Below, in pieces: positions 1 through 64,000 of a stretch of DNA of 64,000 bases. The first letter of the stretch is position 1; the number at the start of each line of letters is the position of its first letter. This DNA is from an uncultured Gammaproteobacteria bacterium (GTDB lineage Bacteria; Patescibacteriota; Patescibacteriia; Patescibacteriales; GWC2-42-12). A program made the translations under genes and the position numbers. The stretch lies in the NCBI GenBank assembly GCA_964560005.1, contig CAZLKB010000001.1, positions 13,079-77,078 on the forward strand. Direction: 5' to 3'. The notes beneath the pieces were generated by a model, which made no database searches, was not told where the DNA came from, and saw nothing but the letters and a program-made list of their open reading frames with translations.

Positions 1-505
1 TTTTTTCTCTTACGCCGCGCTTTTGCCACTCATCGGTCAAAGTCTGCCTAACCGCGATACCGCGCATTCTTTTGTCTATCCACGAATCGGAATATCCCTT
101 GGCTTTATAAATCGCCACGGTTCTCTTGGTTGCCAGTTCCGGATCTTCAATTTCTTGCACCCTCTCGTAACCGACTCTTGCCAGCCAACGCTTAAAAGGT
201 TCGGCTTTAGGCGAAGGAATGGATTGAATAATGCGAAAAATGCCTTCCGTATTGGCGCAATTCATCATTTGCTTTCCACCTTTGGTGGGGACTTCAAGGG
301 TATGGACAAATTGTCCATACCCTTTGGATAATTCCGCGTCTCTACTGCGCATTTTGTTAATATAATCCTTAACATTAACGCTATCAATCAAAGCCGCGAC
401 CACATCTTCTACTGCAAACCACCATTCATTATTATAAACAGTCTTTCTGATTTTCTTGCCCTTGAACAAGGCGATTTTTGTTGTTTCCATTCTTGCCGCT
501 GGCAT
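1..505 (-). CDS. BRO-N / antirepressor-like (DinD-like) protein, C-terminus runs off the window
   Basis: Absent from the ORF track because there is no stop in the window. Hand translation of the minus strand from ATG 505-503 gives MPAARMETTKIALFKGKKIRKTVYNNEWWFAVEDVVAALIDS...NTEGIFRIIQSIPSPKAEPFKRWLARVGYERVQEIEDPELA...WIDKRMRGIAVRQTLTDEWQKRG, open to position 1. This fits the remembered Bro-N consensus. The + ORF 23..331 is its antisense shadow. Confidence 0.75.
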   Translation of the reverse strand, partial: MPAARMETTKIALFKGKKIRKTVYNNEWWFAVEDVVAALIDSVNVKDYINKMRSRDAELSKGYGQFVHTLEVPTKGGKQMMNCANTEGIFRIIQSIPSPKAEPFKRWLARVGYERVQEIEDPELATKRTVAIYKAKGYSDSWIDKRMRGIAVRQTLTDEWQKRGVREK

Positions 506-554
506 AATATAATCACGAAAATAATAAAATAATAAAATATAAATGCGAAGAAAA

Positions 555-1988
555 CTAGGGGCGGAACACAGCCCTAAAGCGGTAGTTATAGTTGGTATTA
601 GCGTAACCGATGTCGGAGCAACCGTAATTGCCGAAGACCAGGGCACCGAGGTAGTAATGATCGGAAGACCACTCGCTTGAGGTGTTGGACAGGTAAATAT
701 AGTTATTATTGGGCGCCGCGTTTCTGCCCCGGCCGATATTGGTCCCGTATTCGCCTATGGTAGTATCCGAGGAAGCGCCGGAAGAGTAATAATAGCTCGA
801 GCCGGCCGTATTGTTGTAATCCCCGGCCCTGGCTCCGCAATAACCGTAAAAATCCTCTTGGGTCGGCAGCCGCGTGCCTTTCCAATCGCGCAGGACCTTG
901 GAGTTCAACGGGCCGTTTAGTTTCTTTAATATATCGCCCGCGCTGGAATAGGCGAAAGGGATGATATAAATGATTTTATAAGTATTGCCCGCGGCCGGCG
1001 CCGCGCCCACCCATGAGCCTACCGTGGTAGTGGTGGCCGTGTTGCTTTCTATGATGCCGTAGGTCCCGGAGCCGGAGCCGCTGGTAATTACCAGCTTTTG
1101 CCCCATCCAGGTGGAAGTGGCCATATTCTGCGAGCTGTCTATAATAGTGGTGCCGCTGATCTCCGTAATCGCGCCCGAAAGCACTGCCCGGTCGCCTTCG
1201 CTGGGCAGTAGGTCGCGCTTCCCGTCCTTGCAGTCGGCTATTTCTATGGCCGTAACGCCATAACTGCCCGGCGGATAGGCGTTATGCGTTACCTGGCCGT
1301 TGGGAAAATTGCCCGTGCAGGAGTAGTCCCCGATCCAGGTATGGTCGTATTTATTGTCATCGTAAATCGTAAAATAGGATGTGGCGTCCGGGAAAAGCGT
1401 TGTGCTGGTGGCTTCGTGGTCTGGCGACAGCCAGGTGCCGTAAATCGTAATCGTATTGGCGTCGTTAGACTTAATCGTGCCCCAGCAGGAGACGCAGGTG
1501 CCGGCCGTGATTTTAATGGATGAATATTTATAATCTTTGGCTAATGTTGTAGCCGTAGTTACGGTGCTGGCCGTGCCGCCGTTCGCCGCCGTGCTGGCTA
1601 GCGAAGACGACGCCATATCCTCGGCTCCGTTCCAGGAAGTGGCGTTGATGGTCGTGGTGGCGACGCACAGGCCGTCCGCTCCGCCGCTAGTCAATCCGTC
1701 GCCGTCCGCGTCCTGAAACCAGACCCAGCCGTTGGTGGTGGAAGCCGTGGCCTGGACCGCCAGGCAGTTGGCTTTATTAAGCGCGGTGGAGCCCGAGCCG
1801 GTAAGGTTTCTCGACCAGCCCGCGCCCGGGTAGCTTTTGTTCTGCGTTATCGTCGTCTTGCCGGTCGCCGAGATGGTGGTGGAGCGGGCATTGACGAAAT
1901 TCCAAACCACCCTTAAGGGGCTGGCAACCGCCGCGCCGGTTAAGATAATAGCTAATGCGTAGATTATAATTTTAGCTTTGAGATTCAT
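555..1988 (-). CDS. secreted Thr/Ser/Gly-rich protein with a C-terminal Lcl/DUF1566-like module (hypothetical)
   Basis: 477-aa ORF with an N-terminal signal or anchor (MNLKAKIIIYALAIILTGAAVASP) and a low-complexity T/S/G body. The C-terminal WKGTRLPTQEDFYGYCG resembles the W-x-LPT-x-E motif of DUF1566. The gene is visibly GC-richer than its neighbours. Confidence 0.45.
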   Translation of the reverse strand: MNLKAKIIIYALAIILTGAAVASPLRVVWNFVNARSTTISATGKTTITQNKSYPGAGWSRNLTGSGSTALNKANCLAVQATASTTNGWVWFQDADGDGLTSGGADGLCVATTTINATSWNGAEDMASSSLASTAANGGTASTVTTATTLAKDYKYSSIKITAGTCVSCWGTIKSNDANTITIYGTWLSPDHEATSTTLFPDATSYFTIYDDNKYDHTWIGDYSCTGNFPNGQVTHNAYPPGSYGVTAIEIADCKDGKRDLLPSEGDRAVLSGAITEISGTTIIDSSQNMATSTWMGQKLVITSGSGSGTYGIIESNTATTTTVGSWVGAAPAAGNTYKIIYIIPFAYSSAGDILKKLNGPLNSKVLRDWKGTRLPTQEDFYGYCGARAGDYNNTAGSSYYYSSGASSDTTIGEYGTNIGRGRNAAPNNNYIYLSNTSSEWSSDHYYLGALVFGNYGCSDIGYANTNYNYRFRAVFRP

Positions 1989-2171
1989 ATTATTTTGCCC
2001 CCTTGAGGGTTCCCTCTTGATAAAGGGCCTGCCTGCCGGTAGGCAGAGGATAGGGGGATTAATGGTTAGGGGGATTATTTCTATATCATAGCATGTTTCC
2101 GCCCACTTGATAATATTAAAAACCCCGCCCTGGCTAAGGCGGAATTTTTTTATTAAAAGCTGTTCATTTTA

Positions 2172-2417
2172 TCATTTAACCCCAAGCTTTTTCTCTATAA
2201 TCATCACTCGATGTTTCAGCTCTTCTACGTCAATCGCCCAGGCCGTATAGGCGAATTTTAATTTGATTTCTTCCATGTCTCTTTTGAGTTCATTAAACTT
2301 GCCGGTAAATTTGCGGTCCAGGGAATCAAACTTGCCATCGAATTTTTCATGCACGCCGTCGAATTCATGCTTTATCATGACTGCCAACTCGTCCAAAGTT
2401 ATATTTTTCTTCGCCAT
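2172..2417 (-). CDS. small coiled-coil protein, paralog of 52577..52876
   Basis: 81-aa ORF. Its N-terminus ITLDELAVMIKHEFDGVHEKFD aligns with ITIDTLAVMMKKEFDGIGGRFD of the 99-aa ORF at 52577..52876. A hairpin terminator follows at about 2117..2151. Confidence 0.55.
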   Translation of the reverse strand: MAKKNITLDELAVMIKHEFDGVHEKFDGKFDSLDRKFTGKFNELKRDMEEIKLKFAYTAWAIDVEELKHRVMIIEKKLGVK

Positions 2418-2634
2418 ATTATTTTTTAATAATTTTTATATTATCATTATACGATTGCGCCGATACGCTGTCAAGATTAAAAGACAAAAATATTTTAGGC
2501 TGCCCCCCTGCTTGCCCGCCCTGGGTGGGGAATCCAGAGAGAGGCGGTTCTCTCCTCCAAATCATAATTCATATTGAAAATTAGGATATTTAGTTATTTT
2601 TTAAAAATTAAAAATTAAAAATTAAAAATTTTCT

Positions 2635-3360
2635 TCACTTCCCCAGCGTCCAGCCGAAAACTTTCTGCACGGCGTTGCTTAAAACGTCTACCAGGGAAAT
2701 ATTGCCCGCGCCGGTGTAAAACACGTACTGCTCGGAATATATCTTGATTTGGTTAGAATCGGTGGCGCTGACCGAATACCGATAAACCGAATCCGGATCC
2801 AGCGCGGGAATTATCAGGATATGGTTAAAGCCGAAGTAAGTATCCTTAAAAACTTTTTTGTCTTTCTCCCCGCTTTTATAATATTCCGCTTCAACGTACG
2901 ACCGCCTGTTGGTCTGACAGCTGATCACCGCCCGGATCTCGGTTTTGTCGCCTTCTTTGGCGGTATAGAGCTCGCTGGCTACATTGTTAATCGTGAATAT
3001 TTCGGTTTCGCCGAAATCAAAAACATTGGTGCCCGAGCCTTCAAGGTTGATCTGCAGCATCTCAAAATTTTCGCTCGCGGCGATGGCCTGCGCCCTTTTG
3101 GCCGCTTCCGTCGTTGAGGTCGCTATGACGATTTTTTGGCTGATATCAAAGGTATTTTTTGTCTGATTAACCTCAATCGCTCCTTTATCGGCGCCGGAAA
3201 ATAAAAACATTCTGAATAAAAAATATAAGAAAAACAAAATTAAGAGGATAATGATGATCCAGACAATAATCCGCCTGCGGCGCCTTTTTTTCGCCTCAGT
3301 TTCTTTTTCTTCTTCTAAAGCCGCCGCCTTAAGCTCGGCTTGATTATTAGGAGAATCCAT
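2635..3360 (-). CDS. single-pass membrane-anchored hypothetical protein
   Basis: 241-aa ORF. A basic stretch (KKRRRRRI) precedes one TM helix (IVWIIIILLILFFLYFLFRMFLF), followed by a soluble domain with no motif I recognise. Confidence 0.5.
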   Translation of the reverse strand: MDSPNNQAELKAAALEEEKETEAKKRRRRRIIVWIIIILLILFFLYFLFRMFLFSGADKGAIEVNQTKNTFDISQKIVIATSTTEAAKRAQAIAASENFEMLQINLEGSGTNVFDFGETEIFTINNVASELYTAKEGDKTEIRAVISCQTNRRSYVEAEYYKSGEKDKKVFKDTYFGFNHILIIPALDPDSVYRYSVSATDSNQIKIYSEQYVFYTGAGNISLVDVLSNAVQKVFGWTLGK

Positions 3361-3831
3361 AAATTAAATTTTCAATTTCTAATTTTCAATTTCTAAACAA
3401 TTATATAATTTCTCAATTTTCAATTAATTTCATTTCTTAAACTCGTTCCAATTTTATTAAAAATCAGTGTTAATTCATGAGCTTCTTTCCATAATTACCT
3501 TAATTCATTAATTTCTTCCTTGTTGGTTTCAGCGATTAACTCTAACCAATATTTAGTTTCCTGAATTTCTTTTCTACAGATAAATATTTTATTTTTAAAA
3601 TCTTTTCTTGAAGTGGCGCCGTTGGCTTCGCAATAATTCGCTCCGACACTAGTGGCTGATCTGATTAGTTGCGACACTATATTATCGTTTATTGAATTCC
3701 TTTTAATTTTTATTAACAACCCGATTATTTTTTTACTAAATAATTTTGTTCTATCCTCCAAATCGTACTGCATAATTGAAAATTATTTCATTGGAAATTG
3801 TTTGAAAATTAGAAATTGAAAATTAAAAATT
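3361..3831. repeat. heptamer-built inverted repeat whose arms (3361..3428 and 3775..3831) enclose the four-helix-bundle gene
   Basis: The reverse complement of the right arm shares a perfect 23-nt run, AATTTTCAATTTCTAATTTTCAA, with the left arm. Further matches are AACAATT and AATTTTCAAT. The arms abut the start of the 2635..3360 gene and the stop of the 3832..5019 gene. Confidence 0.85.
3495..3773 (-). CDS. four-helix-bundle protein (23S rRNA intervening-sequence protein family), ended by an in-frame TAA
   Basis: LIRSATSVGANYCEANGATSRKDFKNKIFICRKEIQETKYWLELI is the family core motif. After TAA at 3495-3497 the same frame continues LWKEAHELTLIFNKIGTSLRNEIN to TGA at 3420-3422, which looks like the missing last helix. 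Confidence 0.8.
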   Translation of the reverse strand: MQYDLEDRTKLFSKKIIGLLIKIKRNSINDNIVSQLIRSATSVGANYCEANGATSRKDFKNKIFICRKEIQETKYWLELIAETNKEEINELR

Positions 3832-5019
3832 CTACTTATATCTTAAAGAAATCAGCGGATCGCTCTTGCTCGCCTGCCTGGCCGGAATCAGGCCGGTGAA
3901 AAATCCCACCAAGGTGGCCACCGCTAAAATAAAAATCAAAAACCAGCCGGGAAAATAAAACAGCGAAATCGCCAGGCCGCCCATTTTCTGGGCCAGGAAA
4001 TTAAATAAAAAATTAAACAGCTGGCCGGCGATAAATCCCAGCGCCACGCCGAAAACCCCGCCCAAAAAACCCATAATGGTTGATTCAAAGACAAACATCC
4101 AAAGAATATCCTGATTGGTCGCCCCGATTGATTTCATGATGCCGATTTCTTCCGTTCTTTCCATGAGCGTCACCACCATGGTATTGAACATGCCGATGGC
4201 GCTGACCATTAAGGCGATAGCTCCGAACAGGCCGAGAATTATCCTGACTACCTGAAAAGTTTTTTCCACTTGATCAATGATGTCGGTTAAGGCGGAAACT
4301 ATGAACCCGCCGCCGGTTAGGCTGTTCCTGACGTCGTTCATCGCCCGGCTGGAAGAGCATTTGACCTTCAGCCTGGAATAGGCGAAAGACGGGTAAAGAC
4401 TAGCCAAGGTTTTTTGGTTGGCGAAAACAATGATGTCTTTTTTGTCAACCAGTCCGGTAATTTTATAATCTATGGCCGCCCTTTCCCCCGAATCGCCGGT
4501 AAAAAATATTTTTATGCTTTCCCCCGCCATCGCTTCCGGAGCCTTTTCAAATACTTTGGCTAAAGTGTTGGAAATTATCACCCCGCCGCTTCCCTCGCCG
4601 ATCTCTTCTCTCTGAATGACTTTCAGGCCTTCCAGGGCGAAAAAATTTTCATCAACCGCGATTACCTTGGCGTCCGTCACCAAGCCGCTAAACTCTAATT
4701 GCCCGGTAGTTTCAAAAACCGGGCTAACCAGGCTGACACCGGGAATTTTACCGATGCCTAAAATCTCCGCCTGGCTGATGGCCGGGCTGGATTCTTTAGG
4801 ATAAACGTCTAAGGTTACGAGCGAATCGGCCGTGGTAATGGTTTCTAAAAGAGTCCTTTGGATGCCGAAGCCCAAGGCGACCAGAAATAAAATCGCGCCG
4901 ATACCCACGCTCATGCCTAAAATGGTCAAAAGCGTCCTGGAAGTTCTGGCCTTAAACATTCTGGTGGAAAATTTTAATAGATTCCAGAAACCCATAAAGT
5001 AATAATTTTCAATTCTCAA
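3832..5019 (-). CDS. ABC transporter permease, FtsX/MacB type
   Basis: The N-terminal TM helix RTLLTILGMSVGIGAILFLVALG is followed by a large extracytoplasmic domain and then three C-terminal TM helices containing EIGIMKSIGAT. The first 8 codons (MRIENYYF) are repeat-encoded, so the real start may be ATG at 4995. Confidence 0.85.
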   Translation of the reverse strand: MRIENYYFMGFWNLLKFSTRMFKARTSRTLLTILGMSVGIGAILFLVALGFGIQRTLLETITTADSLVTLDVYPKESSPAISQAEILGIGKIPGVSLVSPVFETTGQLEFSGLVTDAKVIAVDENFFALEGLKVIQREEIGEGSGGVIISNTLAKVFEKAPEAMAGESIKIFFTGDSGERAAIDYKITGLVDKKDIIVFANQKTLASLYPSFAYSRLKVKCSSSRAMNDVRNSLTGGGFIVSALTDIIDQVEKTFQVVRIILGLFGAIALMVSAIGMFNTMVVTLMERTEEIGIMKSIGATNQDILWMFVFESTIMGFLGGVFGVALGFIAGQLFNFLFNFLAQKMGGLAISLFYFPGWFLIFILAVATLVGFFTGLIPARQASKSDPLISLRYK

Positions 5020-5152
5020 TTTTCAATTTTCAAACAATGACCAATGGATTAATGATTAAATTTTCAAACATGTACTCAATTTAATTAATTGAAAATTAAA
5101 ACATTGAAAATTCATTGAAAATTAGAAATTGAAAATTGAAAATTTTAAATAT
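5004..5152. repeat. heptamer-built inverted repeat ('GAAAATT' subfamily) between the ABC ATPase and permease genes
   Basis: AATTTTCAATTCTCAATTTTCAATTTTCAAACAATG opposes CATTGAAAATTCATTGAAAATTAGAAATTGAAAATTGAAAATT. Confidence 0.85.
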
Positions 5153-5194
5153 TACTTCGTTAGTATCATTCACCCCGAAAGCCTGGCTGGATTC

Positions 5195-6622
5195 TTAATA
5201 CCTTAATAACAACAAAAGCTCTATCTCTTTGGAAATTTTCTCGGCCAGTCTTTTATCGTAGCCTAAACCCTGCTCTTTTATCGGCAGATCAAGCAATTTT
5301 TTAAACTCGTCTCTGCCGATGCGATTGGCCAGCCGGTCAAAAATTACTGTTGACAATTTGTCCAAAGCCTCCTGACTGAAATTTAATTCCAGCCGGGCGT
5401 TAACGTAGCCGGCCAATTCCCGGGCGCTTTTATCTTTATCGGCGAAATCTATCTTGCCGGCCTGATGAACCAGCTGCTTGACATTGTCGGAAAATTTCCT
5501 GGCCAAGCGCTTGTCCCAGCCGGCTCCGCCCTTCTCTGTCGGTAAATCCAATTGTTCATAAAAATCATGAAATCCGTCCTTAAAATACAAGAAACTCTCC
5601 ACTTTTTTGATCGCCCTTTCAATTTGATCGTGCGTCATGGTAAAAAACAGGTGGGAAAAAATCTGCTGGGCTTTAAACGGCATTAATAAATTGCCGACCC
5701 GGCTGGACGACATGCCTTTAAACGACTGGATTAAAAGCCGCAAATCGGTCGGGATATACTCTCCCTTAATAAAATCCTCCCTAACTTTTCCGTCTTTAAA
5801 AATATAACTGTCCACCTGGTGCGCCTTAACGGCTTTATACTCAATTTTGACTATTTTTCCATCCAGCATATAAACGATCTTGTTGCCGTATTGCAAATGG
5901 GCAGGATCGTGCGTGACTAAAATGATGGTCTTTTTGTCTATTTCGTTTAGCTCTTTGAAAATCGTCATGACCACATGAGAGGACTTGGAATCCAAATTCC
6001 CCACCGGTTCGTCGGCTAAAATAATCTCGGGATTATTGATTAAAGATCTGATGACGGCGACGCGCTGTTTTTGGCCGCCGGAAAGCTCGGACGGAAATTT
6101 AACGGCTTGATCCAAAATATTATAGCGCTTTAACAGCTCTACCGCCGCCGCCTTAACTTCTTTCACCATTTTCCCGCAAAAAATTTTAGGCAAACAGACG
6201 TTTTCCAGGATATTTAAAGTACTGATTAGATAAAACGACTGGAAAATCATGCCGATTTTATGGCGATGGAACCAGGAAATTTCCCGGTTGTTAAAAACGC
6301 TAATGTCTTCCTGGTCCACGATAACTTTGCCGTTGGTGGGTTTTTGCAGGCCGGCGATGGAATATAAAAGAGTTGACTTGCCGCAGCCCGAGGGGCCGAA
6401 AATAACCACATATTCTTGGGGATAAATTTCTAAATTTATCCCGTCCAGCGACCTGGTTTCGTTGGCTTTGCCCTGATTATAAATTACATCCACATCTTTT
6501 ATTATAATATTGGCTGGCTGGCGCGGCTTTGTCTCGGCCGCCGCCTCGGGAACGGCGCTGGCTGGCTCCTGGGGCGCGGTAATTGTCGCGTTGGGAATAT
6601 TATTTTGAGTCTGATTCTCCAT
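5195..6622 (-). CDS. ABC transporter ATP-binding protein (MacB/LolD-like) with a ~250-aa C-terminal extension
   Basis: Walker A GPSGCGKSTLL, signature LSGGQKQRVAV and Walker B ILADEPVGNLD are present. The track start at 6661 is a TTG, so I prefer ATG at 6622 (MENQTQ). The extension holds two copies of a LDLP-x-E-x-G-x-G-x-DKRLA-x-K motif. Confidence 0.85.
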   Translation of the reverse strand: MENQTQNNIPNATITAPQEPASAVPEAAAETKPRQPANIIIKDVDVIYNQGKANETRSLDGINLEIYPQEYVVIFGPSGCGKSTLLYSIAGLQKPTNGKVIVDQEDISVFNNREISWFHRHKIGMIFQSFYLISTLNILENVCLPKIFCGKMVKEVKAAAVELLKRYNILDQAVKFPSELSGGQKQRVAVIRSLINNPEIILADEPVGNLDSKSSHVVMTIFKELNEIDKKTIILVTHDPAHLQYGNKIVYMLDGKIVKIEYKAVKAHQVDSYIFKDGKVREDFIKGEYIPTDLRLLIQSFKGMSSSRVGNLLMPFKAQQIFSHLFFTMTHDQIERAIKKVESFLYFKDGFHDFYEQLDLPTEKGGAGWDKRLARKFSDNVKQLVHQAGKIDFADKDKSARELAGYVNARLELNFSQEALDKLSTVIFDRLANRIGRDEFKKLLDLPIKEQGLGYDKRLAEKISKEIELLLLLRY

Positions 6623-6802
6623 GTTATATTTTATCCTGCGCCCCGCCCGGCGGAACAGCAAAGGACAAGTTGCTTTTTAAAATAATCTTCATCATTAAAA
6701 GTCAAAAAATCAAGCCCTGACGATTTTATTTACGGCCTTGCCTGATAAAATTATACAACTTTAGAGAGTTCTTGTAAAACTTCCTAAATCTCGCGTTATG
6801 AG

Positions 6803-8434
6803 TTATGAGTTATGCGTTACCCGTCCTGCCAGCCCCAGCGCCAGCCATAAAAACAACACCCCGAAATGCAGGCTCCAAAGCCAATGGTCAAAAGACATTA
6901 GAATTACCAGGGAAATAAAAATAGAAATACTTACCATTGAATTTATAGCATAGTCGTTTTCGCTAATTCTAAATTTATAATCTTCCCCCAGCCGGGGACA
7001 TGCAATTTTTAATGAATTGTTTGAAAATTGGTTAATTGAAAATTGTTTGTCCTCCGAAGGCTTGCCGAAGGGGGGAAAATTGAAAATTATTAAACATACT
7101 ATCAGCCCAATAAATAAAATTAATCCTACTATCCCCGTCTCCGCCCAAACCAATAAGAACACATTATGCGCCGGCTGGTAATAATAGCTCGACTCGTCCG
7201 GCTTTAACTCATTATACTGGGCCAAAGTATAATTCCCTAGACCCGCGCCTCCGGCCCAATATTTTTTAATTATCGGCCAGGCATTTTTAATCGACTCAAT
7301 CCTTTCGCTGTTTGATTTAATTTCCAGTCGGTTCGGCGCGTTCGCGAAGCTTAAGGCGCTTGGCATCGCCGCGAAAGATTGAACCGGATATAGCCGCGTC
7401 ATAACTAAATTAGGGTACAGTAAAAATAAAACCAGCGCCACCGCTCCGATAATCAGCATAGCCTGCGCCAGCGCCTTCTCGGCCAATAGGTTTCTTTTGG
7501 CTAAAGACCACAGAACCAGCGCCAGCATGCCCAGCCCGGCTCCCAGCCAGGCGCTTCTGGAAAAGCTAAAAAATAAGGTAGCGGTAAAAATCACTAATAA
7601 TGACCAAGACAATATTTTAAAAATTTTAACATTGAAAATTGTTTGAAAATTATCAGTCGGCTGGTTAATTGAATTTTTTGATTTTTTTGAAAATTGAAAA
7701 TTGAAAATTGAAAATTGATTAAATTTTTCTAGCCTAACAACTTCCCCTACCAAAAGCAGTATGCCTACAGCCATCAGCCCGCCCAATATATTGGGGTGAT
7801 CCAGAGAGCCATAGGCTCTTAGCCATCTTTCGCCCATGCCGTCCGACGCCACCGTCTCAATAACCGACGTTCCCGGCTGGCTCGCCTGGTGCAAAGCCAG
7901 CCCGAGCCATTTGCTTTGAAATGTGGCTTGAAATAAAAACTGCCAGATCGCCAGCAAGGCCTGGGTCGCTATGCCGAAAAGCAAACTCCAAACCAGCTTT
8001 ACTCTATGGTATTGGCTGGCCGCCAACAGCCAGAATAAACCCGCGCCTAAAATCAGCCAGCCGAATTTATAAAACGCCAGCAGTTTGCTCAAAGCAAAAA
8101 AAATGGAAGTAGCCGAAACTAAAATTAAACCTCCAATCAGCAGCCAGGTTAATTGAAATTTTTTAATTGTTTGAAAATTAGATAATTGGAAATTGTTTAA
8201 AAATTGAAAATTAAAAATTAAAAATTTTTTTTGGAAAACCCGATAAATCACAAAAAGAAATAATAATAATATCAATAGTACATCCGTCCCATACAAACTG
8301 TATGTTCCATACTCCCACGGCCCGTTGTTTAAAACTCCCGGCTTAATGATCCAGCGGGTCTGGAGCGGCAGCGTGAAAACTAAGAGGTATAAGCCGTATT
8401 CAATTGTTTTATTTAAATACTTCATATAATACAA
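6803..8434 (-). CDS. O-antigen ligase/polymerase (Wzy_C-like) polytopic membrane protein
   Basis: Many TM helices, plus FSFSRSAWLGAGLGMLAL, which is typical of Wzy_C. Three repeat-encoded in-frame insertions are present (FNFQFLNNFQLSNFQ, FNQFSIFNFQFSKKSK, FSINQFSNNSLK). Confidence 0.7.
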   Translation of the reverse strand: MYYMKYLNKTIEYGLYLLVFTLPLQTRWIIKPGVLNNGPWEYGTYSLYGTDVLLILLLFLFVIYRVFQKKFLIFNFQFLNNFQLSNFQTIKKFQLTWLLIGGLILVSATSIFFALSKLLAFYKFGWLILGAGLFWLLAASQYHRVKLVWSLLFGIATQALLAIWQFLFQATFQSKWLGLALHQASQPGTSVIETVASDGMGERWLRAYGSLDHPNILGGLMAVGILLLVGEVVRLEKFNQFSIFNFQFSKKSKNSINQPTDNFQTIFNVKIFKILSWSLLVIFTATLFFSFSRSAWLGAGLGMLALVLWSLAKRNLLAEKALAQAMLIIGAVALVLFLLYPNLVMTRLYPVQSFAAMPSALSFANAPNRLEIKSNSERIESIKNAWPIIKKYWAGGAGLGNYTLAQYNELKPDESSYYYQPAHNVFLLVWAETGIVGLILFIGLIVCLIIFNFPPFGKPSEDKQFSINQFSNNSLKIACPRLGEDYKFRISENDYAINSMVSISIFISLVILMSFDHWLWSLHFGVLFLWLALGLAGRVTHNS

Positions 8435-8545
8435 ATTTTCAATTTCTAATTTTCAAACAATGCAATAATTCTTCAATTCTTAAATTAATTGAAAATTAAA
8501 TCATTAAAAATTGTTTGAAAATTGAGACTTGAAAATTGAAAATTA
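8434..8545. repeat. heptamer-built inverted repeat ('GAAAATT' subfamily)
   Basis: AAATTTTCAATTTCTAATTTTCAAACAATG opposes ATTGTTTGAAAATTGAGACTTGAAAATTGAAAATT. Confidence 0.85.
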
Positions 8546-8547
8546 TC

Positions 8548-9744
8548 TCACTTTACTAAAAATAAACCGCTAATCTTCTTTATATACTTCTCCCGATACT
8601 CCTCTCTCCTGTCATTGGCATGAAATTTTAAAACCTGATCGCTGATTACCACGCGAGTATCGCGGTTCATCAGCTCGGTTAAAATTTTCGGCAGCAACCT
8701 CAGCTGTAAAGCTTTAAACCAGGGTTCCAGGCCGCCGAAAAACATATCTGCCAACTCGTAATAAAATTTCCCCGGAGCTCTGCCGGCGTCGCGCCGCCTT
8801 GACCAATGTCCGGCCTGTTCGCCCGCCGGCTTGTCCGCCAAATCCGTCAGCTGACGGAGTAAAGCGGACCGATTAGGCAGGCAACCGTTCAGCCAGCTGT
8901 TGACTCCGATAAATTTTTCGTAAACCCCCTCCTGCTGATAAAATGGCGTTAACCCGGCCAGCCAATAAATAAAATATATATCTTCCTTATTAACCCCCTT
9001 TTCGGCCCAAGGCCGATCCTTGCCTACCGGACAAGCAGGCGCCTCGGGTGGAAACGTGGGGTTGGGGAGATTTTCCTCTTTTGCCCCCTTGATAAAGGCT
9101 CGTCTCGCCGTAGCGTAGCCGGGGCGGAGGGATGAAGGGGGATTATTTTTTGTTTGTAGCATCAAGGCGCCTAAATCCAGAGCCTCTTCACTGATAAAAA
9201 AACTCAAACAAATTTTATCTTTAAATTTGCCTAAACCCGGCCTTAAGCCAAGCATCTTAACTAGCGCGACACAGCAGAATCGCGTCAGCCAGATTCTCTT
9301 AGCTTGAGTAATTATAAATAAATCAATATCTCCCTCTTCTTTTAAATTATGGCTGCCCATTAAATTTCCCAGCGCGATCATTTTTATCCAAGGAATCAAT
9401 TTAAAAAGTCTAGCGACTTTAAGGGCGCGTTTAAATTTTCTGTCGGTTACATTATAACGAGCCAGCCGCACCTTAAGGATAGCTTCGCGCCCGGCCAAAA
9501 AATAAAAACCGTTTTTTTGTTCAACGATATTCTTTCCCCCTTGATAAAGCGGGACAAAGGGGGATTTTCCAATGAGAGCATCTAGTTCTTTGACCACTTC
9601 AAAAAAACCGCACTTTAAACCCAGTCCCTGCCAGATCTCAAAAGCAGTCAAGGGAAAGTCAAACATATCAAAATAGGCAACCGTTTTCACGATTGCCTCC
9701 CTAATATTTAAAAATTGTTCGGAATTAATATCTTTAAAGCGCAT
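8548..9744 (-). CDS. nucleotidyltransferase-fold (Pol-beta superfamily) domain protein, hypothetical
   Basis: [21 protein letters not shown] fits the G-S...D-x-D nucleotidyltransferase motif. The track start at 9798 lies in repeat sequence ([18 protein letters not shown]), so I prefer ATG at 9744 (MRFKDIN). The gene contains GC-rich palindromic in-frame insertions. Confidence 0.5.
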
Positions 9745-9750
9745 GTTTAT

Positions 9751-9960
9751 GATGTAAAATGTAAATCTCAAAATGTAAAATGACAATTTAAAATACAAAA
9801 TAAAAATTCTAAATTCTAATATCTAAATTCTAAATAAAAAGTAATGAATATTGGTTTTTTATTTGAAATTTAGATATTGGAATTTGTTTGGATTTTAGGA
9901 TTTATAATTTTAAATTTTTCATTGTCATTTTACATTTTGAGATTTACATTTTACATTTTA
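9751..9960. repeat. nested inverted repeat: 'TGTAAAA' arms enclosing 'CTAAATT' arms
   Basis: Outer arms GATGTAAAATGTAAATCTCAAAATGTAAAATGACAAT / ATTGTCATTTTACATTTTGAGATTTACATTTTACAT. Inner arms AATTCTAAATTCTAATATCTAAATTCTAAAT / ATTTGAAATTTAGATATTGGAATTT. Confidence 0.9.
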
Positions 9961-10030
9961 TTTTTCCTAGAGCTAACCTCTAAGTTTAATTCAAACTCGC
10001 AATGGCAAAAAATTGGCAAACTAAAAAAGT

Positions 10031-11128
10031 TTATTCCACATTCGGGCGATCAATTAAAATCGGCTCAATTTTTTTCTCACTAGCCGTTATTTTCATCACA
10101 TCCTTATCAATCTTGCCGAACTCTTTATAAGCGTTATTATAATGATTCACCGCGGTCGACATGCTGGCGCCTAGTTTTTTCATAAAATCGTCATAACTTA
10201 AAATATGCCGGCCCAATTTTTGCACATTCAGTAAAATATCTTTAGCGCTTTCTTCTATCTGCAAAGCTCTTAAACCTTGTAAGACCGTCTGCAGATAAGC
10301 TAAAAAGGAAGTCGGCGAAACGATAATAACATGCTTTTCCTTAAAGGCATATTCAATCAGATCGCGCGTGTTGACCTGAACCGCTCCGACCTTGTTGATC
10401 AATAGGTCGTAATAAATCGCTTCGGAAGGAATAAACATAAAAGCGAAGTCCATGGTTTTTTCCGACGGTTTGATATATTTTGAAGTTTCATCAATGCGGG
10501 TCTTTAAATCTATTTTAAAAAGCTTTTCCAGCTTTTCCTTCGCTCCTCGGTCGCTTTCATTCAGAATCTTCTCATAATTCTCCAGGCTGAATTTAGAATC
10601 CACCGGAATAATTTTATCTTTAACGAAAACTACGGCGTCAACTATGGTGCCGTCCTTAAAGCCATACTGCATCTTATAGGAATTGGGAGGCAAAACATTT
10701 TTTAAAGTCTCTTCCAGAAAATATTCGCCTAAGACCCCGCGCTGTTTCGGATTTTTTAAAATATCCTGCAAATTCTGCAATTGGGCGGAAAAATTCACCA
10801 CCTGGCGGTTGGTTTCGTCCAGCTTGGTTAATTTCTCGGTCACTTCGGTAATTAGCCTGGCTGATTGCCCGGTAATACCCTGGATGATCTTTGAAGTTTG
10901 GCTGTATTGTTCTTGATTGGCGCGGTGAGTCTCGGCCAGCTTGCCGTCAATCGCCCGCCTAAGCTCGCAATTTTGGTCGCCTAACGCGGTCAGCCTTTCC
11001 ATCATAGCGGCCAATTTTTCGCCGTCAGGCGATGGCTCAGCCGGCCTTTTTTTAACTAACAAAAATATCACGATTATTACGCTAACAATCAGTAAAATTA
11101 ATAAAAATACAATAAATTGATTTAACAT
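10031..11128 (-). CDS. rmuC: DNA recombination protein RmuC
   Basis: N-terminal TM helix, a coiled coil, then KQRGVLGEYFLEETLKNVLP...IVDAVVFVKDKIIPVDSKFSLENY...FMFIPSEAIY, which matches the RmuC nuclease core. Confidence 0.85.
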   Translation of the reverse strand: MLNQFIVFLLILLIVSVIIVIFLLVKKRPAEPSPDGEKLAAMMERLTALGDQNCELRRAIDGKLAETHRANQEQYSQTSKIIQGITGQSARLITEVTEKLTKLDETNRQVVNFSAQLQNLQDILKNPKQRGVLGEYFLEETLKNVLPPNSYKMQYGFKDGTIVDAVVFVKDKIIPVDSKFSLENYEKILNESDRGAKEKLEKLFKIDLKTRIDETSKYIKPSEKTMDFAFMFIPSEAIYYDLLINKVGAVQVNTRDLIEYAFKEKHVIIVSPTSFLAYLQTVLQGLRALQIEESAKDILLNVQKLGRHILSYDDFMKKLGASMSTAVNHYNNAYKEFGKIDKDVMKITASEKKIEPILIDRPNVE

Positions 11129-11245
11129 AAATTGAGCTGATTTTTATATGATTACAAAGATGTTTTTAATAATTTTAGTTTAACAATTAAAATTGATTAG
11201 CGCAACTGCCATGCCACCCCCTTTATTAAAGGGGCCAAACTAATC

Positions 11246-11274
11246 TTGACTCCTAACTAAAAATATACTAAAAT
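11246..11274 (+). promoter_or_regulatory. sigma70-like promoter of pilin cassette 1
   Basis: TTGACT (11246-11251), an exactly 17-nt spacer, then TAAAAT (11269-11274). An almost identical copy lies at 12318..12346. Confidence 0.65.
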
Positions 11275-11280
11275 TTTGCC

Positions 11281-11389
11281 AGCATCAATTAAGACGCCTG
11301 ATTTGGCCGGTGGCCGAATCGGGTTGCTAAAAGCAAGGGTAAAAACCTACTCGGTCTTGATTGATTTAGGAGAGAAAGTTTAAAAATTA
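11281..11389 (+). promoter_or_regulatory. conserved structured 5' leader of pilin cassette 1 (candidate cis-regulatory RNA)
   Basis: CAATTAAGAC (leader 5' end) can pair with GTCTTGATTG just before the SD AGGAGAG. This long-range pairing encloses two hairpins: CCTGATT..GGCC-GGT-GGCC..AATCGGG and TTGC-TAAAA-GCAA. A near-identical leader lies at 12353..12457. Confidence 0.5.
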
Positions 11390-12028
11390 ATGAAAACAAA
11401 AACGGCAGAAAATCCCGGATTCACCTTGGTGGAAATCATGATAGTCGTCGCGATCCTCGGCCTGCTCGCCGCCATCGTCGCCCCCAACTTCGTCCGGGCG
11501 CGCTTAGTCAGCCAAAAAAACGGCTGCATCTTTAATCTTAAAAAGATCGAGATCGCCAAAGCCTCCTTCGTCCTGGACAGGCGAATGGCCGTGGGCATGG
11601 CGGTGTCTATGGATGACCTCTACAGCACGAATCGGCCGGTTTGCCCGGGCGGCGGCAAGTATTCGCCCGGCCAAGTCGGCGTTAATCCCTCCTGCACTTA
11701 CACGGGGCATGCTCTGGAAGGATCCGAATCTCCGCAAAATCAAGAGGCGCAAGAGATTCGGATTGGAAATGGCAGCTACATCAAGATCGGAAGGATAGCG
11801 ACCGAAAACGGCACCATGAAATTCACCCTTAAGACAATCGAGCGGTTTGAAACCGCCCATCCTGATTTAAAGATCACCGGCCGGCAGGTGGTATTCTCTG
11901 CCTCAAATGTGGTTATGGGAATTTTACTTTGGCATGAGCCGAGAACCCGCGCCATCGCGCTGGAAAAACCGACCCGGCAACGACCCGCGCCTCTCGGAAC
12001 CCGCACCCTCTCGGCGCAAGCCCGCTGA
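11390..12028 (+). CDS. type IV pilin-like protein (prepilin N-terminal cleavage/methylation domain) with a ~100-aa C-terminal extension
   Basis: NPGFTLVEIMIVVAILGLLAAIV is the classic G/FTL-x-E prepilin motif. It is followed by C-x-x-NLKKIE and a C-terminal Cys pair (CPGGGKYSPGQVGVNPSC). GC-richer than the surrounding genes. Confidence 0.8.
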   Translation: MKTKTAENPGFTLVEIMIVVAILGLLAAIVAPNFVRARLVSQKNGCIFNLKKIEIAKASFVLDRRMAVGMAVSMDDLYSTNRPVCPGGGKYSPGQVGVNPSCTYTGHALEGSESPQNQEAQEIRIGNGSYIKIGRIATENGTMKFTLKTIERFETAHPDLKITGRQVVFSASNVVMGILLWHEPRTRAIALEKPTRQRPAPLGTRTLSAQAR

Positions 12029-12050
12029 AAGGTAATCAAAAATTCACTAA

Positions 12051-12086
12051 AGAGCCAGAGAAACTCCCTCCGGCTCTCTTTTTTTA
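12051..12086 (+). terminator. rho-independent terminator of pilin cassette 1
   Basis: The AGAGCC..GGCTCT stem is followed by CTTTTTTTA. A near-identical copy lies at 12843..12877. Confidence 0.7.
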
Positions 12087-12137
12087 TCTTGCAAAGGGGA
12101 AAGCAACCTTTAAAGATTAATTGCCCCCTTTAAGACC

Positions 12138-12300
12138 ACCATGGGGGCTTGGGGGTCCGAGCTGAGCGCCAAGGCGCGTGCGCAAGAATGTCAAAGAAGC
12201 AATAGCGAATTGAGGACCCCCAAAACTTCTTTGGATACTTTCTTAGTTATAAGAAAGTATCCCCTAGCGGAGCGTCGTGAACGAATTAACTGATAAATGG
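12138..12300. repeat. ~165-nt structured repeat, copy a (copies b and c at 29244 and 63617)
   Basis: Sequence ACCAtGGGGcTTGGGGGTCCGAGCTGAGCG...CTAGCGAATTGAGGACCCCC, then a perfect hairpin GGATACTTTCTTAGTTATAAGAAAGTATCC, then CCTAGCGGAGCGTCGTGAACG. Confidence 0.85.
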
Positions 12301-12317
12301 CGGGGTTTTAATGCGCC

Positions 12318-12346
12318 TTGACTCATAACTAATAATGTACTAAAAT
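12318..12346 (+). promoter_or_regulatory. sigma70-like promoter of pilin cassette 2
   Basis: TTGACT (12318-12323), a 17-nt spacer, then TAAAAT (12341-12346). Confidence 0.65.
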
Positions 12347-12352
12347 TTTGCC

Positions 12353-12457
12353 AGAATCAATCAAGGCGCCTGATTTGGCCGGTAGCCGAATCGGGTTGCA
12401 AAAAGCAAGGGTTAAAAACCTAACTCTATCCTGATTGATAAAGGAGAAAAAATCTTT
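12353..12457 (+). promoter_or_regulatory. conserved structured 5' leader of pilin cassette 2
   Basis: My hand alignment of promoter plus leader against copy 1 shows 8 substitutions and one 1-nt indel over about 108 nt. The first 90 coding nt differ at 29 positions. Confidence 0.5.
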
Positions 12458-12823
12458 GTGAAAATAAAAACATCCCGAAGGTACGGCTTCACCCTGGTGG
12501 AGGTAATATTAGTCGCCTTTGTCTTCTGCTTGCTCGCCACCATCCTCTCCGCTCCCTGTTTCTTTAGGGCGCGCGAAACGAGGCAAAAAAACACCTGCAT
12601 CGCCAATCTGCAACAACTGGAAAAGGCAAAAATTGCCTGGGCTGCCGACAACGGGATTACTAATGGTACGCCCATAGACGACCGCTTTTACACCGGTCCG
12701 ATATTTATTCCGAATATTCCCTGCTGTCCGGCTGGCGGCGTATATAGTATTAACCCAATCGGCGTTCCGCCGACCTGCTCCTTAACTAATCTGAGGCATG
12801 TTCTCCCGTTAAAACCGCGATGA
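12458..12823 (+). CDS. type IV pilin-like protein (prepilin N-terminal domain), short paralog
   Basis: GTG start. Motifs YGFTLVEVILVAFVFCLLATIL, C-x-x-NLQQLEKAK and CPAGGVYSINPIGVPPTC parallel the upstream paralog. Confidence 0.75.
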   Translation: MKIKTSRRYGFTLVEVILVAFVFCLLATILSAPCFFRARETRQKNTCIANLQQLEKAKIAWAADNGITNGTPIDDRFYTGPIFIPNIPCCPAGGVYSINPIGVPPTCSLTNLRHVLPLKPR

Positions 12824-12842
12824 ACGGCCAAAAATCCGCCAA

Positions 12843-12877
12843 AGAGCCCGAGACACTCCCTCCGGCTCTCTTTTTTT
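12843..12877 (+). terminator. rho-independent terminator of pilin cassette 2
   Basis: AGAGCCCGAGACACTCCCTCCGGCTCTCTTTTTTT, the same stem and T-run as at 12051. Confidence 0.7.
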
Positions 12878-12936
12878 ATCGCTCGCCTTGCCAAGAACGA
12901 TTTTTTAATCTATAATGAATTGCATTGTTTTAACTT

Positions 12937-13057
12937 CCCACAAATCTACAAATCAGCTACGAATACTACAAACACTATTCGCAGCATTCGCAACTTTATT
13001 TCGGCATTCTCATTATATTTATTCGTATTATTTGTAGCGGATTTGTTGATTCGTGGG
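12937..13057. repeat. AT-rich inverted repeat, 'ACTACAAA' subfamily, upstream of uvrA
   Basis: The left arm CCCACAAATCTACAAATCAGCTACGAATACTACAAA opposes the right arm TTTGTAGCGGATTTGTTGATTCGTGGG. Related copies lie at 24334..24415 and 59984..60120. Confidence 0.8.
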
Positions 13058-13082
13058 ATAACAAACTCTATTAGAAATTTTT

Positions 13083-16000
13083 ATGCCTAGTACAATAAAA
13101 ATCAAGGGGGCGCGCGTCCATAACTTAAAAAATATTGACGTGGAAATTCCGCGCGATAAGCTGGTTGTCCTGACCGGACTGTCCGGTTCAGGCAAATCCA
13201 GCCTGGCTTTTGACACGATTTACGCCGAGGGTCAGCGCCGCTATGTTGAATCCCTGTCCGCTTACGCCCGGCAGTTCATCGGCCTGATGGATAAGCCTGA
13301 TGTTGATTCAATTGAAGGGCTGTCGCCGGCTATTTCCATTGATCAAAAATCCACCAGCCATAATCCGCGTTCAACCGTAGGCACCATTACGGAAATTTAT
13401 GATTATTTGCGCTTGCTTTACGCCCGCATCGGCGTGCCGCATTGCCCCTTATGCAACGAATTAATTAAGCCCATGTCTCTTGATGAAATCGTCCGCCAAA
13501 TTACGGCTAATTTCTTAAATCAAGATATTATTATCTTGGCTCCGATTATTAAGGATAAAAAGGGAGAACATAAGAGCATTTTAGAAGGCGTCGGCAAAGC
13601 CGGTTACTCCCGCTTGCGCTTTGACAAAGTGATCTACACTCTGGAAGAAGTGGAAGATTTAAATGTGGATAAGCAGAAAAAACATAATGTGGAAATTGTG
13701 ATTGACCGGCTAAAAATCGCCAAAGACAAGGAAGACTTGGCGCGGCTTAGTGAAAATGTGGAAAAAGCCTTGGAGTTGGGCAATGGACTGGTAACCATTT
13801 CGCCACAAAATGCTTTAATTAAAACTGATAAAAAATTAACTGAAACAGATAATAAAAAAACGCCCAATTCCCAAATTCCCTCCGTCCGGGAACAAGCAAC
13901 TCCAAATTTCCAAACAAATCCTAAGTCCGAATTACTAAATTCAAAAAAAATTCAAAATTCAAAATTCAAAATTCTAAATTCAGATGTCACCTATTCAAAA
14001 CTCTTAGCCTGCCCGAAATGCGGCTTGAGTCTGCCTGATTTGGAACCAAGAAATTTTTCTTTTAACTCGCCTCATGGCGCTTGCCCTGACTGCACCGGAC
14101 TGGGCACCAAGCTGGAGATTGATTCAAAATTAATTATTAATCCTAACCTAACCATCGCCCAGGGAGCGATTCGCCCTTGGGCCCACAGCACGGCCACCGG
14201 ACAGGGCTGGCTGATGCGGATTCTCGGCACCGTGGCCATGGATCACGGTTTTGACTTAAATACGCCGGTAAAAAACTTAACTGAAAAACAATTAAACATC
14301 GTGCTCTACGGCTCGGGCGCGAAAAACTATAATGTCAATTATCAAAGCGAGCGTTTTTCCGGAGAATTAACCACCGAGTTCGAAGGCGTCATTCCCAATC
14401 TGGAGCGCCGCTTTCAGCAAACCGAATCGGATTATATTAGACGTGAAATTGAGCAATATATGCGCGTCTTAATCTGCCCGACCTGCCTGGGCAAGCGCTT
14501 AAAGCCGGAAACCCTGGCCGTCACCGTCGCCGGCCAATCAATTTATGACATCACTTCAAAAACCATAGATAAAATAAAAAAAATCTTTTCCGATTTGGCC
14601 AATTCCTCGGTTTTAACCGGCCGCGAGAAAAAAATCGGGTCGCGGATAATGAAAGAAATCTGCGCCCGGCTGGATTTTCTCTCCGATGTCGGTCTGGACT
14701 ACTTAACTTTGGAAAGATCGGCCAACACCCTGTCCGGCGGCGAAGCCCAGCGCATAAGATTGGCGACGCAAATCGGTTCGGCTCTGATGGGTGTAATTTA
14801 TATTTTAGACGAGCCGTCCATCGGCCTGCACCAGCGGGATAATAACAAGCTGATCAACACGCTTAAAAAATTAAGAGATCTGGGCAATACCGTGATTGTG
14901 GTTGAGCACGACGAAGCCACCATGCTGGCCGCGGACTGGCTCCTTGACATCGGCCCGGGAGCCGGCGAACATGGCGGCCAGATCGTGGCCCAGGGCACGC
15001 CTCAAGAGGTTAAAAAAAATCCAAAATCTTTAACCGGCCAATACCTAAGCGGTAAAAAATCAATCCCGGCGCCGCTTCAATATCGGTCCTCTACCGGCCG
15101 CAGCCTTAAAATTATCGGCGCTGAAGAACATAATTTAAAAAACATTGACATTGAATTTCCCTTAGGGAAATTTATCGCCATCACCGGCGTTTCCGGCTCG
15201 GGCAAGTCCACCTTAATGACCGATATTCTGGCCAGAGCCTTAAATCAGAAGCTTTACCGCGCCAAAGAGGCGCCAGGCAAGCATAAAACTATCTTGGGAT
15301 TGGAATATATTGATAAAGTCATTGATATTGACCAGTCGCCTATCGGCCGCACGCCGCGCTCCAACCCCGCCACCTATACCGGCTCCTTCACGCCGATCCG
15401 CGATTTGTTCGCCGCGCTTCCCGAAGCTAAAATCCGCGGCTATAAAGCCGGACGGTTTTCTTTTAATGTGGTGGGCGGCCGCTGCGAAGCCTGCGGCGGC
15501 GACGGCGTAGTTAAAATTGAAATGCAATTCCTGCCGGACATCTATGTTGAATGCGATGTCTGCCACGGCAAGCGCTATAACCAGGAAGTTTTGGAAATCC
15601 ATTACGGCGCGCGCCACGGCGTCGGATCGGGAAAAAATATTTCCGAGGTTCTAAATATGACCGTGGAAGAAGCCATGCATTTGTTTAAAAACATCCCGGC
15701 GATTCACCAAAAGCTTTCCGCGCTGAACGAAGTCGGCTTAAGCTATATAAAACTCGGGCAATCGGCTACCACTCTGTCCGGCGGCGAGGCCCAAAGAGTA
15801 AAATTGGCCACCGAGTTATCCCGCCGCGCTACTGGCAAAACCTTATACATTTTGGATGAACCCACCACCGGCCTGCATTTTGACGATATAAAAAAACTCC
15901 TTCATGTTTTGAACCAATTGGTAGATAAAGGCAACACGGTTCTAATCGTTGAGCACAACCTGGATGTCATTAAATCCGTGGATTGGGTGATTGATCTCGG

Positions 16001-16115
16001 GCCCGAGGGCGGCGACAAAGGCGGCTACATCGTGGCCGCCGGCACGCCTAAAGATATCGCTAAAAGCAAGAAGTCATATACCGGGCAATATTTAAGCAAG
16101 ATACTGAAAAAATAA
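13083..16115 (+). CDS. uvrA: excinuclease ABC subunit A
   Basis: Two ABC modules ([25 protein letters not shown]; [24 protein letters not shown]) and zinc-finger Cys clusters. An in-frame repeat-encoded insertion lies at about 13864..13982. Confidence 0.97.
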
Positions 16116-16133
16116 ATTTACTTCACATAAAAA

Positions 16134-16157
16134 CTCCTTCCATGCCAGGGAAGGAAT
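16134..16157. terminator. hairpin between convergent uvrA and the Cys-rich ORF (possible bidirectional terminator)
   Basis: TCCTTCC-ATGCCAG-GGAAGGA gives a 7-bp stem. The flanking U-tracts are weak. Confidence 0.4.
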
Positions 16158-16170
16158 TTCTCTAATTAAT

Positions 16171-16416
16171 TTATTTTTTCTGTTTATTATCAATTAGTGT
16201 ATTTTCGTTAGGATAACAACATAAAACATTGTCTAAATATTCCACGCCACAAAAATACTTACAAAGAGAAACATTCTTCACGGCGCATTTATGAGTATCG
16301 GCGTGTTCAGCCTCATTCCATGGACATCTCATCTGTTTCCATGATGTTTGGTCTTGGGAAATTAGGTCAATATCCATATTGGCTCCGTCCAGTCTTTTTA
16401 TCTTATTTTGATTCAT
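16171..16416 (-). CDS. small Cys/His-rich hypothetical protein
   Basis: The track ORF is 90 aa, and I prefer the start at M10 (MNQNKIK). It has 7 Cys and several His (RCPWNEAEHADTHKCAVKNVSLCKYFCG...LCCYP). I recognise no family. Confidence 0.4.
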   Translation of the reverse strand: MNQNKIKRLDGANMDIDLISQDQTSWKQMRCPWNEAEHADTHKCAVKNVSLCKYFCGVEYLDNVLCCYPNENTLIDNKQKK

Positions 16417-16440
16417 AATTAAAGAATAATTCAGAATCAC

Positions 16441-16745
16441 CAACGGAATTTGGGGTGACGAACTGCCCGTCTCGCGTCGGCGCGAGCCGAGACGGAAACG
16501 CCAGAGTTCGAGAATTTTACAATGCGAGCATAGAAAAATTTAGGATTAGATTCGGCCTAAAATTTACTTACAAACATTTTCCTTCGGTCGTTACTGATGA
16601 AAATTTTGTTGGAAATTTTAGGCCGAATCCTTAAATTTTTCTCTAGCGAGCGACTTTTTGGTTACTTTTTCTAGAAAAAGTAACCCTAGCGGAGCGAAAT
16701 AAACCTAGCGAAGCGTCACGGACGATTTTACTAACCAATGGGCTG
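16441..16745. repeat. composite structured repeat downstream of glyQS (includes the 133-nt long hairpin at 16521..16653)
   Basis: The composite begins with a TTGGGGTGACGAACTG...CAGAGTTCGAGAA module. It continues with a long hairpin nearly identical to 20791..20924 and then the hairpin GGTTACTTTTTCTAGAAAAAGTAACC. It ends with two CCTAGCG(G/A)AGCG motifs. Confidence 0.8.
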
Positions 16746-16802
16746 TAAATAATAAATATTCGACAATTAAACCTAGATTGCGGCTCGGAGGCCGCAATGA
16801 CA

Positions 16803-18128
16803 TTACGATAGTTTTCCCTTAAACCACTCCTTGAGCTTCTCTATTTTCACCCTCTCCTGCTTCATACTATCTCGGTCGCGCACGGTCACATCATCTTTTT
16901 CCAGCGAATCAAAATCAATGGTCAGGCAAAACGGCGTGCCGATTTCATCCTGGCGGCGATAGCGCTTACCGATATTGCCGTTATCGTCAAACTCGCAGAC
17001 ATAATCTTTTTTTAGTAGGTCAAATACGGCTTTGGCTTTTTTTACCAGCTCCGGCTTATTTTTTAATAAAGGAAATACCGCGATTTTTACTGGTGAGAGC
17101 CAATGCGGAAATTTCATTACCGTGCGAATTTCCTCTTTCACTTTTTCTTCCTTATAGGCTTCGCAAAGTACGGCCAAAACCGTGCGTTCCACGCCTAAAG
17201 ACGGCTCAATCGCATGGGGAATAACTTTTTTCCCGGTTTCGTCAGTATAGGTTAAATCCGCTCCGGAAAATTTAGAGTGCTGTCTTAGGTCGTAATCGGT
17301 GCGATATGCCAGACCGTACAATTCTTTCTGGCCGAAAGGAAATTTATACTCAAAATCAATGGTTTTTTTGGAATAATGAGCCCGCTCACCGTCCGGCACG
17401 TCTAATTCATGAATATTATTTTTTATATCCAGCCCTAGTTCTTTCATCCAGCTTATCATTTCTTTGCGCCACATCTCAAAAACCTTTTGCCATTCTTTAT
17501 CAGTCTTCGGTTCAGCGATAAAATATTCTATTTCCATCTGTTCAAACTCGCGCGTGCGGAAAACGAAATTACCCGGCGTGATTTCATTTCTAAAAGCTTT
17601 GCCGATCTGGCCGATGCCGAAAGGCAGTTTCGGCCGAATCGTATCCATGATATTTTTAAAATTAACGAAAATGCCCTGCGCCGTCTCCGGCCTTAAATAA
17701 GCCGCGTTCACGCTCTCTTCGGCCGGACCGATAAAAGTTTTAAACATTAAATTAAACTGCCTGGGCGCGGACAGCTCGCCGCCGCAATTCGGGCATTTCT
17801 TCTCGTCTTCGAGCTGGTCAATCCTAAATCTGTTTTTGCATTTCTTGCATTCCACCAGCGGGTCGCTAAAATTATCCTGATGCCCCGAAGCTTTCCAGGT
17901 TTCCGGATTCATAATGATGGCCGCGTCCAGCCCGACCATGTCCTCGCGCTCCTGGACGAACTTTTTCCACCATCTCTGCTTGATATTATTTTTTAACTCC
18001 ACGCCGTAAGGCCCGTAATCCCAGGAATTGGCCAGCCCGCCGTAAATCTCCGAATCGGGAAAAATAAATCCCCGACGCTTGCACAGAGAGACGATTTTGT
18101 CCATGGTAACATTGTTTTTGTTAGTCAT
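16803..18128 (-). CDS. glyQS: glycyl-tRNA synthetase (dimeric class II type)
   Basis: MDKIVSLCKRRGFIFPDSEIYGGLANSWDYGPYGVELKNNIK, and class II motifs such as FRNEITPGNFVFRTREFEQMEIEYF. Confidence 0.95.
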   Translation of the reverse strand: MTNKNNVTMDKIVSLCKRRGFIFPDSEIYGGLANSWDYGPYGVELKNNIKQRWWKKFVQEREDMVGLDAAIIMNPETWKASGHQDNFSDPLVECKKCKNRFRIDQLEDEKKCPNCGGELSAPRQFNLMFKTFIGPAEESVNAAYLRPETAQGIFVNFKNIMDTIRPKLPFGIGQIGKAFRNEITPGNFVFRTREFEQMEIEYFIAEPKTDKEWQKVFEMWRKEMISWMKELGLDIKNNIHELDVPDGERAHYSKKTIDFEYKFPFGQKELYGLAYRTDYDLRQHSKFSGADLTYTDETGKKVIPHAIEPSLGVERTVLAVLCEAYKEEKVKEEIRTVMKFPHWLSPVKIAVFPLLKNKPELVKKAKAVFDLLKKDYVCEFDDNGNIGKRYRRQDEIGTPFCLTIDFDSLEKDDVTVRDRDSMKQERVKIEKLKEWFKGKLS

Positions 18129-18152
18129 ATTATGTTTATATTGAAATAATTA

Positions 18153-18268
18153 ATGCAAAATGTAAATCTCAAAATGTAAAATGACAGTTTAAAATGTAAA
18201 ATGTCAAATTAGAAATTTTAAATTTTGCATTGTCATTTTACATTTTGAGATTTTAACTTTACATTTTT
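18153..18268. repeat. AT-rich inverted repeat, 'TGTAAAA' subfamily
   Basis: ATGCAAAATGTAAATCTCAAAATGTAAAATGACAG opposes TGTCATTTTACATTTTGAGATTTTAACTTTACAT. The right arm supplies the last codons of the DedA ORF (VKNVKLKSQNVK). Confidence 0.85.
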
Positions 18269-18868
18269 CACATGCCTCCTCACATACCAAACCGCTCCAA
18301 CTACTATAACAATTCCTATCACAAAATCAAATTTATGGAAATACGGACTTAAAATATTCCAATTGTCGCCCAGCTTCTTGCCGATATAAGCCAAGCCTAA
18401 GCACCAGAGCAGAGAACCTAAAAAAGTATAAATTATAAACTTGGTAAAATTCATTTTGGCGATGCCAGCTGGTAGGGAAATAAAAGTCCGCACCACCGGC
18501 ATAAGCCGCGAGAAAAAAATAGCGCTAGATCCGTATTTATTAAAAAAATTATCAGAGATTGTTAAATCATGATGGGAAATTAAAATATACTTTCCATATT
18601 TTTCTATAAAACCGCGTCCACCCCAGAGGCCGACCGCATAAGCCACTGCTGAACCCACGACGCAGCCCAAAGCTCCGGCTAAGCTTACACCCAGTAAGCT
18701 AAACTGCCCTCTGGCCACCAAAAAGCCGGCGAAAGGCATAATCACCTCCGATGGCAAAGGAATGCAGGCGCTCTCAATCGCCATCATTAAACCAACGCCA
18801 AATAAACCAAGTTTAGAAATACTATTAATGATGAACGATGTCACAACGCCGATTATTGCTGTTACCAT
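18233..18868 (-). CDS. DedA family membrane protein
   Basis: LPSEVIMPFAGFLVARGQFSLLGVSLAGALGCVVGSAVAYAVGLWGGRGFIEKYGKY is the typical DedA/SNARE-associated core. Confidence 0.85.
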   Translation of the reverse strand: MVTAIIGVVTSFIINSISKLGLFGVGLMMAIESACIPLPSEVIMPFAGFLVARGQFSLLGVSLAGALGCVVGSAVAYAVGLWGGRGFIEKYGKYILISHHDLTISDNFFNKYGSSAIFFSRLMPVVRTFISLPAGIAKMNFTKFIIYTFLGSLLWCLGLAYIGKKLGDNWNILSPYFHKFDFVIGIVIVVGAVWYVRRHVKNVKLKSQNVK

Positions 18869-18870
18869 AG

Positions 18871-18980
18871 TAAATTTAAAATTGAAAAATCAAAGTTTAA
18901 AATGACAGTTTAAAATGTAAAATTAATAATTTTTCATTTTACATTGTCATTTTGCATTTTAAAATTTACATTTTCCATTT
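18871..18980. repeat. AT-rich inverted repeat, 'TGTAAAA' subfamily
   Basis: AAATGACAGTTTAAAATGTAAAAT opposes ATTTTACATTGTCATTTTGCATTTTAAAATTTACATTTT, between the ArgRS stop and the DedA start. Confidence 0.8.
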
Positions 18981-18982
18981 TT

Positions 18983-20770
18983 TTACATCTCCTCCACCGT
19001 TTCAATCCCCAATAACCCTAATCCATTCTTTATCACCTGGCTGACCGCCATAATCAGCGCCAATCTGGCCGCCTTAATCTCGTTTTTTGCCTTTAGCACC
19101 GGCACGCTGTGGTAATAATCATTAAATTCCTGCGCCAACTCAAATAAATACTTGGCAATTTCGCTCGGATCATAATTTCTCCCGGCCAAAGCCACAATCT
19201 CCGGATATTTCGCCAGCTTATTCACCAACACCGCCTCCTTCGCTTCTATTAAATTCTCAAATTTCAAATTTCTAATTTCTGACTTCTGACTTCTGACTTC
19301 TGACTTCTTAATTATTGAATTTATCCTGGCTCCCGTATATTGCAAATAGGCCGCCGTATAGCCATCAAATCTTAGGGCTTGCTCAAGATCAAAAGTAATA
19401 ATCTTGTCCGCGCTAACTTTAATCATTTCAAATTTCAAAGCGCCAACCACGATCTTTTCCACTACCTGGTTCAATTTTTCTTTCGGCCAATTTTGATGTC
19501 TTTTCCTGGTTTCTAAAGCCGCCCTCTCCAGAGCCTCCTGGCGCAGATCTTCGTAAGTTATGACATTGCCGGTGCGCGAAGACATCATGCCATCAGGCAA
19601 TTTAACGAATTCATAGCTTAAATGCTTAGTCTCTTGTTTAAAGCCCAAGAGTTCCAAAACCTTAAATAATTGCTTAAAATACAGGCTCTGCCTGACATCA
19701 ACTACGTAAATTGATTTATCTATTTTATATTTTTCAAATTTTTCCATGGCCAGCGGCAGATCGGCCACCGGATAAAGCGCCGTGCCGTCGCTTCTTAAAA
19801 TTACCAAAACGCCTAGATTATATTTATTTAGATCGGCGATAATCGCGCCCTGGCTTTTTATTAAAAATTCTTTCTTATACAGATTGGCGACTATACTTAA
19901 GCCTTTTTCTATCAGCTCATTTTCATAAAAAATGTGTTCAAACCTGACGCCTAACTGCTTATAAATTTCTGAAAAGCCATCAAGGCTCCATTTTCTGGTT
20001 TTCTGCCATAATTTATACTCCTTACCCGTCCGGTTTTCAATTTTTTTCATGATTTCACCTACTTCAATTTTAGCCGTTTCGTTATTTTCCAACTCCTGGC
20101 AAGCCCGAACATAAACTTTTCCCAAAAAGTAACCCTTATTGCCTCCCCTTATATGCTCCCCTCCTTGATAAAGGGGGGCTAGGGGGTATTTTCCTTTTTT
20201 AACGCCTTTAGCAAAGGAGGGTTGGGGAGATTTATAAAATTTTTCCAGCGCCCATAGCGTCTTGGACACATGGATACCAAAATCATTAATATAGGAGACT
20301 GGCATGGCCTTAAAGCCGTTAGCAGCTAAAATTTTGGTTACCGCGTCGCCGTAGCTGATATTGCGCAAATGACCGACATGATATTCTTTGTGAGTGTTGG
20401 CATTGGAAAATTCCACCATGACTTTTTTGTTTTTCCCGTCCTTATTTAAACCATATTCTGCCTTCTCTTCCAGCACTTCTTCAATAATTCCTTCCGCTAA
20501 TTTGGCTTTATTAAAAGTAAAATTAATAAACGGCCCAATCGCCTTGGTAGCCACCACGGTATCGTTCAGCGCCACTTTCCTCATTAATATTTCGGCCATT
20601 TCTACCGCGCTTTTATTAAACTGCTTGGCGATAGTATAGCAAGGCAGGCTTAAATCGCCGAATTCCGGCTTGGGCGGATAGACTAAATCCGCCGGCTTAA
20701 CTAGCTTTTTTTTCAGCGCCGTATTTATGGCGTCGGCAATATTCTCTTTTATTTTTTCCAGAGTATTCAT
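18983..20770 (-). CDS. argS: arginyl-tRNA synthetase
   Basis: ANTHKEYHVGHLRNISYGD (HIGH region) and the C-terminal anticodon-binding region. Two in-frame repeat insertions lie at 19251..19312 and 20141..20240. Confidence 0.93.
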   Translation of the reverse strand: MNTLEKIKENIADAINTALKKKLVKPADLVYPPKPEFGDLSLPCYTIAKQFNKSAVEMAEILMRKVALNDTVVATKAIGPFINFTFNKAKLAEGIIEEVLEEKAEYGLNKDGKNKKVMVEFSNANTHKEYHVGHLRNISYGDAVTKILAANGFKAMPVSYINDFGIHVSKTLWALEKFYKSPQPSFAKGVKKGKYPLAPLYQGGEHIRGGNKGYFLGKVYVRACQELENNETAKIEVGEIMKKIENRTGKEYKLWQKTRKWSLDGFSEIYKQLGVRFEHIFYENELIEKGLSIVANLYKKEFLIKSQGAIIADLNKYNLGVLVILRSDGTALYPVADLPLAMEKFEKYKIDKSIYVVDVRQSLYFKQLFKVLELLGFKQETKHLSYEFVKLPDGMMSSRTGNVITYEDLRQEALERAALETRKRHQNWPKEKLNQVVEKIVVGALKFEMIKVSADKIITFDLEQALRFDGYTAAYLQYTGARINSIIKKSEVRSQKSEIRNLKFENLIEAKEAVLVNKLAKYPEIVALAGRNYDPSEIAKYLFELAQEFNDYYHSVPVLKAKNEIKAARLALIMAVSQVIKNGLGLLGIETVEEM

Positions 20771-20790
20771 ATTAATAATTCTTGCATCTT

Positions 20791-20924
20791 AATGCGAGCA
20801 TAGAAAAATTTAGGATTAGATTTGGCCTAAAATTTATTTACAAACATTTTCCTTTCGGTCGTTTCTGATGAAAATTTTGTTGGAAATTTTAGGCCAAATC
20901 CCTAAATTTTTCTCTAGCGAGCGA
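20791..20924. repeat. 133-nt long-hairpin repeat, copy 2 (copy 1 at 16521..16653)
   Basis: GAGCATAGAAAAATTTAGGATTAGATTTGGCCTAAAATTT... opposes ...AAATTTTAGGCCAAATCCCTAAATTTTTCTCTAGCGAGC. It is followed by the hairpin GCCGCTTTTTCTAAAAAAGCGGC. Confidence 0.85.
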
Positions 20925-20969
20925 TTTTTGCGCCGCTTTTTCTAAAAAAGCGGCCCTGCCCGGAGGGCC

Positions 20970-21779
20970 CTAGCGGAGCTCCGCTTTCTCCACCCTATCA
21001 ATATTTCTTCCTAAAAACTTCTGCCCCAGTTCTTTAAATTTTTTTACATCATCCGTAGTATAAAAAATTAATTTTCCATTCCTGCCTAGTTTCTTTTCTA
21101 CCTCATCATGCCGCTTCAGGTAATCCTTCAATTTCACGGCCGCTACTTCGGCCGGATTAACAATTTTCACATTTTTCCCCATGATTCTTCTAATATCTTT
21201 ATCCATTAGCGGATAGTGCGTACAGCCTAAAATCAGCGTGTCAATTCGCTTAACTTTGAGCGGGTGCAAATATTTTTTTAAAATCATCCTGGTTTCCGGC
21301 TTCCCGATCCAGCCTTCTTCCGCTAGAGGCACAAGCAAGGGGCAAGCTTGCTCAAAAATTTCCAAATCGCTTCGTAATTTTTCCAGTTCTTTTTTATAAA
21401 CGCCGGAATTTATAGTGGCTCTAGTGCCGATGATGCCCAGTTTATGGTAACGGCTTAACTTTATCGCCTCTTCCACGATCGGCACCACCACGCCCAGCAC
21501 GCGCTTAGCCGGGTGATTTTTCGGCAGATATTCCCGTTGTATTCTCTTTAAAGCCTCGGCCGAAGCCGTATGGCAGGCGATAATAACCAGTTCTGCTTCT
21601 TGTTTAAATAAAAAATCAACCGCCTGCCTGGTATATTGATAAACAACTTCGGCGGATTTGTTGCCGTATGGCGTTCTGGCATTATCGCCTAAATAAATAT
21701 AATCATAATCCGGCAGCACTTTTAAAAATTCTTTCAGCACTGTCAGCCCGCCGAAGCCCGAATCAAAAACTCCGATCAT
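20970..21779 (-). CDS. murI: glutamate racemase
   Basis: GVFDSGFGGLTV, IIACHTASA and LGCTHYPL motifs. The track start at 21833 lies inside a repeat arm, so I prefer ATG at 21779 (MIGVFDSG). Confidence 0.93.
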   Translation of the reverse strand: MIGVFDSGFGGLTVLKEFLKVLPDYDYIYLGDNARTPYGNKSAEVVYQYTRQAVDFLFKQEAELVIIACHTASAEALKRIQREYLPKNHPAKRVLGVVVPIVEEAIKLSRYHKLGIIGTRATINSGVYKKELEKLRSDLEIFEQACPLLVPLAEEGWIGKPETRMILKKYLHPLKVKRIDTLILGCTHYPLMDKDIRRIMGKNVKIVNPAEVAAVKLKDYLKRHDEVEKKLGRNGKLIFYTTDDVKKFKELGQKFLGRNIDRVEKAELR

Positions 21780-21795
21780 ACAGTTTTCGTTTAAT

Positions 21796-21949
21796 GGCTG
21801 GCTGGGTGTAAATTTTATTTTGAGAGCATGCAAAATTGTAACAGATTTTTTCTAAAAAATTTACAGTGATATTATTTAATAAATAATTTTTTAGAAAAAA
21901 TCGCCCAAATTTTGTCTAAACGAAAAACAAAATTTACACCTAGCCAGCC
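21796..21949. repeat. nested inverted repeat between tyrS and murI
   Basis: Outer arms GGCTGGCTGGGTGTAAATTTTATTTTG / CAAAATTTACACCTAGCCAGCC. Inner arms GATTTTTTCTAAAAAATT / AATTTTTTAGAAAAAATC. Confidence 0.8.
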
Positions 21950-21972
21950 CTTGCTCTAATATGGCTTAAATT

Positions 21973-23190
21973 TTATCCTTTTACCACTTTTACAAACCCC
22001 CTCTTGCCCTTCTGCAATAATACTCCCTTTTCAGTTATCTCCACAATCTTATTAATATCTTTTTCCACTACTCCATCAACTTTAACCCCGCCCTGCTCCA
22101 CCAACCTCCTGGCTTCGCCCTTGCTGGCCGCCAAATCTGCCTTCACTAATAACTCCATAATATTCATACTTCTTACTTCTAACTTCATACTTCTTACTTC
22201 TTCCGGCACTTCTTTCTTCTGCACGGTTTTTATAAAATATTCCTGCGCCTCATTGGCTTTTTTTTCCCCATAATTGATTTTCGTAACAGCAAAAGCCAAT
22301 TTCATCTTGGCGTCCCTGGGATTGGCGCCATTTTTTAATTTACTCAAAATATCTTTTATCTCCGTTGTCGGCAGGTTGGTGCATAACTCAAAGCCGGCGA
22401 GCAGGATTCCGTCCGGCCAAGACATAATCTGACCGTACATATTCTCCGGAGTTTCATCCAAATTAACCATATTACCCTCGCTTTTTCCCATCTTCTTGCC
22501 GCTGGAATCAACCAATAATTTCAAAGTCAAAACGCATTTCTCCTTATTTCTCATGGCCTTCATTAAATCCCGGCCGCAAAGCATGTTAAAAGTCTGATCA
22601 TTGCCGCCGATTTCCAGGTCAACCTCCATAGCCACACTATCGTAAGCCTGGGCTATCGGATATAAAAATTCATGGAAATAAATCGGCTTGTTCTGTTTTA
22701 TTCTTTCCTGGAACATGTCTCTTTGCATAATTTGCTGGGCGGTAAAATTAGAAGTCACTTCAATTAAATCTCTAAAACTCAATTTATCGCTCCACTTGCT
22801 GTTAGACATTATCTTGGCCGGATTGTCGCCGCTGAACTTTAGATAAGACGAAGCTTGTTTTTTATAGTTTTTGGCATTAGCCAGAACCTGCGCCCGAGTC
22901 ATTTTTTTTCTGGCCGCGGTTTTATCGGTCGGGTCGCCGATCATGCCGGTAAAATCCCCGATCAAAAATATTACTTCATGGCCTAATTCCTGAAATTGCG
23001 CCAATTTGCCTAAAGTAATCGCATTGCCAATATGCAGAGCCGGCGCGCTCGGGTCATAACCGCAATAAAGCCTAATACGCTTACCGGACAAAAGCGTCTT
23101 TTCCAAGGCTTCGCGGTTAGGGTAGATATTTTCCACGCCTCTGGTCAAAACCTCATCAACCTTTTGCTTATCGGTTATAATTTTTACCAT
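21973..23190 (-). CDS. tyrS: tyrosyl-tRNA synthetase
   Basis: YCGYDPSAPALHIGN (HIGH), KMGKS and a C-terminal S4-like domain. An in-frame heptamer-repeat insertion lies at 22157..22212 (EEVRSMKLEVRSMNIMEL). Confidence 0.95.
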   Translation of the reverse strand: MVKIITDKQKVDEVLTRGVENIYPNREALEKTLLSGKRIRLYCGYDPSAPALHIGNAITLGKLAQFQELGHEVIFLIGDFTGMIGDPTDKTAARKKMTRAQVLANAKNYKKQASSYLKFSGDNPAKIMSNSKWSDKLSFRDLIEVTSNFTAQQIMQRDMFQERIKQNKPIYFHEFLYPIAQAYDSVAMEVDLEIGGNDQTFNMLCGRDLMKAMRNKEKCVLTLKLLVDSSGKKMGKSEGNMVNLDETPENMYGQIMSWPDGILLAGFELCTNLPTTEIKDILSKLKNGANPRDAKMKLAFAVTKINYGEKKANEAQEYFIKTVQKKEVPEEVRSMKLEVRSMNIMELLVKADLAASKGEARRLVEQGGVKVDGVVEKDINKIVEITEKGVLLQKGKRGFVKVVKG

Positions 23191-23265
23191 ATATTTATAA
23201 TTATTATAAAAGAATTTACACGGTTAGTCGACAATTTAATAGAATTAAGCATGGAGCTAAGATAT

Positions 23266-23460
23266 CAGACGAAGATTTTAGTTTTGGGCGGCTCCTCTGT
23301 GCTTTCCTCGGAGCTAAGAAGGGGAACGGAGACGAAATTGTAGTAATTTTTTCTTTAAATTATTCAATTTCACTTTTGGCCATTTCGGTCTTTACCTATT
23401 GAATAATTTAAAGAAAAATACACAAATTTCGTCTAAGCAAAAAACTAAAATCCTCGTCTG
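23266..23460. repeat. nested inverted repeat between nagB and tyrS
   Basis: Outer arms CAGACGAAGATTTTAGTTTT / AAAACTAAAATCCTCGTCTG. Middle arms GACGAAATTGTAGTAATTTTTTCTTTAAATTATTCAAT / ATTGAATAATTTAAAGAAAAATACACAAATTTCGTC. Confidence 0.8.
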
Positions 23461-23473
23461 ATGTCTCACGCCT

Positions 23474-24211
23474 CTAGCCACTAATTATTAAATCTCCGGC
23501 CGCGGCCCGATCTAAAATCACAGTTAAATTTTTATGCTTCCTTAAAATCGAGGCCGGTACCGACTTGGTCATCCTGCAGCTTAGCGCCTTCTTAATAATC
23601 TTAGCCTTAGCCTCGCCCGAAGCCATTAAGATTATTCTTTTGGCTTTCATGATAGTGCCTAACCCCATAGTAATGGCTTGCCGCGGCACCTCCCTTAAGC
23701 TATTAAAATCCTTGGAATTGGAACGCCTGGTTTGTTCCGTTAACTTTATTACTCTGGTTTTTGAATTAAAATTTGAACCCGGTTCATTAAAACCGATGTG
23801 GCCGTCTAAACCAATTCCTAAGACTACTAAATCAAGACTCCCCTGCCGCTTAATCAAGCCGTCATATATAATACATTCCTCCTTTAGATTTTCAGCCTGC
23901 CCGTTCGGCGCGAATATATTTGTTTTTTTGATATCAACTCGGCTAAAGAGCTTAGCTTTTAAAAAATAGTGAAAACTTCGCCTATTATTCTTAGCCAAAC
24001 CGACATATTCATCCAGCAAAAAGGCTTTTATTTGTTTAAAACTTACCTCCTTTTTCCGACGCGCTTTAGCCAGACTGTCATAAAGTCCGATAGGCGTACT
24101 GCCGCTAGGCAAGCCTAAAACCGTATTTTTATCCTGTTTAATCTGTTTTACAACCAGCCGAAAGGCCGCTTTTGACATTGCCCGGTAATTATTGGCAATA
24201 ATAATTTCCAT
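23474..24211 (-). CDS. nagB: glucosamine-6-phosphate deaminase / 6-phosphogluconolactonase family protein
   Basis: VLGLPSGSTPIGLY, LDEYVGL and GIGLDGHIGFNEPGS motifs. Confidence 0.85.
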   Translation of the reverse strand: MEIIIANNYRAMSKAAFRLVVKQIKQDKNTVLGLPSGSTPIGLYDSLAKARRKKEVSFKQIKAFLLDEYVGLAKNNRRSFHYFLKAKLFSRVDIKKTNIFAPNGQAENLKEECIIYDGLIKRQGSLDLVVLGIGLDGHIGFNEPGSNFNSKTRVIKLTEQTRRSNSKDFNSLREVPRQAITMGLGTIMKAKRIILMASGEAKAKIIKKALSCRMTKSVPASILRKHKNLTVILDRAAAGDLIISG

Positions 24212-24333
24212 AGTTTTATTCTAACATATATTGAAATTTCAGCAAATTTTAGGGCTGCGCCCGGGTTGCCTGTTTCCGGAGCTTTGGTATAATGAAATCT
24301 AAACGAAGCGCATTTAATTCTTACGATATATAA

Positions 24334-24415
24334 TGCGAATACTACAAATTATATTCAAATACTACAAAAAAATATTTATCGGATATTTGTAGTATTCGCA
24401 TTCCATTTGTAACAT
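24334..24415. repeat. AT-rich inverted repeat, 'ACTACAAA' subfamily, in the divergent nagB/activase promoter region
   Basis: TGCGAATACTACAAATT and TTCAAATACTACAAAAA oppose ATATTTGTAGTATTCGCA and CCATTTGTAACATT. Confidence 0.8.
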
Positions 24416-24428
24416 TAGGATTATACTT

Positions 24429-27400
24429 ATGCCTAAAACCAATCTCATTATTATTGATGCCGGGGTGGAACATATCCATTTTGGCATCTACCAAGGCTCG
24501 CAAATAAAAAATCTCTTGATCACAAATAACGATAAAATCGAAACTCTTTTTAAAAACCATGACGTTTTAAAGCTGATTCAGGACCCGGCCGTTGAATTGT
24601 ATCTGACCGGCAAATTGGCGGAAATTATTAGGGCTACGGTCGGGCGCGGGCAGATTATTATGCCCAGCGCCGCGCTTTGGGCCGGAGCTAATTTTTTATT
24701 ATCCGAACTCAATAAAAATTCACTCGGCATAATCGACCTGTCGGCTTCGGGCTATATGGCCATCGCCGTTGACCGCGAGGGCAAGCTCTTAAACGACCTC
24801 TTAATCACCAATCCCCGCTGCGGCGCCGGCAGCGGCATAAATTTAAGCCGGATTTTAGAAAAACTGGCGATCGAAACCCAAGCCGTCGACGAAATCTTAA
24901 AAGATTATTTAGGAGTAGCCGGCCAGGCTAAGAGGCAGGGCGTGGGTATCCGGGCCGACCGTTGCGGCGTTTTCAGTTCCTCGGCCACGATTTCCGACAA
25001 AAACCAGGGCCTGCCCCTGAATTTCGCCCTGGCCGTTACCATGAAATCGGAAGTGCTTAAGGCATGTAAAAAAATGATACCGGACATTGAAACGGTTTAT
25101 CTAACCGGCCGGGTATTTAACTGGCAATACGCCCGTGACTGCGCCGAGGATTACCTTAAAACTATCGGCGTTAAAGAAATAATTTTCGACCAAGGGCAAA
25201 CCCTAATGATTAAGAGCGCTAAACACCTGATTGATGCCGTCGGCCGAGAAAATTTTAAAGAGCAAACCGGGAAAAAATTAAAAAAAGAAGAAAAATTGTT
25301 AGACCTGCCCTCATTTAAAAGCTTAAAAGAAAAATATACCTCCGCCGGCTTGTTTTTAAGGCTCGACGATCCGAAAATCTCCGAAATTAATCACCTGGCT
25401 TTCCAAACCAGACCGGTGAATATCGGCTTAGACGTGGGCTCAACCATGGCTAAAATGCTGATTACGGACGCGGCCACGGGCGAAATCTTATTTTTAAACT
25501 CCTCTGACAACCACGGCGACACCATTGAAACCATTAAGCATATTTTCCGCGGTTTACAGTCGGCCGGCATCACTAAGCTTAACATCCAACACCTGGGCAT
25601 CACCGGCAGCGGGCGTTATCAAGTGCAAAAAGTCTTGCAAAAAGTTTATCCGGGGCTGGCAGACAAAATTTTTGTCTTGGTGGAAAATTACGCTCACGCT
25701 CATGGCTCCATTGAATACGCTAAAGCGCATATCCAAGATTTAACCAAACAAGGCCAGGAAGTTAATCCGGACTTTTGCGTCTTGGTTGATATCGGCGGCG
25801 AAGACACCAAAATTTCCATTATCTCCCTGAAAAAGGAAGAGCTATTTGACAACGCCATGAACATAAAATGTTCGGCCGGAACCGGCAGCTTAATGGACAC
25901 GCTTAAGGCTTTATTCGGCATCAAAGACATAAAAGAGGCTTGCCGGCTGGCCTATGAAGCGGAAAAGGCTTATGAAATTAACGCCACTTGCGCGGTCTTC
26001 TTAATGGAAAACGCACGCGCGATGCAGGGCCAGGGTTATGCCAAGAGTGAAATTCTAGCTTCAGCGAATTACGCCATCGTAGAAAATATGGCCCGAACCC
26101 TTTGGAACCAGGTAAATTTTCCTAAAAACGCGGTCGTGCTCTTGCACGGCCAAACCATGCTCTCCGACCCCCTGCCCCTGGCGGTAACGCGGCGGATTCA
26201 GGAAACCGGAACCATGTATGCGCTGGTGCCGCCTCTGCCGGGCCATCGCGCTTGTTTAGGCTTGATTAAATCAATAAAAAATAAAACCTTCACGGAAAAT
26301 ATTTGCCTGCTGGCTGACTTTATTAATCTTAAATTTGATAAAAAAATAGTTATTTGTCGAGGCGCGGCCTGCGGCGATCAAGCGGCCCGTTGCTCAAGGA
26401 CCTTGCTTAATTCTATCAACCTGGAAGAAAAATTAGTTTTAACGCTGGGTGGCTGCACGGCGGTCAACGAATTAGCATCTAAAAATATTACGGCCGAAAA
26501 AACCCCGGACGCTTACAAAGAAATCTGGCTATTTATCAACCAGGCCCAGCCAAAGTCCCAGGCTAATAACCGCTTGGTTATTCCTCGCAGTTTCGCTATT
26601 TCCGAGCAAGCATTTTTCCTGGCTAAAATCTTTGAAAAACTAGGCATTCCCGTTGAAGTCGATAATGTCCGGGAGACGGATGTTATCGAGGCTCAGCCTC
26701 TATTCAATATTGATGTCTGCGCGCCCTTAATCGGGGCGGCTGGGCAATTTATCAGATTGGCCAAAGCGCCGCACGGCCTTATCCTGGTGCCGCAAATTGA
26801 TTTTTTACCGACTGAAGGCATCAGTCTGGGCAGAACCTGCACTACCAACCAAGGCGGCGTGATTATTGCCGAGCGCATGGCAAAACAAAAATATCCGGCG
26901 GCTAATTTTTATTCCTTTGTCTTAAGCTTAAAAAAAATGGATTCCGAGTATCTGGCCGACCAGTTCTATAGTAAGCTCGACGGATTATTTAAGTATTATA
27001 AATTACCTGTCTCCCGGCCGGAATTTAAACAGGCAATCGAATATGCCGTTAAAGAAAATCGGGATCTGCAAGAGCGCCTGGCCCAGCAGGTTGCCCGATA
27101 TCTGGAAGAGGCGATCCGGCAAAAAAAGAATATCGCCATCGTTTGCGGGCGTGAATATATTTTAAATCCCGGAATATATGACAGCCACGTGGGCAAGCTC
27201 CTAAAGGACAAGGCGGTCATCGCCATTCCCTCCTATGCTCTAAACAGCCGGCTGGATAAGGATTTTGCTTACGTTTACTGGCGCAATCCGCATGATATTC
27301 TAACCAAAATCAATGCCATCACCAATAAAAAATTTCATACTCTGATTATATCGCCTCGGCTTAAGCAATTATTCAAATCTATCGAAACCGGTCTCACCGA

Positions 27401-29171
27401 TTCTTTAATCTCCGCGGTCAGAATTTCTACTTTTAGATGCGGACCAGATACGGTCATCGCTCCGGTTCTTAGTGAAATCACTAAAAAAACACCCAGTCTT
27501 TTCATTCAATCAGACGCCATGATAAAGGAGCTGGCGCATCTGGAAAACCGGGTTAATACTTTTCTTAATCAGTTAAACCAGAAATTGCATGAAGAGTTCT
27601 CCCAAGCGCGTTTCGAGTTAAAACTTATCGACGAGTTCGGGGGAGCGGTCTTGAATAAAGACACGGACGTGATCTATTTTCCCACTCTTAACGATAATCG
27701 GCCGATTACCGCCATCTTCCGAGCGGCGGGATATACTGTAATTGACAATTACGAAAATGAATCTTATGACCTGGAGCATAAAGTGAGATTAGGCAGAAAA
27801 TATGCCGGCGATTCGGTCTGTGCGCCTTTAGCGGCGGTATTCGCCGATATGATGCTGGCTAATGAGGATTTTATAAAGAGAAACAAAGAGCAGGACCCTC
27901 TGCTCAAAGACAAAACCAGGATTATTGTCTTTGACAATAAGGGTACCGGCCCTTGCCGGCAGGGCCAATATTATGAAATGCATAAACTGCTCTTAAGCAA
28001 ACAATTCGGCTGTAACGCCTGCCGGGGTTCTAGCCGGACCTTAGAATATCCAATCAAGCTGCTGGTCGGCCACGAGAAAGATGGTTTTAATGTGGGCTTG
28101 GATGAATGGGCGCTGATTCAATCCTTCCAGGGGATTGTTTTACAGGGAGTTTTACATGCCATTCTCTTGCGTGCCGGCGCCGCCTGCCAGGACTATGATC
28201 ATTACCAAAAATTTTATGAAGATTATATTAAACTAAAAAACGACATCAACAAAATCTTAGAAACCAAAAGCCGGCCCAATAAAACCATACTGGCTATGGC
28301 GCCGGCCATCGGCAAAAAATCTCTAATAGGCGGAGCCATTTTTAAATACTTCGGTTACGGATTGTACAGGAATAACGGCTTAAGAAAAATTCTAAAAAAA
28401 TTCTCCAGAAAATGGATAAAAAACTCCAATCGCGCAGACTATCCAGGTATTGTCATTCCGACCCCGCATTTTGCGGGGGAGGAATCACTTGAACATGGAA
28501 ATGGCGCAAAAGGAATTATTAAACAATCTGAGGAAAGATCAGATAAAATTAAAATTCACATTGAAGGCGAAGCCTATATGCGAGTAGCGCAAGTGGAGGA
28601 AATATTCAAGTCTCTCGTTGACGCCATCGGTTTCAGGTCTTTTACGGCGACATACTCTCCTCTTTGGTGCTATCTGGAGCTATTATTGGAATTCGCCATT
28701 TTAGAATGCCGAGGAGAAATCAGTTTAAGCAAGAGCCAAAAAGAAATTAAGGAAAAGCAAAAACTAATCTCAAAAATTAAAAAATTAATAATAGTTCTAA
28801 GAAAAGTTTTAGCCCAGCCCCTATATAGAGCGGCCAAAATTACCATGCCCGAAGAAATGAGGCTGGTTTTAGAATCGGCCAGGCAAATTTTACCCTCGCT
28901 TAAGCCGCACGGTGAACTGCCGCCCTACCTGGGCGAAGCGATTTTACAAATAAAACACGGTACGGATTTATTCCTTAACGTCGCGCCCGAGGGCTGCATG
29001 GTTTCATCCATGGGCGCGCTCTTCTCCTATCCCATACTTAAGTCCGGCGGACGACCGGCCAGAATTCAAGATCTGTTTACCTTAAACGGCGAAGTTGATG
29101 ACGAGCAGTTAAAAATGTCCTTATTAAAAACCCTTGGACCGGAGAGGTATTATCGTAAAGCTTATAAATAA
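24429..29171 (+). CDS. fusion of two HgdC/BcrAD-BadFG-type activase ATPase modules with DUF2229/HGD-D (2-hydroxyacyl-CoA dehydratase-like) domains; PlsA/PlsR-like
   Basis: Module 1 has NPRCGAGSGINLSRILEKL and ADRCGVFSSSATIS. Module 2 has IGLDVGSTMAKMLITD, KCSAGTGSLMDTLKALFG and NATCAVFLMENA. The C-terminal half has IPRSFAISEQAFFLAKIFEKLGIPVE, DVCAPLIGAAGQ, FRCGPDTV, GDSVCAPLAAVFADMM and GTGPCRQGQYYEMHKLL. Confidence 0.85.
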   Translation: MPKTNLIIIDAGVEHIHFGIYQGSQIKNLLITNNDKIETLFKNHDVLKLIQDPAVELYLTGKLAEIIRATVGRGQIIMPSAALWAGANFLLSELNKNSLGIIDLSASGYMAIAVDREGKLLNDLLITNPRCGAGSGINLSRILEKLAIETQAVDEILKDYLGVAGQAKRQGVGIRADRCGVFSSSATISDKNQGLPLNFALAVTMKSEVLKACKKMIPDIETVYLTGRVFNWQYARDCAEDYLKTIGVKEIIFDQGQTLMIKSAKHLIDAVGRENFKEQTGKKLKKEEKLLDLPSFKSLKEKYTSAGLFLRLDDPKISEINHLAFQTRPVNIGLDVGSTMAKMLITDAATGEILFLNSSDNHGDTIETIKHIFRGLQSAGITKLNIQHLGITGSGRYQVQKVLQKVYPGLADKIFVLVENYAHAHGSIEYAKAHIQDLTKQGQEVNPDFCVLVDIGGEDTKISIISLKKEELFDNAMNIKCSAGTGSLMDTLKALFGIKDIKEACRLAYEAEKAYEINATCAVFLMENARAMQGQGYAKSEILASANYAIVENMARTLWNQVNFPKNAVVLLHGQTMLSDPLPLAVTRRIQETGTMYALVPPLPGHRACLGLIKSIKNKTFTENICLLADFINLKFDKKIVICRGAACGDQAARCSRTLLNSINLEEKLVLTLGGCTAVNELASKNITAEKTPDAYKEIWLFINQAQPKSQANNRLVIPRSFAISEQAFFLAKIFEKLGIPVEVDNVRETDVIEAQPLFNIDVCAPLIGAAGQFIRLAKAPHGLILVPQIDFLPTEGISLGRTCTTNQGGVIIAERMAKQKYPAANFYSFVLSLKKMDSEYLADQFYSKLDGLFKYYKLPVSRPEFKQAIEYAVKENRDLQERLAQQVARYLEEAIRQKKNIAIVCGREYILNPGIYDSHVGKLLKDKAVIAIPSYALNSRLDKDFAYVYWRNPHDILTKINAITNKKFHTLIISPRLKQLFKSIETGLTDSLISAVRISTFRCGPDTVIAPVLSEITKKTPSLFIQSDAMIKELAHLENRVNTFLNQLNQKLHEEFSQARFELKLIDEFGGAVLNKDTDVIYFPTLNDNRPITAIFRAAGYTVIDNYENESYDLEHKVRLGRKYAGDSVCAPLAAVFADMMLANEDFIKRNKEQDPLLKDKTRIIVFDNKGTGPCRQGQYYEMHKLLLSKQFGCNACRGSSRTLEYPIKLLVGHEKDGFNVGLDEWALIQSFQGIVLQGVLHAILLRAGAACQDYDHYQKFYEDYIKLKNDINKILETKSRPNKTILAMAPAIGKKSLIGGAIFKYFGYGLYRNNGLRKILKKFSRKWIKNSNRADYPGIVIPTPHFAGEESLEHGNGAKGIIKQSEERSDKIKIHIEGEAYMRVAQVEEIFKSLVDAIGFRSFTATYSPLWCYLELLLEFAILECRGEISLSKSQKEIKEKQKLISKIKKLIIVLRKVLAQPLYRAAKITMPEEMRLVLESARQILPSLKPHGELPPYLGEAILQIKHGTDLFLNVAPEGCMVSSMGALFSYPILKSGGRPARIQDLFTLNGEVDDEQLKMSLLKTLGPERYYRKAYK

Positions 29172-29185
29172 AATTTTATAAAAAA

Positions 29186-29215
29186 ACGACTCAATTTTTT
29201 GGGGTCGTCTTTTTA
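29186..29215 (+). terminator. rho-independent terminator after the 1580-aa gene
   Basis: The ACGAC...GTCGT stem is followed by CTTTTTAAAA. Confidence 0.55.
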
Positions 29216-29243
29216 AAATACTTTTTAATTACATTTCAATACC

Positions 29244-29414
29244 ACCAATGGGGTTTGGGGTGCCGAGCTGAGCGACATAGCGCGAGGGATAAAAGTCATT
29301 AAGGGCACTAGCGAATTGAGGCACCCCACCCCGCAAAATGCGGGGTTGGTTACTTTTTAGTTATAAAAAGTAACCCTTAGCGGAGCGTCACGGATATATT
29401 TACTGATAAACGGC
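29244..29414. repeat. ~165-nt structured repeat, copy b
   Basis: Same architecture as 12138..12300. The outer stem here is GGGGTGCC...GGCACCCC (compensatory relative to GGGGGTCC...GGACCCCC) and the hairpin is GGTTACTTTTTAGTTATAAAAAGTAACC. Confidence 0.85.
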
Positions 29415-29477
29415 TAAAAAATAATAATAACTTGATGATTAGCCAGGATTCCAGTCGAAAGTTGCTATAACATTGAA

Positions 29478-32400
29478 TTACAAATTTTTTAATTGCTCTC
29501 TAAACTTCTCTAATTCTGCCTGCCACCCCGCTAATTTCTCTTTTTCTTTTTTCACGATCTCGGCCGGCGCATTACTAACGAATTCCTTATTAGCCAGCCT
29601 AGCTTCCGCGGCCTTAATTACTTTTTCCAGATTAACAATTTCCTTTTCCAGTCTGGCCTTCTCTTTGGCTTTATCCACGGCTCCAACCAAATATATTTCT
29701 ATATCGCCAACGGCCGCGTAAATCGCGCCGGCAATTTTCTCTCCTTTAGTTTTAATTTCTAACTCACTAATGCCGGTGCGTAAACTTTTTATTAAGTGCG
29801 CCTGCTCGGTTATTAATTTTTTCCGCTTACCCGCATAAATCACCGCTTTAACTTTCTGCCCTGGCTCAACTTTATTTTCCGCGCGCGCGTTGCGGATAGC
29901 GACAATAATCTCTTTCACCACCTCAAACTCTATTTTGTCATTCTGGAGCGAAGCGATAGAATCTGATTTCGGCCATTTCTCCACCATTAAAAAAGTTTTA
30001 TGCCCCATCTTTTGCCAAATTGTTTCCGTCACGAATGGCATAAACGGATGCCAGAGCTTTAATAAATTTTCTAAAACATAATTTAATATCCGGCTCTTTT
30101 CTTCATTTTTTTCAAACTTGCTGGCCTCTAAATACCAATCGGCTAAATCATCCCAGGTGAATTCGCGCAAACTCTCCCCGGCCTGCGAAAAACTATAACT
30201 TTCCAAATCTTCGGTTACTTTCTTTATTAACTCTTCCATTTTTCCCAATATCCACCTGTCCGATATTGTTAGATTCTTTAAGTTTAATTCATTATTCATG
30301 ATTCGTGATTCATGATTCGTGATTATATAACGCGCCACGTTCCACAGCTTATTGGTAAAATTCCTGAAACTGGCGATTTTATCTTCGCTATATTTGGCGT
30401 CGTTGCCCGGCGTATTGCCCATTAACAGCGATAAGCGAACCGCGTCGGTGCCGAATTTATCAATCATCTCCAGCGGGTCAATGCCGTTGCCTTTTGATTT
30501 GCTCATTTTCTTGCCGTTCTTATCCAGTATCATGCCGTGCAGATATACTTTTTCGAACGGAATTTCGTTTAAGGCGTAAAAAGACATGATAATCATGCGC
30601 GACACCCAGAGGGTAATTATTTCATAGCCGGTTTCTAAGACCTGCGTGGGATGAAACCTGGCTAAATCACCCGATTTTTTGCCTTTAACATAATTATCCG
30701 GCCAGCCCAAAGTGGAGAAGGTCCAGGTGCCGGAAGAAAACCAGGTGTCTAAAGTATCTTCATCTTGAACCCAAAAATCTTTTTTCAATTCATTTAATAT
30801 ATCTTGGCATTCATCGCTATTAAAATGCGAGGCGGAATTTTCAACTTTAATTATTTTCGCGTCTAGCGCAACGGCTATTTCAGCAACCTCTTCCGCAGTG
30901 ACTGCGTGATCCTCTCCGGCTTGAAAGATTACTATTTCTCCGACATTTTCTTTTATTTTCTTAAAATCGTATTTATAATTTTTATACTCTATTAACTCCT
31001 TCTTTTTTGTTCTTAGGGAAGGAGCCAGCATGACCAGCTTTTTTATTTTTAAATTACTGCTCTGTATTATTTTTAACGCTAAGGCACTGCCTAATGAATG
31101 CGTCACTATAATGGAATTTTTATCTATTTTAGCACTAGCCAAGACAAACTTTTCCTGCTCATCGCGATTAGGTTTATCCGGATTGGGCAAGATCTGCCAA
31201 AAATTTTCTTGATTCGGCAATTGCTTGTTTAACCAATTTAACGGGTCCTTTACATCTCTGGTACGATAAAAACCGTGCAAAAAAACAAAATTAGAATTCT
31301 GCGGCGCTTCCGCGCCGACATAAATTTCTTGGTCCTTATCTTCTAACTTCTTACTTCTACCTTCTGCCTTCTTATACCAAACCGGTATCCTATGCCCGAA
31401 CCAAAGCTGGCGCGAAACACACCAATCGTGCAGATTATTCATCCAGTCCAGATACCTTTTTTTGAATCTCTCCGGGATAAATTCGATCTTTCCGTCAGCG
31501 GCCGCCGCGATGGCTTTTTCCTTTAGCGACTTTCCACCCAAACGTTTCAATTTCTTGTCCACGTCCACGAACCATTGCTTTGACGGTATAGGTTCGATTT
31601 GCGTGCCGCAGCGGTAGCATAACGCGATATTATGCAGATAGCCGTCTTCAATATGGTCAAGCAAACCCATTTTTTCCATGTCGGCCAAAATCGCCTCCCG
31701 CGCTTCTTTAGTGGTCAAACCGGCGTATTTACCCGTATTGGCCATCATCCGGCCTTGTTCATTTATGACTTGCTTCATGGCCAGATTATGCCTTTGGGCA
31801 ATTTGATAATCCGTAAAGTCATGGGCCGGCGTAACTTTAATCGCGCCTGAGCCGAATTTAGGATCAACCGCCCGGTCGGCCACCACGATAATTTCAAATT
31901 CACCCAGCACGCCCGGTATTTTATATTTCTTGCCCACCATTTTCTCGTAGCGCTTATCTCCCGGGTAAACTGCCACGGCCGTATCGCCCAATTTTGTTTC
32001 CGGACGAGAAGTGGCCAAAACGAATGGACCGTATTTCAGCCAATACAATTTGCCTTTTTCTTCTTTATATTCCACCTCGTCATCGGCTAAAGTGGACTGG
32101 CACCTGGGGCACCAATTTACCACCCTGACTCCGCGATAAATCACGCCTTCGTCATACATATCCACAAACAGCTTTTTCACTGCCTTGGCCCGCGGCTCAT
32201 CCAAGGTAAAGGCCTGGCGCGACCAATCCAAAGACGCGCCCATCTTTCTGGTCTGGCGCAAAATCGTAGCCTGGGTCTCCCGCAAAAATTGCCAAACCCT
32301 TTTTAAAAATTCTTCTCGACCTAAATCGTGGCGCGTTTTTTTCTCTTCCTGCCACAATTTTTTTTCCACCACGTACTGCGTAGCGATGGGCGCGTGGTCC

Positions 32401-32657
32401 GTGCCCGGAATCCAAAGAGCACGTTCGCCCTTCATCCGATGATAACGAATCAGTAAGTCTTCTATGGCCAGCATGGCCGAATGCCCCAGATGCAATTTAT
32501 CCGTAATGTTGGGTGGAGGCAGAACTATGGTGTACGGTTTGGCCGTTTTAGGCAAGCCTAAGTTATCCGGATTAAAAAATCCCGACTTTTCCCACTTTTC
32601 ATAAACGCCGTCTTCGTATTCGGCCGGATTATATATTTTCGGCAATTCTACAGACAT
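29478..32657 (-). CDS. valS: valyl-tRNA synthetase with a nested alpha/beta serine-hydrolase domain
   Basis: PNITDKLHLGHS (HIGH), the CP1 editing domain, WCVSRQLWFGHRIPVWY, QDEDTLDTWFSS, KMSKSKGN and a C-terminal coiled coil. A 202-aa segment separates VWY from QDEDT, where only a short peptide is expected. Confidence 0.95.
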   Translation of the reverse strand: MSVELPKIYNPAEYEDGVYEKWEKSGFFNPDNLGLPKTAKPYTIVLPPPNITDKLHLGHSAMLAIEDLLIRYHRMKGERALWIPGTDHAPIATQYVVEKKLWQEEKKTRHDLGREEFLKRVWQFLRETQATILRQTRKMGASLDWSRQAFTLDEPRAKAVKKLFVDMYDEGVIYRGVRVVNWCPRCQSTLADDEVEYKEEKGKLYWLKYGPFVLATSRPETKLGDTAVAVYPGDKRYEKMVGKKYKIPGVLGEFEIIVVADRAVDPKFGSGAIKVTPAHDFTDYQIAQRHNLAMKQVINEQGRMMANTGKYAGLTTKEAREAILADMEKMGLLDHIEDGYLHNIALCYRCGTQIEPIPSKQWFVDVDKKLKRLGGKSLKEKAIAAAADGKIEFIPERFKKRYLDWMNNLHDWCVSRQLWFGHRIPVWYKKAEGRSKKLEDKDQEIYVGAEAPQNSNFVFLHGFYRTRDVKDPLNWLNKQLPNQENFWQILPNPDKPNRDEQEKFVLASAKIDKNSIIVTHSLGSALALKIIQSSNLKIKKLVMLAPSLRTKKKELIEYKNYKYDFKKIKENVGEIVIFQAGEDHAVTAEEVAEIAVALDAKIIKVENSASHFNSDECQDILNELKKDFWVQDEDTLDTWFSSGTWTFSTLGWPDNYVKGKKSGDLARFHPTQVLETGYEIITLWVSRMIIMSFYALNEIPFEKVYLHGMILDKNGKKMSKSKGNGIDPLEMIDKFGTDAVRLSLLMGNTPGNDAKYSEDKIASFRNFTNKLWNVARYIITNHESRIMNNELNLKNLTISDRWILGKMEELIKKVTEDLESYSFSQAGESLREFTWDDLADWYLEASKFEKNEEKSRILNYVLENLLKLWHPFMPFVTETIWQKMGHKTFLMVEKWPKSDSIASLQNDKIEFEVVKEIIVAIRNARAENKVEPGQKVKAVIYAGKRKKLITEQAHLIKSLRTGISELEIKTKGEKIAGAIYAAVGDIEIYLVGAVDKAKEKARLEKEIVNLEKVIKAAEARLANKEFVSNAPAEIVKKEKEKLAGWQAELEKFREQLKNL
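30774..31298 (-). other. inserted YdeN/RBBP9-like serine-hydrolase domain inside valS
   Basis: FVFLHGF, LPNPDKPNRDE, IIVTHSLGS (Ser codon 31095-31097), FQAGEDHAV (Asp 30909-30911) and SASHFN (His 30825-30827). Confidence 0.7.
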
Positions 32658-32795
32658 AAAAAAATTTTTAATTTTGTAATTTTTAAAATAATTTCTAATT
32701 TTTAATATCTAAATATTTTATTATTTAGAAGTTTTATTAAAAATTAGGATATTTGAAATTATTTAAAAATTAAAAATTCAAAAATTAAAAATTAC
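32658..32795. repeat. AT-rich inverted repeat, 'TAAAAAT/GAAAATT' subfamily, directly upstream of valS
   Basis: AATTTTTAATTTTGTAATTTTTAAAATAATTTCTAATTTTTAATATCTAAATA opposes TATTTAGAAG...AAAAATTAGGATATTTGAAATTATTTAAAAATTAAAAATTCAAAAATTAAAAATT. Confidence 0.8.
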
Positions 32796-32840
32796 CTTGG
32801 CTCAATATTCACTTTATCAAAATTACCCTTATTTTGCAAG

Positions 32841-32880
32841 AAAAAAAGACCCCGGCTTGGCGTTAAATGCTAGCCGGGGT
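32841..32880 (-). terminator. rho-independent terminator of dapA
   Basis: The minus strand reads ACCCCGGCTAGCATTTAACGCCAAGCCGGGGTCTTTTTTT. Confidence 0.75.
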
Positions 32881-32898
32881 AATGTTGGCGTCCTCCTA

Positions 32899-33783
32899 TT
32901 AGATAAGGCTGAGCAACTTTAGGGTTTCCCAGAGTTTCTTCCTGTTTTTTTCCAACATGGGTGCGAGCGGCAGACGGTATTCCTCATTGATCATACCCAT
33001 CATGGCCAGCGCGGCTTTGACCGGACCAGGATTGGTTTCAATAAACAAATCCCTAAAAAGCGGATAGTAGATGGCATGCACTATCCGCGCCGAGGCGTAA
33101 TCATCATTCAACGCGAACTTAACCATTTCCGCCATATCACGAGGGATGATATTGGCGGCGACGCTAATGACGCCTTGCGCGCCAACGGACATAAACGGCA
33201 GTGTCAGCGAATCGTCGCCGCAGAGGATGGAAAAGTCCTCTCCCAAAACCGCGCGCAGGTCGCTGACGCGATTGGGATTGCCGCCAGCTTCCTTGATACC
33301 AACGATGTTCGGGCAGGCCTCGGCCAGCCGTTTAACCGTGTTCACGCCGATTTCCACGCCGCAACGACCCGGGATGCTGTAGAGGATGATGGGCAGTGAG
33401 GTCGCTTGAGCAATGGCGCGGAAGTGCAGGAACAATCCCTCCTGGGTCGGTTTATTATAGTAAGGCGCCACCTGAAGAGAGGCATCGGCGCCGAGCTTTT
33501 CCGCCGCTTGCGTCAATTCAATGGCTTCCGCGGTTGAGTTGCCGCCCGTGCCGGCGATAACCTTGAATTTACCGCCAGCGAATCTTACCGCCAAATCTAT
33601 AATGTACTTATGTTCCCCCATGTCCACTGTGGGCGACTCGCCGGTGGTGCCGACCGGCACGATGCCGTCCACGCCGGCCCTAATCTGCCACCTAATCAGA
33701 CTTTCCAACGCGCATTCGTCAATTTTTCCGTTTCTAAACGGCGTGGGAATGGCGGTATATGTTCCGCTGAACTTAGTATTCAT
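32899..33783 (-). CDS. dapA: 4-hydroxy-tetrahydrodipicolinate synthase family (DapA/NanA-type class I aldolase)
   Basis: TAIPTPF, VPVGTTGESPT, YNKPTQEGLFLHF and VGIKEAGG (Schiff-base Lys region). GC-richer than its neighbours, with its own terminator. Confidence 0.85.
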   Translation of the reverse strand: MNTKFSGTYTAIPTPFRNGKIDECALESLIRWQIRAGVDGIVPVGTTGESPTVDMGEHKYIIDLAVRFAGGKFKVIAGTGGNSTAEAIELTQAAEKLGADASLQVAPYYNKPTQEGLFLHFRAIAQATSLPIILYSIPGRCGVEIGVNTVKRLAEACPNIVGIKEAGGNPNRVSDLRAVLGEDFSILCGDDSLTLPFMSVGAQGVISVAANIIPRDMAEMVKFALNDDYASARIVHAIYYPLFRDLFIETNPGPVKAALAMMGMINEEYRLPLAPMLEKNRKKLWETLKLLSLI

Positions 33784-34049
33784 GCTGTTTCCTTAATTTT
33801 GTTTTTTTCTTTGTTTGATTGTTACTGTGCAAACTATCTAAAAAATCTTAGCGCAAATGGCTTAATTTGGCAAGCAGTCCCTCATTAAGCTGTCCGAAAA
33901 CGCCCAGCCTGGAAAAATTTATTATGTGTTACTTTCTATGCGTTATGTGTTGTGCGATCTCCCCCTTGACACCTTTTATAATTTTAGATATATTAATTAA
34001 CTGCCCCAAAATTCCATTTTCTTCTCTCTAATCTCTAATCTCTATTTCC

Positions 34050-35267
34050 ATGTTGACTCAAGAACAGCAAATTTTTGAACAAATAAAAAAAGCCTCCAAT
34101 ATTCTGATTACTTTTAAAAAAACTTGGGGCGTTGACGCCGCGGCTTCGGCTTTGGCGCTATTTTTATTTTTAAAAAAGCTGAACAAAAATGTTGAAGTGG
34201 TGGCCGAAGCCTATAGCTTGCATAAGTCCTATTCTTTCTTACCCGGCTATTTGGACATTAAAGAATCTCTGGAAAACCTGCGTAAATTCATTATTTCCTT
34301 GGATGTCACCAATACCAAGGTCAGCCAGATTAAATACCAGCAGGACGAAAACAAGCTGAATATTATTATTTCGCCCAAGGACGGCTGGTTCACCGAAACC
34401 GACATCTCCTCGGGCGCCGGCGGTTTTAAATATGATTTAATCATCGCGCTGGACACCTCCGACCTGGAATCTCTGGGTAAAATTTACGATAACGACACTG
34501 AATTCTTTTACCAAACTCCCATCATCAATATTGACCACAGCTCAAACAATGAAGCTTTCGGGCAAATTAATTTAATTGAATTAACCGCAGTGTCAACTTC
34601 AGAAATTATTTTCATGCTGTTTGAGAACTACTCGCGCGATTTAATTGATGAAAATATCGCCACCTGCTTGCTCGCCGGCATGATCGCTGAAACCAAGAGC
34701 TTTAAAACCAATAATGTCACTCCGCGAGCCCTGCTGATCGCCTCGCAATTAATGTCCTTAGGCGGACGGCGGGAAGAAATCGTCAACCATCTTTATCGCT
34801 CCAGAAGCTTAAATATCCTAAAACTCTGGGGCCGAGTTTTAGCCAGACTCTTAAGCACCACGGATAATAAATTAGTCTGGTCTACCTTATCCGCCTCGGA
34901 CTTTTTAAAAACCAATTCTACGGATAAAGATTTAACCGATGTGATTGACGAGCTGATTGTCAACATCCCGCAAGCCAAGGTTATTGTGATAATCTATGAA
35001 AATGAGATTTCGGCTAACGCACCCGAACCGAGGCAAACCGAAGCGGCCGGCCAAGCGCCGACCGGAACAGCCGGCCCTGGGTCGATAAAGACTACCAGCC
35101 TATTGATTTACGCGATAAAAAATATTGACGCCATGGCCTTAACTAAAGAATTCAATCCCAGCGGCACTAAGAGTCTGGCCAAGGCGACGATTCAAGCACC
35201 GATCGCTGAAGCGGAAAAAATAATCATTAATGCCATTGAGGATAAACTTAATAAATTGCCACTATAG
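34050..35267 (+). CDS. DHH/DHHA1-family (NrnA-like) protein with degenerate catalytic motifs
   Basis: The overall NrnA-like layout is kept (LIIALDTSD, INIDHSSNNEAFG). However DHH reads DHS, the DxD motif reads GVDAAAS, and GDTG reads AETK. Confidence 0.6.
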   Translation: MLTQEQQIFEQIKKASNILITFKKTWGVDAAASALALFLFLKKLNKNVEVVAEAYSLHKSYSFLPGYLDIKESLENLRKFIISLDVTNTKVSQIKYQQDENKLNIIISPKDGWFTETDISSGAGGFKYDLIIALDTSDLESLGKIYDNDTEFFYQTPIINIDHSSNNEAFGQINLIELTAVSTSEIIFMLFENYSRDLIDENIATCLLAGMIAETKSFKTNNVTPRALLIASQLMSLGGRREEIVNHLYRSRSLNILKLWGRVLARLLSTTDNKLVWSTLSASDFLKTNSTDKDLTDVIDELIVNIPQAKVIVIIYENEISANAPEPRQTEAAGQAPTGTAGPGSIKTTSLLIYAIKNIDAMALTKEFNPSGTKSLAKATIQAPIAEAEKIIINAIEDKLNKLPL

Positions 35268-35338
35268 CATTCTCCCCGGCCCTCCCTTGTCAGAGAGTGA
35301 GCCCGCTTGAAATTATCTCTAACTAGTGTTAAATTGAT

Positions 35339-35365
35339 AAAAAGGATTATGTCCTTTTTTATTTT
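35339..35365 (+). terminator. rho-independent terminator after the DHH gene
   Basis: AAAAGGA-TTATG-TCCTTTT followed by TTATTTT. Confidence 0.6.
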
Positions 35366-35370
35366 GGAAT

Positions 35371-35444
35371 AGGGCATGTAGCTCAGCTGGTTAGAGCGTG
35401 GCTCTTATAAAGCCAAGGTAGATGGTTCGAGTCCATCCATGCCC
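35371..35444 (+). tRNA. tRNA-Ile, anticodon UAU
   Basis: Hand-folded cloverleaf. Acceptor GGGCATG/CATGCCC, D arm GCTC-AGCTGGTTA-GAGC and anticodon stem TGGCT/AGCCA. The anticodon loop is C-T-TAT-A-A, the T arm is GATGG-TTCGAGT-CCATC and the discriminator is A. No CCA is encoded. Confidence 0.85.
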
Positions 35445-35464
35445 ACTTAGGTAATATAAATTTA

Positions 35465-35541
35465 GGACAATTAGCTCAGTTGGTTAGAGCGCCACATTGA
35501 CATTGTGGAGGTCACTGGTTCGAGCCCAGTATTGTCCACCA
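35465..35541 (+). tRNA. tRNA-Val, anticodon GAC
   Basis: Acceptor GGACAAT/ATTGTCC, anticodon stem CCACA/TGTGG with loop T-T-GAC-A-T, T arm ACTGG-TTCGAGC-CCAGT, and an encoded CCA. Confidence 0.9.
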
Positions 35542-35555
35542 ACTTACTTAAACAT

Positions 35556-35642
35556 CACATTGACATTGTGGAGGTCAACTCCGTTTTCTTTTTCTGCGCA
35601 AAGGTCAGCACCGAGGATCTTCGAGCCCAGTATTGTCCACCA
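35556..35642 (+). pseudogene. decayed partial copy of the 3' two-thirds of tRNA-Val
   Basis: CACATTGACATTGTGGAGGTCA (22 nt) and TTCGAGCCCAGTATTGTCCACCA (23 nt) are identical to the intact tRNA 15 nt upstream. They are separated by an unrelated 42-nt block (35578..35619). The acceptor 5' strand and D arm are missing. Confidence 0.8.
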
Positions 35643-35746
35643 AGTCTTATAAGCACTTCAACTTACATTTTTTATTCCTCTTGTAAATCAAAATAATAAA
35701 TAGTATAATATTACCATAATATTCAGCCCTAAAACTTATCAATCAT

Positions 35747-36217
35747 ATGGTTAATATTTTCAAAAAATTAGCCGGTTTAAAAGGTAAAACCGATCAGATA
35801 GAAATAAAAAGCGAAGCTGAACCGCAAAAAGCCGATAATCCCATAGAGCAGCCGGAAGAGCAGGAATGGCTGGGCGGCGATTACGACGAAGGCCAGCTGT
35901 CTATTGATGTCTATCAAACGCCGGATAAGCTGGTGGTAAAATCCACTATCGCCGGCGTCAAACCAGATGAGGTTGATATTTCCATAAATAACGACATGCT
36001 GACGATCCGCGGCAAGCGCGAAATCACCGAAAAAATTTCCGATGAAAATTACTTAATTAAAGAATGCTACTGGGGCGGTTTCTCCCGCTCGGTCATACTG
36101 CCGGTTGAAGTTGACGCCGAAAAAGTCGACGCCTCTTTGGATAACGGCATCTTAACCGTCACCTTGCCCAAGGCTAAGAGCGCTAAACAATTTTCCATTA
36201 AGGTGAAGGAGAAATAA
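35747..36217 (+). CDS. Hsp20/alpha-crystallin small heat-shock protein
   Basis: LSIDVYQTPDKLVVKSTIAGVKPDEVDISINNDMLTIRGKRE...GILTVTLPK. Confidence 0.9.
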   Translation: MVNIFKKLAGLKGKTDQIEIKSEAEPQKADNPIEQPEEQEWLGGDYDEGQLSIDVYQTPDKLVVKSTIAGVKPDEVDISINNDMLTIRGKREITEKISDENYLIKECYWGGFSRSVILPVEVDAEKVDASLDNGILTVTLPKAKSAKQFSIKVKEK

Positions 36218-36233
36218 CCATAATGACGCTAGT

Positions 36234-36376
36234 GGTCGTTCGGAATGTTTGTTTTGAGCGAATACGAAATTGTAGTATTTTTTCTTAAAATTATTCAATG
36301 CAAATTTTATTATTATAATTTTAAGAAAAAATACCCAAATTTCGTCTTGAGTGAAAAACAAACATTCCGAACGACC
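36234..36376. repeat. long hairpin repeat (about 60-bp arms) after hsp20
   Basis: GGTCGTTCGGAATGTTTGTTTTGAGCGAATACGAAATTGTAGTATTTTTTCTTAAAATTA opposes TAATTTTAAGAAAAAATACCCAAATTTCGTCTTGAGTGAAAAACAAACATTCCGAACGACC. It shares the ACGAAATTGTAGTA/TTTTTTCTT module with 23266..23460. Confidence 0.85.
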
Positions 36377-36396
36377 AACTGTAAATTTATAAAACT

Positions 36397-36612
36397 ATGC
36401 AAATAAAATTAACTCTTGACCGTTTTGAAGGTGATCAAGCGGTGCTAATAACCAGCGACGGGGTCGCGATCATCTGGCCTAAAAATCAACTGCCGAGCGG
36501 CATGCGCGAGGGCTCAGCCTTGAATTTTGATATCGCGACGGAAAAAGATCGGGAACAGCGAGACAAGGAAACCGCCAAAGATATCATTAATGAAATTATA
36601 AATCAACCCTAA
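36397..36612 (+). CDS. DUF3006-like small protein
   Basis: LDRFEGDQAVLITSDGVAIIWPKNQLPSGMREGSALNFDI matches the remembered DUF3006 pattern (RFEGD-x-AVL...P-x-x-x-L-P-x-x-x-x-EG). Confidence 0.65.
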   Translation: MQIKLTLDRFEGDQAVLITSDGVAIIWPKNQLPSGMREGSALNFDIATEKDREQRDKETAKDIINEIINQP

Positions 36613-36613
36613 A

Positions 36614-38530
36614 ATGTTAGACCTTCTCCCCGGCAAGATAAATAGTTCAAAACCGCGGTGGTTGCTCATACTGGCAATCATTTTTTTTATTATATTCATC
36701 CCGGCCATAGCCGGCTTAGCCGCCTTTGATAATATATATAAAAATAAAATATGCCCCAATATTTTTATCGGACCGATTAATCTGGGCGGCAAATCTCTTG
36801 AACAGGCCAGAAATCTGGTTAATCAGGCGGTTGATAAAATCAGTCAGCGCGGGATTATCTTTTCTTATAAAAATAGCCAAATCGCCATCACTCCGTTGGT
36901 CGCGTCGGCGGACGGCGGTCTGGCTTATCAAATTATCACCTTTGATGTCGATCGGGCCGTAAATTCCGCTTTCAATTATGGTAAAAACGATAACTTTTTA
37001 ATCAACTTAAAAAATAAACTGCTGGCGATCATGGTAAAGCAAAGGTTGTCTTTAACCACCCTAATCAACCGGGAAGAAATTATTAAGATACTAAGAAATA
37101 ATTTTTCCGATACTTATGAAACTGCCCGGGATGCCGAGTTGATAGTGAAGAAAATTCCATTAACCGATGATTACGAATTCTCCGTGGCTAAAGAAAAATT
37201 CGGCAAAACTATTAATTTTGAAGAAGCTATCGGCCAATTGTCAATTAATCTGGCCGACCTTAACCCGGCCGAAATCAAGCTTTTTACCATAACTCAATAC
37301 CCGAAAATTTTGGCCAAAAATTCTTTAAATACGGAAAGCAAAGCCAGAAAACTTTTAAATTCAGCCCCCCTGGCTTTAAAATACGGCGATCAGACATGGA
37401 TTTTATCAAAAGATCTATTATCTCAAATGCTGGCTCTAAAAGTAACCGACTCGGACATTAACCAGGTGGGTGTCGGTCTAGATGATGTTAAATTCAGAGC
37501 CTACTTAACCGAAGAAATCGCCTCAAAAATAGACATCCAGCCGATAGAAGCTAAATTCATAATTGACAGCGGCAAGGTAACTGAATTCCAGAATGGCCAG
37601 GACGGGCTGGCGCTGGATATTGAATCAAGCTTTGTAAAAATAGAAAACCGGATGACTGAAAACAGCCTGTCTACCGATCAGGCTGGTCTAATTGACTTAG
37701 AGGTTAGGCTAAAACCGGTGTTAGCTAAAGCCGGTAATATCAACAGCCTTGGCATTAAAGAAATTATCGGCATCGGTACATCCACTTTCGCCGGTTCACC
37801 CGCTAATCGGCGCCATAATATAAAAGTCGGCAGTGATAAAATCAATGGCTTGCTTATAAAACCCGGGGAGGAATTTTCCTTGCTTAAAGCTTTAGGCGAG
37901 GTCACCGGCGCTACCGGCTATTTGCCCGAACTGGTCATTAAGGAAAATAAAACCACACCTGAATTCGGCGGCGGCCTCTGCCAAGTCGGCACCACTATGT
38001 TTAGAACGGTTGTCGCCAGCGGCCTGCCGGTAACTTTAAGGCGAAACCACTCCTACCGAGTTTCGTATTATGAACCGGCCGGCACCGATGCCACGATTTA
38101 CGATCCTTGGCCGGACTTTCGCTTTATCAACGATATGCCGTCTTATATTTTAATCCAAGCGAAAGTCGCCACCAATACGCTATCGTATGAATTCTGGGGC
38201 ACGCTGGACCAACGCCTAATAGAAAAAACCAAACCGACAATTTATAATATTGTAAAACCGCAACCCACGAAAATTATAGAAACTTTGGACTTAAAGCCGG
38301 GAGTAAAAAAATGCACCGAAACCGCCCACAACGGCGCCGACGCTTATTTTGATTACAAAGTAACTTATCCGGATGGAGCGGTGAAAGAAAAAAGGTTTGC
38401 CTCCCACTATGTCCCCTGGCAGGAAGTTTGCCTCCTGGGCGTGGAAAAACTATCCGCCCCGCCGGCTGGCGAGGCAGGCACGGCTTCATCCACTCCGGCT
38501 ACAATCGAAACCAAACCTCTGACAAATTAA
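36614..38530 (+). CDS. VanW-family protein with N-terminal membrane anchor
   Basis: GGGLCQVGTTMFRTVVASGLPVTLRRNHSYRVSYYEPAGTDATIYDPWPDFRFIND is the VanW core, with TM anchor WLLILAIIFFIIFIPAIAGLAAF. Confidence 0.85.
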   Translation: MLDLLPGKINSSKPRWLLILAIIFFIIFIPAIAGLAAFDNIYKNKICPNIFIGPINLGGKSLEQARNLVNQAVDKISQRGIIFSYKNSQIAITPLVASADGGLAYQIITFDVDRAVNSAFNYGKNDNFLINLKNKLLAIMVKQRLSLTTLINREEIIKILRNNFSDTYETARDAELIVKKIPLTDDYEFSVAKEKFGKTINFEEAIGQLSINLADLNPAEIKLFTITQYPKILAKNSLNTESKARKLLNSAPLALKYGDQTWILSKDLLSQMLALKVTDSDINQVGVGLDDVKFRAYLTEEIASKIDIQPIEAKFIIDSGKVTEFQNGQDGLALDIESSFVKIENRMTENSLSTDQAGLIDLEVRLKPVLAKAGNINSLGIKEIIGIGTSTFAGSPANRRHNIKVGSDKINGLLIKPGEEFSLLKALGEVTGATGYLPELVIKENKTTPEFGGGLCQVGTTMFRTVVASGLPVTLRRNHSYRVSYYEPAGTDATIYDPWPDFRFINDMPSYILIQAKVATNTLSYEFWGTLDQRLIEKTKPTIYNIVKPQPTKIIETLDLKPGVKKCTETAHNGADAYFDYKVTYPDGAVKEKRFASHYVPWQEVCLLGVEKLSAPPAGEAGTASSTPATIETKPLTN

Positions 38531-38570
38531 AAACCGCCCCTCATTACAGTGTAGTGGGGGGCGGTTTCTT
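38531..38570 (+). terminator. rho-independent terminator after the VanW gene
   Basis: AAACCGCCCC-TCATTACAGTGTAGT-GGGGGGCGGTTTCTT. Confidence 0.7.
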
Positions 38571-38735
38571 ATCAGCCTATATAATAATTTTAATAAAAAG
38601 ACCAACTGGAGCGGGCAGGCAAGAAAATTTCTGCTAGGCTAAACCCAGTTAAAACCGTGTTACGCCTGACAAGAAAATCCCCATGCTTGTCGTGCCTGGC
38701 CCGCTTAAATTGGCCTTTAATTATCTATTTTTAAG

Positions 38736-38766
38736 TTGACTTTAAAGTTTAGCATAACTATATAAT
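38736..38766 (+). promoter_or_regulatory. candidate promoter of uvrB
   Basis: TTGACT (38736-38741), a 17-nt spacer, then TATATA. Alternatively TATAAT after a 19-nt spacer. Confidence 0.45.
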
Positions 38767-38884
38767 CTTGTCAAGTAGCGTCGAATATAAGAAGATTCAA
38801 GCCCTTGATAAAGGCGGCTAGGTGGATTATTATTAGTACTAACCTAGCCAATCTATAACTACTCCGTTATTATACAGATCTATT

Positions 38885-40735
38885 ATGAAATTTAAATTAA
38901 TCTCAAAATTCAAGCCCACCGGCGATCAGCCGCAAGCTATCGCTAAGCTGGTAGAGGGCGTAGCCAAGGGCTACCGAGACCAAACCCTCCTGGGCGTTAC
39001 CGGATCGGGCAAGACCTTTACTATGGCCGCGATTATTGAAAAAATTCAAAAACCAACTCTGGTAATCTCCCATAATAAAACTTTAGCCGCCCAACTCTAC
39101 GGCGAATTCAGGCAATTTTTCCCGGAGAATGCCGTACATTATTTTGTCTCTTATTACGACTACTACCAGCCTGAAGCCTATATTCCGCACACTGATACCT
39201 ATATAGAAAAAGAGGCTACCATCAACGAAGAAATCGACCGACTGCGCCACGCCGCCACCCAATCTTTATTAAACCGCAGGGATGTTTTAATCGTAGCCAG
39301 CGTTTCCTGCATCTACGGCCTGGGTGAACGCGCCGAATATGAAGCCATGGGCCGGCATTTCCATGTCGGCCAAAAAATTAAGCGCAATCAGCTCTTACGC
39401 GACTTGGTAAAAATTCAATATAGCCGCGACGACCGGGAATTTAAACGCGGCAGTTTCCGAGTTAAGGGAGAAAATATTGACATTCATCTGGCCACGGGCG
39501 AGGCCGCGGTGCAAATCGTTATGTTCGGCGATGTAATTGATAAAATAAATATTTTTACGATTCGCCCCGGGCTGGATGTGCCGCTGTGGTCCGCCGAATA
39601 TCGCCGCCTGCATGGTCAGGAATTAAAAGAAATTACCATCCTGCCGGCCAAGCATTTTATGACGCCTCAAGAAAAAATGGAAGAGGCGCTAAAAAATATT
39701 CGCCAGGAATTAAAACTCAGGCTCTTGGAATTAAAAAAGCTGGGCAAGGAAATGGAAGCTTATCGGCTGGAAAAAAAGACCAACTATGATTTGGAAATGA
39801 TGGAAGAAGTGGGCTATTGCAATGGCATAGAGAATTATTCGCGGCACCTTACCGGCCGTTCGCCAGGTCAGGCGCCGGAAACTTTAATTGATTTTTTTTT
39901 CCCCTTCGCCAAGGCTTCGGGGGGCAAGCCTAAAGACTTTTTAATGTTCGCCGACGAATCCCATGTTACCATACCCCAAATCCGAGGCATGCATGCCGGC
40001 GATCAATCTCGCAAGCAAACCTTAATTGACTTCGGCTTCCGCTTACCCAGCGCCCGCGATAACCGGCCGCTAAACTTTAAAGAGTTCAACGATAAAATAA
40101 ATCAAATAATTTATGTCAGCGCCACGCCGGCCGAATATGAAATCAAAAAATCAAAACAAATTGTGGAACAATTGGTTAGGCCGACCGGACTATTGGACCC
40201 GGAAATAGAGGTTAGGCCGAATGCCGGGCAAATTCAAGATTTAATTAAAGAAATAAAGATAAGAACCGAAAAAGGACAAAGAACTCTGGTCACGACCTTA
40301 ACCAAGCGCATGGCCGAAGAATTGGCCGGCTTTCTTAAAGAACAGGGCATTAAGGTTCAATATTTACATAGCGAAGTGGAAACCTTGGAGCGGGTGGAAA
40401 TTCTGCGCGATCTACGCTTGGGAAAATATGATGTCTTGGTCGGCATAAATCTTTTGCGCGAAGGCCTGGATCTGCCCGAAGTCTCCTTGGCAGCTATTTT
40501 AGACGCGGACATGTCCGGCTTCTTGCGCACCGAAACTTCGCTTATCCAAACTATGGGCCGCGCCGCCCGGCACCTAAACGGCAAAGTTATAATGTATGGC
40601 GATAAAATTACCCCGGCCATGCGCTACGCTATTAATGAAACCAAACGCCGGCGCCGTTATCAGGAAAATTACAACAAAAAGCACGGCATCACGCCACGGC
40701 AAATTACGGCAAAATTTCATGAGAGTATATTATAA
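38885..40735 (+). CDS. uvrB: excinuclease ABC subunit B, lacking the C-terminal UVR coiled-coil domain
   Basis: [44 protein letters not shown] and QTMGRAARH motifs. The protein ends at ...[19 protein letters not shown], where E. coli UvrB continues for about 60 aa. Confidence 0.93.
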
Positions 40736-40905
40736 ATTACTCATATATTTGACAAACCTTCTTAAAAGGACGAAAATTAGAGTGTAGATAATCCTAAGCT
40801 CACACAACTTAGTAGCCGCCGCACCCGTCGTGCGATCGGTAATAGTGTCAGACGCGTGCACTGATTCACGCGCCAAGTTCATTGGAAAAGAAAGTGAGGC
40901 GTTAT

Positions 40906-41121
40906 ATGCCTACTATGACAAAGAAACTGACCACTGCCACTGCGTCGCTTTTTGCCTTAGCGATGCTCTTCGGTTCTCTCGGCTGTTCAGCCGTCAAATC
41001 TCATACCTATCTTCTGAGCCAGCATGTCTTGTCGGGTGCGGAAAAAAGGGGCGAAGATCCTCTGCCGCCGGAGAGGCATCCTCCACCTGGCAATATTGAA
41101 TTTGTCCGTATAAACTGGTGA
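40906..41121 (+). CDS. small putative lipoprotein (hypothetical)
   Basis: ATG at 40906 is preceded by GTGAGG. The signal peptide with lipobox reads MPTMTKKLTTATASLFALAMLFGSLG-C. The mature part is Pro/Gly-rich. It sits in a GC-rich patch and is followed by the terminator at 41242..41269. Confidence 0.4.
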   Translation: MPTMTKKLTTATASLFALAMLFGSLGCSAVKSHTYLLSQHVLSGAEKRGEDPLPPERHPPPGNIEFVRINW

Positions 41122-41241
41122 ACCCACGCCAAGGGACGCGGCCAGGCGTTTCACTTTCCAGTAACAGCCCTTATGGGGCTAGGAGCGGAACTTTACCGCG
41201 ATTTAATCGCGGTAAATAAATAGCGCCATCGCGTTCTAAAC

Positions 41242-41269
41242 AGCAGGGACTTTTGCCCTTGCTTTTTTT
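41242..41269 (+). terminator. rho-independent terminator
   Basis: AGCAGGG-ACTTTTG-CCCTTGCT followed by TTTTTTT. Confidence 0.6.
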
Positions 41270-41349
41270 ACCCGCATAAACTATGTTGCCTGAAATAGCA
41301 GGGGTCGTTCTATAATATACCTATTCAACGCCACGCCGTTAAGGCTATG

Positions 41350-41378
41350 TTGACTTAACAAAAAATTAATGATAAAAT
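41350..41378 (+). promoter_or_regulatory. sigma70-like promoter of the RND operon
   Basis: TTGACT (41350-41355), a 17-nt spacer, then TAAAAT (41373-41378). These are the same hexamers as the two pilin promoters. Confidence 0.6.
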
Positions 41379-41457
41379 GTTTTAATTTCTAACAAATATT
41401 TAATCATTTGAATAAATAAGTTTTTAAACATAATTACTTAAAAATTAGCCAATTTAT

Positions 41458-43164
41458 ATGACTATAATGAAACAGGCCTCAATTTTTTCAGTCAGCATAA
41501 CTCTGCTTTTATTAACCGCTTGCAGCGCTCCGGTGGCAAAGCCCGCGGAGCAAAAAAAAGCCGCCATAGAAGTTAGGGGTCAAACCGTGAGCCAAAGCAA
41601 GTCTGCCAATCAACAATATGAATACCCGGCCTTGGTTTTAAGCCAGCAAGAAGCTAAGGTAATAGCTAAAACATCCGGCACAGTTAAGCAGGTGAATTTT
41701 AAATTGGGCGAGAGCGTTAAGGTCGGCAGTCTCTTGGCGAGAATTGACGACATCAACCAGGGTGGTTCATATGGAGCCGGTTTAAGCGCCAACCAGATCA
41801 GGCAGGCTCAATTAGCGGTTGAGCAGGCGGAAATAAATAAGCGCAACATCGCTTTGACCTCGGCCGAAAGCCTTAAAAGCGTCCAAATTTCTTACGAGGC
41901 GGCTAAGATCGCCACCGAGCAAGCTAGGTTAAATTTAGTAAATCGGGAAACCGGCATTACTCAATCTACCGGCGATGTTGAAACCAACGCTAACGCCACG
42001 GCTGATGCTGTTGCCGATACATGTAATACTTTAATAACCGAAATAAATAATCTGACCGGCTACGACAAAAGCAATATTGACTATTTATCCACTAAATATT
42101 ATCTGGGATTGGCTGATCCTCAACTGGCTATGGATGCTAAAAACTATTATAAAAGTACGGTCGCTTTAAACCAGCAATTCTCGGTTACGGATTTTACTGA
42201 TCTTAAAACTAAAATTGAAGCAACGATTAAATTAGTGCAAACCACAAAAAAATTAATAGAATATACCAATAGCTACATCGGAGCCAGTGTCACCAGTAAT
42301 ATACTGACACAAACCGCCATAGACGGAATGCAAACCGTTGTCGGCGGTTATCTGGCGCAAATCAACGCCGCTTTAACGCAAATCAACGGCGCCAAACAGG
42401 CTCTAGAAAATAACGCGATTAATAACAATACTAATTCGGACGCTTTAACTAAAGCCTATGAGCTGGCTAAACAGCAAGAAAAAAATGCTCAACAGGCCCT
42501 ATTTTCCCAACAAGCCAATACTAAATCAATGCTGGACGCGGCCGAGGTGCAGTATCGCAACGCGCTGATAAGCCTGCAAAGCATTATTGACGTTCACCTG
42601 GTAGTCGCGCCTTTAAGCGGCAAAATTACGCAGAGTTTTATAGCTTTGGGCGACACGGTTTCGGCCGGCCAGCAACTGGCGACTATCAGCTCCGGCCAAA
42701 CTATGAAATTCCAGTTCTATGTTGACGAAACCGTTTTAAGAAAAATTAAAGCCGGCCAAACGGTAGTTATAAAAAATAATGAAAACAAGGAAATCGCCGG
42801 GGAAATCACCGGCGTGACTACCCAAGCAGACGCTTTTACCAAGAGATTCTTGGTTGAAGTAGCCCCGATAAAATTTAATTCCGCTGATTTTTCTTTAGGC
42901 ACCGTAGTGAACATTTTAATCAATGTCGAAAAAAAGTCGGATACGGGCAATATTGTTTTACCCTTATCAGCTATAGAAATCGGGCAGAACGGCAATATGG
43001 TCTTTACTATAGACAACGGCCAAGCTAAAAAAATATCGGTAGAAATTATAAAAATTACCGGGGAAACGGCGGAAATTAAAACCAACCTGCCCGATACGGC
43101 CGTAATTATTACCGACGGCAACAAGCTTGTCCAAGAAGGCGACCCGGTTGAATTGATAAAATAA
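41458..43164 (+). CDS. RND efflux periplasmic adaptor (HlyD/MFP family) lipoprotein with a long coiled-coil hairpin
   Basis: Lipobox LLLLTA-C. Biotinyl-lipoyl-like halves are present (AKTSGTVKQVNFKLGESVKVGSLLARID and VVAPLSGKITQSFIALGDTVSAGQQLATI). About 250 aa of coiled coil lies between the two halves. Confidence 0.85.
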   Translation: MTIMKQASIFSVSITLLLLTACSAPVAKPAEQKKAAIEVRGQTVSQSKSANQQYEYPALVLSQQEAKVIAKTSGTVKQVNFKLGESVKVGSLLARIDDINQGGSYGAGLSANQIRQAQLAVEQAEINKRNIALTSAESLKSVQISYEAAKIATEQARLNLVNRETGITQSTGDVETNANATADAVADTCNTLITEINNLTGYDKSNIDYLSTKYYLGLADPQLAMDAKNYYKSTVALNQQFSVTDFTDLKTKIEATIKLVQTTKKLIEYTNSYIGASVTSNILTQTAIDGMQTVVGGYLAQINAALTQINGAKQALENNAINNNTNSDALTKAYELAKQQEKNAQQALFSQQANTKSMLDAAEVQYRNALISLQSIIDVHLVVAPLSGKITQSFIALGDTVSAGQQLATISSGQTMKFQFYVDETVLRKIKAGQTVVIKNNENKEIAGEITGVTTQADAFTKRFLVEVAPIKFNSADFSLGTVVNILINVEKKSDTGNIVLPLSAIEIGQNGNMVFTIDNGQAKKISVEIIKITGETAEIKTNLPDTAVIITDGNKLVQEGDPVELIK

Positions 43165-43174
43165 TAAAATTATA

Positions 43175-46100
43175 ATGGAACAAAACTTAAACTTCACCAA
43201 ACCGGTTAATGACAAAAACAGCGAAACCGATACCGAATCTAAATCTTCGGATTATTTATATTTGGAAAAACTGACCTTCAGGCCGGAACTGAGAAAAGGT
43301 ATATTAAATTTTTTCGTCTCCAATTTCAGGGTGGTGATTTTATTGATTATTCTCTTAACCATCGGAGGAATTTATTCATATAACCAACTGCCCTTAGAAT
43401 CCCAGCCTGAAGTCAAAATCCCTTTTGCCGTGGTTATCACCACTTACCCGGGCGCTTCGCCTACCGATGTTGAAGAATTAATCACCAAGAAAATTGAAAC
43501 TAAGATCGCCGGCATCAAAGATGTTAAAACCATTACCTCCAATTCCTCCAATTCGGTTTCTTCAATCTCGGTGGAATTTGACGCCCGGGCCGATTTGGCT
43601 ACCAGTATTAGAAGCCTAAGGGATCAAGTGAACACCTTAAAAAACGATCTGCCGGCCGACGCCAACGATCCGACGGTGAATGAAATTTCCTTTGACGACA
43701 CCCCGATTTTTTCTTTTTCCCTGGCCGGACCGTATGACGGCTTCAGTTTAAGAACTTACGCGGAAACCATCCAGGATGAACTGGAAAAAATATCCGGAGT
43801 CAGGCAGGTTAATGTTTCCGGGGGCGACACGCGGGAATTCGCCATCGCCTATGACCCGCAAAAATTAACTTTTTACAATCTTTCCCCGGATCAGGCTAAT
43901 CAAATAGTAAAAGCTACGAATTTGGTTTTTCCCGGCGGCAACTTCGAGGGGCAAAAGTATTCCTATCCGATTAAAGCTGACGCCCGTTTTTATACCGCGG
44001 AAAAAATCGGCGATACGCCGCTCTACCATAACGACAATGGCGCCATTATTTACCTTAAAGATATCGCTAAAGTCAGCGAACAGGCAGTGGAAAAAACCGT
44101 ATATTCCCGATTTTCCGATAAAGGCAAGCCGGCGGAGAACGGCGTCAACATCAGCGTTATAAAAAAAACCGGCGGCAACATCGTTAACACTGCCGATGCA
44201 GCCAAAGCCGAAATCAACCGCCTATTAAAAACTTTTCCGCCAGGCCTATACTATGATATTACCGTGGATACCTCGGAACAAATTAAAAAAGATTTTACCC
44301 AATTAAGCCACGATTTCCTTCTAACGATTATTCTGGTATTTTCCATTTTATTTTTAATCGTGGGCTTAAAAGAAGCTATTGTGGCCGGACTGGCCGTACC
44401 TCTGGTTTTTTTCGCCACTTTCGGCGTCATGCTATATACCGGCATTACTTTGAATTTCTTGTCCATGTTTTCCCTGATTTTGGCTTTAGGACTATTGGTT
44501 GACGACGCCATTGTCGTGGTTAGCGCTACCAAACAATACATCAATACCGGGAAATTTACGCCTGAAGAAGCCGTACTCTTGGTTTTAAACGACTTTAAAG
44601 TGGTTCTTACCACAACTACTTTGACCACGGTCTGGGCTTTCTTGCCCTTGCTTTCCGCCAGCGGTATTATCGGCGAATTTATTAAATCAATTCCCATTAC
44701 CGTTTCCGTCACCTTAATCTCTTCTTTAATCATCGCTCTAATCATCAACCATCCTTTAGCCGCGGTGCTGGAAAGAGTCAGGCTGACTAAAAAAATATTT
44801 TTATCTTTAGTTCTACCCCTATTCGCCGCCGCTGTCGGCCTAATTTTCTTAAAAAGCTATCCGGGCTACGGCCTGGCTTTAATCATTTTTGTGATTTTAA
44901 CCTTATTGGTCAGATTTTATGTTAAGGGTGGACGTATTATCATGGAAGAAAACTACCGCCTGAAAGAAGCCGAGTGGACCGACGATGAACTCATAAAAAA
45001 GAAGTTAATCTATCAAAGCTCGCATTGCGGCGGCAGCTTTTATAACCGCCTGATCCATGGCATCGTCCGTTTTGATAAAATTTTGCCCATCTACGAAAAA
45101 TTCTTATGTAAAATATTAAGTGTTAAAAAATACCGCCTGACCACCCTGGCCATAGTCTTGGTTTTATTTATTTCGGCCATTAGCCTGCCGCTTACCGGCA
45201 TAGTCCAAAGCGAATTTTTTCCCGCTTCTGATTTTGATTATTTGTATATTAATATCACCGCTCCGGTGGGCACGAATCTTGATGAAACTGATAAGATCAC
45301 TCGAGAAATCGAAGCTAGACTATATAAATATAAGGAAATCAGCAATTTTTCAACCGTGGTCGGCACGGCCGGAACTGATTCCGGCAGCTTTTCCGCCTCG
45401 GTTGACAGCCCCTCTAATAAAGGGCAAATCACCGTTAAATTGGTTGACGCTAAGCAAAGAAATATAAAATCATACCAGTTTTCCGATACCATCAGGCAAG
45501 ATCTGGCCGATATTAAAACCGCCTCTATTACCGTAGACACTCCGAGCGGCGGTCCGCCTTCCGGCGCCGATTTCGAAGCCAGGATTTCGGGAGATGACCT
45601 GCAAGTTCTGGATAAAATCGCTCGCGATTTAAGGCCGTATTTAACTTCAATCAAGGGCGTAATCAACGACGATATTTCTTTAAAAGATTCGCCGGCCGAC
45701 TATACCTTCGTTTTAGACCCGGCTCGGCTGGAATTATATGATTTAAATGCCGCCTATGTCGGCTCCATGATCAGGCTGGCCATATCCGGGACAGAGGTAA
45801 CCACCATCTTAAGCCAGGGAAAGGAAATTAAAGTCATGGCTAGATTCGCTAAGGATAAAATTCCCAATTTGGAAGCGGTGCAAAACCTGCAAATTCTCAA
45901 CCTAAAAAAACAGCCGGTCTTCTTGCATGATGTAGCAACGGTCAAACTGGAACCTTCGGTGGAAACTATCAGCCGAATCGACCAAAAAAGAACCGTACTG
46001 CTCTCGGCCGGCGTCAACAAAGATAATCTGCCTGCGGCGGTAGTGAAGGAATTTGAAAACCAGGTATTAAAAAATTATAAATTGCCTGAAGGCTATGCCA

Positions 46101-46627
46101 TTTCTTACGGCGGCCAAAACGAACAGAACACCGAATCGGTGGCTTCAATTTTAAGAGCCATGATTATGGCCGGCTTGTTAATTATTTCCACTTTAATAAT
46201 CCAATTCAATTCGTTTAAAAAGGCCTTGATCGTCTTGGTCACTATTCCTTTAGCCTTGATCGGCGTCTTCTACGGCCTGGCGATTTTCCGGCTGACGCTT
46301 TCCTTTCCCGGGCTGATCGGCATCGTGGCGCTCTTCGGTATTGTGGTAAAAAATGCTATAATTTTAATTGACAAAATAAATTTGAATTTAAAAAGCAAAA
46401 TCCCTTTTTACGATGCCGTTGTGGACGCGGGCAAATCCAGAATGGAAGCCATTGTGATAACCTCCATCTGCACCATCGCCGGCATTATCCCGGTTACTCT
46501 ATCTAACGAAACCTGGACCGCTCTGGGCGGCGCCATTATTTTCGGCCTGATGCTCTCTTCTTTCTTCACTTTATTCATCGTACCGATACTATTTGTTACT
46601 TTCGTCAGGCCGAATGAAAGATTCTAA
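43175..46627 (+). CDS. RND family efflux transporter permease (AcrB/HAE type)
   Basis: 1150 aa with 12-TM, two-large-loop RND topology. Motifs include LGLLVDDAIVVV and FGIVVKNAIILID. Confidence 0.9.
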   Translation: MEQNLNFTKPVNDKNSETDTESKSSDYLYLEKLTFRPELRKGILNFFVSNFRVVILLIILLTIGGIYSYNQLPLESQPEVKIPFAVVITTYPGASPTDVEELITKKIETKIAGIKDVKTITSNSSNSVSSISVEFDARADLATSIRSLRDQVNTLKNDLPADANDPTVNEISFDDTPIFSFSLAGPYDGFSLRTYAETIQDELEKISGVRQVNVSGGDTREFAIAYDPQKLTFYNLSPDQANQIVKATNLVFPGGNFEGQKYSYPIKADARFYTAEKIGDTPLYHNDNGAIIYLKDIAKVSEQAVEKTVYSRFSDKGKPAENGVNISVIKKTGGNIVNTADAAKAEINRLLKTFPPGLYYDITVDTSEQIKKDFTQLSHDFLLTIILVFSILFLIVGLKEAIVAGLAVPLVFFATFGVMLYTGITLNFLSMFSLILALGLLVDDAIVVVSATKQYINTGKFTPEEAVLLVLNDFKVVLTTTTLTTVWAFLPLLSASGIIGEFIKSIPITVSVTLISSLIIALIINHPLAAVLERVRLTKKIFLSLVLPLFAAAVGLIFLKSYPGYGLALIIFVILTLLVRFYVKGGRIIMEENYRLKEAEWTDDELIKKKLIYQSSHCGGSFYNRLIHGIVRFDKILPIYEKFLCKILSVKKYRLTTLAIVLVLFISAISLPLTGIVQSEFFPASDFDYLYINITAPVGTNLDETDKITREIEARLYKYKEISNFSTVVGTAGTDSGSFSASVDSPSNKGQITVKLVDAKQRNIKSYQFSDTIRQDLADIKTASITVDTPSGGPPSGADFEARISGDDLQVLDKIARDLRPYLTSIKGVINDDISLKDSPADYTFVLDPARLELYDLNAAYVGSMIRLAISGTEVTTILSQGKEIKVMARFAKDKIPNLEAVQNLQILNLKKQPVFLHDVATVKLEPSVETISRIDQKRTVLLSAGVNKDNLPAAVVKEFENQVLKNYKLPEGYAISYGGQNEQNTESVASILRAMIMAGLLIISTLIIQFNSFKKALIVLVTIPLALIGVFYGLAIFRLTLSFPGLIGIVALFGIVVKNAIILIDKINLNLKSKIPFYDAVVDAGKSRMEAIVITSICTIAGIIPVTLSNETWTALGGAIIFGLMLSSFFTLFIVPILFVTFVRPNERF

Positions 46628-46637
46628 AACAATACTT

Positions 46638-47120
46638 ATGAGCTACTACATCCGCCCCGCCATGGTTAAAGATATAAAAGAAATCTATCGGCTGATTTCT
46701 TATTACGCGGAAAAGCAGTCTATGCTGCCGCGGGATAAAAATTATCTTCATCAATTTATCAGCAACTACGCGGTAGCTATCCACGAGGGGAAATTCGCCG
46801 GCGCCTGCGGGCTAAGGCTTTGGCGGCCGAATCGCCTGGAAATAATTTCTCTCTGCGTAAAGCCAAAACTCCAAGGCCGGGGCATCGGCACGGCGCTAAT
46901 CCAGGAGCGGATCAATCACGGTGTAGCGCTAGGCTATGATTATTTCTTCACCCTGACTATGTCGCCGAAAATATTCGAAAAATTAGACTTCAAAAAAATA
47001 AATTTCAAAAAATTAACCCTAAAAGTCCAGGCTGATTGCCGGCTTTGCCCTAAAAATGATGCCGGTCCGGGCAAGGGCGGATGCAATGAAACCCCTTTGG
47101 AATTAACGGTTAAACCGTAA
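46638..47120 (+). CDS. GNAT family N-acetyltransferase
   Basis: VKPKLQGRGIGTALIQ is the acetyl-CoA binding Q/R-x-x-G-x-G motif. The track start at 46593 overlaps the RND gene, so I prefer ATG at 46638 (MSYYIRPAM). Confidence 0.75.
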   Translation: MSYYIRPAMVKDIKEIYRLISYYAEKQSMLPRDKNYLHQFISNYAVAIHEGKFAGACGLRLWRPNRLEIISLCVKPKLQGRGIGTALIQERINHGVALGYDYFFTLTMSPKIFEKLDFKKINFKKLTLKVQADCRLCPKNDAGPGKGGCNETPLELTVKP

Positions 47121-47124
47121 AATA

Positions 47125-48417
47125 TTACAGGAACTTCGCCCGGCTTCTTAATTTCCGATGATAACCGATGGCAAAGCGATGCGCTTCGTCGCGCACTCGC
47201 TTGATTAAATGCAAGGCCGGCGAAGCCAGGGGCAGTTCTAAGGGTTTAGCTTGGCCGGGAAAAAATAATTTATCCAGTGCGCCGGCCGACCTTAAACCCA
47301 ATCCTTTGGCTATGGCTATAAGCGGAGTCTCTATCTTCCGCTTTTTTAAAATCCCGGAAGCCACGTTTAGTTGAGCCTTGCCCCCGTCAATAATTATTAG
47401 GTCTGGCATAGGCCAATTATTATTAAATCTTCTTTCCAACACTTCTCTCAACATACCCGTATCGTTGGCTTCTCCTTGGCCGATCCTAATTTTAAATTTT
47501 CGGTATTCATTTTTATCCGGCTCGCCGGCGTTAAATACTATCATGGCTCCGACCGCCTCGCGGCCGAAAATATTAGCGATGTCGTAGCCTTCAATCCGCT
47601 GAGGAGTTTTAGGCAAGCCTAAAACCTTAGCCAACTCCACTACATCGTTAGCATATTTCTCGCCAACCGACAGCACTCTGGAGCTAGCCAAAACTTGCTC
47701 CATATTCCTTAGCTCAAATTTTAACTTGCTCAATTCTTCATTCACGGCATTCTCGCCAATCCGCGAATTTGTATTATATTTTTCTAACTCCTTAATTCTA
47801 ACTTCTAAATTCTTAATTATTTTCCTCTTCTTGCCTTCTAAAAATAAAATCAACGGCTTAATTACTAGTTTCATATATTCCTGCTTGGTAATCTTGCCGG
47901 CGCAAATACCGAGGCAACGGCCGATTTGATAATAAAAGCAGGGTCGTTTTTGAACTTTTCTCATAGTGCAGTAAGGGAAAATTTTTCTAATGGCGCGCAC
48001 GGTTTCCCGAGCCGCCAGCGAACTGGTGAACGGGCCGAAATATTTACCGGCCTGATCTATTTTTCTGGTTAAAAACACCCCGGGGATGTCGTCTGCGGTG
48101 GAAATTTTAATATAGGCAAAACGCTTGTCGTCGCGCATCAGGACATTGTAATAGGGCTGATATTTTTTTATTAAATTTGCTTCTAATAACAGAGCTTCAA
48201 TTTCGCTGTCCACCACCAGCCATTTTATCTTTTTTATTTCCGAGAGCATTTTATTCTTAGCCGGCGAATGATTTACGCTCACACGCCAGTACGATAAAAC
48301 TCGACTCTTCAGATTAGCCGCTTTGCCGATATAAATGATTTCATCCCTCTTGTTATAGAATTGATAGCAGCCGGGAGTGGTTGGGATATTTAGTTTTTTT
48401 ATTTGCTCTAGGATCAT
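47125..48417 (-). CDS. uvrC: excinuclease ABC subunit C, short form lacking the C-terminal (HhH)2 domain
   Basis: GIY-YIG motif (GCYQFYNKRDEIIYIGKAANLKSRVLSY) and the RNase H-like endonuclease domain (IEGYDIANIFGREAVGAMIVF...RDEAHRFAI). It is 430 aa, against about 600 in the typical UvrC I remember. Confidence 0.9.
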   Translation of the reverse strand: MILEQIKKLNIPTTPGCYQFYNKRDEIIYIGKAANLKSRVLSYWRVSVNHSPAKNKMLSEIKKIKWLVVDSEIEALLLEANLIKKYQPYYNVLMRDDKRFAYIKISTADDIPGVFLTRKIDQAGKYFGPFTSSLAARETVRAIRKIFPYCTMRKVQKRPCFYYQIGRCLGICAGKITKQEYMKLVIKPLILFLEGKKRKIIKNLEVRIKELEKYNTNSRIGENAVNEELSKLKFELRNMEQVLASSRVLSVGEKYANDVVELAKVLGLPKTPQRIEGYDIANIFGREAVGAMIVFNAGEPDKNEYRKFKIRIGQGEANDTGMLREVLERRFNNNWPMPDLIIIDGGKAQLNVASGILKKRKIETPLIAIAKGLGLRSAGALDKLFFPGQAKPLELPLASPALHLIKRVRDEAHRFAIGYHRKLRSRAKFL

Positions 48418-48420
48418 AAA

Positions 48421-48530
48421 AAATGTAAAGTGTAAAAATCAAAATGAAAAATGACAATTTAAAGTTTAAAATGAATTAATAATTTTACATTTTGCATTAT
48501 CATTTTACACTTTGAGATTTACATTTTAAA
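48421..48530. repeat. AT-rich inverted repeat, 'TGTAAAA' subfamily, directly upstream of uvrC
   Basis: AAATGTAAAGTGTAAAAATCAAAATGAAAAATGACAAT opposes ATTATCATTTTACACTTTGAGATTTACATTTTAAATT. Confidence 0.85.
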
Positions 48531-48605
48531 TTATATTACCACTTCCCCCAATAAAAAACAACTCTTATCTCTAAAAGTTGTTTTTTACTTCTGACTTCTA
48601 ATTTC

Positions 48606-48782
48606 TTACTTAACCTCAATCGCCTGCACCGGACAGCTCTCGGCCGCGTTTTTGGCGCAAGGCAAATCTTCCTCGCTGATCACTTCGGCCTTGCCTTCGG
48701 CGTTCATCTTGAAAACCGCCGGGCAGAGGGCTTCGCAGGTGCCGCAGCCGATGCATAATTCTTTATTGACTTTGATGGACAT
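48606..48782 (-). CDS. small single-cluster ferredoxin (58 aa, below the ORF-track cutoff)
   Basis: Hand translation gives MSIKVNKELCIGCGTCEALCPAVFKMNAEGKAEVISEEDLPCAKNAAESCPVQAIEVK. It has the C-x-x-C-x-x-C...CP pattern of short 4Fe-4S/3Fe-4S ferredoxins. The + ORF 48652..48840 is its antisense shadow. Confidence 0.8.
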   Translation of the reverse strand: MSIKVNKELCIGCGTCEALCPAVFKMNAEGKAEVISEEDLPCAKNAAESCPVQAIEVK

Positions 48783-48953
48783 AAGGTTAAAATTTTTAAT
48801 TTTAAATTTTATAATTTTTAAACAATTTTTAATGATTTAATTTTCAATTTTAAAACAGGCCTTTAAATATATTTTGTTTAAAAATTTAAGTATTAAAAAT
48901 TGAATATTGTTTAAAAATTAATAATTAATAATTAATAATTGAAAATTTGTCTT
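48783..48953. repeat. AT-rich inverted repeat between gyrA and the ferredoxin gene
   Basis: AATTTTTAATTTTAAATTTTATAATTTTTAAACAATTTTTAATG opposes ATTAAAAATTGAATATTGTTTAAAAATTAATAATTAATAATTAATAATTGAAAATT. AATTAAT is repeated three times in tandem. Confidence 0.8.
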
Positions 48954-51713
48954 TTAAACCCATGTCACGCACGCTACCTTATCCGATTCTTCCTTAAAGC
49001 GCATTAATCTGACGCCCTGCGTATCCCGACCCAAGAGGTTAACGCTCTTAAACGGCAACCGGATCACCTGGCCTTTTTCCGAAATTATAATTATATCTTT
49101 TTCTTCCATGGTCTCGGCGTTAACAATAAAGGCGTTAATCAATTTTCCGGTCTTGGGGGTTACTTTGGCTGTTTTCACCCCTGAGCCGCCCCGACCCTGG
49201 ACTTTATAAAGCCCCACGGCCGAACGCTTGCCGAAACCGTGTTCCAGGATGGCCAAGAGCTGGTATTTCTTAACTTTTTCTTTATCATTTTTAATAATAC
49301 CCATGCCGACCACCGCGTCGCCCTGCTTTTTTAACCTGATGCCGCGAACGCCGGCCGCGTTCCGCCCCATGTCCCGGACATCGGTTTCCTCAAATCTAAT
49401 GGCCTGGCCCATGGCCGTCACCAACTGGATATGATCGTCGCCGGAAGTCGGTTTGGTCCAAATTAATTTATCATCATCTTTTATTTTAATGGCGATCAGC
49501 CCCGAGCGCCGGACATTGGCGAAGGCTTCAATTTCCACCTTCTTGACCAAGCCCTTTTCCGTGGCGAAAAATAAGTACTTGCTCTTGGCTAATTTATCCA
49601 ACGGTAAAACCGAGGTGATTTTTTCGCCGCCGGCCAACTGCAGAAAGTTAACGATCGGCGTGCCCTTAGCCGTTCTGGTAGCTTGGGGTATTTCGTAAGC
49701 CTTGAGCTGGAAAACCCGCCCCTTGGTGGTAAAAAATAATAGATCATTATGAGTGAAAGTGGTGAACATAAAATCAACCATGTCTTCTTCCTTGGTAGTC
49801 AAACCGATAACGCCCTTGCCGCCCCGTCCCTGCACTTTGAAAGTGTCCGGCGCGGTGCGCTTAATGTAGCCGTCTCGCGTCATCATGACCACGGCTTCTT
49901 CGTTCGGCACTAAGTCTTCGGTGGAAAATTCCTTGACCCCGTGAGCGACAATCTTGGTTTTTCTGTCATCGCCGAATTTTTCCGCTAAATCCTTTATTTC
50001 TTTTTTAATAATATCTTTTATCTTATGAGTTGATCTTAAAATTGATTCCAGATCTTTAATTAAAGCCCTCTTTTCCTTAAGTTCATTTTCTATCTTCAGT
50101 CTTTCCAGGTTGGCCAAAGTGGATAGTTTCATGTCCAAAATCGCCAAAGTCTGGCGCTCGGACAGTTTAAACTTCTTCATTAAATTAACTTTGGCCACTT
50201 CCTTATCTTTACTGGCTTTAATGATCTTTATCACCGCGTCAATATTGTTTAAAGCGATCATCAAGCCTTCTAAAATATGAGCTCGCTCGCGCGCTTTATC
50301 CAAATCAAACTGGGTGCGGCGCTTCACCACCTCGGCGCGATGCTTAATATATTCTTCCAAAACCATTTTTAAAGTTAAAACCTTGGGCTGAATGCCGTCC
50401 ACTAAGGCCAGCATATTAACATGGAAAGTTTCCTGAAGCTGGGTCATCTTAAACAAGCTGTTTAAAATCTTCTTGGGGTAAGCGTCTTTCTTTAAATCAA
50501 CTACAATTCTGACCCCGTCCTTATCCGACTCGTCGCGCAAATCTTTAATGCCTTCCAATTTTTTATCTTTTACCAGCTCGGCGATTTTTTCTACCAGGGA
50601 CGATTTATTAATCTGATAAGGTATTTCGGAAATCACAATTTGAAATGAGCCGTTTTTATTTTCCACCACTTCGGCCACGCCGCGCATAACGATGCCGCCC
50701 TTGCCGGTGGCGTAGGCTTGCAATATATCTCTTTGATTATAAATTACGCCGCCGGTCGGAAAATCCGGCCCCTTAACGAACTGCATTAAATCCTCCACAT
50801 TAGCTTCAGGCTTATCAATTAAATGAGTAATGGCGTCGGTTAATTCTCTTAAATTATGAGGCGGAATATTGGTCGCCATGCCCACGGCTATACCCATAGT
50901 GCCGTTTAACAGCAGGTTGGGTAATTTAGCTGGCATCACCAAGGGTTCCTGATGCGACCCGTCAAAATTGGGTATGAAATTCACCGTGTTTTTGTCAATA
51001 TCAAACATCAGCTCTTCCGCAATGGCGGATAATTTTGCTTCGGTATAGCGCATGGCCGCGGCGCCGTCCCCGTCCATGGAGCCGAAATTGCCCTGACCGC
51101 GAACCAGGGTGTAGCGCATGGAAAAATCTTGAGCCATCCTGACCATGGAATCGTAGACCGCCGAATCGCTGTGCGGATGGTATTTGCCTAAAACTTCGCC
51201 GACGACCGTCGCCGATTTCCTGAATCTGGCTCCGGCCCTTAGCCCAATGCTCCACATGGCATAAAGAATCCGGCGATGCACCGGCTTGAGCCCATCGCGC
51301 ACATCCGGCAGAGCCCTGGAAACGATCACGCTCATAGCATAATCCAAATATGACTGGCGGATTTCATCAACCAGAGGCCGCGGCTCAACCAAGCCATAAA
51401 GAGTTTTTTCCTTTTTAGATACCGTTTGATTGGGAATTGAGCCAACGCCGTACTTTTCTCCGGTTTCATCGGCCTCCGCGCCGGTTTCCGGCTTTTTCTT
51501 TGTTGGTTCAACCGCCAAATTATTTATCTTGTCATCCTGAGCCTGTCTCTTGTCATCCTGAACTTGATTCAGGATCTTTTTTCCCGCCACCGGCACAGCT
51601 ACGATCTTTTTCTCAACCTTAACCTTAGCCGGCTGCTTGAGCTTGGCTTTTTGTTTCGGCGCGATCGCCTTGGGCTTTTTCTTTAATACTTTTTTTGCCA
51701 TTCTATTTGTCAT
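48954..51713 (-). CDS. gyrA: DNA gyrase subunit A with a ~100-aa basic N-terminal extension
   Basis: [32 protein letters not shown], the active-site region [10 protein letters not shown], and C-terminal beta-pinwheel repeats. The extension includes a palindrome-encoded [13 protein letters not shown] at about 51530..51585. Confidence 0.95.
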
Positions 51714-51844
51714 TCCCGCCCGTCTCGCCGTATCGTAGCCGAGGCGGACGAAGGCGGCTTGCCCGCCTTGGGTGAGGAATCAAAATTATTGCTTAATTAA
51801 TTTTACATTTTAAATTGTCACTTTACATTTTGATTTTTACATTT

Positions 51845-52402
51845 TCAATTTTCTACCGTACTGCTCGCCGTCGTACTGGACGCCACCTCATTTAATAACT
51901 TTCCTTTTAATAAATTAATTTGTTCAGCAGTAAGCTCCGATTCTTTGGGCAAAGCGCTGGACGCGTTTTTCTGTATCTGCTTAATTTGTTCTACGCCTTG
52001 CTTAACCTGCGTCATTGCTTTATCTAATTCAGACTTGGCCTGGCTCCAATTAAATAAATTTCCCGAATTTTTATTCGCGCTGGACTTAAATTCATATTTT
52101 AAAGTAAAGATCCAGGCTATAAAAAATACCGCCATTATACAGCTTATTCCCACCCACATGATTAATTTCTTTTTTTTCTCTTCTCCTTCATCGACGGGTT
52201 CAATCTTATTTTCCACAATCGCCGGCGGCTGTTCAGTTGCTGGAAAATTTTCAGCCTTCGGCGCGTTTATCTTTTTTACCCTTGGCTTTTTAATTTTTTT
52301 CATCTGTACGCCTTCATGCCCGTCATTAGCTTTATCTTGGCTAACCTCTATATTATCATTCGTAATTCTTTTTTTTCTCCCCCTTTTTGGCATAATATAC
52401 AC
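51845..52402 (-). CDS. single-pass membrane hypothetical protein
   Basis: 185-aa ORF with a basic N-terminus, one TM helix (LIMWVGISCIMAVFFIAWIFTL) and a C-terminal soluble tail. No motif recognised. Confidence 0.45.
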   Translation of the reverse strand: MYIMPKRGRKKRITNDNIEVSQDKANDGHEGVQMKKIKKPRVKKINAPKAENFPATEQPPAIVENKIEPVDEGEEKKKKLIMWVGISCIMAVFFIAWIFTLKYEFKSSANKNSGNLFNWSQAKSELDKAMTQVKQGVEQIKQIQKNASSALPKESELTAEQINLLKGKLLNEVASSTTASSTVEN

Positions 52403-52534
52403 TTAAATAATCGCTTTATTTAAGCGACTGAAACTACTTAAATTGTAGCAAAAAAAATCAAATAAGTAAACAGTTTTTAACCTTATAACCAGCCAATTTT
52501 TTTATCAAATTTCATGGCTAAAATTAAACAAAAA

Positions 52535-52566
52535 CTCCGCTTTAACGGAGCTTTTATACTTAAAAT
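52535..52566 (-). terminator. rho-independent terminator of the 99-aa gene
   Basis: The minus strand reads AAAAGCTCCGTTAAAGCGGAGTTTTTG. Confidence 0.6.
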
Positions 52567-52576
52567 TATATTAAAA

Positions 52577-52876
52577 TCACGCCGAAATCTTAGCGAATGG
52601 TTCCATAGCCAAAATTTCTTTTGTTTCAGCTTCGGAAATAACTTTGCGCCTCTTAAGTACATCTATCAATTTTCCAACTTTAGTATCTTCTTTGCGCGTC
52701 AATACCACTAGATCGCCGCGCAAATCGGACAACTTATCATCTAAATAGTCCTTAGTCACCATCGTTGATTCAATTTTGTCTAATCTTGTCTCAACTTTAT
52801 CAAAACGACCGCCAATGCCATCAAATTCTTTTTTCATCATCACCGCCAAGGTATCAATTGTTATTTTTTCCTCCAT
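52577..52876 (-). CDS. small coiled-coil protein, paralog of 2172..2417
   Basis: 99-aa ORF with the shared N-terminal motif ITIDTLAVMMKKEFDGIGGRFD. Confidence 0.55.
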   Translation of the reverse strand: MEEKITIDTLAVMMKKEFDGIGGRFDKVETRLDKIESTMVTKDYLDDKLSDLRGDLVVLTRKEDTKVGKLIDVLKRRKVISEAETKEILAMEPFAKISA

Positions 52877-52934
52877 AGAATAAATATTATGGCTTAATTA
52901 TAAATTACTAAAAACGCTTTGTCAAGACCAAGTT

Positions 52935-53579
52935 TTACAGGCTCAACACCACCAATTCCATATCTTCAGACGGCAAATCCTTTTTGCTGATTTTTAATTT
53001 CTCCTCGGTTCGCGGCTTAATACCCAGCTCTTTTATAAATTTTTCTATACCGTCAATATCCACTTTTAATCCCGGAACTTTATAATGCATCGGGATTACT
53101 ATTCTGGGCTCTATCTGCGAAATCACTTCTACGGCCTTGGCCGCGTTGATCGTATACTTCCCGCCCACCGGAATTAGTAAAATGTCCGTGCCTTCCAATT
53201 TCTCCAATTGTTTGGTATCTAAAATATGGCCCAAGTCGCCTAAGTGAGTAATGGAAATGTCTTCCACCTCAATCCTATAAATAATGTTCTGCCCCCGCTC
53301 TTTGCCGTCCTGGCTGTCGTGCCAAGCCTCTACGCCTTCAATAAACACGCCCTTGATTTCATATTCCCCGGCCATATTGATTATTTGCGGGTTGCCGCGG
53401 ATGGCGCCCACATTATTATGGTCGTGATGATCGTGGCTGACCGTAACGATGTCGGCTTCAAAACGAGGCATCTTTAGACCCATATCATCGCTATAAGGGT
53501 CAGTCACCAGCATTACGCCGTCAGAACCGATTTTGTCCTGCAATTTAAAACATGATTGTCCTAGCCAAGTTATATACAT
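52935..53579 (-). CDS. metallo-beta-lactamase-fold hydrolase (UPF0173-like)
   Basis: MYITWLGQSCFKLQ...VTVSHDHHDHNN (H-x-H-x-D-H type metal motif) ...THLGDLGH. Confidence 0.8.
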   Translation of the reverse strand: MYITWLGQSCFKLQDKIGSDGVMLVTDPYSDDMGLKMPRFEADIVTVSHDHHDHNNVGAIRGNPQIINMAGEYEIKGVFIEGVEAWHDSQDGKERGQNIIYRIEVEDISITHLGDLGHILDTKQLEKLEGTDILLIPVGGKYTINAAKAVEVISQIEPRIVIPMHYKVPGLKVDIDGIEKFIKELGIKPRTEEKLKISKKDLPSEDMELVVLSL

Positions 53580-53649
53580 AATTTTCTTTCTGTCATTGCG
53601 GGCTTGACCCGCAATCCAGATTTTTTATATGCTTCTTATTCCAAAATTA

Positions 53650-53856
53650 TTAGTTTTTATTCTCCAGCAAGCTCTTCGCCGCGTTCATTATATTTATATC
53701 ATTCTGAACTAAGCTCTGGGCGTATTTCAGATCTATTTCGGCGATCCTTCTATTCACTTCATCTAAATAATCCTTAGCTTTCCTGTTTATCGCCTTAAAT
53801 TCTTCCAATAAATCTTGAGCCTGGGTTTGATTTATTTTTCTATTATTTTTTGGCAT
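53650..53856 (-). CDS. small coiled-coil hypothetical protein
   Basis: 68-aa ORF, 18 nt downstream of the 1155-aa gene. Predicted all-helical, with no motif recognised. Confidence 0.4.
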   Translation of the reverse strand: MPKNNRKINQTQAQDLLEEFKAINRKAKDYLDEVNRRIAEIDLKYAQSLVQNDINIMNAAKSLLENKN

Positions 53857-53874
53857 AAAATTAATAATTTAACT

Positions 53875-56800
53875 CTAACTTATTATTCTCTTGATTATTT
53901 CCTCGGCTTCGCTTCTAGCCTGTTCCTCAGTTTTTCCTCCTACTATTCGGTAATACCCGACATATGATTCAATTGCCTCAACATTCGTCATCTCCTTGTC
54001 GGCCCTCTTATCTTCTTTACCAAAAAATTTTTCTAAGGCCTTTCTCTGTCTAAAGCTGGAATTCGGTAACGCAAACTCGTTTAACCAAGCGGCGCTAGAA
54101 AAGGTAATTTTTTCTTGCTGCGATTCTACAGACTCCACGCCCGGGGTGGGCTTCGAAGACATATCGGATGAAATATCTTTTTGTAATGATTCAATCGCTC
54201 TATCTACTATAATTTTAGCTTGAACCATTACTGCGTCTCCGGTTATTTCACCGCCGTCCTTTAAAACCCCCGCAATTGAGTCTATCGCTTGATCTTTAGT
54301 TAATGAAATGCCATTCTTATCTTTAAAATATTTTTTTATCGCCTGCGTCATCTTACGATTATTCTTGGTAATAACCTCGCTTAATTCAGCCACCAACTTG
54401 GCGGCGACTAATCCTTCTATAATTTCGGAATCTTTTGTTGATTCAACTTTCTCCTCTTTATTGGTACTAACGGTTTGAACTTCAGGTCCTTTTCCAGGGT
54501 CTGCGGGTGATTCTTGGGTTGAGATTTGGTCGAGCTTATTTTCAGGGCCTGGTGTAGTAACTGTATCGTCTAATCCTTGTATTAGTTGTTGACTTGTCGG
54601 TCTTATTACTGATCCTCCCTTCCTAGTTGATCCTTGTCTTCTCGCATTTTTAATAACTTTGTCTCCAGTATCATCCACTGGCTTAGGTCCGCTTCCTTTA
54701 ATACTTCCACCACCAGCCCTACCACTTCTTTCGCCCGCCGTTGATATTTTATCCGCCGGTACTACGGGCAAATTTTGATTTAAAACCTCTTCTAAATCCT
54801 TCGCTGGTGCTTGGGTATCAGCCGATGCAGCTGCCTCCTGCCGCGATAAGCCATTTTCGCTAACGGAGACTTTTCCGGTTTGCTTGTATTGCCGCCAAGC
54901 TTCATCAATATTCTTCGCCAGCTTATTAAATTTATTATCAGTTGCCTCTACCGCTTGATCATATCCTAGTCTCTTAGATTCCATTAAATATCCCACATAA
55001 GCCGTCTTAGCCTTATCCAGATTAAGCACCGCGGTTTTAAAATACCCCTTGCCTTCTAATTTAAACTGCTGTTTAGCGATCTTCAGCGCCGACCCCCAAA
55101 GTCCGTTAGGGAAAATAACCTCAAGCCAGCGGCCGGCCTGCAGTTTAATTTCTTCCCGCTCCGCTCTTTGTTCAGTGGCTGGTTCCGGCTCAGTTTCAGA
55201 TGATTCAACCGCTGGCGCGTTTTCGGCCTGATTTTTAGGCGCGCGCCTTCCGCCTTCGGGCTTGAATCTAAAAAATCTTTTTATTGCTCCAAACCACGCT
55301 CCTCTGGTATTTTTTCTTGTTTCCGGGCTAGCTTGCCCCTGATCTAAGGCGACTCTTTTTTGGTCTAATTTTGCAACTTCCTTGTCATAATCATCGTCCG
55401 AATACGCTGCCGCCTCTTCATCTTTTCCGGCATTTACCCTAACTTCCTGGGCTTTGTTAATAGCTTCGCCTATAATTCTTTTATTATTAAAATCAATTGT
55501 CTCTATTATATTATTCACTTCAACCTGGCTTTTAAATCCTCCGCTAACCTTTTTTTGATAAGAGTCTTTAATTTGAATAAAATTTTGGTTCATTTCCCCT
55601 GCACAGGCTTCAACTGACTCCATGTTCCCGGTGCTTGCCTCGGATTGAATTTTATCTCTTAATAGATCATTTTGATGCAATAACCCATTTAGCATATGGG
55701 TATTCTCAAAATCTTCAGCTTTAAATGTGGCCGCTTCATTACTTGTTTCCGCCTTAACTCCTTGACTGACACGAAGGCGGGCAATATCTTCATTATTAAG
55801 TTTTATTCTTGCTTTATTTTTATTCATTCCGGCCGGTCTCGCTTGTTCGGCCTCAACCCCTATTTTTCGCGCTGTTCCGGTTATTTTCCCGGACTTAATC
55901 GGCACTTCAAATCCTGCCTGTTCTTTACCTGTCTTATTTTGACTGGCTCCTCGCTCACCGCTTGGTACTAAATTTTCATCTAACTCTTTTTCAGATTGTC
56001 TTTCATATTGTTCTGGGTGTTCCAGACTATCATATTCAAATTGTTCGCTGCTAGCGCCTTGAACCGATGTTTGAGCCGCTTTTGTTTGAACGGCGCCAGG
56101 AGCGGCTCCCATAAAAGTACCCGCTGGAACTTGATCTTTGCCCGCTTCCCCGGTCTTGGCTTTTCCCGCTTTTAATTCATCCGAAGTCTTGCCGATTTTA
56201 TCAATTCTAGCTCGGGCTCGTTCAACTTCATTCTTTCGCCTGTTTAATTCTTTTATTCTAGCGTCTAATCTAACTCTTTCATTAGTTAAACCTTGTAAAT
56301 CAGCTCTTTTAGAAGCCTCCTCTGCTTTCCATTCAACCGCCTCTTCGCCTAAAACCTTAATAACTTCGCTTGCGCCTCCAACTAACCTTATTTTCTGCTG
56401 CAACGCTTTGATTTCCTCTTTATAGGTTGCTTCTTGAGCTGTTACTACGGTTAAAACTTCAGCCGAGCTTTTTAAGGCTATCTCAATGCCTTCCTGATTT
56501 TTCTTTAATGGTCCGGTAAAAGTTTCTAGTTTAATTTTTAAAGCGGTTTCTTTTTCATCAATTAATCTTTGTTTAAGCATCATTTCTTTTTCCAGTTTAT
56601 CTATTTCTGGTTTTTTCAAGTTTTCTCTTAAGGCGTCCGTTTGATTCCTCAGCTTTTCCAAACTATCTTTCTCCTGAATTAAATCTATGCCGTCCATAGT
56701 CGCTAAATTTTTTAACTTCTCTTCCAATATTTCACCGGCCTTTTCTATAGCCTCCGATTCACTTCTGTCGCCGTAATATTTTTTTTCAACGCGCCCACCT

Positions 56801-57342
56801 ACTTTTTCATACCTTATGGCATAATCTCTATTACCGAAGAGCTTTTCCTTGCCTCCCAATCTTACTGCTTCGGCGCGTTCTTCGTTAGTCAATTTAAAGC
56901 CGGCCTTTTTGTTCTGGTCCAGCTGTTGCTCTACGGATTCATCTAATTTGGTAGCGTCAACCAGCCCTTTTTCTCCTTCAAGGACATAATCGCTCTTGCC
57001 CTTTTTTAACCAAAACCACACCCACTTATTCCATAGTTTTAAACCACTACCCGCCGATTTAAAAACCGGAGCGTCGTCTTTGCCTAGCTTACCCTGACCG
57101 ATTTCTTTCGTATAAATTTCATCTAATGCCTCGGGATCATTGGCTAAGATATCCTCTATCGCCACTCGGCCCAACCCGGAAGCAAACTTTTCGCTTTCTT
57201 TCATTCCTGCCTTTAATCTCTCTATGGTTTCCACCGCCTCCGAAGAAAGGCCGGGTCCTGATTCCTGCTTCGGAGCCTCCGGGCCGGCTTGCTCCGGCTT
57301 CTCGGCTTGGCCTCGGCTAAGTATTGATTCTCTGGTCGCCAT
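53875..57342 (-). CDS. 1155-aa cytoplasmic coiled-coil / low-complexity protein, hypothetical
   Basis: Uninterrupted ORF starting 20 nt after the ftsK stop. No signal peptide or convincing TM segment. Long heptad-like Glu/Lys-rich stretches alternate with Gly/Ser/Pro/Gln-rich linkers. An ~80-aa module recurs three times. Confidence 0.6.
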   Translation of the reverse strand: MATRESILSRGQAEKPEQAGPEAPKQESGPGLSSEAVETIERLKAGMKESEKFASGLGRVAIEDILANDPEALDEIYTKEIGQGKLGKDDAPVFKSAGSGLKLWNKWVWFWLKKGKSDYVLEGEKGLVDATKLDESVEQQLDQNKKAGFKLTNEERAEAVRLGGKEKLFGNRDYAIRYEKVGGRVEKKYYGDRSESEAIEKAGEILEEKLKNLATMDGIDLIQEKDSLEKLRNQTDALRENLKKPEIDKLEKEMMLKQRLIDEKETALKIKLETFTGPLKKNQEGIEIALKSSAEVLTVVTAQEATYKEEIKALQQKIRLVGGASEVIKVLGEEAVEWKAEEASKRADLQGLTNERVRLDARIKELNRRKNEVERARARIDKIGKTSDELKAGKAKTGEAGKDQVPAGTFMGAAPGAVQTKAAQTSVQGASSEQFEYDSLEHPEQYERQSEKELDENLVPSGERGASQNKTGKEQAGFEVPIKSGKITGTARKIGVEAEQARPAGMNKNKARIKLNNEDIARLRVSQGVKAETSNEAATFKAEDFENTHMLNGLLHQNDLLRDKIQSEASTGNMESVEACAGEMNQNFIQIKDSYQKKVSGGFKSQVEVNNIIETIDFNNKRIIGEAINKAQEVRVNAGKDEEAAAYSDDDYDKEVAKLDQKRVALDQGQASPETRKNTRGAWFGAIKRFFRFKPEGGRRAPKNQAENAPAVESSETEPEPATEQRAEREEIKLQAGRWLEVIFPNGLWGSALKIAKQQFKLEGKGYFKTAVLNLDKAKTAYVGYLMESKRLGYDQAVEATDNKFNKLAKNIDEAWRQYKQTGKVSVSENGLSRQEAAASADTQAPAKDLEEVLNQNLPVVPADKISTAGERSGRAGGGSIKGSGPKPVDDTGDKVIKNARRQGSTRKGGSVIRPTSQQLIQGLDDTVTTPGPENKLDQISTQESPADPGKGPEVQTVSTNKEEKVESTKDSEIIEGLVAAKLVAELSEVITKNNRKMTQAIKKYFKDKNGISLTKDQAIDSIAGVLKDGGEITGDAVMVQAKIIVDRAIESLQKDISSDMSSKPTPGVESVESQQEKITFSSAAWLNEFALPNSSFRQRKALEKFFGKEDKRADKEMTNVEAIESYVGYYRIVGGKTEEQARSEAEEIIKRIIS

Positions 57343-57362
57343 ATATTTTTTATAATTAATAA

Positions 57363-59987
57363 TTATCTTGAAAAATATTTTCCGTCATCCTCGTCATCAG
57401 AATCTTTAATAGATGACGGCTCGTCTTCTTGCCCTGAGCCATCTGATAGTGAGCCTGTCAAACTAGCCGAAGGGTCTTCGGGCAGGCTTACCGATTTAAC
57501 TCTGGGCTCTTTAATGCTAGCTGATTCGCTAACCGGCTGATCCAAAATTTCTTTTTTAAATTTATTTTCAGCCTCATTATCCGCATCTTCGGTTTCCTCT
57601 GTTTCATCCTCCAACTTATCCTCCAAAGCCTCTTCATCCTCCAAAGCTTCAGCGTCGGAGGAAGCGTCGGCGGGCAAATACTCGTCCGGCGCTTCGGCTT
57701 CCTCTTGCTTATGTAACGGCGCGCCGCTCGGACCTTGACTTACCATACTATCATATTGCTCGCGGCTAATCAAAATTTCCCGCGGCTTGGAGCCCGAGCC
57801 CGGACCGATAACGCCGGCTTCTTCTAAGAGATCCAACAGTCTGGCGGCGCGCGCGTAACCGACGCTTAAGCGCCTCTGCAAATATGAAGCCGAGGCCTTG
57901 CCCGAATTAATGATCAATTCTTTGGCTTCTTCTAAAAGGTCGTCACTGTCTTCCGAACCGCCCGCCTGCCAGCCGGCAATGCCTTGCACCTTCTGCCGAT
58001 CGGTAATGCCTTCAATATACTGCGCTTCGCCGCCGCGGTCTTTAATATAATTAACGATCCGCTTAATTTCGTTTTCACTGACGAAAGCGCCCTGTAATCT
58101 CTTGGGTTTGGAGAATTCCGCCGTGGTATAGAGCATGTCGCCCCGGCCCAGTAATTTTTCCGCGCCTAAGGAATCCAAAATCGTGCGCGAGTCTATGCCC
58201 GAAGCTACGGAAAAAGCGATGCGCGCCGGCATGTTGGCTTTAATCAAGCCGGTAATAACATCAACGCTCGGCCTTTGGGTGGCTAAAACCAAGTGGATGC
58301 CCACCGCTCTGGCCATTTGCGCCAAGCGGATAATCCCGGCTTCTATGTCTTTTCCGGCCGCCACCATCAAATCGGCCAATTCATCAATGATAAAGACCAG
58401 ATAGGGCATCTTACCCATCTCGTCATCGCCATGGACTTTATCGGCTATTTCATTATAACTGACGATATTTTTTCTGCCTGACTTAGCCAAGGTGACAAAG
58501 CGCCTGTCCATTTCATTTAAGCACCATTTTAAAGCGTTAATGGTCTTGCCCACATCGGTGATGACCGGAGTTAATAGATGCGGAATGCCGTTATAGACCG
58601 GCAGTTCCACCCGCTTGGGATCAACCATGATAAAGCGCAAACTGTCCGGGTCGTTTTGATAGAGCAGGCTGATAATAATCGCGTTTAAGCAAACCGATTT
58701 GCCCGAGTTGGTGGCGCCGGCCACCAGTAAGTGAGGCATTTTTGATAAATCGTCCAGCCAAACCTTGCCGCCGACATCCTTGCCCAAAGCGATCAGGGTA
58801 TCGGTTTTTCTGTTTCTATACATCTCTCCGCCCAAGACCTCCCTTAACCCGACGATGGCTTTAGTCTGGTTAGGCACTTCAACGCCGACCAAGGACCGGC
58901 CCGGTATAGGCGCCTCGATCCTGATCGGATGAGCGGCCAGGTTTAAAGCCAAGTCGTTTGATAAGGTGGTGATGCGCGATAATTTAATGCCGTCAGCCGG
59001 CCTAAAAGTATATTGGGTAACGGTCGGGCCGATATTAATCTCTCCCATCTCTACCGGTATGCCGAAATTTTCCAAAGTTTTTTGGATAATCTGCAAGTTA
59101 TTCTTAATGTCGCCGGAGGTGGGTTTGCCGATTTTGGCATTCAGTAAATCCAAGGGCAGCCCAATTTTGATATGAGTCGGCTTCCAGTCGCTATCTTCTT
59201 TTTTAGTTTTACCCGCCTTGGCTCCGACGCTATCTTCGGCCTGGCCGGCCTTGATTTTATGCTTATGAAATCCAACTTCGTTTAACTCTTCCGGCTCGGA
59301 AATTTCGGAGTCGGCGGCTTCATCAAATTCTTCATCCGCGGTTTCTGCGGCTACGGAAGCTGCTTCATCGATTTCATCCCCGCGTCCGCGTCTAAATATT
59401 TTATTAAATACAAAATTGATCGGATAAAGCAATTTGGCGAACCAGCTGTCTCGGCCGATCATAGATTCTAAGGTGGCGTTGAATAGCAGCATGACGGAAA
59501 TGAATAACAAGCCGACGATTACAACCAGGCTGGCCCAAAAACCCATGATTTTATAGAAAATCGTTAACAAGCCGTAGCCGATATAACCGCCGCCCTGGCC
59601 TTCCATAACAGCCGTCTGCCACTTGTCCTGGCCGACAAAAGTATGAAGCAAGGCGCCGAAAGATATGACGAATATAAATAAACCCAAAAAATTAGCGCCC
59701 CTGACCCAATTTTTATCGCGATTATACATTAAAAACCCGATGGCCAGAAAAGATAGAGGAAAAATCCATTTAGCCCAGCCGAATAAAAAGATGATGCCCC
59801 GCTCCAGATACCTGCCTAAGCCTTCAGCCAAACCGAAGAGGCTAAGTAGGCTGATGGCGCCAATAGCCAAAATTAAAATAATAAAAATACCCCTCTTCAT
59901 GTCAGGGTCTAAATTAACCTTGGGCAATCTAATATAATCCAAAGCATTGGCTTTTCTTCGATGTCTTCTCATAATAATATTATTCAA
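57363..59987 (-). CDS. ftsK: DNA translocase FtsK/SpoIIIE with an acidic C-terminal tail
   Basis: N-terminal TM helices, Walker A LVAGATNSGKSVCLN, Walker B-like YLVFIIDELADLM and the gamma winged-helix SASYLQRRLSVGYARAARLLDLLEEAGVIG. An Asp/Glu-rich tail of about 130 aa follows. Confidence 0.93.
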   Translation of the reverse strand: MNNIIMRRHRRKANALDYIRLPKVNLDPDMKRGIFIILILAIGAISLLSLFGLAEGLGRYLERGIIFLFGWAKWIFPLSFLAIGFLMYNRDKNWVRGANFLGLFIFVISFGALLHTFVGQDKWQTAVMEGQGGGYIGYGLLTIFYKIMGFWASLVVIVGLLFISVMLLFNATLESMIGRDSWFAKLLYPINFVFNKIFRRGRGDEIDEAASVAAETADEEFDEAADSEISEPEELNEVGFHKHKIKAGQAEDSVGAKAGKTKKEDSDWKPTHIKIGLPLDLLNAKIGKPTSGDIKNNLQIIQKTLENFGIPVEMGEINIGPTVTQYTFRPADGIKLSRITTLSNDLALNLAAHPIRIEAPIPGRSLVGVEVPNQTKAIVGLREVLGGEMYRNRKTDTLIALGKDVGGKVWLDDLSKMPHLLVAGATNSGKSVCLNAIIISLLYQNDPDSLRFIMVDPKRVELPVYNGIPHLLTPVITDVGKTINALKWCLNEMDRRFVTLAKSGRKNIVSYNEIADKVHGDDEMGKMPYLVFIIDELADLMVAAGKDIEAGIIRLAQMARAVGIHLVLATQRPSVDVITGLIKANMPARIAFSVASGIDSRTILDSLGAEKLLGRGDMLYTTAEFSKPKRLQGAFVSENEIKRIVNYIKDRGGEAQYIEGITDRQKVQGIAGWQAGGSEDSDDLLEEAKELIINSGKASASYLQRRLSVGYARAARLLDLLEEAGVIGPGSGSKPREILISREQYDSMVSQGPSGAPLHKQEEAEAPDEYLPADASSDAEALEDEEALEDKLEDETEETEDADNEAENKFKKEILDQPVSESASIKEPRVKSVSLPEDPSASLTGSLSDGSGQEDEPSSIKDSDDEDDGKYFSR

Positions 59988-60120
59988 ATACTACAAATTA
60001 ACACCCAAATACTACGAAAGAATGCAAAAAACAGACAATACAAATACCTTAGATATAAGATATTTGCAGTATTTGGATAATTTTTGTAGTATTTGAATTA
60101 TATTAATTTGTAGAATGCGC
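59984..60120. repeat. AT-rich inverted repeat, 'ACTACAAA' subfamily, directly upstream of ftsK
   Basis: TTCAAATACTACAAATT and CCCAAATACTACGAAAG oppose ATATTTGCAGTATTTGG, ATTTTTGTAGTATTTGAA and AATTTGTAGAATGCGCA. CAAATAC recurs at offsets 0, 21 and 56. Confidence 0.8.
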
Positions 60121-60152
60121 ATTATATTAATATTATACCATAATTAATCAAT

Positions 60153-60184
60153 AAAAAAAACCCATGAGAATTTCCACTCATAGG
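60153..60184 (-). terminator. rho-independent terminator of the ACP-like gene
   Basis: The minus strand reads CCTATGAGTGGAAATTCTCATGGGTTTTTTTT. Confidence 0.75.
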
Positions 60185-60185
60185 T

Positions 60186-60458
60186 TCAGTCAAGCAAAGA
60201 GCATGCTTCTTGGGCCACGTGCTCGCCGATAAGATCGATCGCGTCTTTGACCACTCTGAAATCTCTAACTTGCGCGTCGGAGATTGTTAGGCCGAATTCC
60301 ATACCCAGGCCAAGAGCTACATTAACCATAGCTAGTGCGTCCGCTCCGAGATCTTCGGCGAACTTAGCCGAAGGCACCACAAGCCTTCTCCGAACTCTCA
60401 AGTTATCTGCAATTACCCTAATCGCGCGTCGTTCTATTTCTGTCGTTGTCGCATTCAT
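60186..60458 (-). CDS. acyl-carrier-protein-like protein with the phosphopantetheine Ser replaced by Ala
   Basis: FAEDLGADALAMVNVALGLGMEFGLTISDAQVRDFRVVKDAIDLI aligns with the ACP core [27 protein letters not shown]. The Ala codon GCA at 60336-60338 sits where the conserved Ser should be. Confidence 0.65.
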   Translation of the reverse strand: MNATTTEIERRAIRVIADNLRVRRRLVVPSAKFAEDLGADALAMVNVALGLGMEFGLTISDAQVRDFRVVKDAIDLIGEHVAQEACSLLD

Positions 60459-60630
60459 TTTAGTTCTCCGTTCTGTTGTTTACCAGCTCTTGGCTGGTTT
60501 ATTTGTTTGTTCAAAAGACCGTTTTGAAAGACCGTCTTACAGTCACCTTAAAATACTAGCCTTGCCTCCATACTTTGTCAATAATTTACCTCGGCAAGCT
60601 TAACCTGACGCCAATTAATCCATAATATCT

Positions 60631-63579
60631 CTAACTTCCGGTTTTTCTGGCCGCTCTAATAAACAACCCTATTAATACGATTATAACCGCTCCGGCTATT
60701 ATCAATAAATATTTAAATAACTCTATTTTTTTATCCCGCTCGGCGATCGCCCACTCTCCGGACGAAGCCACTTCGCCTAAGACTTGAGGCTCTAGCCCGC
60801 CTGCCGGCGAGGCGGGCCCGCCGGCATCGCCTGCTTTAATAATATCATCTTCAGAGCGCGGCATCAGCCTCAACCCTGTTGAAGTCTTACCTAAGATGCC
60901 GGTTACCGAAACCGCCTGACCGGGCGTTAAATTTTTTGTGCTAATGCCGGCGGCCTGCTTAATGTATATTAAAATTTCACCGCTGCCGTCGTCTAAATAA
61001 AGTGTCGAGCTTTTTTTGTCCGTGATTTCGCCGCTGACGCGAAGCAATTGTCCGATATTTTCTTCGTTCACCTGGTCGCAGCTTAGCTCTAGAGCCGGCG
61101 GAGGCGCTCCATGCTCTTTTACTGCCATATCGCTCTTTGCCTTGGTTTTTATTCTGGCTTCGCCTTGAGTTTGCGCCAGCTCTCCCGAAACCTCTAAATA
61201 ATCGCCTACCGTAAGCGCGGGAAAATCTTTTTTATAATTATAAACTTGCAGGCCGGTGGAAGAGCTTACGACATAAAAAACCTGCGTGCCTAAAATACCG
61301 GGCAAAACCGCCACCGTGCCTTTAACTTTTACCAAGCTGGCGATCTCCAGCTCCTTGGCCTGTTCCAAAGATGCCTCTGTATAATCAGCCTCCTCAACCC
61401 TAGCGCTCGAGACGCTGCTTAAAACAATCGCGCTCTTGCTGCCGGCTAGGCTGATTATATTGTCCCGGCCAGGCGTCAGTTTAGTAGTCCAAAACCACTT
61501 GCCGTTTTCACCCCGCGCGTAAGCCTCGCCTTGAACCGCCTCGCTGTACTCCACCCGATCAATCAGCTCGTCTAAATCATTATATAAGCTGATGACGTCC
61601 GAACTGTTCTTAAACGCCAATTTGCTAACCGTATTGGTTAACAGATAGAAATCGTCCTCCTCCAGCCAGGCATCATTTTTAAATTTATACCTGCCATTGC
61701 TATTTTCTAAACGCCAATTTGCTAAATTTAACTTTTCCGCGCCCTGATTTTTTAATTCCGCCATTTCTTGCCCCGTATCCGCGCCCGCCGGATCGGGAAA
61801 AATTTCGTTAATAATTATGCCGCCTTCACCCCCTTTCAAAAGGGGGGTGCGGGGGGTTACCGCACTTAAGCCAGTCGCCTCGCCACTTAACTCGCCGACA
61901 TTATTTGCCACTTTCACGCTTTTCACTTTTTCCGCGGTTGTCTGGCTGTCGCTCACTGCCAGCCTGACCTCATAAATGCCGGCCTTAAAAAAAGTGTGTT
62001 CCGGATTGGCTAGAATGTTTTTGAAGCCGTCGCCAAAATCCCAGGCATATTTCAACCGAGCGCCATCGGGCGCACCCGTGTCCGAACTGTCGAAAACCGC
62101 CGGCTGGCCGGTTAGAATATTCTCCGGAAAACTAAATTCAACTTCAATCACCCGGCTAGCCGCTTGGGTTTGTACCACATTAACCGCCCCAGGCGTCGGC
62201 AACTCACTCCACTGCCATTCAGTATTTACATTATTCGCTAAATTCGCTTTCAATTCGCTTAAATTAGTTTTGACATAGCTCCAGCCCTCTTTAACATTCT
62301 TATACGCCACGGTTTGCGCCGGCTTATCGGCCAGGGGCTGGAATAATCTAACTTCCCCCTGGTCATTATGTAAAACTATTTTCGTTCTTGGCCGAAAAAA
62401 GGCTAAATATTCGCCGGCTCTGATTAAAGTACCGGTAGCAATTTTTTCCAAATTTACTTTTTTTTCATCTTCATTACTTAAGCTCCAACCGGTTAAATTG
62501 ACCTCTCGCGCGCCCGCATTATATATTTCAATGAATTCCAGTTTGGCGTCGTCGCCGGCCGGATTGGGCAGCAATTCGGAAAGATAGATGTCGTTAGAAA
62601 AATCAAATCCGGCCCTAGCTTCTTGGCTGACCTCATCTTCCGCTTGAATCAGATTGCTTGAACCCTTGGTCGGTTCAAGAGTAACGGCGAAATCGTTGGC
62701 GTTATTAAAAGTATTATAGCCGTCAAATTTTCTGGCCAGGCTCTCGGGGTCGTGAGCGACTGGAGCATTATCCGATAAATTTCCGTCAGGCCAGTTGCCA
62801 TAAACCACTTGGTCAATAATTTTCCCGGCTGAATCATGTAAAACTATAAGATCGCCGCTGTTATTTAAATTACCCGACGGCTTGTCAATTATCTTGTAAC
62901 GGTTTAAGTCACTCAAACCCAAACTGCCGGTCAGATTAGTTTTCGCCTTACTGCCGTCTTCAAGCCACCAACCGGTTAAATCAATCTCTTGGCTGGTTTT
63001 ATTATATAATTCTATCCACTCAACCTCGTTATCCGCCGGGTCGGAGACGAATTCGTTTATTAATACATCGCCAAGATTATTGGTCCCCTTTGACAAAGAT
63101 GGGCCTGCCTGCGCAGGCAGGCTGGGGGGATTTTCCACATCGCCAGTCGAAGTAGCCGTCTGGTCCGGCGGCGGAGTAATAACCACTGTTTCTACGGTAC
63201 AACCCGAGCTGCAGCCGTCGCCATCGGTTAAATTCCCGTCATCGCAGCCTTCGCCCGCTTCTAGCGCCGCGTTGCCGCAAACCGGCAGAGCGGCATCGCC
63301 GCCTACGGTGATTAAATCTTTAAGGCTATCAAAAGTGGCTTGCTTTATACCGGTGACATTCATTATGTCTTCAATTTTTTGGAATAGTCCTACGCTGGCG
63401 CGATAATTTATTATCTCCTGGGCTTTAGCCGGGCCGATTCCCGGCAAAGTATCCAGTTCTTCTACGGTTGCGGTATTTATATTTATTAATCCAACCGCTT
63501 CAATTTCTTGGGTACAAAAAAATCCCGCGGTCATGATCGCCAGGATTATAAAAAAAACCCACCCTCCTTGTTTTAGCAT
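60631..63579 (-). CDS. large surface protein: ComEA-type HhH + Cys-rich repeat + three lamin-tail domains + PKD domain + OB-fold-like region + C-terminal TM anchor
   Basis: The HhH region is NTATVEELDTLPGIGPAKAQEIINYR and the Cys-rich repeat is CGNAALEAGEGCDDGNLTDGDGCSSGC. LTD-like motifs occur three times (LINEFVSDPADNEVEWIELYN...LTGWWL; LSELLPNPAGDD..EFIEIYN; IINEIFPDPAG). The PKD region reads YAWDFGDG...EHTFFKAGIYEVRLAVSD. The C-terminal TM segment is LLIIAGAVIIVLIGLFI. Confidence 0.75.
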   Translation of the reverse strand: MLKQGGWVFFIILAIMTAGFFCTQEIEAVGLININTATVEELDTLPGIGPAKAQEIINYRASVGLFQKIEDIMNVTGIKQATFDSLKDLITVGGDAALPVCGNAALEAGEGCDDGNLTDGDGCSSGCTVETVVITPPPDQTATSTGDVENPPSLPAQAGPSLSKGTNNLGDVLINEFVSDPADNEVEWIELYNKTSQEIDLTGWWLEDGSKAKTNLTGSLGLSDLNRYKIIDKPSGNLNNSGDLIVLHDSAGKIIDQVVYGNWPDGNLSDNAPVAHDPESLARKFDGYNTFNNANDFAVTLEPTKGSSNLIQAEDEVSQEARAGFDFSNDIYLSELLPNPAGDDAKLEFIEIYNAGAREVNLTGWSLSNEDEKKVNLEKIATGTLIRAGEYLAFFRPRTKIVLHNDQGEVRLFQPLADKPAQTVAYKNVKEGWSYVKTNLSELKANLANNVNTEWQWSELPTPGAVNVVQTQAASRVIEVEFSFPENILTGQPAVFDSSDTGAPDGARLKYAWDFGDGFKNILANPEHTFFKAGIYEVRLAVSDSQTTAEKVKSVKVANNVGELSGEATGLSAVTPRTPLLKGGEGGIIINEIFPDPAGADTGQEMAELKNQGAEKLNLANWRLENSNGRYKFKNDAWLEEDDFYLLTNTVSKLAFKNSSDVISLYNDLDELIDRVEYSEAVQGEAYARGENGKWFWTTKLTPGRDNIISLAGSKSAIVLSSVSSARVEEADYTEASLEQAKELEIASLVKVKGTVAVLPGILGTQVFYVVSSSTGLQVYNYKKDFPALTVGDYLEVSGELAQTQGEARIKTKAKSDMAVKEHGAPPPALELSCDQVNEENIGQLLRVSGEITDKKSSTLYLDDGSGEILIYIKQAAGISTKNLTPGQAVSVTGILGKTSTGLRLMPRSEDDIIKAGDAGGPASPAGGLEPQVLGEVASSGEWAIAERDKKIELFKYLLIIAGAVIIVLIGLFIRAARKTGS

Positions 63580-63616
63580 AAATTTTATTTAAAAAATAAT
63601 ATTTATTTTTAGAATC

Positions 63617-63770
63617 ACCACGGGGGTTTGGGGGTCCGAGCTGAGCGCCAAGGCGCGAGAAAAGAAAGTAATTAAAGGCACTAGCGAATTGAGGACCCCC
63701 AAAACTTTTTGCTTACTTTTTAGTTATAAAAAGTAAGTCCTAGCGAAGCGTCACGAACTAATTTACAAAT
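63617..63770. repeat. ~165-nt structured repeat, copy c
   Basis: ACCACGGGGGTTTGGGGGTCCGAGCTGAGCGCCAAGGCGCG...CACTAGCGAATTGAGGACCCCC, then the hairpin CTTACTTTTTAGTTATAAAAAGTAAG, then TCCTAGCGAAGCGTCACGAAC. Confidence 0.85.
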
Positions 63771-63802
63771 AAAAAGAAGGAAATAATAATCATCTGTTTA
63801 AG

Positions 63803-64000
63803 TCACTTGATTATAGTCCCTTTAAACTTCTTCCCGGCTAAATAATTATCTATATTTTCTATGTTCTTGCCATTCATAATCACCACCTCCAGCTTCAGCT
63901 CCTCCGACTTTTTGGCCGCAACCGGATCAAACGGAGCGTTTAAACCCGGCGACCATTTATTACCCACCAATTTTCTGAATTCCGCCCAAGTCATTTTTAA
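63803..64000 (-). CDS. C-terminal part of a UMP kinase-like (amino-acid kinase family) protein; N-terminus runs off the window
   Basis: NAPFDPVAAKKSEELKLEVVIMNGKNIENIDNYLAGKKFKGTIIK resembles the C-terminus of archaeal-type PyrH. The frame stays open to position 64000. Confidence 0.5.
   Translation of the reverse strand, partial: LKMTWAEFRKLVGNKWSPGLNAPFDPVAAKKSEELKLEVVIMNGKNIENIDNYLAGKKFKGTIIK

What the first reader, a model, noticed from the sequence alone, without database searches (positions are those of the whole stretch)
12138..12300. ~165-nt structured repeat in three copies with compensatory base changes in two helices
The copies lie at 12138-12300, 29244-29414 and 63617-63770, with a variant at 16441-16520 plus 16660-16745. 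They share four parts in order:
- ACCA-GGGG-TTGGGG.
- An outer helix.
- A perfect terminal hairpin.
- The motif C(C/T)TAGCG(G/A)AGCGTC.

The outer helix is GGGGGTCC/GGACCCCC in copies a and c but GGGGTGCC/GGCACCCC in copy b, a double compensatory change. The hairpin reads GATACTTTCTT/AAGAAAGTATC, GTTACTTTTT/AAAAAGTAAC and CTTACTTTTT/AAAAAGTAAG in the three copies, with GCCGCTTTTT/AAAAAGCGGC at 20938-20960. The stem stays paired although its sequence differs.

Preserved pairing across diverged copies argues for selection on structure, either as RNA or as cruciform or ssDNA. I cannot match it to any ncRNA family I know.
Basis: seen in the sequence. Interest (0 to 1): 0.6.

Follow-up and report, generated by a model that had tools for sequence, protein, structure and literature searches.

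The report
Structured intergenic repeat family in a Patescibacterium
A roughly 150-175-base non-coding element that folds into a three-armed structure is scattered between housekeeping genes of an uncultured Patescibacteria genome; it matches no catalogued RNA family and is most likely a small, structure-dependent mobile repeat rather than a regulator of particular genes.

Summary
Three full copies lie at 12128-12305, 29234-29417 and 63607-63780. There is a rearranged copy at 16430-16745 and a fragment at 20791-20985. A further full copy sits on an unrelated 1.1-kb metagenome contig. Full copies are only 71-83% identical, yet every helix stays paired, with double compensatory changes. Invariant bases cluster in unpaired loops.

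It pairs only on the minus strand (two G.U pairs there, A-C mismatches on plus). Its end pair covaries in all five copies that have both ends.

Rfam has no match. No transposase or reverse transcriptase is in the window. The element is absent from syntenic loci of four related genomes, so the copies are lineage-specific insertions. There are no terminal inverted repeats or target duplications. All five window copies share one orientation relative to GC skew.

Best reading: a new structured interspersed repeat (bcr1/BOX/ERIC-like in kind), possibly spread through a single-stranded intermediate and co-transcribed with flanking operons. A new functional RNA class is not excluded. The insert in the rearranged copy is a separate 120-nt hairpin repeat conserved across related genomes.

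The parts
12128..12305 (.). Copy a, a full element. On the + strand: YCACCA 12136-12141; P1 12151-12158 / 12214-12221; P2 12166-12177; hairpin Pa 12233-12245 / 12250-12262; TAGCGGAGCGTC 12265-12276.
   Evidence: nhmmer E = 2.9e-55; CM R1 scores 159.5 bits on the minus strand; coordinates. It lies between two + strand pilin-like genes, just after the terminator hairpin of 11390-12028.
29234..29417 (.). Copy b, a full element with an extra GC hairpin at 29329-29345 between P1 and Pa. YCACCA 29242-29247; P1 29257-29264 / 29320-29327; Pa 29348-29359 / 29364-29375; TAGCGGAGCGTC 29378-29389.
   Evidence: nhmmer E = 3.1e-54; CM 157.4 bits; coordinates. It lies between the convergent 1580-aa gene (+) and ValRS (-). 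The extra hairpin is flagged as terminator-like on +.
63607..63780 (.). Copy c, a full element. TCACCA 63615-63620; P1 63630-63637 / 63693-63700; Pa 63712-63722 / 63727-63737; TAGCGAAGCGTC 63741-63752.
   Evidence: nhmmer E = 2.8e-54; CM 179.4 bits; coordinates. It lies between two minus-strand genes: one ending about 63803 and the ComEA-like 60631-63579.
16430..16745 (.). Copy d, a rearranged and chimeric copy. It keeps the 5' part (TCACCA 16437-16442, GGGGTGAC 16452-16459). It has its own GC hairpin at 16467-16495 and hairpin X at 16521-16640. Three TAGCG(N)AGCG motifs lie at 16644, 16687 and 16706. Pa is at 16660-16671 / 16674-16685. The 3' strand of P1 is missing.
   Evidence: nhmmer hits two pieces, 16430-16486 and 16654-16742; CM partial hit of 22.7 bits. 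It fills the ProRS-to-small-ORF spacer, which is only 24-47 bp in relatives.
20791..20985 (.). Fragment f. It contains hairpin X (20791-20912); TAGCGAGCGA at 20915-20924; hairpin GCCGCTTTTT/AAAAAGCGGC at 20932-20954; a small GC hairpin at 20952-20969; and TAGCGGAGC at 20971-20979, which overlaps the racemase stop codon. It has no YCACCA end and no P1.
   Evidence: 83% mean column identity to the right half of copy d; repeat families D14 and D18; coordinates.
12136..12141 (-). 3' strand of closing helix P0 in copy a (UGGUGG on the minus strand). It pairs with CCGCUA, the complement of 12265-12270. The equivalent positions are 29242-29247 with 29378-29383 (b), 63615-63620 with 63741-63746 (c), and 16437-16442 with 16706-16711 (d).
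   Evidence: 6 of 6 standard pairs on the minus strand in a, b, c, d and e, including two G.U pairs. On the plus strand there are two A-C mismatches. The end pair is C-G in a and b, and U-A in c, d and e. Minus-strand MFE folds of b and c find this helix unprompted.
16521..16640 (.). Hairpin X, a separate ~120-nt near-palindromic repeat nested in copy d. A second copy lies at 20791-20912.
   Evidence: The two window copies are 92% identical. Copies in relatives are 85-91% identical: L008 17522-17640, L013 4661-4777 and 3141-3255, L010 7660-7774. There are 46 predicted pairs, 9 of them with changes on both sides.

Best explanation
This is a lineage-specific family of small, non-coding, structure-constrained interspersed repeats. 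It is the same kind of thing as bcr1, BOX or ERIC elements, but it is unrelated to them in sequence and has not been described in Patescibacteria.

The fold. Each full unit of about 150 nt forms a three-way junction:
- a closing helix P0 (YCGCUA[GG] with [CC]nUGGUGR);
- an AT-rich 11-13-bp hairpin, Pa;
- a GC-clamped arm, P1.
The large internal loop of P1 carries invariant sequences (UCAAUUCGCUA and CGCUCAG on the minus strand), a small hairpin P2 and a variable pyrimidine-rich stretch. The strand that can form all helices is the window's minus strand.

Shown by the data:
- The repeat is real.
- The fold is kept by compensatory change despite 17-29% divergence between copies.
- Conservation is concentrated in loops.
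- The element is absent from orthologous spacers in relatives.
- It has no coding capacity, no terminal inverted repeats and no target duplications.
- All window copies share one orientation.

Inferred:
- The units were inserted into intergenic DNA by a machinery supplied in trans. That machinery reads a folded single strand. The uniform orientation places the P0-competent strand on the lagging-strand template, as seen for HUH/Y1-transposase elements.
- Once inserted, the units are co-transcribed in 3' UTRs or intercistronic spacers of leading-strand operons. There the fold would act on mRNA 3'-end stability or processing.

The rearranged copy d and fragment f show modular shuffling with a second hairpin repeat, X.
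For: 1. Repeat and fold.
- nhmmer E = 1e-54 to 1e-55 for a-c and 1.6e-40 for the metagenome copy e.
- Pairwise identity of full copies is 71-83%.
- 93.5% of pair cells are paired, against 40-52% when partners are slid. Four pairs have double changes. The covariation score is 0.194 against 0.074 in shuffles, reached by 1 of 500 shuffles.
- Pa has different but perfectly complementary arms in a, b, c/e, d and f.

2. Closing helix P0.
- P0 has 6 of 6 pairs in five copies.
- Its end pair is C-G in two copies and U-A in three.
- That split cuts across the groupings given by P1 (a=c; b~d) and by Pa (c=e; b~d). This suggests more than one double change.

3. Uneven conservation. 88 of 158 columns are invariant and they cluster in runs (permutation p = 0.003). 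The longest run is CCTCAATTCGCTA, in a loop.

4. Insertions.
- There is no hit in the syntenic loci L008, L010, L011 or L013, either by nhmmer or by the covariance model.
- In L013 the same aaRS genes abut or overlap.
- The ProRS-to-small-ORF spacer is 24-47 bp in relatives and about 390 bp here.
- Copy e sits in a different context, between CysRS and Dus. That CysRS has no relative above 58% identity in 5.8 billion proteins.

5. Orientation. All five window copies are on one strand. GC skew is negative across the whole window. IS200/IS605 elements are known to insert in a replication-determined orientation into the lagging-strand template (PMC5027513).

6. Context. In the minus-strand sense the copies follow ValRS, ProRS, the racemase and an unnamed gene (window), and CysRS (contig L012). 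They lie in 3' UTR or intercistronic positions.

7. Precedent. bcr1 is about 155 bp, has a non-conserved distribution between related strains, is transcribed, and keeps its RNA fold through compensatory changes. ERIC elements downstream of genes modulate mRNA decay (PMC3184786).

8. A second hairpin repeat, X, colonises the same operon spacers in four related genomes. This clade's intergenic DNA is therefore demonstrably invaded by such elements.
Against: - No mobilising enzyme was seen. The 30 ORFs scanned in the window are housekeeping genes. The rest of the 299-kb contig could not be reached.
- There are no terminal inverted repeats, no target-site duplications and no clear conserved target sequence, so classical MITE membership fails.
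- The two main hairpins are unlike each other, whereas IS200/IS605 left and right ends resemble each other.
- Copies differ by 17-29%. That is old for a recently active repeat, and it equally fits paralogous functional RNA genes.
- Strand evidence is mixed. P0 favours the minus strand. However, the outermost pair of P2 in copy e and of Pa in copies c and e is G.U on plus. Hairpin X folds 7-9 kcal/mol better on plus.
- The orientation statistic rests on five copies in one window, and copy a is antisense to its flanking genes.
- Only six copies from two sources exist, so covariation has little statistical power.
- There are no expression data.
Confidence: 0.5

Rival explanations
1. The copies are paralogous genes or units of a new class of functional structured RNA. 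This could be a trans-acting small RNA, a protein-recruiting RNA or a self-cleaving ribozyme. Its three-way junction and invariant internal loops would be the functional core. Dispersal would be secondary.
For: - Stems vary with compensation while unpaired loops are invariant. This is the pattern typical of riboswitch aptamers and ribozymes.
- Copies are 17-29% diverged yet intact.
- P0 contains G.U pairs, which is meaningful for RNA.
- A -10-like box (TAAAT/TAAAAT) lies about 7-10 nt upstream of the conserved GUGACGCU on the minus strand in most copies (read).
- No known family matches.
Against: - The consensus scan finds no convincing promoter on the minus strand and no terminator for the core.
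- There is no consistent neighbouring gene class.
- The element is absent from all four related genomes examined and was found on only one other contig in the single metagenome scan. That is unusual for a core functional RNA.
- Rearranged and truncated copies (d and f) look like decaying repeats.
Confidence: 0.25
2. The element works as double-stranded or cruciform DNA. It would be a cluster of protein-binding sites: the Pa palindrome as an operator, and the repeated TAGCG(N)AGCG boxes as sites for a nucleoid, partition or recombination protein.
For: - Pa is a perfect DNA palindrome of up to 26 bp in copy d.
- The TAGCG(N)AGC box occurs 2-3 times per element and, apart from two TAGCGTAGC matches inside coding sequence, only there.
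Against: - Both arms of Pa change together between copies (GATAC, GTTAC, CTTAC, GCCGC). That keeps pairing but not sequence, the opposite of what a sequence-specific operator needs.
- P1 and P0 pair across 55-130 nt, which cruciform extrusion or dimeric protein binding does not explain.
- All copies share one orientation.
Confidence: 0.08
3. The element is a transcription punctuation module, meaning a complex terminator or an outward promoter, that was duplicated into several spacers.
For: - On the + strand, P1 is followed by a U-rich tract.
- Copy b carries a canonical GC hairpin flagged as terminator-like.
- TTTACW-N17/18-AATAAT promoter-like sites lie at the + strand 3' end of copies b and c.
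- Copies a and b sit right after gene terminators.
Against: - The scan finds no terminator in copies a, c or d, and no promoter in a or d.
- Counts are within shuffle expectation for the a, b and d regions. Only the c region exceeds it, with 4 promoter-like sites against 0.9 expected.
- A + strand terminator or promoter would oppose the minus-strand operons that host copies c, d and f.
- A 55-nt internal loop with invariant sequence is not a terminator feature.
Confidence: 0.07
4. The copies are neutral relics of old segmental duplications with no present constraint. The apparent covariation would reflect shared ancestry of a few copies.
For: - Only 4-6 sequences are available. The tool warns that related sequences can beat shuffles without any structure.
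Against: - The flanks share nothing beyond the element.
- Invariant columns cluster significantly.
- Every helix is kept in every full copy, with 7 cells changed on both sides. The only unpaired cells that are not alignment artefacts are two in copy e (one in P1, the end pair of P2) and one each in copy b's P2 and P0 extension.
- A near-identical architecture occurs on an unrelated contig.
Confidence: 0.05

Closest known systems
bcr1 (Bacillus cereus group interspersed repeat, ~155 bp)
   Same: - Similar size and intergenic location.
- Several copies per genome, with a distribution not conserved between related genomes.
- No coding capacity.
- A multi-stem fold kept by compensatory base changes (PMC3184786).
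   Different: - bcr1 is flanked by 5-bp direct repeats and folds into two independent stem-loops.
- This element has no detectable flanking duplication.
- It folds into a three-way junction closed by a helix that contains G.U pairs.
- It has no sequence similarity to anything searched, and it occurs in Patescibacteria.
BOX elements (Streptococcus pneumoniae) and ERIC (Enterobacteriaceae)
   Same: - Small structured repeats in transcribed intergenic DNA.
- BOX is modular (boxA, variable boxB, boxC), like the variable hairpin-plus-TAGCG(N)AGCG modules here (2 in full copies, 3 in d, 2 in f).
- ERIC elements downstream of genes alter mRNA decay (PMC3184786).
   Different: - There is no sequence relationship.
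- ERIC is one long imperfect palindrome with terminal inverted repeats. This element has none.
- No partner insertion sequence is known here. BOX is thought to be mobilised by ISStso1.
IS200/IS605-derived non-autonomous elements (PATEs) and REP/BIME-RAYT systems
   Same: - No terminal inverted repeats and no target duplications.
- Hairpins that matter on one strand only.
[quoted passage not shown]
   Different: - The two hairpins are dissimilar, whereas IS200/IS605 ends resemble one another.
- No Y1/HUH transposase is seen in 64 kb.
- No conserved target tetranucleotide could be defined.
- The ends pair with each other (P0), which is not a feature of those elements.
Riboswitch or ribozyme-type three-way-junction RNAs in Rfam
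   Same: - A closing helix.
- Variable stems with covariation.
- Invariant internal-loop nucleotides.
   Different: - No Rfam model matches, even at E up to 10.
- There is no consistent downstream gene.
- There are several 71-83% identical copies per genome at non-orthologous sites.

Membership tests
Classical bacterial MITE | Terminal inverted repeats | tested here: not met
   The conserved ends (+ strand) are TTYARAAYCACCA... and ...TTTACWGATAAA, with no inverted complementarity. The only end-to-end complementarity is the 6-bp P0, which matches 4 of 6 as DNA.
Classical bacterial MITE | Target-site duplication (direct repeats) flanking each copy | tested here: inconclusive
   No direct repeats are visible at the limits of conservation in copies a-e. 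Exact boundaries cannot be fixed, because no empty orthologous site aligns at nucleotide level.
Classical bacterial MITE | Small size, no transposase, several dispersed copies, presence/absence polymorphism between relatives | tested here: met
   The element is 150-185 nt. No ORF is conserved: the frame breaks in copy b on + and in copy e on - (read). There are five copies in 64 kb. It is absent from L008, L010, L011 and L013.
Classical bacterial MITE | A parent insertion sequence with the same ends | not testable with these tools
   Only the 64-kb window is readable. The 299-kb NCBI contig is not in the contig index. There is no transposase among 30 ORFs.
IS200/IS605-type PATE or REP-RAYT | Strand-specific subterminal hairpins; no TIR or TSD | tested here: met
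   Pa lies about 35 nt from one end and P1 about 20 nt from the other. No TIR or TSD is detectable.
IS200/IS605-type PATE or REP-RAYT | Left- and right-end hairpins similar to each other (bound by the same TnpA) | tested here: not met
   Pa is an AT-rich perfect 11-13-bp hairpin. P1 is an 8-bp GC clamp around a 55-nt loop.
IS200/IS605-type PATE or REP-RAYT | Orientation fixed by replication direction (active strand on the lagging-strand template) | tested here: inconclusive
   5 of 5 window copies are on one strand, and GC skew is negative across the whole window. The sample is only five copies, and replication direction is inferred from skew alone.
IS200/IS605-type PATE or REP-RAYT | Y1/HUH transposase or RAYT encoded in the genome | not testable with these tools
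   None is found in the window.
Any Rfam 15 family (including T-box, hammerhead, twister-sister, 6S, HEARO) | Covariance-model score at or above gathering, or at least a suggestive E-value | tested here: not met
   At gathering score the window has only two tRNAs. With E up to 10, copy a gives three noise hits. Copy d gives only miRNA-precursor noise on hairpin X.
T-box leader | Located upstream of an aminoacyl-tRNA synthetase or amino-acid gene, with a specifier and an antiterminator | tested here: not met
   In the strand sense where GGUGGUA appears, copies b, d and e lie downstream of ValRS, ProRS and CysRS. The genes downstream of the copies are unrelated to one another. There is no T-box model hit.
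Retron non-coding RNA (lead from memory: Ec86 msr CCCUUAGCGAGAGG resembles CCCUUAGCGGAGCG) | Adjacent reverse transcriptase; a1/a2 repeats closing the msr-msd unit | tested here: not met
   There is no RT in the window. On the + strand, where the resemblance lies, the ends do not pair: there are two A-C mismatches.
Integron attC site | R''/R' core sites (RYYYAAC ... GTTRRRY), cassette spacing, integrase | tested here: not met
   The ends are YCACCA and TAGCGR. Copies are 4-34 kb apart among housekeeping genes, and there is no integrase.
Intrinsic terminator | Compact GC-rich stem with a 3-8-nt loop, followed by a U tract | tested here: not met
   The scan flags only the extra hairpin of copy b. 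It flags nothing in the core of a, c or d.

The most novel reading that the evidence does not exclude
The element is a previously unknown class of structured RNA. It would be a ~150-nt three-way junction with invariant internal loops, read from the strand opposite to the one first noticed, that is both mobile and functional in Patescibacteria. For example, it could be a self-processing or protein-recruiting RNA that punctuates operon transcripts. It would be spread by a structure-reading, single-strand-specific machinery not yet described in this phylum.
Probability: 0.2. Interest if true: 0.65.

Novelty: new member of a known kind. Interest (0 to 1): 0.38.

Why it matters
Patescibacteria have tiny, streamlined genomes, and almost nothing is known about their non-coding RNA or their mobile DNA. 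A full-text search found no paper that describes MITE- or REP-type repeats in this phylum.

Here, housekeeping operons that are gap-free in a relative carry several structured inserts. That shows even these reduced genomes are colonised by small structure-dependent repeats.

The element gives a concrete, testable fold, including a helix that discriminates between the two strands. If it proves to be RNA-active, it would be a new RNA class in a phylum with few characterised regulators. If it is a single-strand DNA element, it points to an HUH-type mobilisation system that should be sought in the rest of the genome.

Tried and rejected
Searches for more copies:
- Genome-contig scan with GAGCTGAGCG-N25-55-AGCGAATTGAGG gave six hits, all chance matches lacking every other feature. 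About 2 were expected. The window's own genome is not in that collection.
- The viral-contig collection gave 0 hits with each of two patterns.
- blastn (distant mode) against phage and plasmid collections gave no match.
- The single metagenome scan found one real extra copy.

Attempts to reach more of the two genomes:
- I tried to extend the window by looking up edge proteins. The NCBI contig is not indexed, although identical proteins are listed.
- I tried to reach more of the genome that carries copy e through its CysRS. The best relative is 58% identical.
- The closest UvrA relative (84% identity) has no DNA on file.

Readings considered and rejected:
- Small ORF. On the + strand a 51-codon frame in copy a stops after 7 codons in copy b. 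On the - strand a 17-20-codon frame is broken by an indel in copy e.
- Riboswitch or T-box. The copies sit on the wrong side of the synthetase genes, there is no common downstream gene, and no model hit.
- Retron RNA. There is no RT, and the ends do not pair on that strand.
- attC site, and the single-strand origin CS-6 box (TAGCGT, recalled from memory). Only a 5-nt resemblance exists, and it lies on the strand not exposed on the lagging-strand template.
- K-turn, hammerhead core and G-quadruplex. The required motifs are absent on inspection.
- Shine-Dalgarno role for GGUGAU. It lies 22-35 nt from the next start codon.
- An alternative + strand closing helix (GGGGYUU with RAGCGUC, predicted). 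It is weak, bulged and broken in copy d. It also competes with the UUU/AAA extension of P1.

Folding energy does not discriminate between the strands for the full copies.

Full report
1. CHECK OF THE OBSERVATION

A profile HMM built from the three full copies recovers them as follows:
- 12129-12305, 63607-63780 and 29234-29417, all on the + strand, at E = 3e-55 to 3e-54;
- the split variant as two pieces, 16430-16486 and 16654-16742.

The 13-mer CTAGCGRAGCGTC, with up to 2 mismatches, occurs six times. All six are on + and all lie inside these elements. Shuffled sequence gives 1.8.

Two points needed correction:
- The hairpin quoted at 20938-20960 is at 20932-20954. It belongs to a sixth, partial copy (f, 20791-20985).
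- Copy f shares a 120-nt hairpin (X) with the variant copy d.

The outer helix P1 reads GGGGGTCC/GGACCCCC in copies a and c and GGGGTGCC/GGCACCCC in copy b. Hairpin Pa is perfectly paired with different arms in every copy.

2. CONTEXT

The window is a chromosomal stretch of an uncultured Patescibacterium.
- The best named UvrA relatives are Falkowbacteria, Parcubacteria and 'Patescibacteria group' MAGs. The closest is 84% identical.
- Thirty ORFs were scanned. All are housekeeping genes: pilins, UvrA/B/C, RmuC, the Pro-, Arg-, Tyr- and Val-tRNA synthetases, DHDPS, ABC/MacB transporter parts, and others. None is a transposase, integrase or reverse transcriptase.

All copies are intergenic:
- Copy a follows the terminator of a pilin gene.
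- Copy b lies between a 1580-aa gene (+) and ValRS (-).
- Copy d lies between ProRS and a small ORF.
- Fragment f lies between the racemase and ArgRS.
- Copy c lies between an unnamed gene and a ComEA-like gene.

3. RELATIVES AND OTHER SOURCES

Rfam has no match:
- At gathering score it finds only two tRNAs.
- Permissive scans of copy a and copy d give only noise.

Collection searches gave little:
- A two-block pattern scan of 185,579 species genomes gave six chance matches.
- Viral contigs, phage records and plasmid records gave nothing.
- One metagenome scan, using a 3' pattern shared by all four window copies, found a single real extra copy. This is copy e, on the 1.1-kb contig Ga0182022_1129235. 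It lies between a CysRS gene and a Dus gene. That CysRS has no relative above 58% identity in the protein collection.

Syntenic loci of four related genomes (UvrA 81-82% identical) contain no copy, by nhmmer or by a covariance model.
- In L013 the ProRS-ArgRS-racemase-TyrRS-ValRS genes abut or overlap.
- The ProRS-to-small-ORF spacer is 24-47 bp in L011 and L008 but about 390 bp here.

The copies are therefore lineage-specific insertions into an ancestrally compact gene array.

4. THE FOLD

The full copies are only 71-83% identical to each other.

Folding the complementary strand of copies b and c produced a closing helix that I had not specified. I call it P0.
- In all five copies that have both ends, P0 has 6 of 6 standard pairs on the minus strand. 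Two of these are G.U pairs.
- On the plus strand those two positions are A-C mismatches.
- The terminal pair is C-G in copies a and b, and U-A in copies c, d and e.
- This split cuts across the similarity groups defined by P1 (a=c; b~d) and by Pa (c=e; b~d). More than one double change, or recombination, is therefore implied.

The resulting model is a three-way junction:
- P0 (6 bp, extended by 2 bp);
- Pa (11-13 bp);
- P1 (8 bp, plus a UUU/AAA extension).
P1 encloses invariant loops (UCAAUUCGCUA and CGCUCAG on the minus strand), a 4-bp hairpin P2 and a variable pyrimidine-rich stretch.

Counts on four full copies:
- 93.5% of pair cells are standard pairs, against 40-52% when partners are slid.
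- Four pairs have changes on both sides. One P1 pair shows U-A, G-C and C-G.
- The covariation score is 0.194 against 0.074 for shuffles, reached by 1 of 500 shuffles.

Most 'unpaired' cells in Pa are a register artefact. Copy a carries one extra, compensated base pair.

Invariant columns number 88 of 158, and they cluster (permutation p = 0.003). The longest run falls in an unpaired loop. Selection therefore acts on both the structure and specific unpaired sequences.

A covariance model of this fold (R1) finds no further copy in the window with filters off.

5. WHICH STRAND, AND WHICH NUCLEIC ACID

The evidence is mixed.

For the minus strand:
- P0 pairs only on the minus strand.

For the plus strand:
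- The outermost pairs of P2 in copy e, and of Pa in copies c and e, are G.U on plus.
- Hairpin X folds 7-9 kcal/mol better on plus.

Neutral:
- Total folding energies of the full copies are similar on both strands.

Context that bears on the question:
- GC skew is negative across the whole window. The plus strand is therefore probably the lagging strand.
- The P0-competent strand then lies on the leading-strand sequence, which is the lagging-strand template. That strand is also the sense strand of most flanking genes.
- Copy a keeps the same absolute orientation although its neighbours are on the other strand. This fits a replication-linked bias slightly better than a transcription-linked one.
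- IS200/IS605 elements show exactly such a bias (PMC5027513).
- With five copies this is only suggestive.

6. MODULARITY AND THE SECOND REPEAT

On the plus strand, TAGCG(N)AGC boxes follow hairpins: Pa in every copy, and X in d and f. There are 2 boxes in full copies, 3 in copy d and 2 in fragment f.

Copy d keeps the 5' end, Pa and the 3' end. It has lost the 3' strand of P1 and carries hairpin X in the P1 loop.

X is an independent element:
- It is 85-91% identical in L008, L010 and L013 (two copies in L013), always in spacers of the same gene neighbourhood but in different spacers.
- It has 46 predicted pairs, 9 of them with compensatory double changes.
- In the relatives it is bracketed by GCGAGC...GTGGCGAG and by longer, copy-specific palindromic flanks.

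The same spacers in relatives also hold other hairpin repeats of the TGTCATTGCGAG...CTCGCAATGACA type. Invasion of intergenic DNA by hairpin repeats is thus a general trait of this clade.

7. INTERPRETATION

The best-supported reading (confidence about 0.5) is a new family of structured interspersed repeats. It is the kind of element represented by bcr1, BOX and ERIC (PMC3184786).

The steps have different standing:
- Insertion is shown.
- Mobilisation through a folded single strand by a trans-acting enzyme is inferred. The inference rests on the lack of TIRs and TSDs, on strand-specific pairing and on uniform orientation.
- A post-insertion role in mRNA 3'-end stability or processing is speculative.

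Classical MITE membership fails on terminal repeats. IS200/IS605-type membership fails on hairpin similarity and cannot be tested for the transposase.

The main rival (about 0.25) is a new functional RNA class. The loop-over-stem conservation pattern and the age of the copies are what one expects of a ribozyme or a protein-binding RNA. Its rarity and its absence from relatives argue against this.

The DNA-operator, terminator/promoter and neutral-relic readings are each unlikely, for the reasons given under the rival explanations.

8. VERDICT

The element belongs to no catalogued family. Full-text searches found no description of small repeats in Patescibacteria.

It is a new member of a known kind and is of moderate interest. 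A one-in-five chance remains that it is a genuinely new RNA class.

Noticed in passing
window 16521-16640 and 20791-20912; L008 17522-17640; L013 3141-3255 and 4661-4777; L010 7660-7774: Hairpin X is a ~120-nt near-palindromic repeat conserved at 85-91% identity across four Patescibacteria genomes whose UvrA proteins are only ~81% identical. It lies in different spacers of the same gene neighbourhood. Nine of its 46 pairs show compensatory double changes. In the relatives it is bracketed by GCGAGC...GTGGCGAG and sits inside longer palindromic flanks whose sequence is unique to each copy. It may be a more widespread element than the one under study.
   Followed up: partly
L008 16470-16660; L011 7990-8150 and 12120-12400; window 16778-16806: Relatives carry other intergenic hairpin repeats with ends of the type TGTCATTGCGAG...CTCGCAATGACA or ATTGCGG...CCGCAATGACA, in the same operon spacers. 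The window has one after ProRS. L012 and L011 also show ATTCCCGCG...CGGGAAT-type hairpins.
   Followed up: no
window 11245-11345 and 12317-12417: A 101-nt block, 91% identical between its two copies, precedes both pilin-like genes (11390 and 12458). It contains a good promoter match (TTGACT-17-TAAAAT at 12318-12346) followed by a GC-rich, potentially structured leader (GCGCC...GGCGCC, GGCCGGTAGCCGAATCGGG).
   Followed up: partly
window 2572-2643, 3773-3844, 5086-5157, 8168-8239, 8486-8557, 9752-9973, 18153-18281, 18861-18995, 32734-32805, 48423-48548, 51792-51866: Many spacers upstream of genes consist of phased A/T-rich units of 6-8 nt (GAAAATT, TAAAATG, TTTTACA and similar). They form at least nine overlapping repeat families. 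The same style is seen in relatives (for example L008 16450-16520). They may be curved-DNA or promoter-upstream arrays.
   Followed up: no
window 29478-32657 (minus strand): The ValRS is 1059 aa and carries a Ser_hydrolase domain (PF06821, residues 461-616) inserted in the synthetase. Orthologues in relatives are 879-963 aa.
   Followed up: no
window 23474-29171: Compared with the gap-free TyrRS-ValRS junction of L013, this genome has two extra genes there. One is a glucosamine-6-P isomerase-like gene. The other is a 1580-aa BcrAD_BadFG + DUF2229 (CoA-enzyme activase-type) protein on the opposite strand. Repeat copy b lies at their end.
   Followed up: no
window 35372-35541: Adjacent tRNA-Ile(UAU) and tRNA-Val(GAC) genes lie on the + strand. 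A UAU-anticodon isoleucine tRNA is uncommon in bacteria.
   Followed up: no
window 29329-29345: Copy b alone carries an extra perfect GC hairpin (CCCCGC-AAAAU-GCGGGG) between P1 and Pa. It is terminator-like on the + strand and shows that modules can be added inside the junction.
   Followed up: partly
L012 1-740: The CysRS reading frame on the metagenome contig shifts frame twice. This is likely assembly or sequencing error, so single-base details of copy e (for example its P1 mismatch) should be treated with caution.
   Followed up: no

Follow-up and report, generated by a model that had tools for sequence, protein, structure and literature searches.

The uvrA gene in the DNA analysed here, a stretch of 64,000 nucleotides referred to below as the window, carries an in-frame, lineage-specific segment (13800..13982, + strand). 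With a probability of roughly 0.75, it arose when the genome's own AT-rich heptamer-array repeat was inserted into the gene, and it is translated without any effect on function. It forms a hypervariable loop (aa 240-300) and is a DNA-level repeat in its behaviour, not a protein module. Such an insertion would mean that selfish or simple-sequence DNA translated within essential proteins, as in Rickettsia, also occurs in the candidate phyla radiation (CPR), here by way of 7-nt arrays.

The host gene is an intact class I uvrA (13083..16115, + strand) encoding 1010 aa. Its product matches UvrA from the PDB over the full length at E=0 (phmmer) and contains the Pfam domains UvrA_inter (aa 132-241), UvrA_DNA-bind (aa 347-458) and ABC_tran. 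The two ABC ATPase modules, the UvrB-binding domain, the insertion (DNA-binding) domain and the Zn modules of this class are all present. The Walker A and signature motifs and the Zn cysteines are invariant columns across 65 relatives, as are R221, E227, C310 and C313. R221 and E227 correspond to Bst R216 and E222, which we take to be UvrB contacts; a literature search for residue numbers of the UvrA–UvrB interface yielded nothing usable. The full set of domains and motifs is shared with the class I proteins of Geobacillus (2r6f/3uwx), Thermotoga (3pih) and Mycobacterium (3zqj), with >55% identity across phyla. Compared with these, the window protein is ~55 residues longer at the hairpin matching 2r6f chain positions 254-261, and a second addition, GC-rich and 7 aa long, is found at aa 842-848.

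The limits of the insert are given by the gap in the PDB alignment, a MAFFT alignment of relatives, GC content and pLDDT. Query residues 5-239 align with residues 24-254 of the 2r6f chain and residues 301-1009 with 261-957 (phmmer), and ~6 residues of Geobacillus UvrA are replaced by 61 at the insert site, ~55 aa above the 8-10-aa hairpin-turn baseline of other UvrAs. The first-pass annotation had described a heptamer-repeat sequence lying in frame between two conserved UvrA blocks at 13864-13982. The nucleotides it quoted and their 39-aa translation (aa 262-300) are found in the open 1010-aa frame, and the PDB alignment resumes on either side. The segment is real, but its start had been placed ~64 nt too late; the true span is ~13800-13982, and the sequence is composite.

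The site is on the C-terminal margin of the UvrB-binding domain and shortly precedes the second CxxC of Zn module 1 (C310 and C313; 14010..14021, + strand), a set of invariant columns aligned to ACPYCG of 2r6f and separated from the insert by 10 residues. AlphaFold2 models aa 245-298 as coil with pLDDT of 25-38, although the model as a whole is only moderately good (mean pLDDT 68.7) and a low pLDDT does not by itself establish disorder. In the same model, as assigned by DSSP, the coil is framed by the beta strand LVTISP (aa 236-241; 13788..13805, + strand) of the conserved GNGLVTI block and the beta strand VTYS (aa 302-305; 13986..13997, + strand) of the conserved TYSKL block. The insert thus fits the predicted fold as a surface hairpin turn at the end of UvrA_inter, modelled as coil with pLDDT<50, much as had been expected of a surface loop near the UvrB-binding or insertion domain.

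The inserted DNA is made up of a tandem duplication of 21 nt, a (CCAATTY) array that is degenerate and includes a small GC stem, a core of 22 nt and five AAAATTC units. The duplication, translated as LIKTDKK and LTETDNK, occupies 13815..13857 (+ strand; TRF period 21, 2.0 copies, 81% matches). It is followed by the degenerate left array CCCAATTCCCAAATTCCC (13863..13899, + strand), which is recognised by its sequence and is collinear both with (CCAATTT)x4 in the ortholog that shares the insert (L001) and with the AATTTCC-array, GC-rich piece and second AATTTCC-array of an insert in PpsA (L086). The stem within this array, TTCCC-N7-GGGAA at 13876-13892, is visible in the predicted fold. The element core CTCCAAATTTCCAAACAAATCCTAAGTCCGAA (13900..13931, + strand) matches the core AATTGTTTGAAAATT of an intergenic repeat, Family A, on the reverse strand with 2 mismatches, and its 22-mer at 13910-13931 encodes QTNPKSE. 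The right array, (AAAATTC)x5.1, covers 13947..13982 (+ strand; TRF, 93% matches, score 65) and encodes 12 aa. Within the 64-kb window, ~100 nt of the insert (13800-13900) have no other copy. The insert has no definable ends. At its position, relatives have other inserts and not an empty site.

As a whole, the UvrA insert shows no hairpin potential relative to shuffles (z=-0.49 as DNA, +0.11 as RNA). A hairpin reading was rejected on this ground, the L001 copy likewise folding no better than shuffles (z=-0.96). At gathering thresholds, Rfam identifies two tRNAs in the window and nothing else, leaving the insert unmatched.

Heptamer arrays recur in the window. The sequence AAAATTCAAAATTC, with at most one mismatch, occurs 7 times against 0.36 expected, and the stringent arrays, 7 in number, all have period 7, with periods 5, 6, 8, 9 and 10 unrepresented; this preference is repeated in related loci. 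The reference copy of Family A is an intergenic palindrome at 8428..8551, (AATTTTC)n-AAACAAT...ATTGTTTG-(AAAATTG)n, matched on both strands (nhmmer, E=8e-14 and 2.8e-9). Intergenic members of the family fold, with z=-5.2 as DNA for the reference copy and a further value of -3.1. Other copies lie at 3363-3426, 3773-3837, 4997-5148 and 48783-48945. A scan of the intergenic arrays for promoters and terminators gave weak consensus matches (27 vs 16.9+/-4.5) and was uninformative.

Arrays are also found within genes. The uvrA array and four other stringent arrays of the window are inside ORFs, and so are not located intergenically or upstream of a start. Family A copies are translated within a Wzy_C membrane-protein ORF (7014..8228, - strand) at 7014-7045, 7617-7657, 7686-7718 and 8164-8228 (nhmmer, E=2e-3 to 1e-8), with the in-frame translations FNQFSIFNFQFS and NFQLSNFQTIKKFQL; the Wzy_C ortholog of L001 has copies at the same sites, but they are divergent. 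In ArgRS and TyrRS of the window, heptamer arrays occupy variable loops or linkers with no net length gain over solved homologs. A simple insertion is thus not required for an array of this sort to arise or be exchanged, and the idea that all coding heptamer arrays are net insertions was rejected, since those of TyrRS and ArgRS replace variable linkers.

The kinship of the UvrA insert with Family A was assessed with a model built from the window's intergenic copies alone. On the window insert it gives two back-to-back nhmmer matches, one per strand, with E=0.26 and E=4.3, the better of which is to the array part of the model. Among 1000 shuffles, one reaches the best score and none reaches both. 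The L001 insert, from a genome absent from the training set, matches at E=9.4e-6. The earlier assignment of the segment to the AATTTTC/GAAAATT family of the intergenic spacers is thus supported at a significant level by the orthologous copy; the window copy alone is a marginal and not a statistically secure member. The two inserts are homologous, occupying the same site and sharing a 68-nt core at 78% identity. Each right array is homogenised, to AAAATTC in the window and to AAAATCG in L001.

These features are consistent with a history in which a copy of the element lodged in the codons of the beta-hairpin turn in an ancestor of the window genome and the L001/L002 genome. The source would be the element that forms the long intergenic palindromes. 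A stop-free insert of 3n length would be tolerated because the turn is solvent-exposed and the preceding conserved helix and Zn1 cysteines remain untouched. The translation product would be a Lys/Asn/Ser/Thr-rich disordered loop of ~55 residues, probably harmless and without function, on which selection would be limited to an open frame, with the right arm made of stop-free unit variants. Simple-sequence evolution would then have homogenised the units of each array and added the 21-nt duplication, and the left array would have decayed with loss of palindromy as the arrays turned over in place. Insertion is more probable than growth in place, although no strain-level empty-site polymorphism was seen.

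Growth in place, by slippage and local tandem duplication of uvrA sequence without any imported element, is an unlikely origin, but one with several observations in its favour. The right arrays are homogenised to different units, the insert contains a 21-nt tandem duplication, and heptamer arrays are present in ArgRS and TyrRS with no net insertion. Comparable changes are seen at the same site in relatives, including a 30-nt x6 array (L046), octamers (L014) and a local duplication (L051). However, each 7-nt slippage step would frameshift a strongly conserved gene. The GC content of the insert (29.5%, the minimum of the gene) resembles that of intergenic DNA (33.7%) and not that of the rest of uvrA (48.7%), in a genome that, at ~43% GC, shows no extreme AT-richness. 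The fit of the L001 copy to intergenic copies of another genome also argues for an imported sequence. Furthermore, unrelated proteins on other contigs contain the same 22-nt core in frame. In PpsA of L086, core and flanking architecture together make up an insertion of 33 aa; both also recur in the alpha-L-fucosidase of L089 and the PD-(D/E)XK protein of L096, and in ArgRS of L101 as well.

Insertion of repeat DNA is further supported by the way in which the segment has diverged. The L001 ortholog is 82% identical to the window protein, with an amino-acid divergence of 54% in the insert and 14% in the flanks. By codon position, the insert has 17/18/24 differences, spread evenly, and the flanks have 140/60/413, concentrated at the third position (chi-square p=1.7e-6); this is one pairwise comparison, window against L001, with 48 aligned codons. 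Conservation with the sole ortholog sharing the insert is therefore at the nucleotide and not the protein level, the opposite of what would have contradicted the earlier interpretation. A search of a protein database with the insert peptide returned no candidate with shared words. Across the insert, the gene frame contains no stop and the other two frames contain 4 and 7; 4.6% of dinucleotide shuffles keep the frame open, which makes an open frame modestly improbable by chance. The intergenic unit AAAATTG has TGA in all three frames and AAAATTC and AAAATCG have none. Translation would thus constrain the array, because the units used are the stop-free variants.

Turnover of the loop is evident among relatives. 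Across 119 relatives aligned with MAFFT, major length variation in UvrA is confined to the insert loop, which ranges from 4 to 61 aa (median 16), with the window longest. Most Patescibacteria have a turn of 8-10 aa, and Firmicutes, Chloroflexi and Omnitrophota have one of 8-12 aa, so that alignment of orthologs from unrelated phyla, as had been proposed, reveals only the short turn. The proposed comparison with sister genomes gave a similar outcome: relatives 88% identical outside the loop lack heptamers and carry unrelated inserts. The nearest of them (L100, 88% identity) has GC hairpins in the loop and no heptamers, and L101 retains a mere vestige of heptamer sequence. Hairpins of the CCCCCTTTAxTAAAGGGGG type are among the repeats that relatives hold at this site. 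In related genomes, other DNA-level repeats have repeatedly come to occupy the loop, which therefore acts as a permissive sink.

The same comparisons bear on the possibility that the extended loop has an adaptive function, for instance as a disordered tether modulating UvrA–UvrB or UvrA–DNA interaction in ultrasmall cells. This would agree with its location within the UvrB-binding domain, with the open frame retained in two lineages and with the frequency of long loops in the clade (at least 20 aa in 49 of 119 relatives). It is nevertheless quite improbable, as at most 10 residues suffice in 12 of the 119 and other phyla also have the short turn. Neither sequence, length nor composition is conserved between relatives 88% identical elsewhere, different genomes fill the loop with recognisably different DNA repeats, and the uniform codon-position spectrum and high amino-acid divergence do not point to protein-level selection. 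The interpretation as a tolerated repeat insertion, already put forward in the first-pass annotation, is supported by ortholog, relative, structure and conservation checks.

Even less probable is a contingency locus, in which gain or loss of one 7-nt (AAAATTC)n unit would frameshift uvrA and switch nucleotide excision repair by phase variation. As in simple-sequence contingency loci, a perfect non-triplet tandem repeat of ~5 units lies inside the coding sequence, and its units have clearly turned over between orthologs. However, five heptamer copies are a short tract, and neither polymorphism nor an off-frame or copy-number-variant allele was observed: the L001 and L002 proteins, from two samples with independent JGI assemblies, are identical, and cluster P0001 has 1 member. 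The non-repetitive DNA adjoining the array within the insert has no counterpart in contingency loci. On/off switching is also implausible because arrays of the same kind are present in essential aminoacyl-tRNA synthetases, and the uvrA array likewise belongs to a setting of housekeeping genes. Hardly any weight can be given to an assembly artefact or to an element removed before function (intein, intron or translational bypass), even though repetitive sequence is difficult to assemble and the contig behind the window was assembled from a metagenome. Two independent JGI assemblies have a homologous insert at this very codon position, 183 nt is too short for an intein, and no Rfam family was matched. 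This size, the stop-free gene frame between closed frames and the stop-free unit variants, which point to translational constraint, led to the rejection of intein, intron and bypass alike.

A translated repeat insertion of this type has parallels in other organisms. In Plasmodium falciparum, low-complexity Asn/Lys-rich insertions occur in housekeeping proteins of an AT-rich genome. Like the UvrA loop, they are AT-rich DNA-driven, disordered, fast-evolving and situated between conserved enzyme blocks; the UvrA loop differs in having an identifiable dispersed heptamer-array source and in residing in a genome of ~43% GC. Rickettsia palindromic elements (RPEs) are palindromic sequences of ~150 bp that form defined families with a conserved encoded peptide (PMC10969869). 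Both RPEs and the UvrA-type repeat are short and non-autonomous and are found in frame in unrelated housekeeping genes as fold-compatible extra peptide, with a patchy distribution among close relatives; like RPEs, the UvrA-type repeat probably belongs to a dispersed family that has intergenic copies too. Unlike RPEs, it has a short core (22-32 nt) flanked by tandem units of 7 nt, in a Patescibacterium host and at a site repeatedly replaced by other repeat types. The UvrA copy shows no protein-level conservation in the L001 pairwise test, and no conserved peptide of the kind that defines RPEs runs through the copies, the core being read in different frames in L096 and UvrA. The analogy with RPEs drawn at first holds for in-frame insertion and fails for palindromy, given the lack of hairpin potential here.

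A second parallel is provided by the heptamer direct repeats of Beggiatoaceae, cyanobacteria and Bacteroidetes, known as TAACTGA arrays (PMC4679880). These share with the window arrays 2-8 tandem 7-nt units, a strong period-7 preference, intergenic abundance and mixed heptamers per spacer. In both, one orientation is translatable and the other contains stops. The window arrays differ in their units (AAAATTC, AATTTTC and AAAATGT), in their phylum, in the inverted pairs that form long hairpins and in the presence of several arrays inside conserved protein genes. The UvrA insertion bears on the unsolved origin of heptamer arrays in scattered bacterial lineages. A literature search for earlier descriptions of in-frame repeats in CPR/Patescibacteria found nothing relevant. 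Annotators should be aware that an odd low-complexity stretch of a CPR housekeeping protein can stem from intergenic-type DNA and need not be a novel domain. Recognition of this particular UvrA hairpin as naturally permissive would be useful for tag engineering and for reading CPR protein length variation.

More tentatively, the arrays and their short core (CCAAACAAATCCTAAATCCGAA, with the words beside it) may belong to a single widespread class of tiny repeat, inserted in frame in tolerant loops of housekeeping proteins. Its hosts may include loops of UvrA, ArgRS, PpsA, Wzy, fucosidase and the PD-(D/E)XK nuclease, and, present in the intergenic DNA of several phyla, it could either be mobile or result from some uncharacterised process that generates repeats. 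If so, it would be a major source of lineage-specific disordered insertions in conserved proteins of Patescibacteria. The 22-nt core had 0 matches in a viral collection. A core HMM recovers copies outside its training set in ArgRS of L101 (2.8e-6) and in L094 (1.2e-5); its value of E=3.8e-10 for the window copy arises by construction, as that copy was in the training set. In metagenome contigs, the degenerate 22-mer has 17 exact matches as a raw count.

The uvrA gene of the window (13083-16115, plus strand) encodes a class I UvrA of 1010 aa, which matches solved UvrA structures across its full length (phmmer against the PDB, E=0), carries the Pfam domains UvrA_inter (aa 132-241) and UvrA_DNA-bind (aa 347-458), and shares 73-86% identity with over 100 UvrA-annotated proteins from Patescibacteria or Falkowbacteria MAGs. 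The first-pass annotation had described a repeat sequence translated in frame within this gene, and the quoted nucleotides, their translation and the open 1010-aa frame are all found. In the phmmer alignments, chain positions 24-254 of Geobacillus UvrA (2r6f) correspond to query 5-239 and positions 261-957 to query 301-1009, and the Thermotoga UvrA alignment is interrupted at the same place. The spacing between the blocks GNGL(V/I) and (Y/F)S...AC..C is 63 residues in the window, as opposed to 8-12 in Firmicutes, Chloroflexi, Omnitrophota and most Patescibacteria, a difference that puts the insert at about 55 aa, roughly 13800-13982. The end of the interval first proposed (13864-13982) stands, while its start moves some 64 nt upstream, to about 13800. 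Tandem Repeats Finder places a 21-nt duplication (two copies) at 13815-13857 and an (AAAATTC)x5.1 array at 13947-13982, both on the plus strand. This array is a non-chance feature, because AAAATTCAAAATTC occurs seven times in the window with at most one mismatch, versus 0.36 expected, and because the stringent threshold yields seven window arrays of period 7 and none of periods 5, 6, 8, 9 or 10. A second extra segment, the 21-nt GC-rich GGCGCGCGCCACGGCGTCGGA at 15606-15626, encodes GARHGVG (aa 842-848); most relatives lack it, as do solved UvrAs.

The insert lies just past the end of UvrA_inter, where the Pfam match stops at aa 241 (profile position 107 of 109). An AlphaFold2 model of the protein (65 relatives as input, mean pLDDT 68.7) has beta strands at aa 236-241 and 302-305 on either side, with aa 245-298 as coil at block pLDDT 25-38, which agrees with the surface loop near the UvrB-binding or insertion domain that had been anticipated. 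Downstream, the two cysteines of the second CxxC of Zn module 1 (C310 and C313) do not vary across the UvrA family. Likewise invariant are R221 and E227, on the helix preceding the insert, which presumably correspond to the UvrB-contact residues R216 and E222 of Geobacillus UvrA. The best-supported interpretation is that the insert is a translated, neutral copy of the genome's heptamer-array element in a solvent-exposed hairpin turn, and the earlier reading was essentially right. The loop is probably disordered and harmless, and would have no function.

Two dispersed palindromic families, A and B, occupy the spacers of the window. Family A has the layout (AATTTTC)n-AAACAAT...loop...ATTGTTTG-(AAAATTG)n, and exact copies of its core AATTGTTTGAAAATT stand at 3796, 7015, 7637, 8165 and 8509; allowing up to three mismatches gives 39 matches, versus 12.6 expected. 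Its intergenic palindromes, inverted heptamer arrays of the form (AATTTTC)n...(GAAAATT)n, lie at 3363-3426, 3773-3837, 4997-5148, 8428-8551 and 48783-48945 and fold as long hairpins (z=-5.2 for 8428-8552, z=-3.1 for 4999-5148). They often adjoin start or stop codons, and promoter-like matches at them reach only a weak consensus level. Family B, with seven copies of the arms AAAATGTAAATCTCAAAATGTAAAATGACA at up to three mismatches versus none expected, is found at 9756-9952, 18157-18260, 18945-18974, 48498-48527 and 51816-51845, and also forms a long intergenic hairpin (z=-7.6, 18150-18265).

An nhmmer model trained solely on eight intergenic Family A arms recovers four further copies within the Wzy_C ORF (E=1e-8 to 2e-3). 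Its matches to the window insert are weak (13947-13976, plus strand, E=0.26; 13939-13899, minus strand, E=4.3) and stand back-to-back on opposite strands, like the palindromes; among 1000 dinucleotide shuffles of this insert, the best score is reached by 1 and both scores by 0. One ortholog shares the insert: the UvrA protein P0005, encoded on two contigs, L001 and L002, that come from different JGI samples, in a locus syntenic with the window (Wzy-x-RmuC-UvrA). The left arm of the L001 insert matches the same model at E=9.4e-6. Both inserts occupy the same site and have in common a 68-nt core at 78% identity, and by sequence the two are homologous. On the strength of that match and this homology, the proposed AATTTTC/GAAAATT family membership is accepted as the probable affiliation through the L001 ortholog, the window copy alone being insufficient to establish it. 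The L001 insert runs in the order GC hairpin, (CCAATTT)x4, core, (AAATCGA)x4.5. The left array of the window copy is degenerate, with a small GC stem breaking it up. Hairpin potential is not retained in either UvrA copy when folds are compared with shuffles (window z=-0.49/+0.11, L001 z=-0.96).

A heptamer-array element would have inserted into the exposed UvrA turn and then undergone simple-sequence evolution in place, with unit homogenisation, the 21-nt duplication and loss of palindromy. Purely in-place slippage, with no inserted element, is an unlikely origin: the L001 copy is kin to the intergenic family.

Several features mark the insert as repeat at the DNA level and not as a protein module. 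Its repeat period, 7 nt, is not a multiple of three. GC content within uvrA is lowest in the insert (29.5%, versus 48.7% overall and 56% at GC3 elsewhere in the gene), and intergenic DNA of the window has 33.7% GC. Between the window and P0005, the flanks differ at 140/60/413 first, second and third codon positions, with 14% amino-acid divergence (941 codons), and the insert at 17/18/24, with 54% divergence (48 aligned codons). The two spectra differ (chi-square p=1.7e-6), bearing out the prediction of nucleotide- rather than protein-level conservation. In this single available comparison there is no protein-level constraint on the insert, and an adaptive loop, although the segment is kept in both orthologs, is improbable. 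The gene frame contains 0 stops and the other two frames 4 and 7, and dinucleotide-shuffled versions of the insert stay open in only 4.6% of cases. The right-array units AAAATTC (window) and AAAATCG (L001) contain no stops in any of the three frames, and the intergenic unit AAAATTG gives TGA in every frame from three units up. The stop-free units fit selection solely on the open frame, to which selection on the insert would be restricted, and they also argue for translation of the insert. A phase-variable switch is very improbable, as no frameshifted allele was seen. An artefact or a removed element, given an insert found in two further samples and open throughout, is hardly credible.

Among 119 relatives, the insert site is the sole site of large length variation in UvrA, with loops of 4-61 aa (median 16; at least 20 aa in 49 and at most 10 aa in 12), the window's being the longest. 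Hairpins of the CCCCCTTTATTAAAGGGGG type occur at the loop site in contigs L004, L020 and L042, and this palindrome also lies in an intergenic stretch of the window, at 11217. Other fillers include a 30-nt unit repeated six times and encoding a 10-aa unit six times (L046, 10721-10939), octamers (TCAACAAT)x4 (L014, 10727-10798) and a 45-nt local duplication (L051, Dehalococcoidales, 7272-7355). The GC-hairpin peptide signature appears in about 40 of the 119 loops, and the heptamer-coded peptide in P0005 and the window's own protein (P0001) only. In a neighbour-joining tree built with the loop removed, the closest proteins are P0002 (88.7% identical) and P0003 (88.3%), and the loops of both are unrelated to the window's, so that sister genomes without the heptamer insert do exist and the site turns over rapidly compared with the remainder of the protein. 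The P0003 loop (contig L100) has two GC hairpins and zero heptamer trace, and that of P0010 (L101) only 2-3 heptamer-like units. The UvrA loop acts as a permissive sink. Among the relatives, P0011 (1548 aa) resembles the product of a uvrA that was partly fused or duplicated in tandem. In L100, the stretch upstream of uvrA holds a fragment of a reverse-transcriptase (RVT_1) gene, at 316-633.

The core also recurs in other genes. The degenerate 22-mer CCAAACRAATCYTAARTCYGAA, at 13910-13931 in the window, has 17 exact matches in JGI metagenome contigs whose GC content ranges over 39-59%; about 14 of the matches are non-redundant, and none lies in uvrA. Their flanks follow the same AAATYC-type unit grammar, often edged by unrelated heptamer or octamer arrays. 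In L086, the core lies inside the PEP synthase PpsA in the window's order (AATTTCC array, GC-rich piece, AATTTCC array, core), as an insertion of 33 aa when compared with the solved Neisseria enzyme; a second heptamer-coded insertion of 13 aa is located near the N-terminus. It is in frame in an alpha-L-fucosidase (L089, ...SQTNPKSEIQN...) and, in another reading frame, in a PD-(D/E)XK protein (L096). A core HMM finds copies outside its training set in the L101 ArgRS loop (E=2.8e-6), in L094 and in the relatives L020 and L045. This identity across differing contigs may reflect common descent and mobility, or may have arisen by convergence under one restricted unit grammar; the copies in L083-L099 may likewise represent a cross-phylum element or convergent grammar. 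Flanks in L083-L099 have words in common, among them CGAAGCACGAAAT and CCAAGCTCC, and a conserved hairpin-like motif (...CATCAGCTCGTTGAGCTGAGTACCT...) adjoins the core in L085, L090 and L094.

Rickettsia palindromic elements (RPEs) are about 150 bp long, and R. conorii has 44 of them integrated, almost half within ORFs (PMC10969869). They offer a partial analogy: the in-frame insertion into a protein gene holds, whereas the palindrome and conserved peptide are lacking and the insert, built of 7-nt units, is not a member. The insert also resembles the heptamer direct repeats of unknown origin in Beggiatoaceae, cyanobacteria and Bacteroidetes (PMC4679880), but the window's repeats are set apart by their unit sequence, their organisation as palindromes and their location in coding DNA. 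A literature search found no prior description of in-frame intergenic-type repeats in Patescibacterial housekeeping proteins. The UvrA insert alone is a modest curiosity, of interest as an instance of a wider pattern, in which heptamer arrays and GC hairpins occur repeatedly in frame in tolerant loops of housekeeping proteins in this Patescibacterial lineage.

Of the seven window arrays of period 7 that pass the stringent threshold, five are in frame within long ORFs, the UvrA array among them. On the minus strand, arrays occur in the Wzy_C membrane protein (ORF 6803-8434; aa 69-95, aa 238-275 and near the C-terminus), ArgRS (ORF 18983-20770; nt 19255-19318, aa 485-506, SIIKKSEVRSQKSEIRNLKFEN), TyrRS (ORF 21973-23190; aa 330-342, EEVRSMKLEVRSM) and ValRS (ORF 29478-32657; nt 30287-30324, weaker at 31335-31374), with a weaker one in a GIY-YIG/UvrC-like ORF (47125-48417; 47782-47818). 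Those of ArgRS and TyrRS stand in for variable linkers, with zero net length gain versus solved homologs. Tandem arrays are likewise mostly of period 7, other periods being rare, in L001, L020, L021, L023 and L045 (Patescibacteria) and in L053 (Omnitrophota). A second repeat type, the GC-rich hairpin CCCCC-N6-10-GGGGG with another G-run behind it, encodes peptides like P-L-x-(K/Q)-G-G when in frame. Copies are found both between genes and in frame within a number of proteins, and they are the commonest UvrA-loop filler in relatives. They lie at 11217-11235, 20158-20190 (ArgRS) and 61829-61860 (ORF 60631-63579); ORF 8548-9798 has the peptide motif only, the DNA palindrome being demonstrated in its L001 ortholog (L001:8348-8381). 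Between rmuC and uvrA, at 11390-12823, stand two ORFs that resemble prepilins and carry GFTLVE as an N-terminal motif; rmuC and uvrA are adjacent in L001 and L101, so the pair looks like a lineage-specific gene insertion. The 1059-aa ValRS also contains a Pfam Ser_hydrolase domain (PF06821, aa 461-616, about 155 aa, E=7e-9), which splits the class I catalytic core after WYKK..., leaving PF00133 in two stretches.

Follow-up and report, generated by a model that had tools for sequence, protein, structure and literature searches.

Heptanucleotide repeat arrays in aminoacyl-tRNA synthetase genes of an uncultured Patescibacteria bacterium: probable coding members of genome-wide simple-sequence repeats

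Results and discussion

The genes of the arginyl-, tyrosyl- and valyl-tRNA synthetases (ArgRS, TyrRS, ValRS) in a DNA stretch of 64,000 nucleotides (the window) from an uncultured Patescibacteria (CPR) bacterium, near Falkowbacteria, comprise four in-frame segments of tandem 7-nt units. These segments are probably coding members of genome-wide heptanucleotide simple-sequence repeats, which grew in place by misalignment and were filtered by selection. Most likely they overwrite tolerant loops, mostly without lengthening them, instead of being inserted elements that serve some function themselves. The new aspect is the occurrence of in-frame 7-nt arrays in essential genes, in orthologous loops, with varying units and mostly constant length.

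Heptamer arrays in the window

All four arrays listed in a preliminary description of this DNA were found again with identical coordinates, DNA strings and peptides, and Tandem Repeats Finder (TRF) detected period-7 arrays at each of them. In the whole window, 36 period-7 arrays were observed compared to 2.8 expected from third-order Markov shuffles. Period 7 dominates the window, and other periods showed no comparable enrichment. The arrays cover 11% of the intergenic and 0.9% of the coding bases. The sequence AGAAGTNAGAAGTNAGAAGT (≤ 3 mismatches) yielded 18 overlapping matches at five places in the window (chance expectation 0.03).

The unit family AGAAGTN is common to the arrays of ArgRS, TyrRS and ValRS site 2, and for this reason their peptides are similar and consist largely of Glu, Arg, Ser and Lys, as had been described. 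AGAAGTN arrays are located on the mRNA-sense strand in all cases (5/5). Among 15 AT-rich intergenic units, ten have stop codons in both orientations, which explains the higher G+C content of the genic units. Avoidance of stop codons likewise accounts for the sense-strand bias of AGAAGTC; a transcript-level role would also do so. Each array of the window begins at conserved flanking codons.

The arrays of the synthetase genes are as follows:

18983..20770, minus strand: arginyl-tRNA synthetase gene, 595 aa (Pfam tRNA-synt_1d, DALR_1, Arg_tRNA_synt_N; PDB homologs 2zue, 1bs2)
19251..19312, minus strand: ArgRS heptamer array, encoding aa 488-507, KKSEVRSQKSEIRNLKFENL (TRF, sequence)
21973..23190, minus strand: tyrosyl-tRNA synthetase gene, 405 aa (Pfam tRNA-synt_1b, SYY_C-terminal, S4; PDB 6bqy)
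22157..22212, minus strand: TyrRS heptamer array, encoding aa 330-343, EEVRSMKLEVRSMN (TRF, ortholog tables)
29478..32657, minus strand: valyl-tRNA synthetase gene, 1059 aa (Pfam; PDB 1gax; orthologs)
30287..30325, minus strand: ValRS site 1 array, encoding aa 778-791, IITNHESRIMNNEL (TRF, orthologs)
31335..31374, minus strand: ValRS site 2 array, encoding aa 428-441, YKKAEGRSKKLEDK (TRF, orthologs)

The TyrRS array consists of two 21-nt units, GAAGTAA GAAGTAT GAAGTTA followed by GAAGTAA GAAGTAT GAATATT (TRF 22163-22202, period 7, 5.7 copies). The variant TTA occupies the spot at which a perfect GAAGTAA repeat would produce an in-frame TAA, and this anatomy of 2 x 21 nt with a stop-avoiding variant is read as a sign of selection. 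The array lies where the helical domain meets the S4-like domain and causes no net change in length: all distinct array-bearing TyrRS linkers among the fetched relatives (19/19) have the modal length, which is found in 83 of 143 linkers overall, and the linker of PDB homologs exceeds it by 4 aa or falls short of it by 1 aa. A lag-7 identity ≥ 0.5 occurred in 19 of the 143 distinct linkers; at other lags (3 to 12) this number was 0-3. In the AF2 model, beta strands are predicted at aa 333-337 and 341-343, with a mean pLDDT of 83 for the block 331-340 and of 61 for the block 321-330. Since part of the segment is thus predicted to be structured, it is not a free spacer. Array-bearing linkers of relatives consist of other units, such as (ATTATCA)x4 in L088, (AATTACA)x4 in L095, (AAGTTAC)x4 in L105, (ACATGGA)x4 in L099-L101, (AAATTGG)x4 in L001 and (GAAGCYG)x4 in L016, and the linker peptides are unrelated between relatives (EVRSMKL, IINYQLS, TWNMEHG, IGSWKLA).

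In ArgRS, the coding strand reads AAG AAG TCA, then (AGAAGTC)x4, AGAAATT twice and TGAAATT, which TRF resolved into two overlapping period-7 arrays (19251-19308; 4.0 and 5.6 copies). The array is located in the anticodon-binding (DALR) domain, in the loop that follows the ARINSI helix. This loop is hypervariable among orthologs (35-48 aa); it is 3 to 6 aa longer than in repeat-free relatives, a length that solved ArgRS structures also span. Units in relatives are AAGCCAA, AAGTCAA and AAGTCGA. The preliminary description had named a lack of nucleotide similarity to the intergenic repeats as evidence against its reading; the ArgRS array is complementary to the intergenic positions 18206-18225 at 19 of 20 bases.

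ValRS, which contains an inserted Ser_hydrolase domain (aa 461-616), possesses two arrays. Site 1 (ATCACGA ATCATGA ATCACGA ATCATGA ATAATGA; TRF 30287-30324, period 7, 5.4 copies) comprises the end of the helix 758-781 and the next loop, where the anticodon-binding domain starts, and the mean pLDDT of the block 781-790 is 65. Its length of 32 aa in comparison to a modal length of 31 (about +1 aa) equals that of the closest orthologs, and orthologs mostly show ITNYELRITNYE (ATTACGA units) with unchanged length. The units ATTACGA, ATTACCA, CCCAATT and GAACATG occur among relatives. Site 2 reads TAT AAG AAG G, then CAGAAGG TAGAAGT AAGAAGT TAGAAGA (TRF 31335-31374, period 7, 5.6 copies) and is clearly inserted, with 12 aa more than the usual WYKGEEIYVG; AF2 predicts a disordered loop (pLDDT < 50 for aa 431-440). 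Relatives carry many differing heptamer-coded inserts at this site.

The four segments had been regarded as insertions. The ortholog alignments and structures proposed for their delimitation bear this out clearly only for the disordered loop of ValRS site 2; the TyrRS segment has the modal linker length, ValRS site 1 is at 32 aa close to the modal 31, and the ArgRS loop, which varies from 35 to 48 aa anyway, is only 3 to 6 aa longer. The phenomenon is also not specific to synthetases, because further arrays were detected in UvrA, UvrC and a Wzy-like open reading frame as well as in intergenic regions:

7687..7718, minus strand: (TTTTCAA)x4.6 array in a putative Wzy_C-like ORF (6803-8434), read NQFSIFNFQFSK (TRF)
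8197-8226: second array in the same putative ORF
13947..13982, plus strand: UvrA array, (AAAATTC)x5, in frame, aa 289-300 (TRF, Pfam UvrA domains, translation)
18152..18265: intergenic palindrome of inverted arrays, (AAAATGT)n facing (ACATTTT)n (inverted-repeat search)
18872..18981: second palindrome of this kind, in the spacer that separates ArgRS from the downstream VTT-domain gene
47782..47820, minus strand: UvrC array, AGAAGTT/AGAATTA, in frame, aa 200-212, IIKNLEVRIKELE (TRF)
48420..48532: third palindrome of this kind, intergenic and upstream of UvrC (TRF; fold z = -5.6)
48580..48613, minus strand: AGAAGTN array at a small ferredoxin-like ORF (~48607-48783, minus strand), covering its stop codon and 3' UTR

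The UvrC array separates the GIY-YIG domain from the RNase H domain, and the array at 48580..48613 lies just upstream of a terminator-like hairpin. The first palindrome has arms of 57 nt with 82% complementarity and a predicted RNA fold of -43.6 kcal/mol (z = -10.6). In the spacer 18872..18981, period-7 arrays extend over 96% of the sequence (fold z = -3.4), and the motif AAAATGTAAAATGWCA of the third palindrome had 14 matches (0.29 expected). RNA structure was absent from the genic arrays (fold z-scores from -1.4 to +1.3), and an Rfam search retrieved two tRNAs and nothing else.

Arrays in relatives

All four protein sites bear heptamer arrays in relatives as well, with different unit sequences, and the arrays persist down to about 60-65% protein identity. 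Several lineages exhibit four perfect units in the TyrRS linker, many other relatives have a loop of equal length without array, and units and array lengths vary continuously among relatives. Period-7 arrays elsewhere in the locus were more numerous where a TyrRS array was present (Mann-Whitney p = 0.005), and units resembled each other more within a locus than between loci (≤ 1 base difference in 40% vs 7.4% of GC-matched pairs). Some arrays surpass their gene in conservation: between L084 and L090, the array core is 98% identical and the flanks 74%. Others differ completely between close relatives: between L084 and L085, the core is 58% identical and the flanks 90%. These contrasts could be due to homogenisation, recombination, or selection on DNA or RNA. 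Frameshifted alleles were found in none of the relatives examined (TyrRS, ArgRS and ValRS sites). Each of these proteins is the sole member of its 90% identity cluster. Simple gains of three units cannot account for everything, since the inserts of ValRS site 2 and of the ArgRS loop do not come in multiples of 7 aa.

Origin of the arrays

Arrays would be created and homogenised when the nascent strand is misaligned by a single step of 7 nt in the course of replication or repair, and a transient out-and-back misalignment would copy a neighbouring unit without a change in length. Intergenic arrays would be free to grow, in many cases as inverted pairs folding into long hairpins. In genes, a short seed within conserved codons would give rise to the array (ArgRS AAG AAG TCA, KKS; TyrRS GAA GAA GTA, EEV; ValRS TAT AAG AAG, YKK, and ATA ATC ACG AAT, IITN), which would then spread into the adjoining tolerant loop. 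Selection would retain those states which preserve the frame, are free of stop codons in all three frames that the unit traverses, yield a tolerable peptide and hold the loop length where the structure requires it. The repeats of seven residues in the peptides would be a by-product of this unit, because 3 x 7 nt equals 21 nt, and the synthetases would be affected because of their size, their several domains and their permissive linkers. We infer that the arrays arose by misalignment and are themselves neutral. According to the accounts in PMC4679880 and PMC4692102, heptanucleotide repeats are the most abundant class of long simple-sequence repeats in many bacteria, and polymerase slippage with a contact length of 7 nt was proposed as their origin.

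Short repeats in an AT-rich genome can come about by chance or mis-assembly. This possibility is practically nil, since the 36 arrays and 18 matches exceed expectations of 2.8 and 0.03, an independent public assembly (SRR12133404, Logan) contains 3218 nt including the TyrRS array with 100% identity, and orthologous arrays occur at these protein sites in dozens of independent and many unrelated MAGs. Selection at the protein level for a structural repeat of seven residues (beta-hairpin or heptad), with the DNA period as by-product, is highly improbable. The visible 7-residue repeats and the two short beta strands predicted in the TyrRS segment of fixed length would agree with it; however, the 7-nt period uses all three frames of the unit, which selection on amino acids cannot bring about, four perfect units nevertheless occur in several lineages, no conserved peptide was found among the genic arrays, the peptides of relatives being wholly different, and the same units are also present in intergenic DNA. 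The previously suggested peptide or RNA function thus finds no support in the peptides or in the fold z-scores.

The suggested active insertion, in which a small repeat element, selfish or mobile and resembling the Rickettsia palindromic elements (RPE), enters genes and survives only in frame, is quite unlikely and was not supported either. The 12 aa of ValRS site 2, the enlarged ArgRS loop, the AGAAGTN unit at five places of the window, the resemblance of units within a genome and the match of 19 of 20 bases between the ArgRS array and an intergenic one speak for such an element, but TyrRS and ValRS site 1 have no net insertion, the arrays start inside host codons (KKS, EEV, YKK, IITN) and grade into the flanks, their length and unit vary continuously among relatives, and a search of the genic arrays for terminal repeats, target duplications and palindromes revealed none. 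Somewhat less improbable, but still unlikely, is a maintained function of the DNA or RNA, in which the arrays bind a factor with a 7-nt period (e.g. a cold-shock/OB-fold or nucleoid protein) and are kept by selection in transcripts including coding regions. CspB of B. subtilis binds heptamer direct repeats with one protein per heptamer, according to the review in PMC4679880. Persistence at four protein sites, perfect units in several lineages, by which the arrays are not decaying, the array pair with 98% identity in a gene conserved to 74%, and the sense-strand location of all AGAAGTN arrays, one of them in a 3' UTR by the terminator-like hairpin, point in this direction. Against it stand the wholly different units at one site, the many relatives with equal loop length and no array, the lack of structure in the genic arrays, the unrelated array-bearing genes without a shared theme, and the conservation of the linker, which is on average below that of the flanks (0.60 vs 0.72). 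Growth in place by misalignment remains the preferred explanation.

Comparison with known repeat systems

Phase-variable contingency loci, which are surface or restriction-modification genes with simple-sequence repeats, likewise have short tandem repeats in the coding sequence, where changes in copy number shift the frame, whereas the arrays described here occur in essential housekeeping genes, mid-gene or near the 3' end, and the relatives examined included no frameshifted alleles. Rickettsia palindromic elements were reportedly found in frame in protein-coding genes by Ogata et al. in 2000. They too are tolerated at surface sites of essential proteins without a conserved peptide function, but they are dispersed palindromes of about 100-150 bp and net insertions; the arrays here are non-palindromic, 35-60 nt long, seeded by host codons and mostly length-neutral. 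Dispersed heptamer arrays of the STRR type were reportedly described in cyanobacteria by Mazel et al. in 1990.

The heptanucleotide long simple-sequence repeats of prokaryotes surveyed by Mrazek and co-workers in 2007, as summarised in PMC4679880 and PMC4692102, are similar in that 7-nt tandem units are far over-represented compared to other periods, mostly intergenic and limited to some lineages. According to these summaries, genic repeats mainly had unit lengths divisible by three, and such repeats were tied to large, GC-rich genomes. In contrast, 7-nt units occur here in frame in orthologous loops of essential genes, mostly length-neutral, and the host is a CPR bacterium with a small genome.

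TAACTGA direct repeats of marine Beggiatoaceae, cyanobacteria and some Bacteroidetes (PMC4679880) also form abundant intergenic arrays, with a minority in ORFs in the stop-free orientation, where they encode a peptide repeat of seven residues (LSVISYQ). That system has a single unit, which in most cases directly precedes a start codon, and related heptamers seldom occur as repeats (PMC4679880), whereas many units, none of them TAACTGA, coexist here and intergenic arrays are typically inverted hairpin pairs. The GGGNATC repeats of Xanthomonas and Nostoc (PMC4692102) share the dispersed arrays, the preference for about four units and the intergenic location near gene ends. Their units are G-rich, form G-quadruplexes and are under-represented on coding strands (PMC4692102), unlike the AT- or purine-rich units without G-tracts found here.

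The amino-acid tandem repeats of Borg elements (PMC9879509) are likewise non-disruptive DNA tandem repeats within ORFs, produce new, often disordered protein segments and differ between homologous proteins. In Borgs, all units in ORFs are divisible by three and sequence is added (PMC9879509). In the bacterium studied here, existing loop sequence is mostly replaced, and three units make up one frame cycle because the unit has 7 nt.

Period-7 arrays in the synthetase genes and elsewhere in the window

The three synthetase genes were assigned by Pfam and by their PDB homologs, and the nearest database proteins of all three belong to MAGs of Patescibacteria (CPR), many of them labelled Candidatus Falkowbacteria.

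Synthetase genes and their heptamer arrays
18983-20770, minus strand, ArgRS ORF; array at 19251-19312
21973-23190, minus strand, TyrRS ORF; array at 22157-22212
29478-32657, minus strand, ValRS ORF; arrays at 30287-30325 (site 1) and 31335-31374 (site 2)

The DNA strings and peptides quoted for these four sites in the preliminary description matched the window sequence exactly, and Tandem Repeats Finder detected tandem 7-nt units at every site (4.0-5.7 head-to-tail copies each). The four-site observation is real and was confirmed.

These arrays are part of a wider pattern. In the 64-kb window, 36 period-7 arrays were observed when 2.8 were expected from third-order Markov shuffles, and a strict scan detected 9 arrays at period 7 in comparison to 0-1 at periods 4-12. 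Units comprise AGAAGTN, ATCAYGA, AAAATTC, ATTTTAC, TTGAAAA, TTAAAAA and others. Arrays cover 11% of the intergenic but 0.9% of the coding bases and are present in 14 of the 39 spacers, two of which consist of array sequence to 78% and 96%. The repeats are also not specific to synthetases, since further in-frame arrays were found in other genes.

Further genic arrays
UvrA, aa 289-300, in-frame (AAAATTC)x5
UvrC, aa 200-212, in-frame
Wzy-like ORF, in-frame

By a post hoc count, the synthetases hold 4 of about 8 genic arrays in the window; the loci of relatives were fetched around TyrRS and hence form a synthetase-biased sample.

The similarity of the encoded Glu/Arg/Ser/Lys peptides, which had been pointed out before, was borne out and is due to a shared AGAAGTN unit. 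Five places in the window carry it (0.03 expected by chance), each time on the minus strand, which is the sense strand. Four of them lie in ArgRS, TyrRS, ValRS site 2 and UvrC; at the fifth, the array covers the stop codon of a small ferredoxin-like ORF together with its 3' UTR. At its AT-rich end, the ArgRS array is the complement of an intergenic array at 18206-18225 (19 of 20 bases). The ferredoxin-like ORF (MSIKVNKELCIGCGTCEALCPAVF..., ~58 aa, about 48607-48783, minus strand) is shorter than the ORF length cut-off applied and, judged by eye, resembles a 4Fe-4S ferredoxin; the array spanning its stop codon is followed by a terminator-like hairpin.

Insertion or overwriting of existing loops

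All four sites had been described as insertions. Comparison of lengths with relatives upholds this for ValRS site 2 and weakly for ArgRS, but not for TyrRS and ValRS site 1. At ValRS site 2 the usual WYKGEEIYVG is changed to WYKKAEGRSKKLEDKDQEIYVG, which is 12 aa longer and represents a true insert in a loop with a pLDDT <50 in the AF2 model. The ArgRS array lies in the anticodon-binding domain, in the loop that follows the ARINSI helix. This loop has 41 aa, in comparison to 35-36 aa in repeat-free and 37-39 aa in close relatives (+3 to +6); its length ranges from 35 to 48 aa across relatives and is 4 aa longer in P. horikoshii and 1 aa shorter in yeast. Both lengths differ among relatives, the closest of which share only ~80% protein identity, and each of these proteins is alone in its 90% identity cluster. 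Insert lengths in multiples of 7 aa were not observed among relatives at ValRS site 2 or in the ArgRS loop, so other indels contribute as well.

The net length change of the TyrRS linker, the array segment between conserved anchors, is zero. The 153 fetched loci yielded 143 distinct linkers, of which 83 share its length between the anchors, among them all 19 with a clear heptamer signal; array length never varies. PDB homologs of TyrRS deviate from this length by +4 or -1 aa. Short beta strands predicted by AF2 at aa 333-337 and 341-343, before the S4-like domain, explain the fixed length (mean pLDDT 83 in block 331-340 and 61 in block 321-330). ValRS site 1, located at the end of helix 758-781 and in the adjoining loop (mean pLDDT 65, block 781-790), has 32 aa between anchors in comparison to a modal length of 31 (+1). 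The closest orthologs, in which it reads ITNYELRITNYE, have the same length. The ORFs were intact across the arrays in all relatives examined, and frameshifted (off) alleles were absent from them.

Reading frame and stop codons

Each array in the window starts within conserved flank codons (AAG AAG TCA, KKS, in ArgRS; GAA GAA GTA, EEV, in TyrRS; TAT AAG AAG, YKK, and ATA ATC ACG AAT, IITN, in ValRS) and continues from there into the variable loop. The start in conserved codons suggests that the arrays arose where they are, out of a local seed, and did not come from a foreign element. As 7 is no multiple of 3, a heptamer is read in all three frames; units without a stop codon in any frame occur as perfect heptamers in relatives. 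In TyrRS, a perfect repeat of GAAGTAA would yield an in-frame TAA; the actual array consists of the 21-nt sequence (GAAGTAA GAAGTAT GAAGTTA) x2. Stop codons in both orientations occur in 10 of 15 intergenic units, and the higher G+C content of genic units is attributable to this.

Recurrence at orthologous sites with other units

Relatives on genome contigs showed at most 65% identity among the matches listed; close relatives were obtained from a metagenome scan. Near-perfect arrays occupy the TyrRS linker in relatives with 63-81% protein identity.

Arrays in the TyrRS linker of relatives (L-numbers denote fetched loci)
L088, (ATTATCA)x4
L095, (AATTACA)x4
L105, (AAGTTAC)x4
L099-L101, (ACATGGA)x4
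L001, (AAATTGG)x4
L016, (GAAGCYG)x4
L025, (CCAATWT)x4

A lag-7 identity of at least 0.5 was determined for 19 of the 143 distinct linkers, compared to 0-3 for each of the other lags from 3 to 12. The other loops also carry arrays in relatives: ArgRS units are AAGCCAA, AAGTCAA and AAGTCGA, the array of L088 resembling that of the window; ValRS site 1 units are ATTACGA, ATTACCA, CCCAATT and GAACATG; and ValRS site 2 encodes VRSKKLEVRS, KSKVKSQKSKV, TINNKQLTINN, NAECRMQNAEC and others.

Across CPR, array density varies patchily between 0 and about 1 per kb, and where TyrRS carries an array, the rest of the locus is richer in arrays (p = 0.005). With GC matched, units differing by at most one base make up 40% of within-locus but 7.4% of between-locus pairs. 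By density, co-occurrence and likeness of units, the genic arrays are tied to the repeats of their own genome.

Tempo of change in the TyrRS linker

Pairwise divergence of linkers and flanks was calculated with MAFFT. Mean identity was 0.60 in the linker vs 0.72 in the flanks for array pairs, and 0.555 vs 0.72 for non-array pairs; array pairs were bimodal in linker conservation. The arrays of L084 and L090 are 98% identical with flanks of 74% identity, whereas L084 and L085 share flanks of 90% identity and unrelated linkers (58%). This mosaic conservation suggests segmental recombination or rapid replacement. The core was more conserved than the flanks in 12 of 52 pairs with arrays and in 5 of 181 pairs without; these pairs are not independent of each other. 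L104 differs from L100 by an identical A-to-G change in two units at a distance of 14 nt. Homogenisation within arrays combined with occasional replacement is compatible with these patterns; recombination or selection would also be possible causes.

Origin of the arrays and alternative explanations

The most likely cause would be misalignment of polymerase or repair enzymes in steps of 7 nt. Transient misalignment could copy a neighbouring unit at constant length, and the products would then be filtered by selection for reading frame, absence of stop codons, peptide and loop length. The preference for 7 nt and the idea of slippage belong to the heptanucleotide-repeat literature as summarised in PMC4679880 and PMC4692102.

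It had also been proposed that the encoded peptide or an RNA-level element has a function. The peptides encoded across relatives are unrelated (e.g. EVRSMKL, IINYQLS, TWNMEHG, IGSWKLA), so a function of the peptide is very unlikely. Protein-level selection is a remote alternative. An RNA-level function was not supported either: the four genic arrays are unstructured (fold z = -1.43, +0.95, -1.08 and +1.32), and an Rfam scan of the whole window detected two tRNAs only. Long hairpins are formed by intergenic inverted array pairs (z = -10.6, -3.4 and -5.6); inverted partners of the genic arrays were not found in the window, where palindromes arise from intergenic arrays only. A maintained function at the DNA or RNA level is rather unlikely.

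A mobile element, which might be suspected from dispersed arrays with a common unit, is improbable. RPE of the Rickettsia type are dispersed copies of one conserved sequence of ~100 bp or more, whereas the genic arrays of the window are 35-60 nt long, are not palindromic and have units that vary by site and genome; they represent a net insertion at ValRS site 2 and weakly in ArgRS, but not at the other two sites. An artefact is scarcely conceivable: 3218 nt comprising the TyrRS array region are 100% identical in an independent assembly. A bolder reading, to which we give little credence, is that an active heptamer-specific process in these CPR lineages constantly re-homogenises arrays without changing their length, and that these are kept in transcripts, even within essential coding regions, for a role at the transcript or DNA level. 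Such a process could lie in the replicase or repair system itself, or in a specialised factor that writes or binds sequence of 7-nt periodicity. If this were true, a nucleic-acid signal, and not the protein, would dictate the sequences of several loops in essential enzymes.

Comparison with known repeats and significance

The arrays belong to the heptanucleotide simple-sequence repeats. With the known long heptanucleotide repeats they share at least 3 head-to-tail 7-nt copies, the excess of period 7 and a mostly intergenic location; their units match none of the TAACTGA, STRR and GGGNATC families. Unlike phase-variable contingency loci, the genes concerned are essential (aminoacyl-tRNA synthetases, UvrA, UvrC) and lack off alleles in the relatives examined. 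Amino-acid tandem repeats of Borgs have in-ORF unit lengths divisible by three (PMC9879509), in contrast to the 7-nt unit found here. The literature searched contained nothing relevant on heptamer or simple-sequence repeats in Patescibacteria/CPR, though they may be described outside it. Three features appear to be new within this literature: that the arrays occur in CPR, that they return in orthologous loops of essential enzymes with units particular to each lineage, and that loops are overwritten at constant length.

Coding DNA, and above all that of essential genes, is expected to purge repeats with units that are not a multiple of three. In ArgRS, TyrRS and ValRS, in-frame 7-nt arrays recur in the same loops across an uncultured clade, often with the exact loop length kept, and provide a clean natural example of a mutational process at the DNA level that sets the sequence of a protein linker. 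They could be used to measure polymerase misalignment in unculturable organisms, and could provide fast-evolving markers within otherwise conserved genes. Since array segments lack residue-by-residue homology, they also call for caution when CPR proteins are aligned, annotated or used for phylogenies. An older suggestion, that the 7-nt unit mirrors the contact length of the polymerase, becomes testable by contrasting CPR genomes that have arrays with those that lack them.

Further observations in the window and in relatives

Inverted arrays, (AAAATGT)n facing (ACATTTT)n, fill spacers between genes on the same strand, with hairpin arms of ~55 nt.

Inverted heptamer arrays
18152-18265, 18872-18981, 48420-48532, 9752-9960 and 51800-51853, intergenic inverted arrays
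5004-5144, 32663-32794 and 48791-48940, further inverted pairs

The motif AAAATGTAAAATGWCA occurs 14 times in the window (0.29 expected), and other CPR loci (L033, L048) contain similar inverted pairs. In appearance, the intergenic inverted arrays resemble a family of terminators or of dispersed palindromic elements. In one relative (L049, 5281-5351), (GAACATG)n at ValRS site 1 is followed 15 nt on by (AAGTTCC)n, a near reverse complement; these are imperfect inverted heptamer arrays within a coding region.

Short segments rich in G+C are a second type of additional in-frame sequence; often they are small palindromes of the form CCCCCC-TTTnnAAA-GGGGG and translate to P(L/F)xKGG.

GC-rich segments
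20140-20232, ArgRS aa 181-212
61829-61847
11217-11234
also in the relatives L083, L102, L003, L085 and L096

PLLKGG occurs in the ORF at 60631-63579, and PQPPFVKGG or PLAPLLKGG in ArgRS orthologs; in relatives, GC-rich hairpins are nested in heptamer arrays (LPAGRK, SPPAGG). For the insert at aa 181-212 of the window's ArgRS, a hairpin element was not supported, as its folding was not significant (z = -0.05); a related small palindrome is present elsewhere.

ValRS contains a whole Ser_hydrolase domain (PF06821, E = 7e-9; aa about 455-625, 30810-31280, minus strand) between ...YVGAEAPQ and FWVQDEDTLDTWFSS, which AF2 models as an alpha/beta fold (block-mean pLDDT 52-90). This domain is missing from the closest orthologs (905 aa, 82% identity); many other CPR ValRS carry PF06821 or the histidine phosphatase PF00300 at the same loop, some with inserts of 290-700 aa.

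A 1580-aa ORF (24429-29171, plus strand) with a BcrAD/BadFG ATPase domain and DUF2229 (CoA-enzyme activase type) lies between the synthetase genes. A tRNA-Ile with the anticodon TAT (UAU; 35372-35446) adjoins tRNA-Val(GAC); isoleucine tRNAs with UAU are uncommon in bacteria, in which AUA is usually read by a lysidine-modified CAU tRNA.
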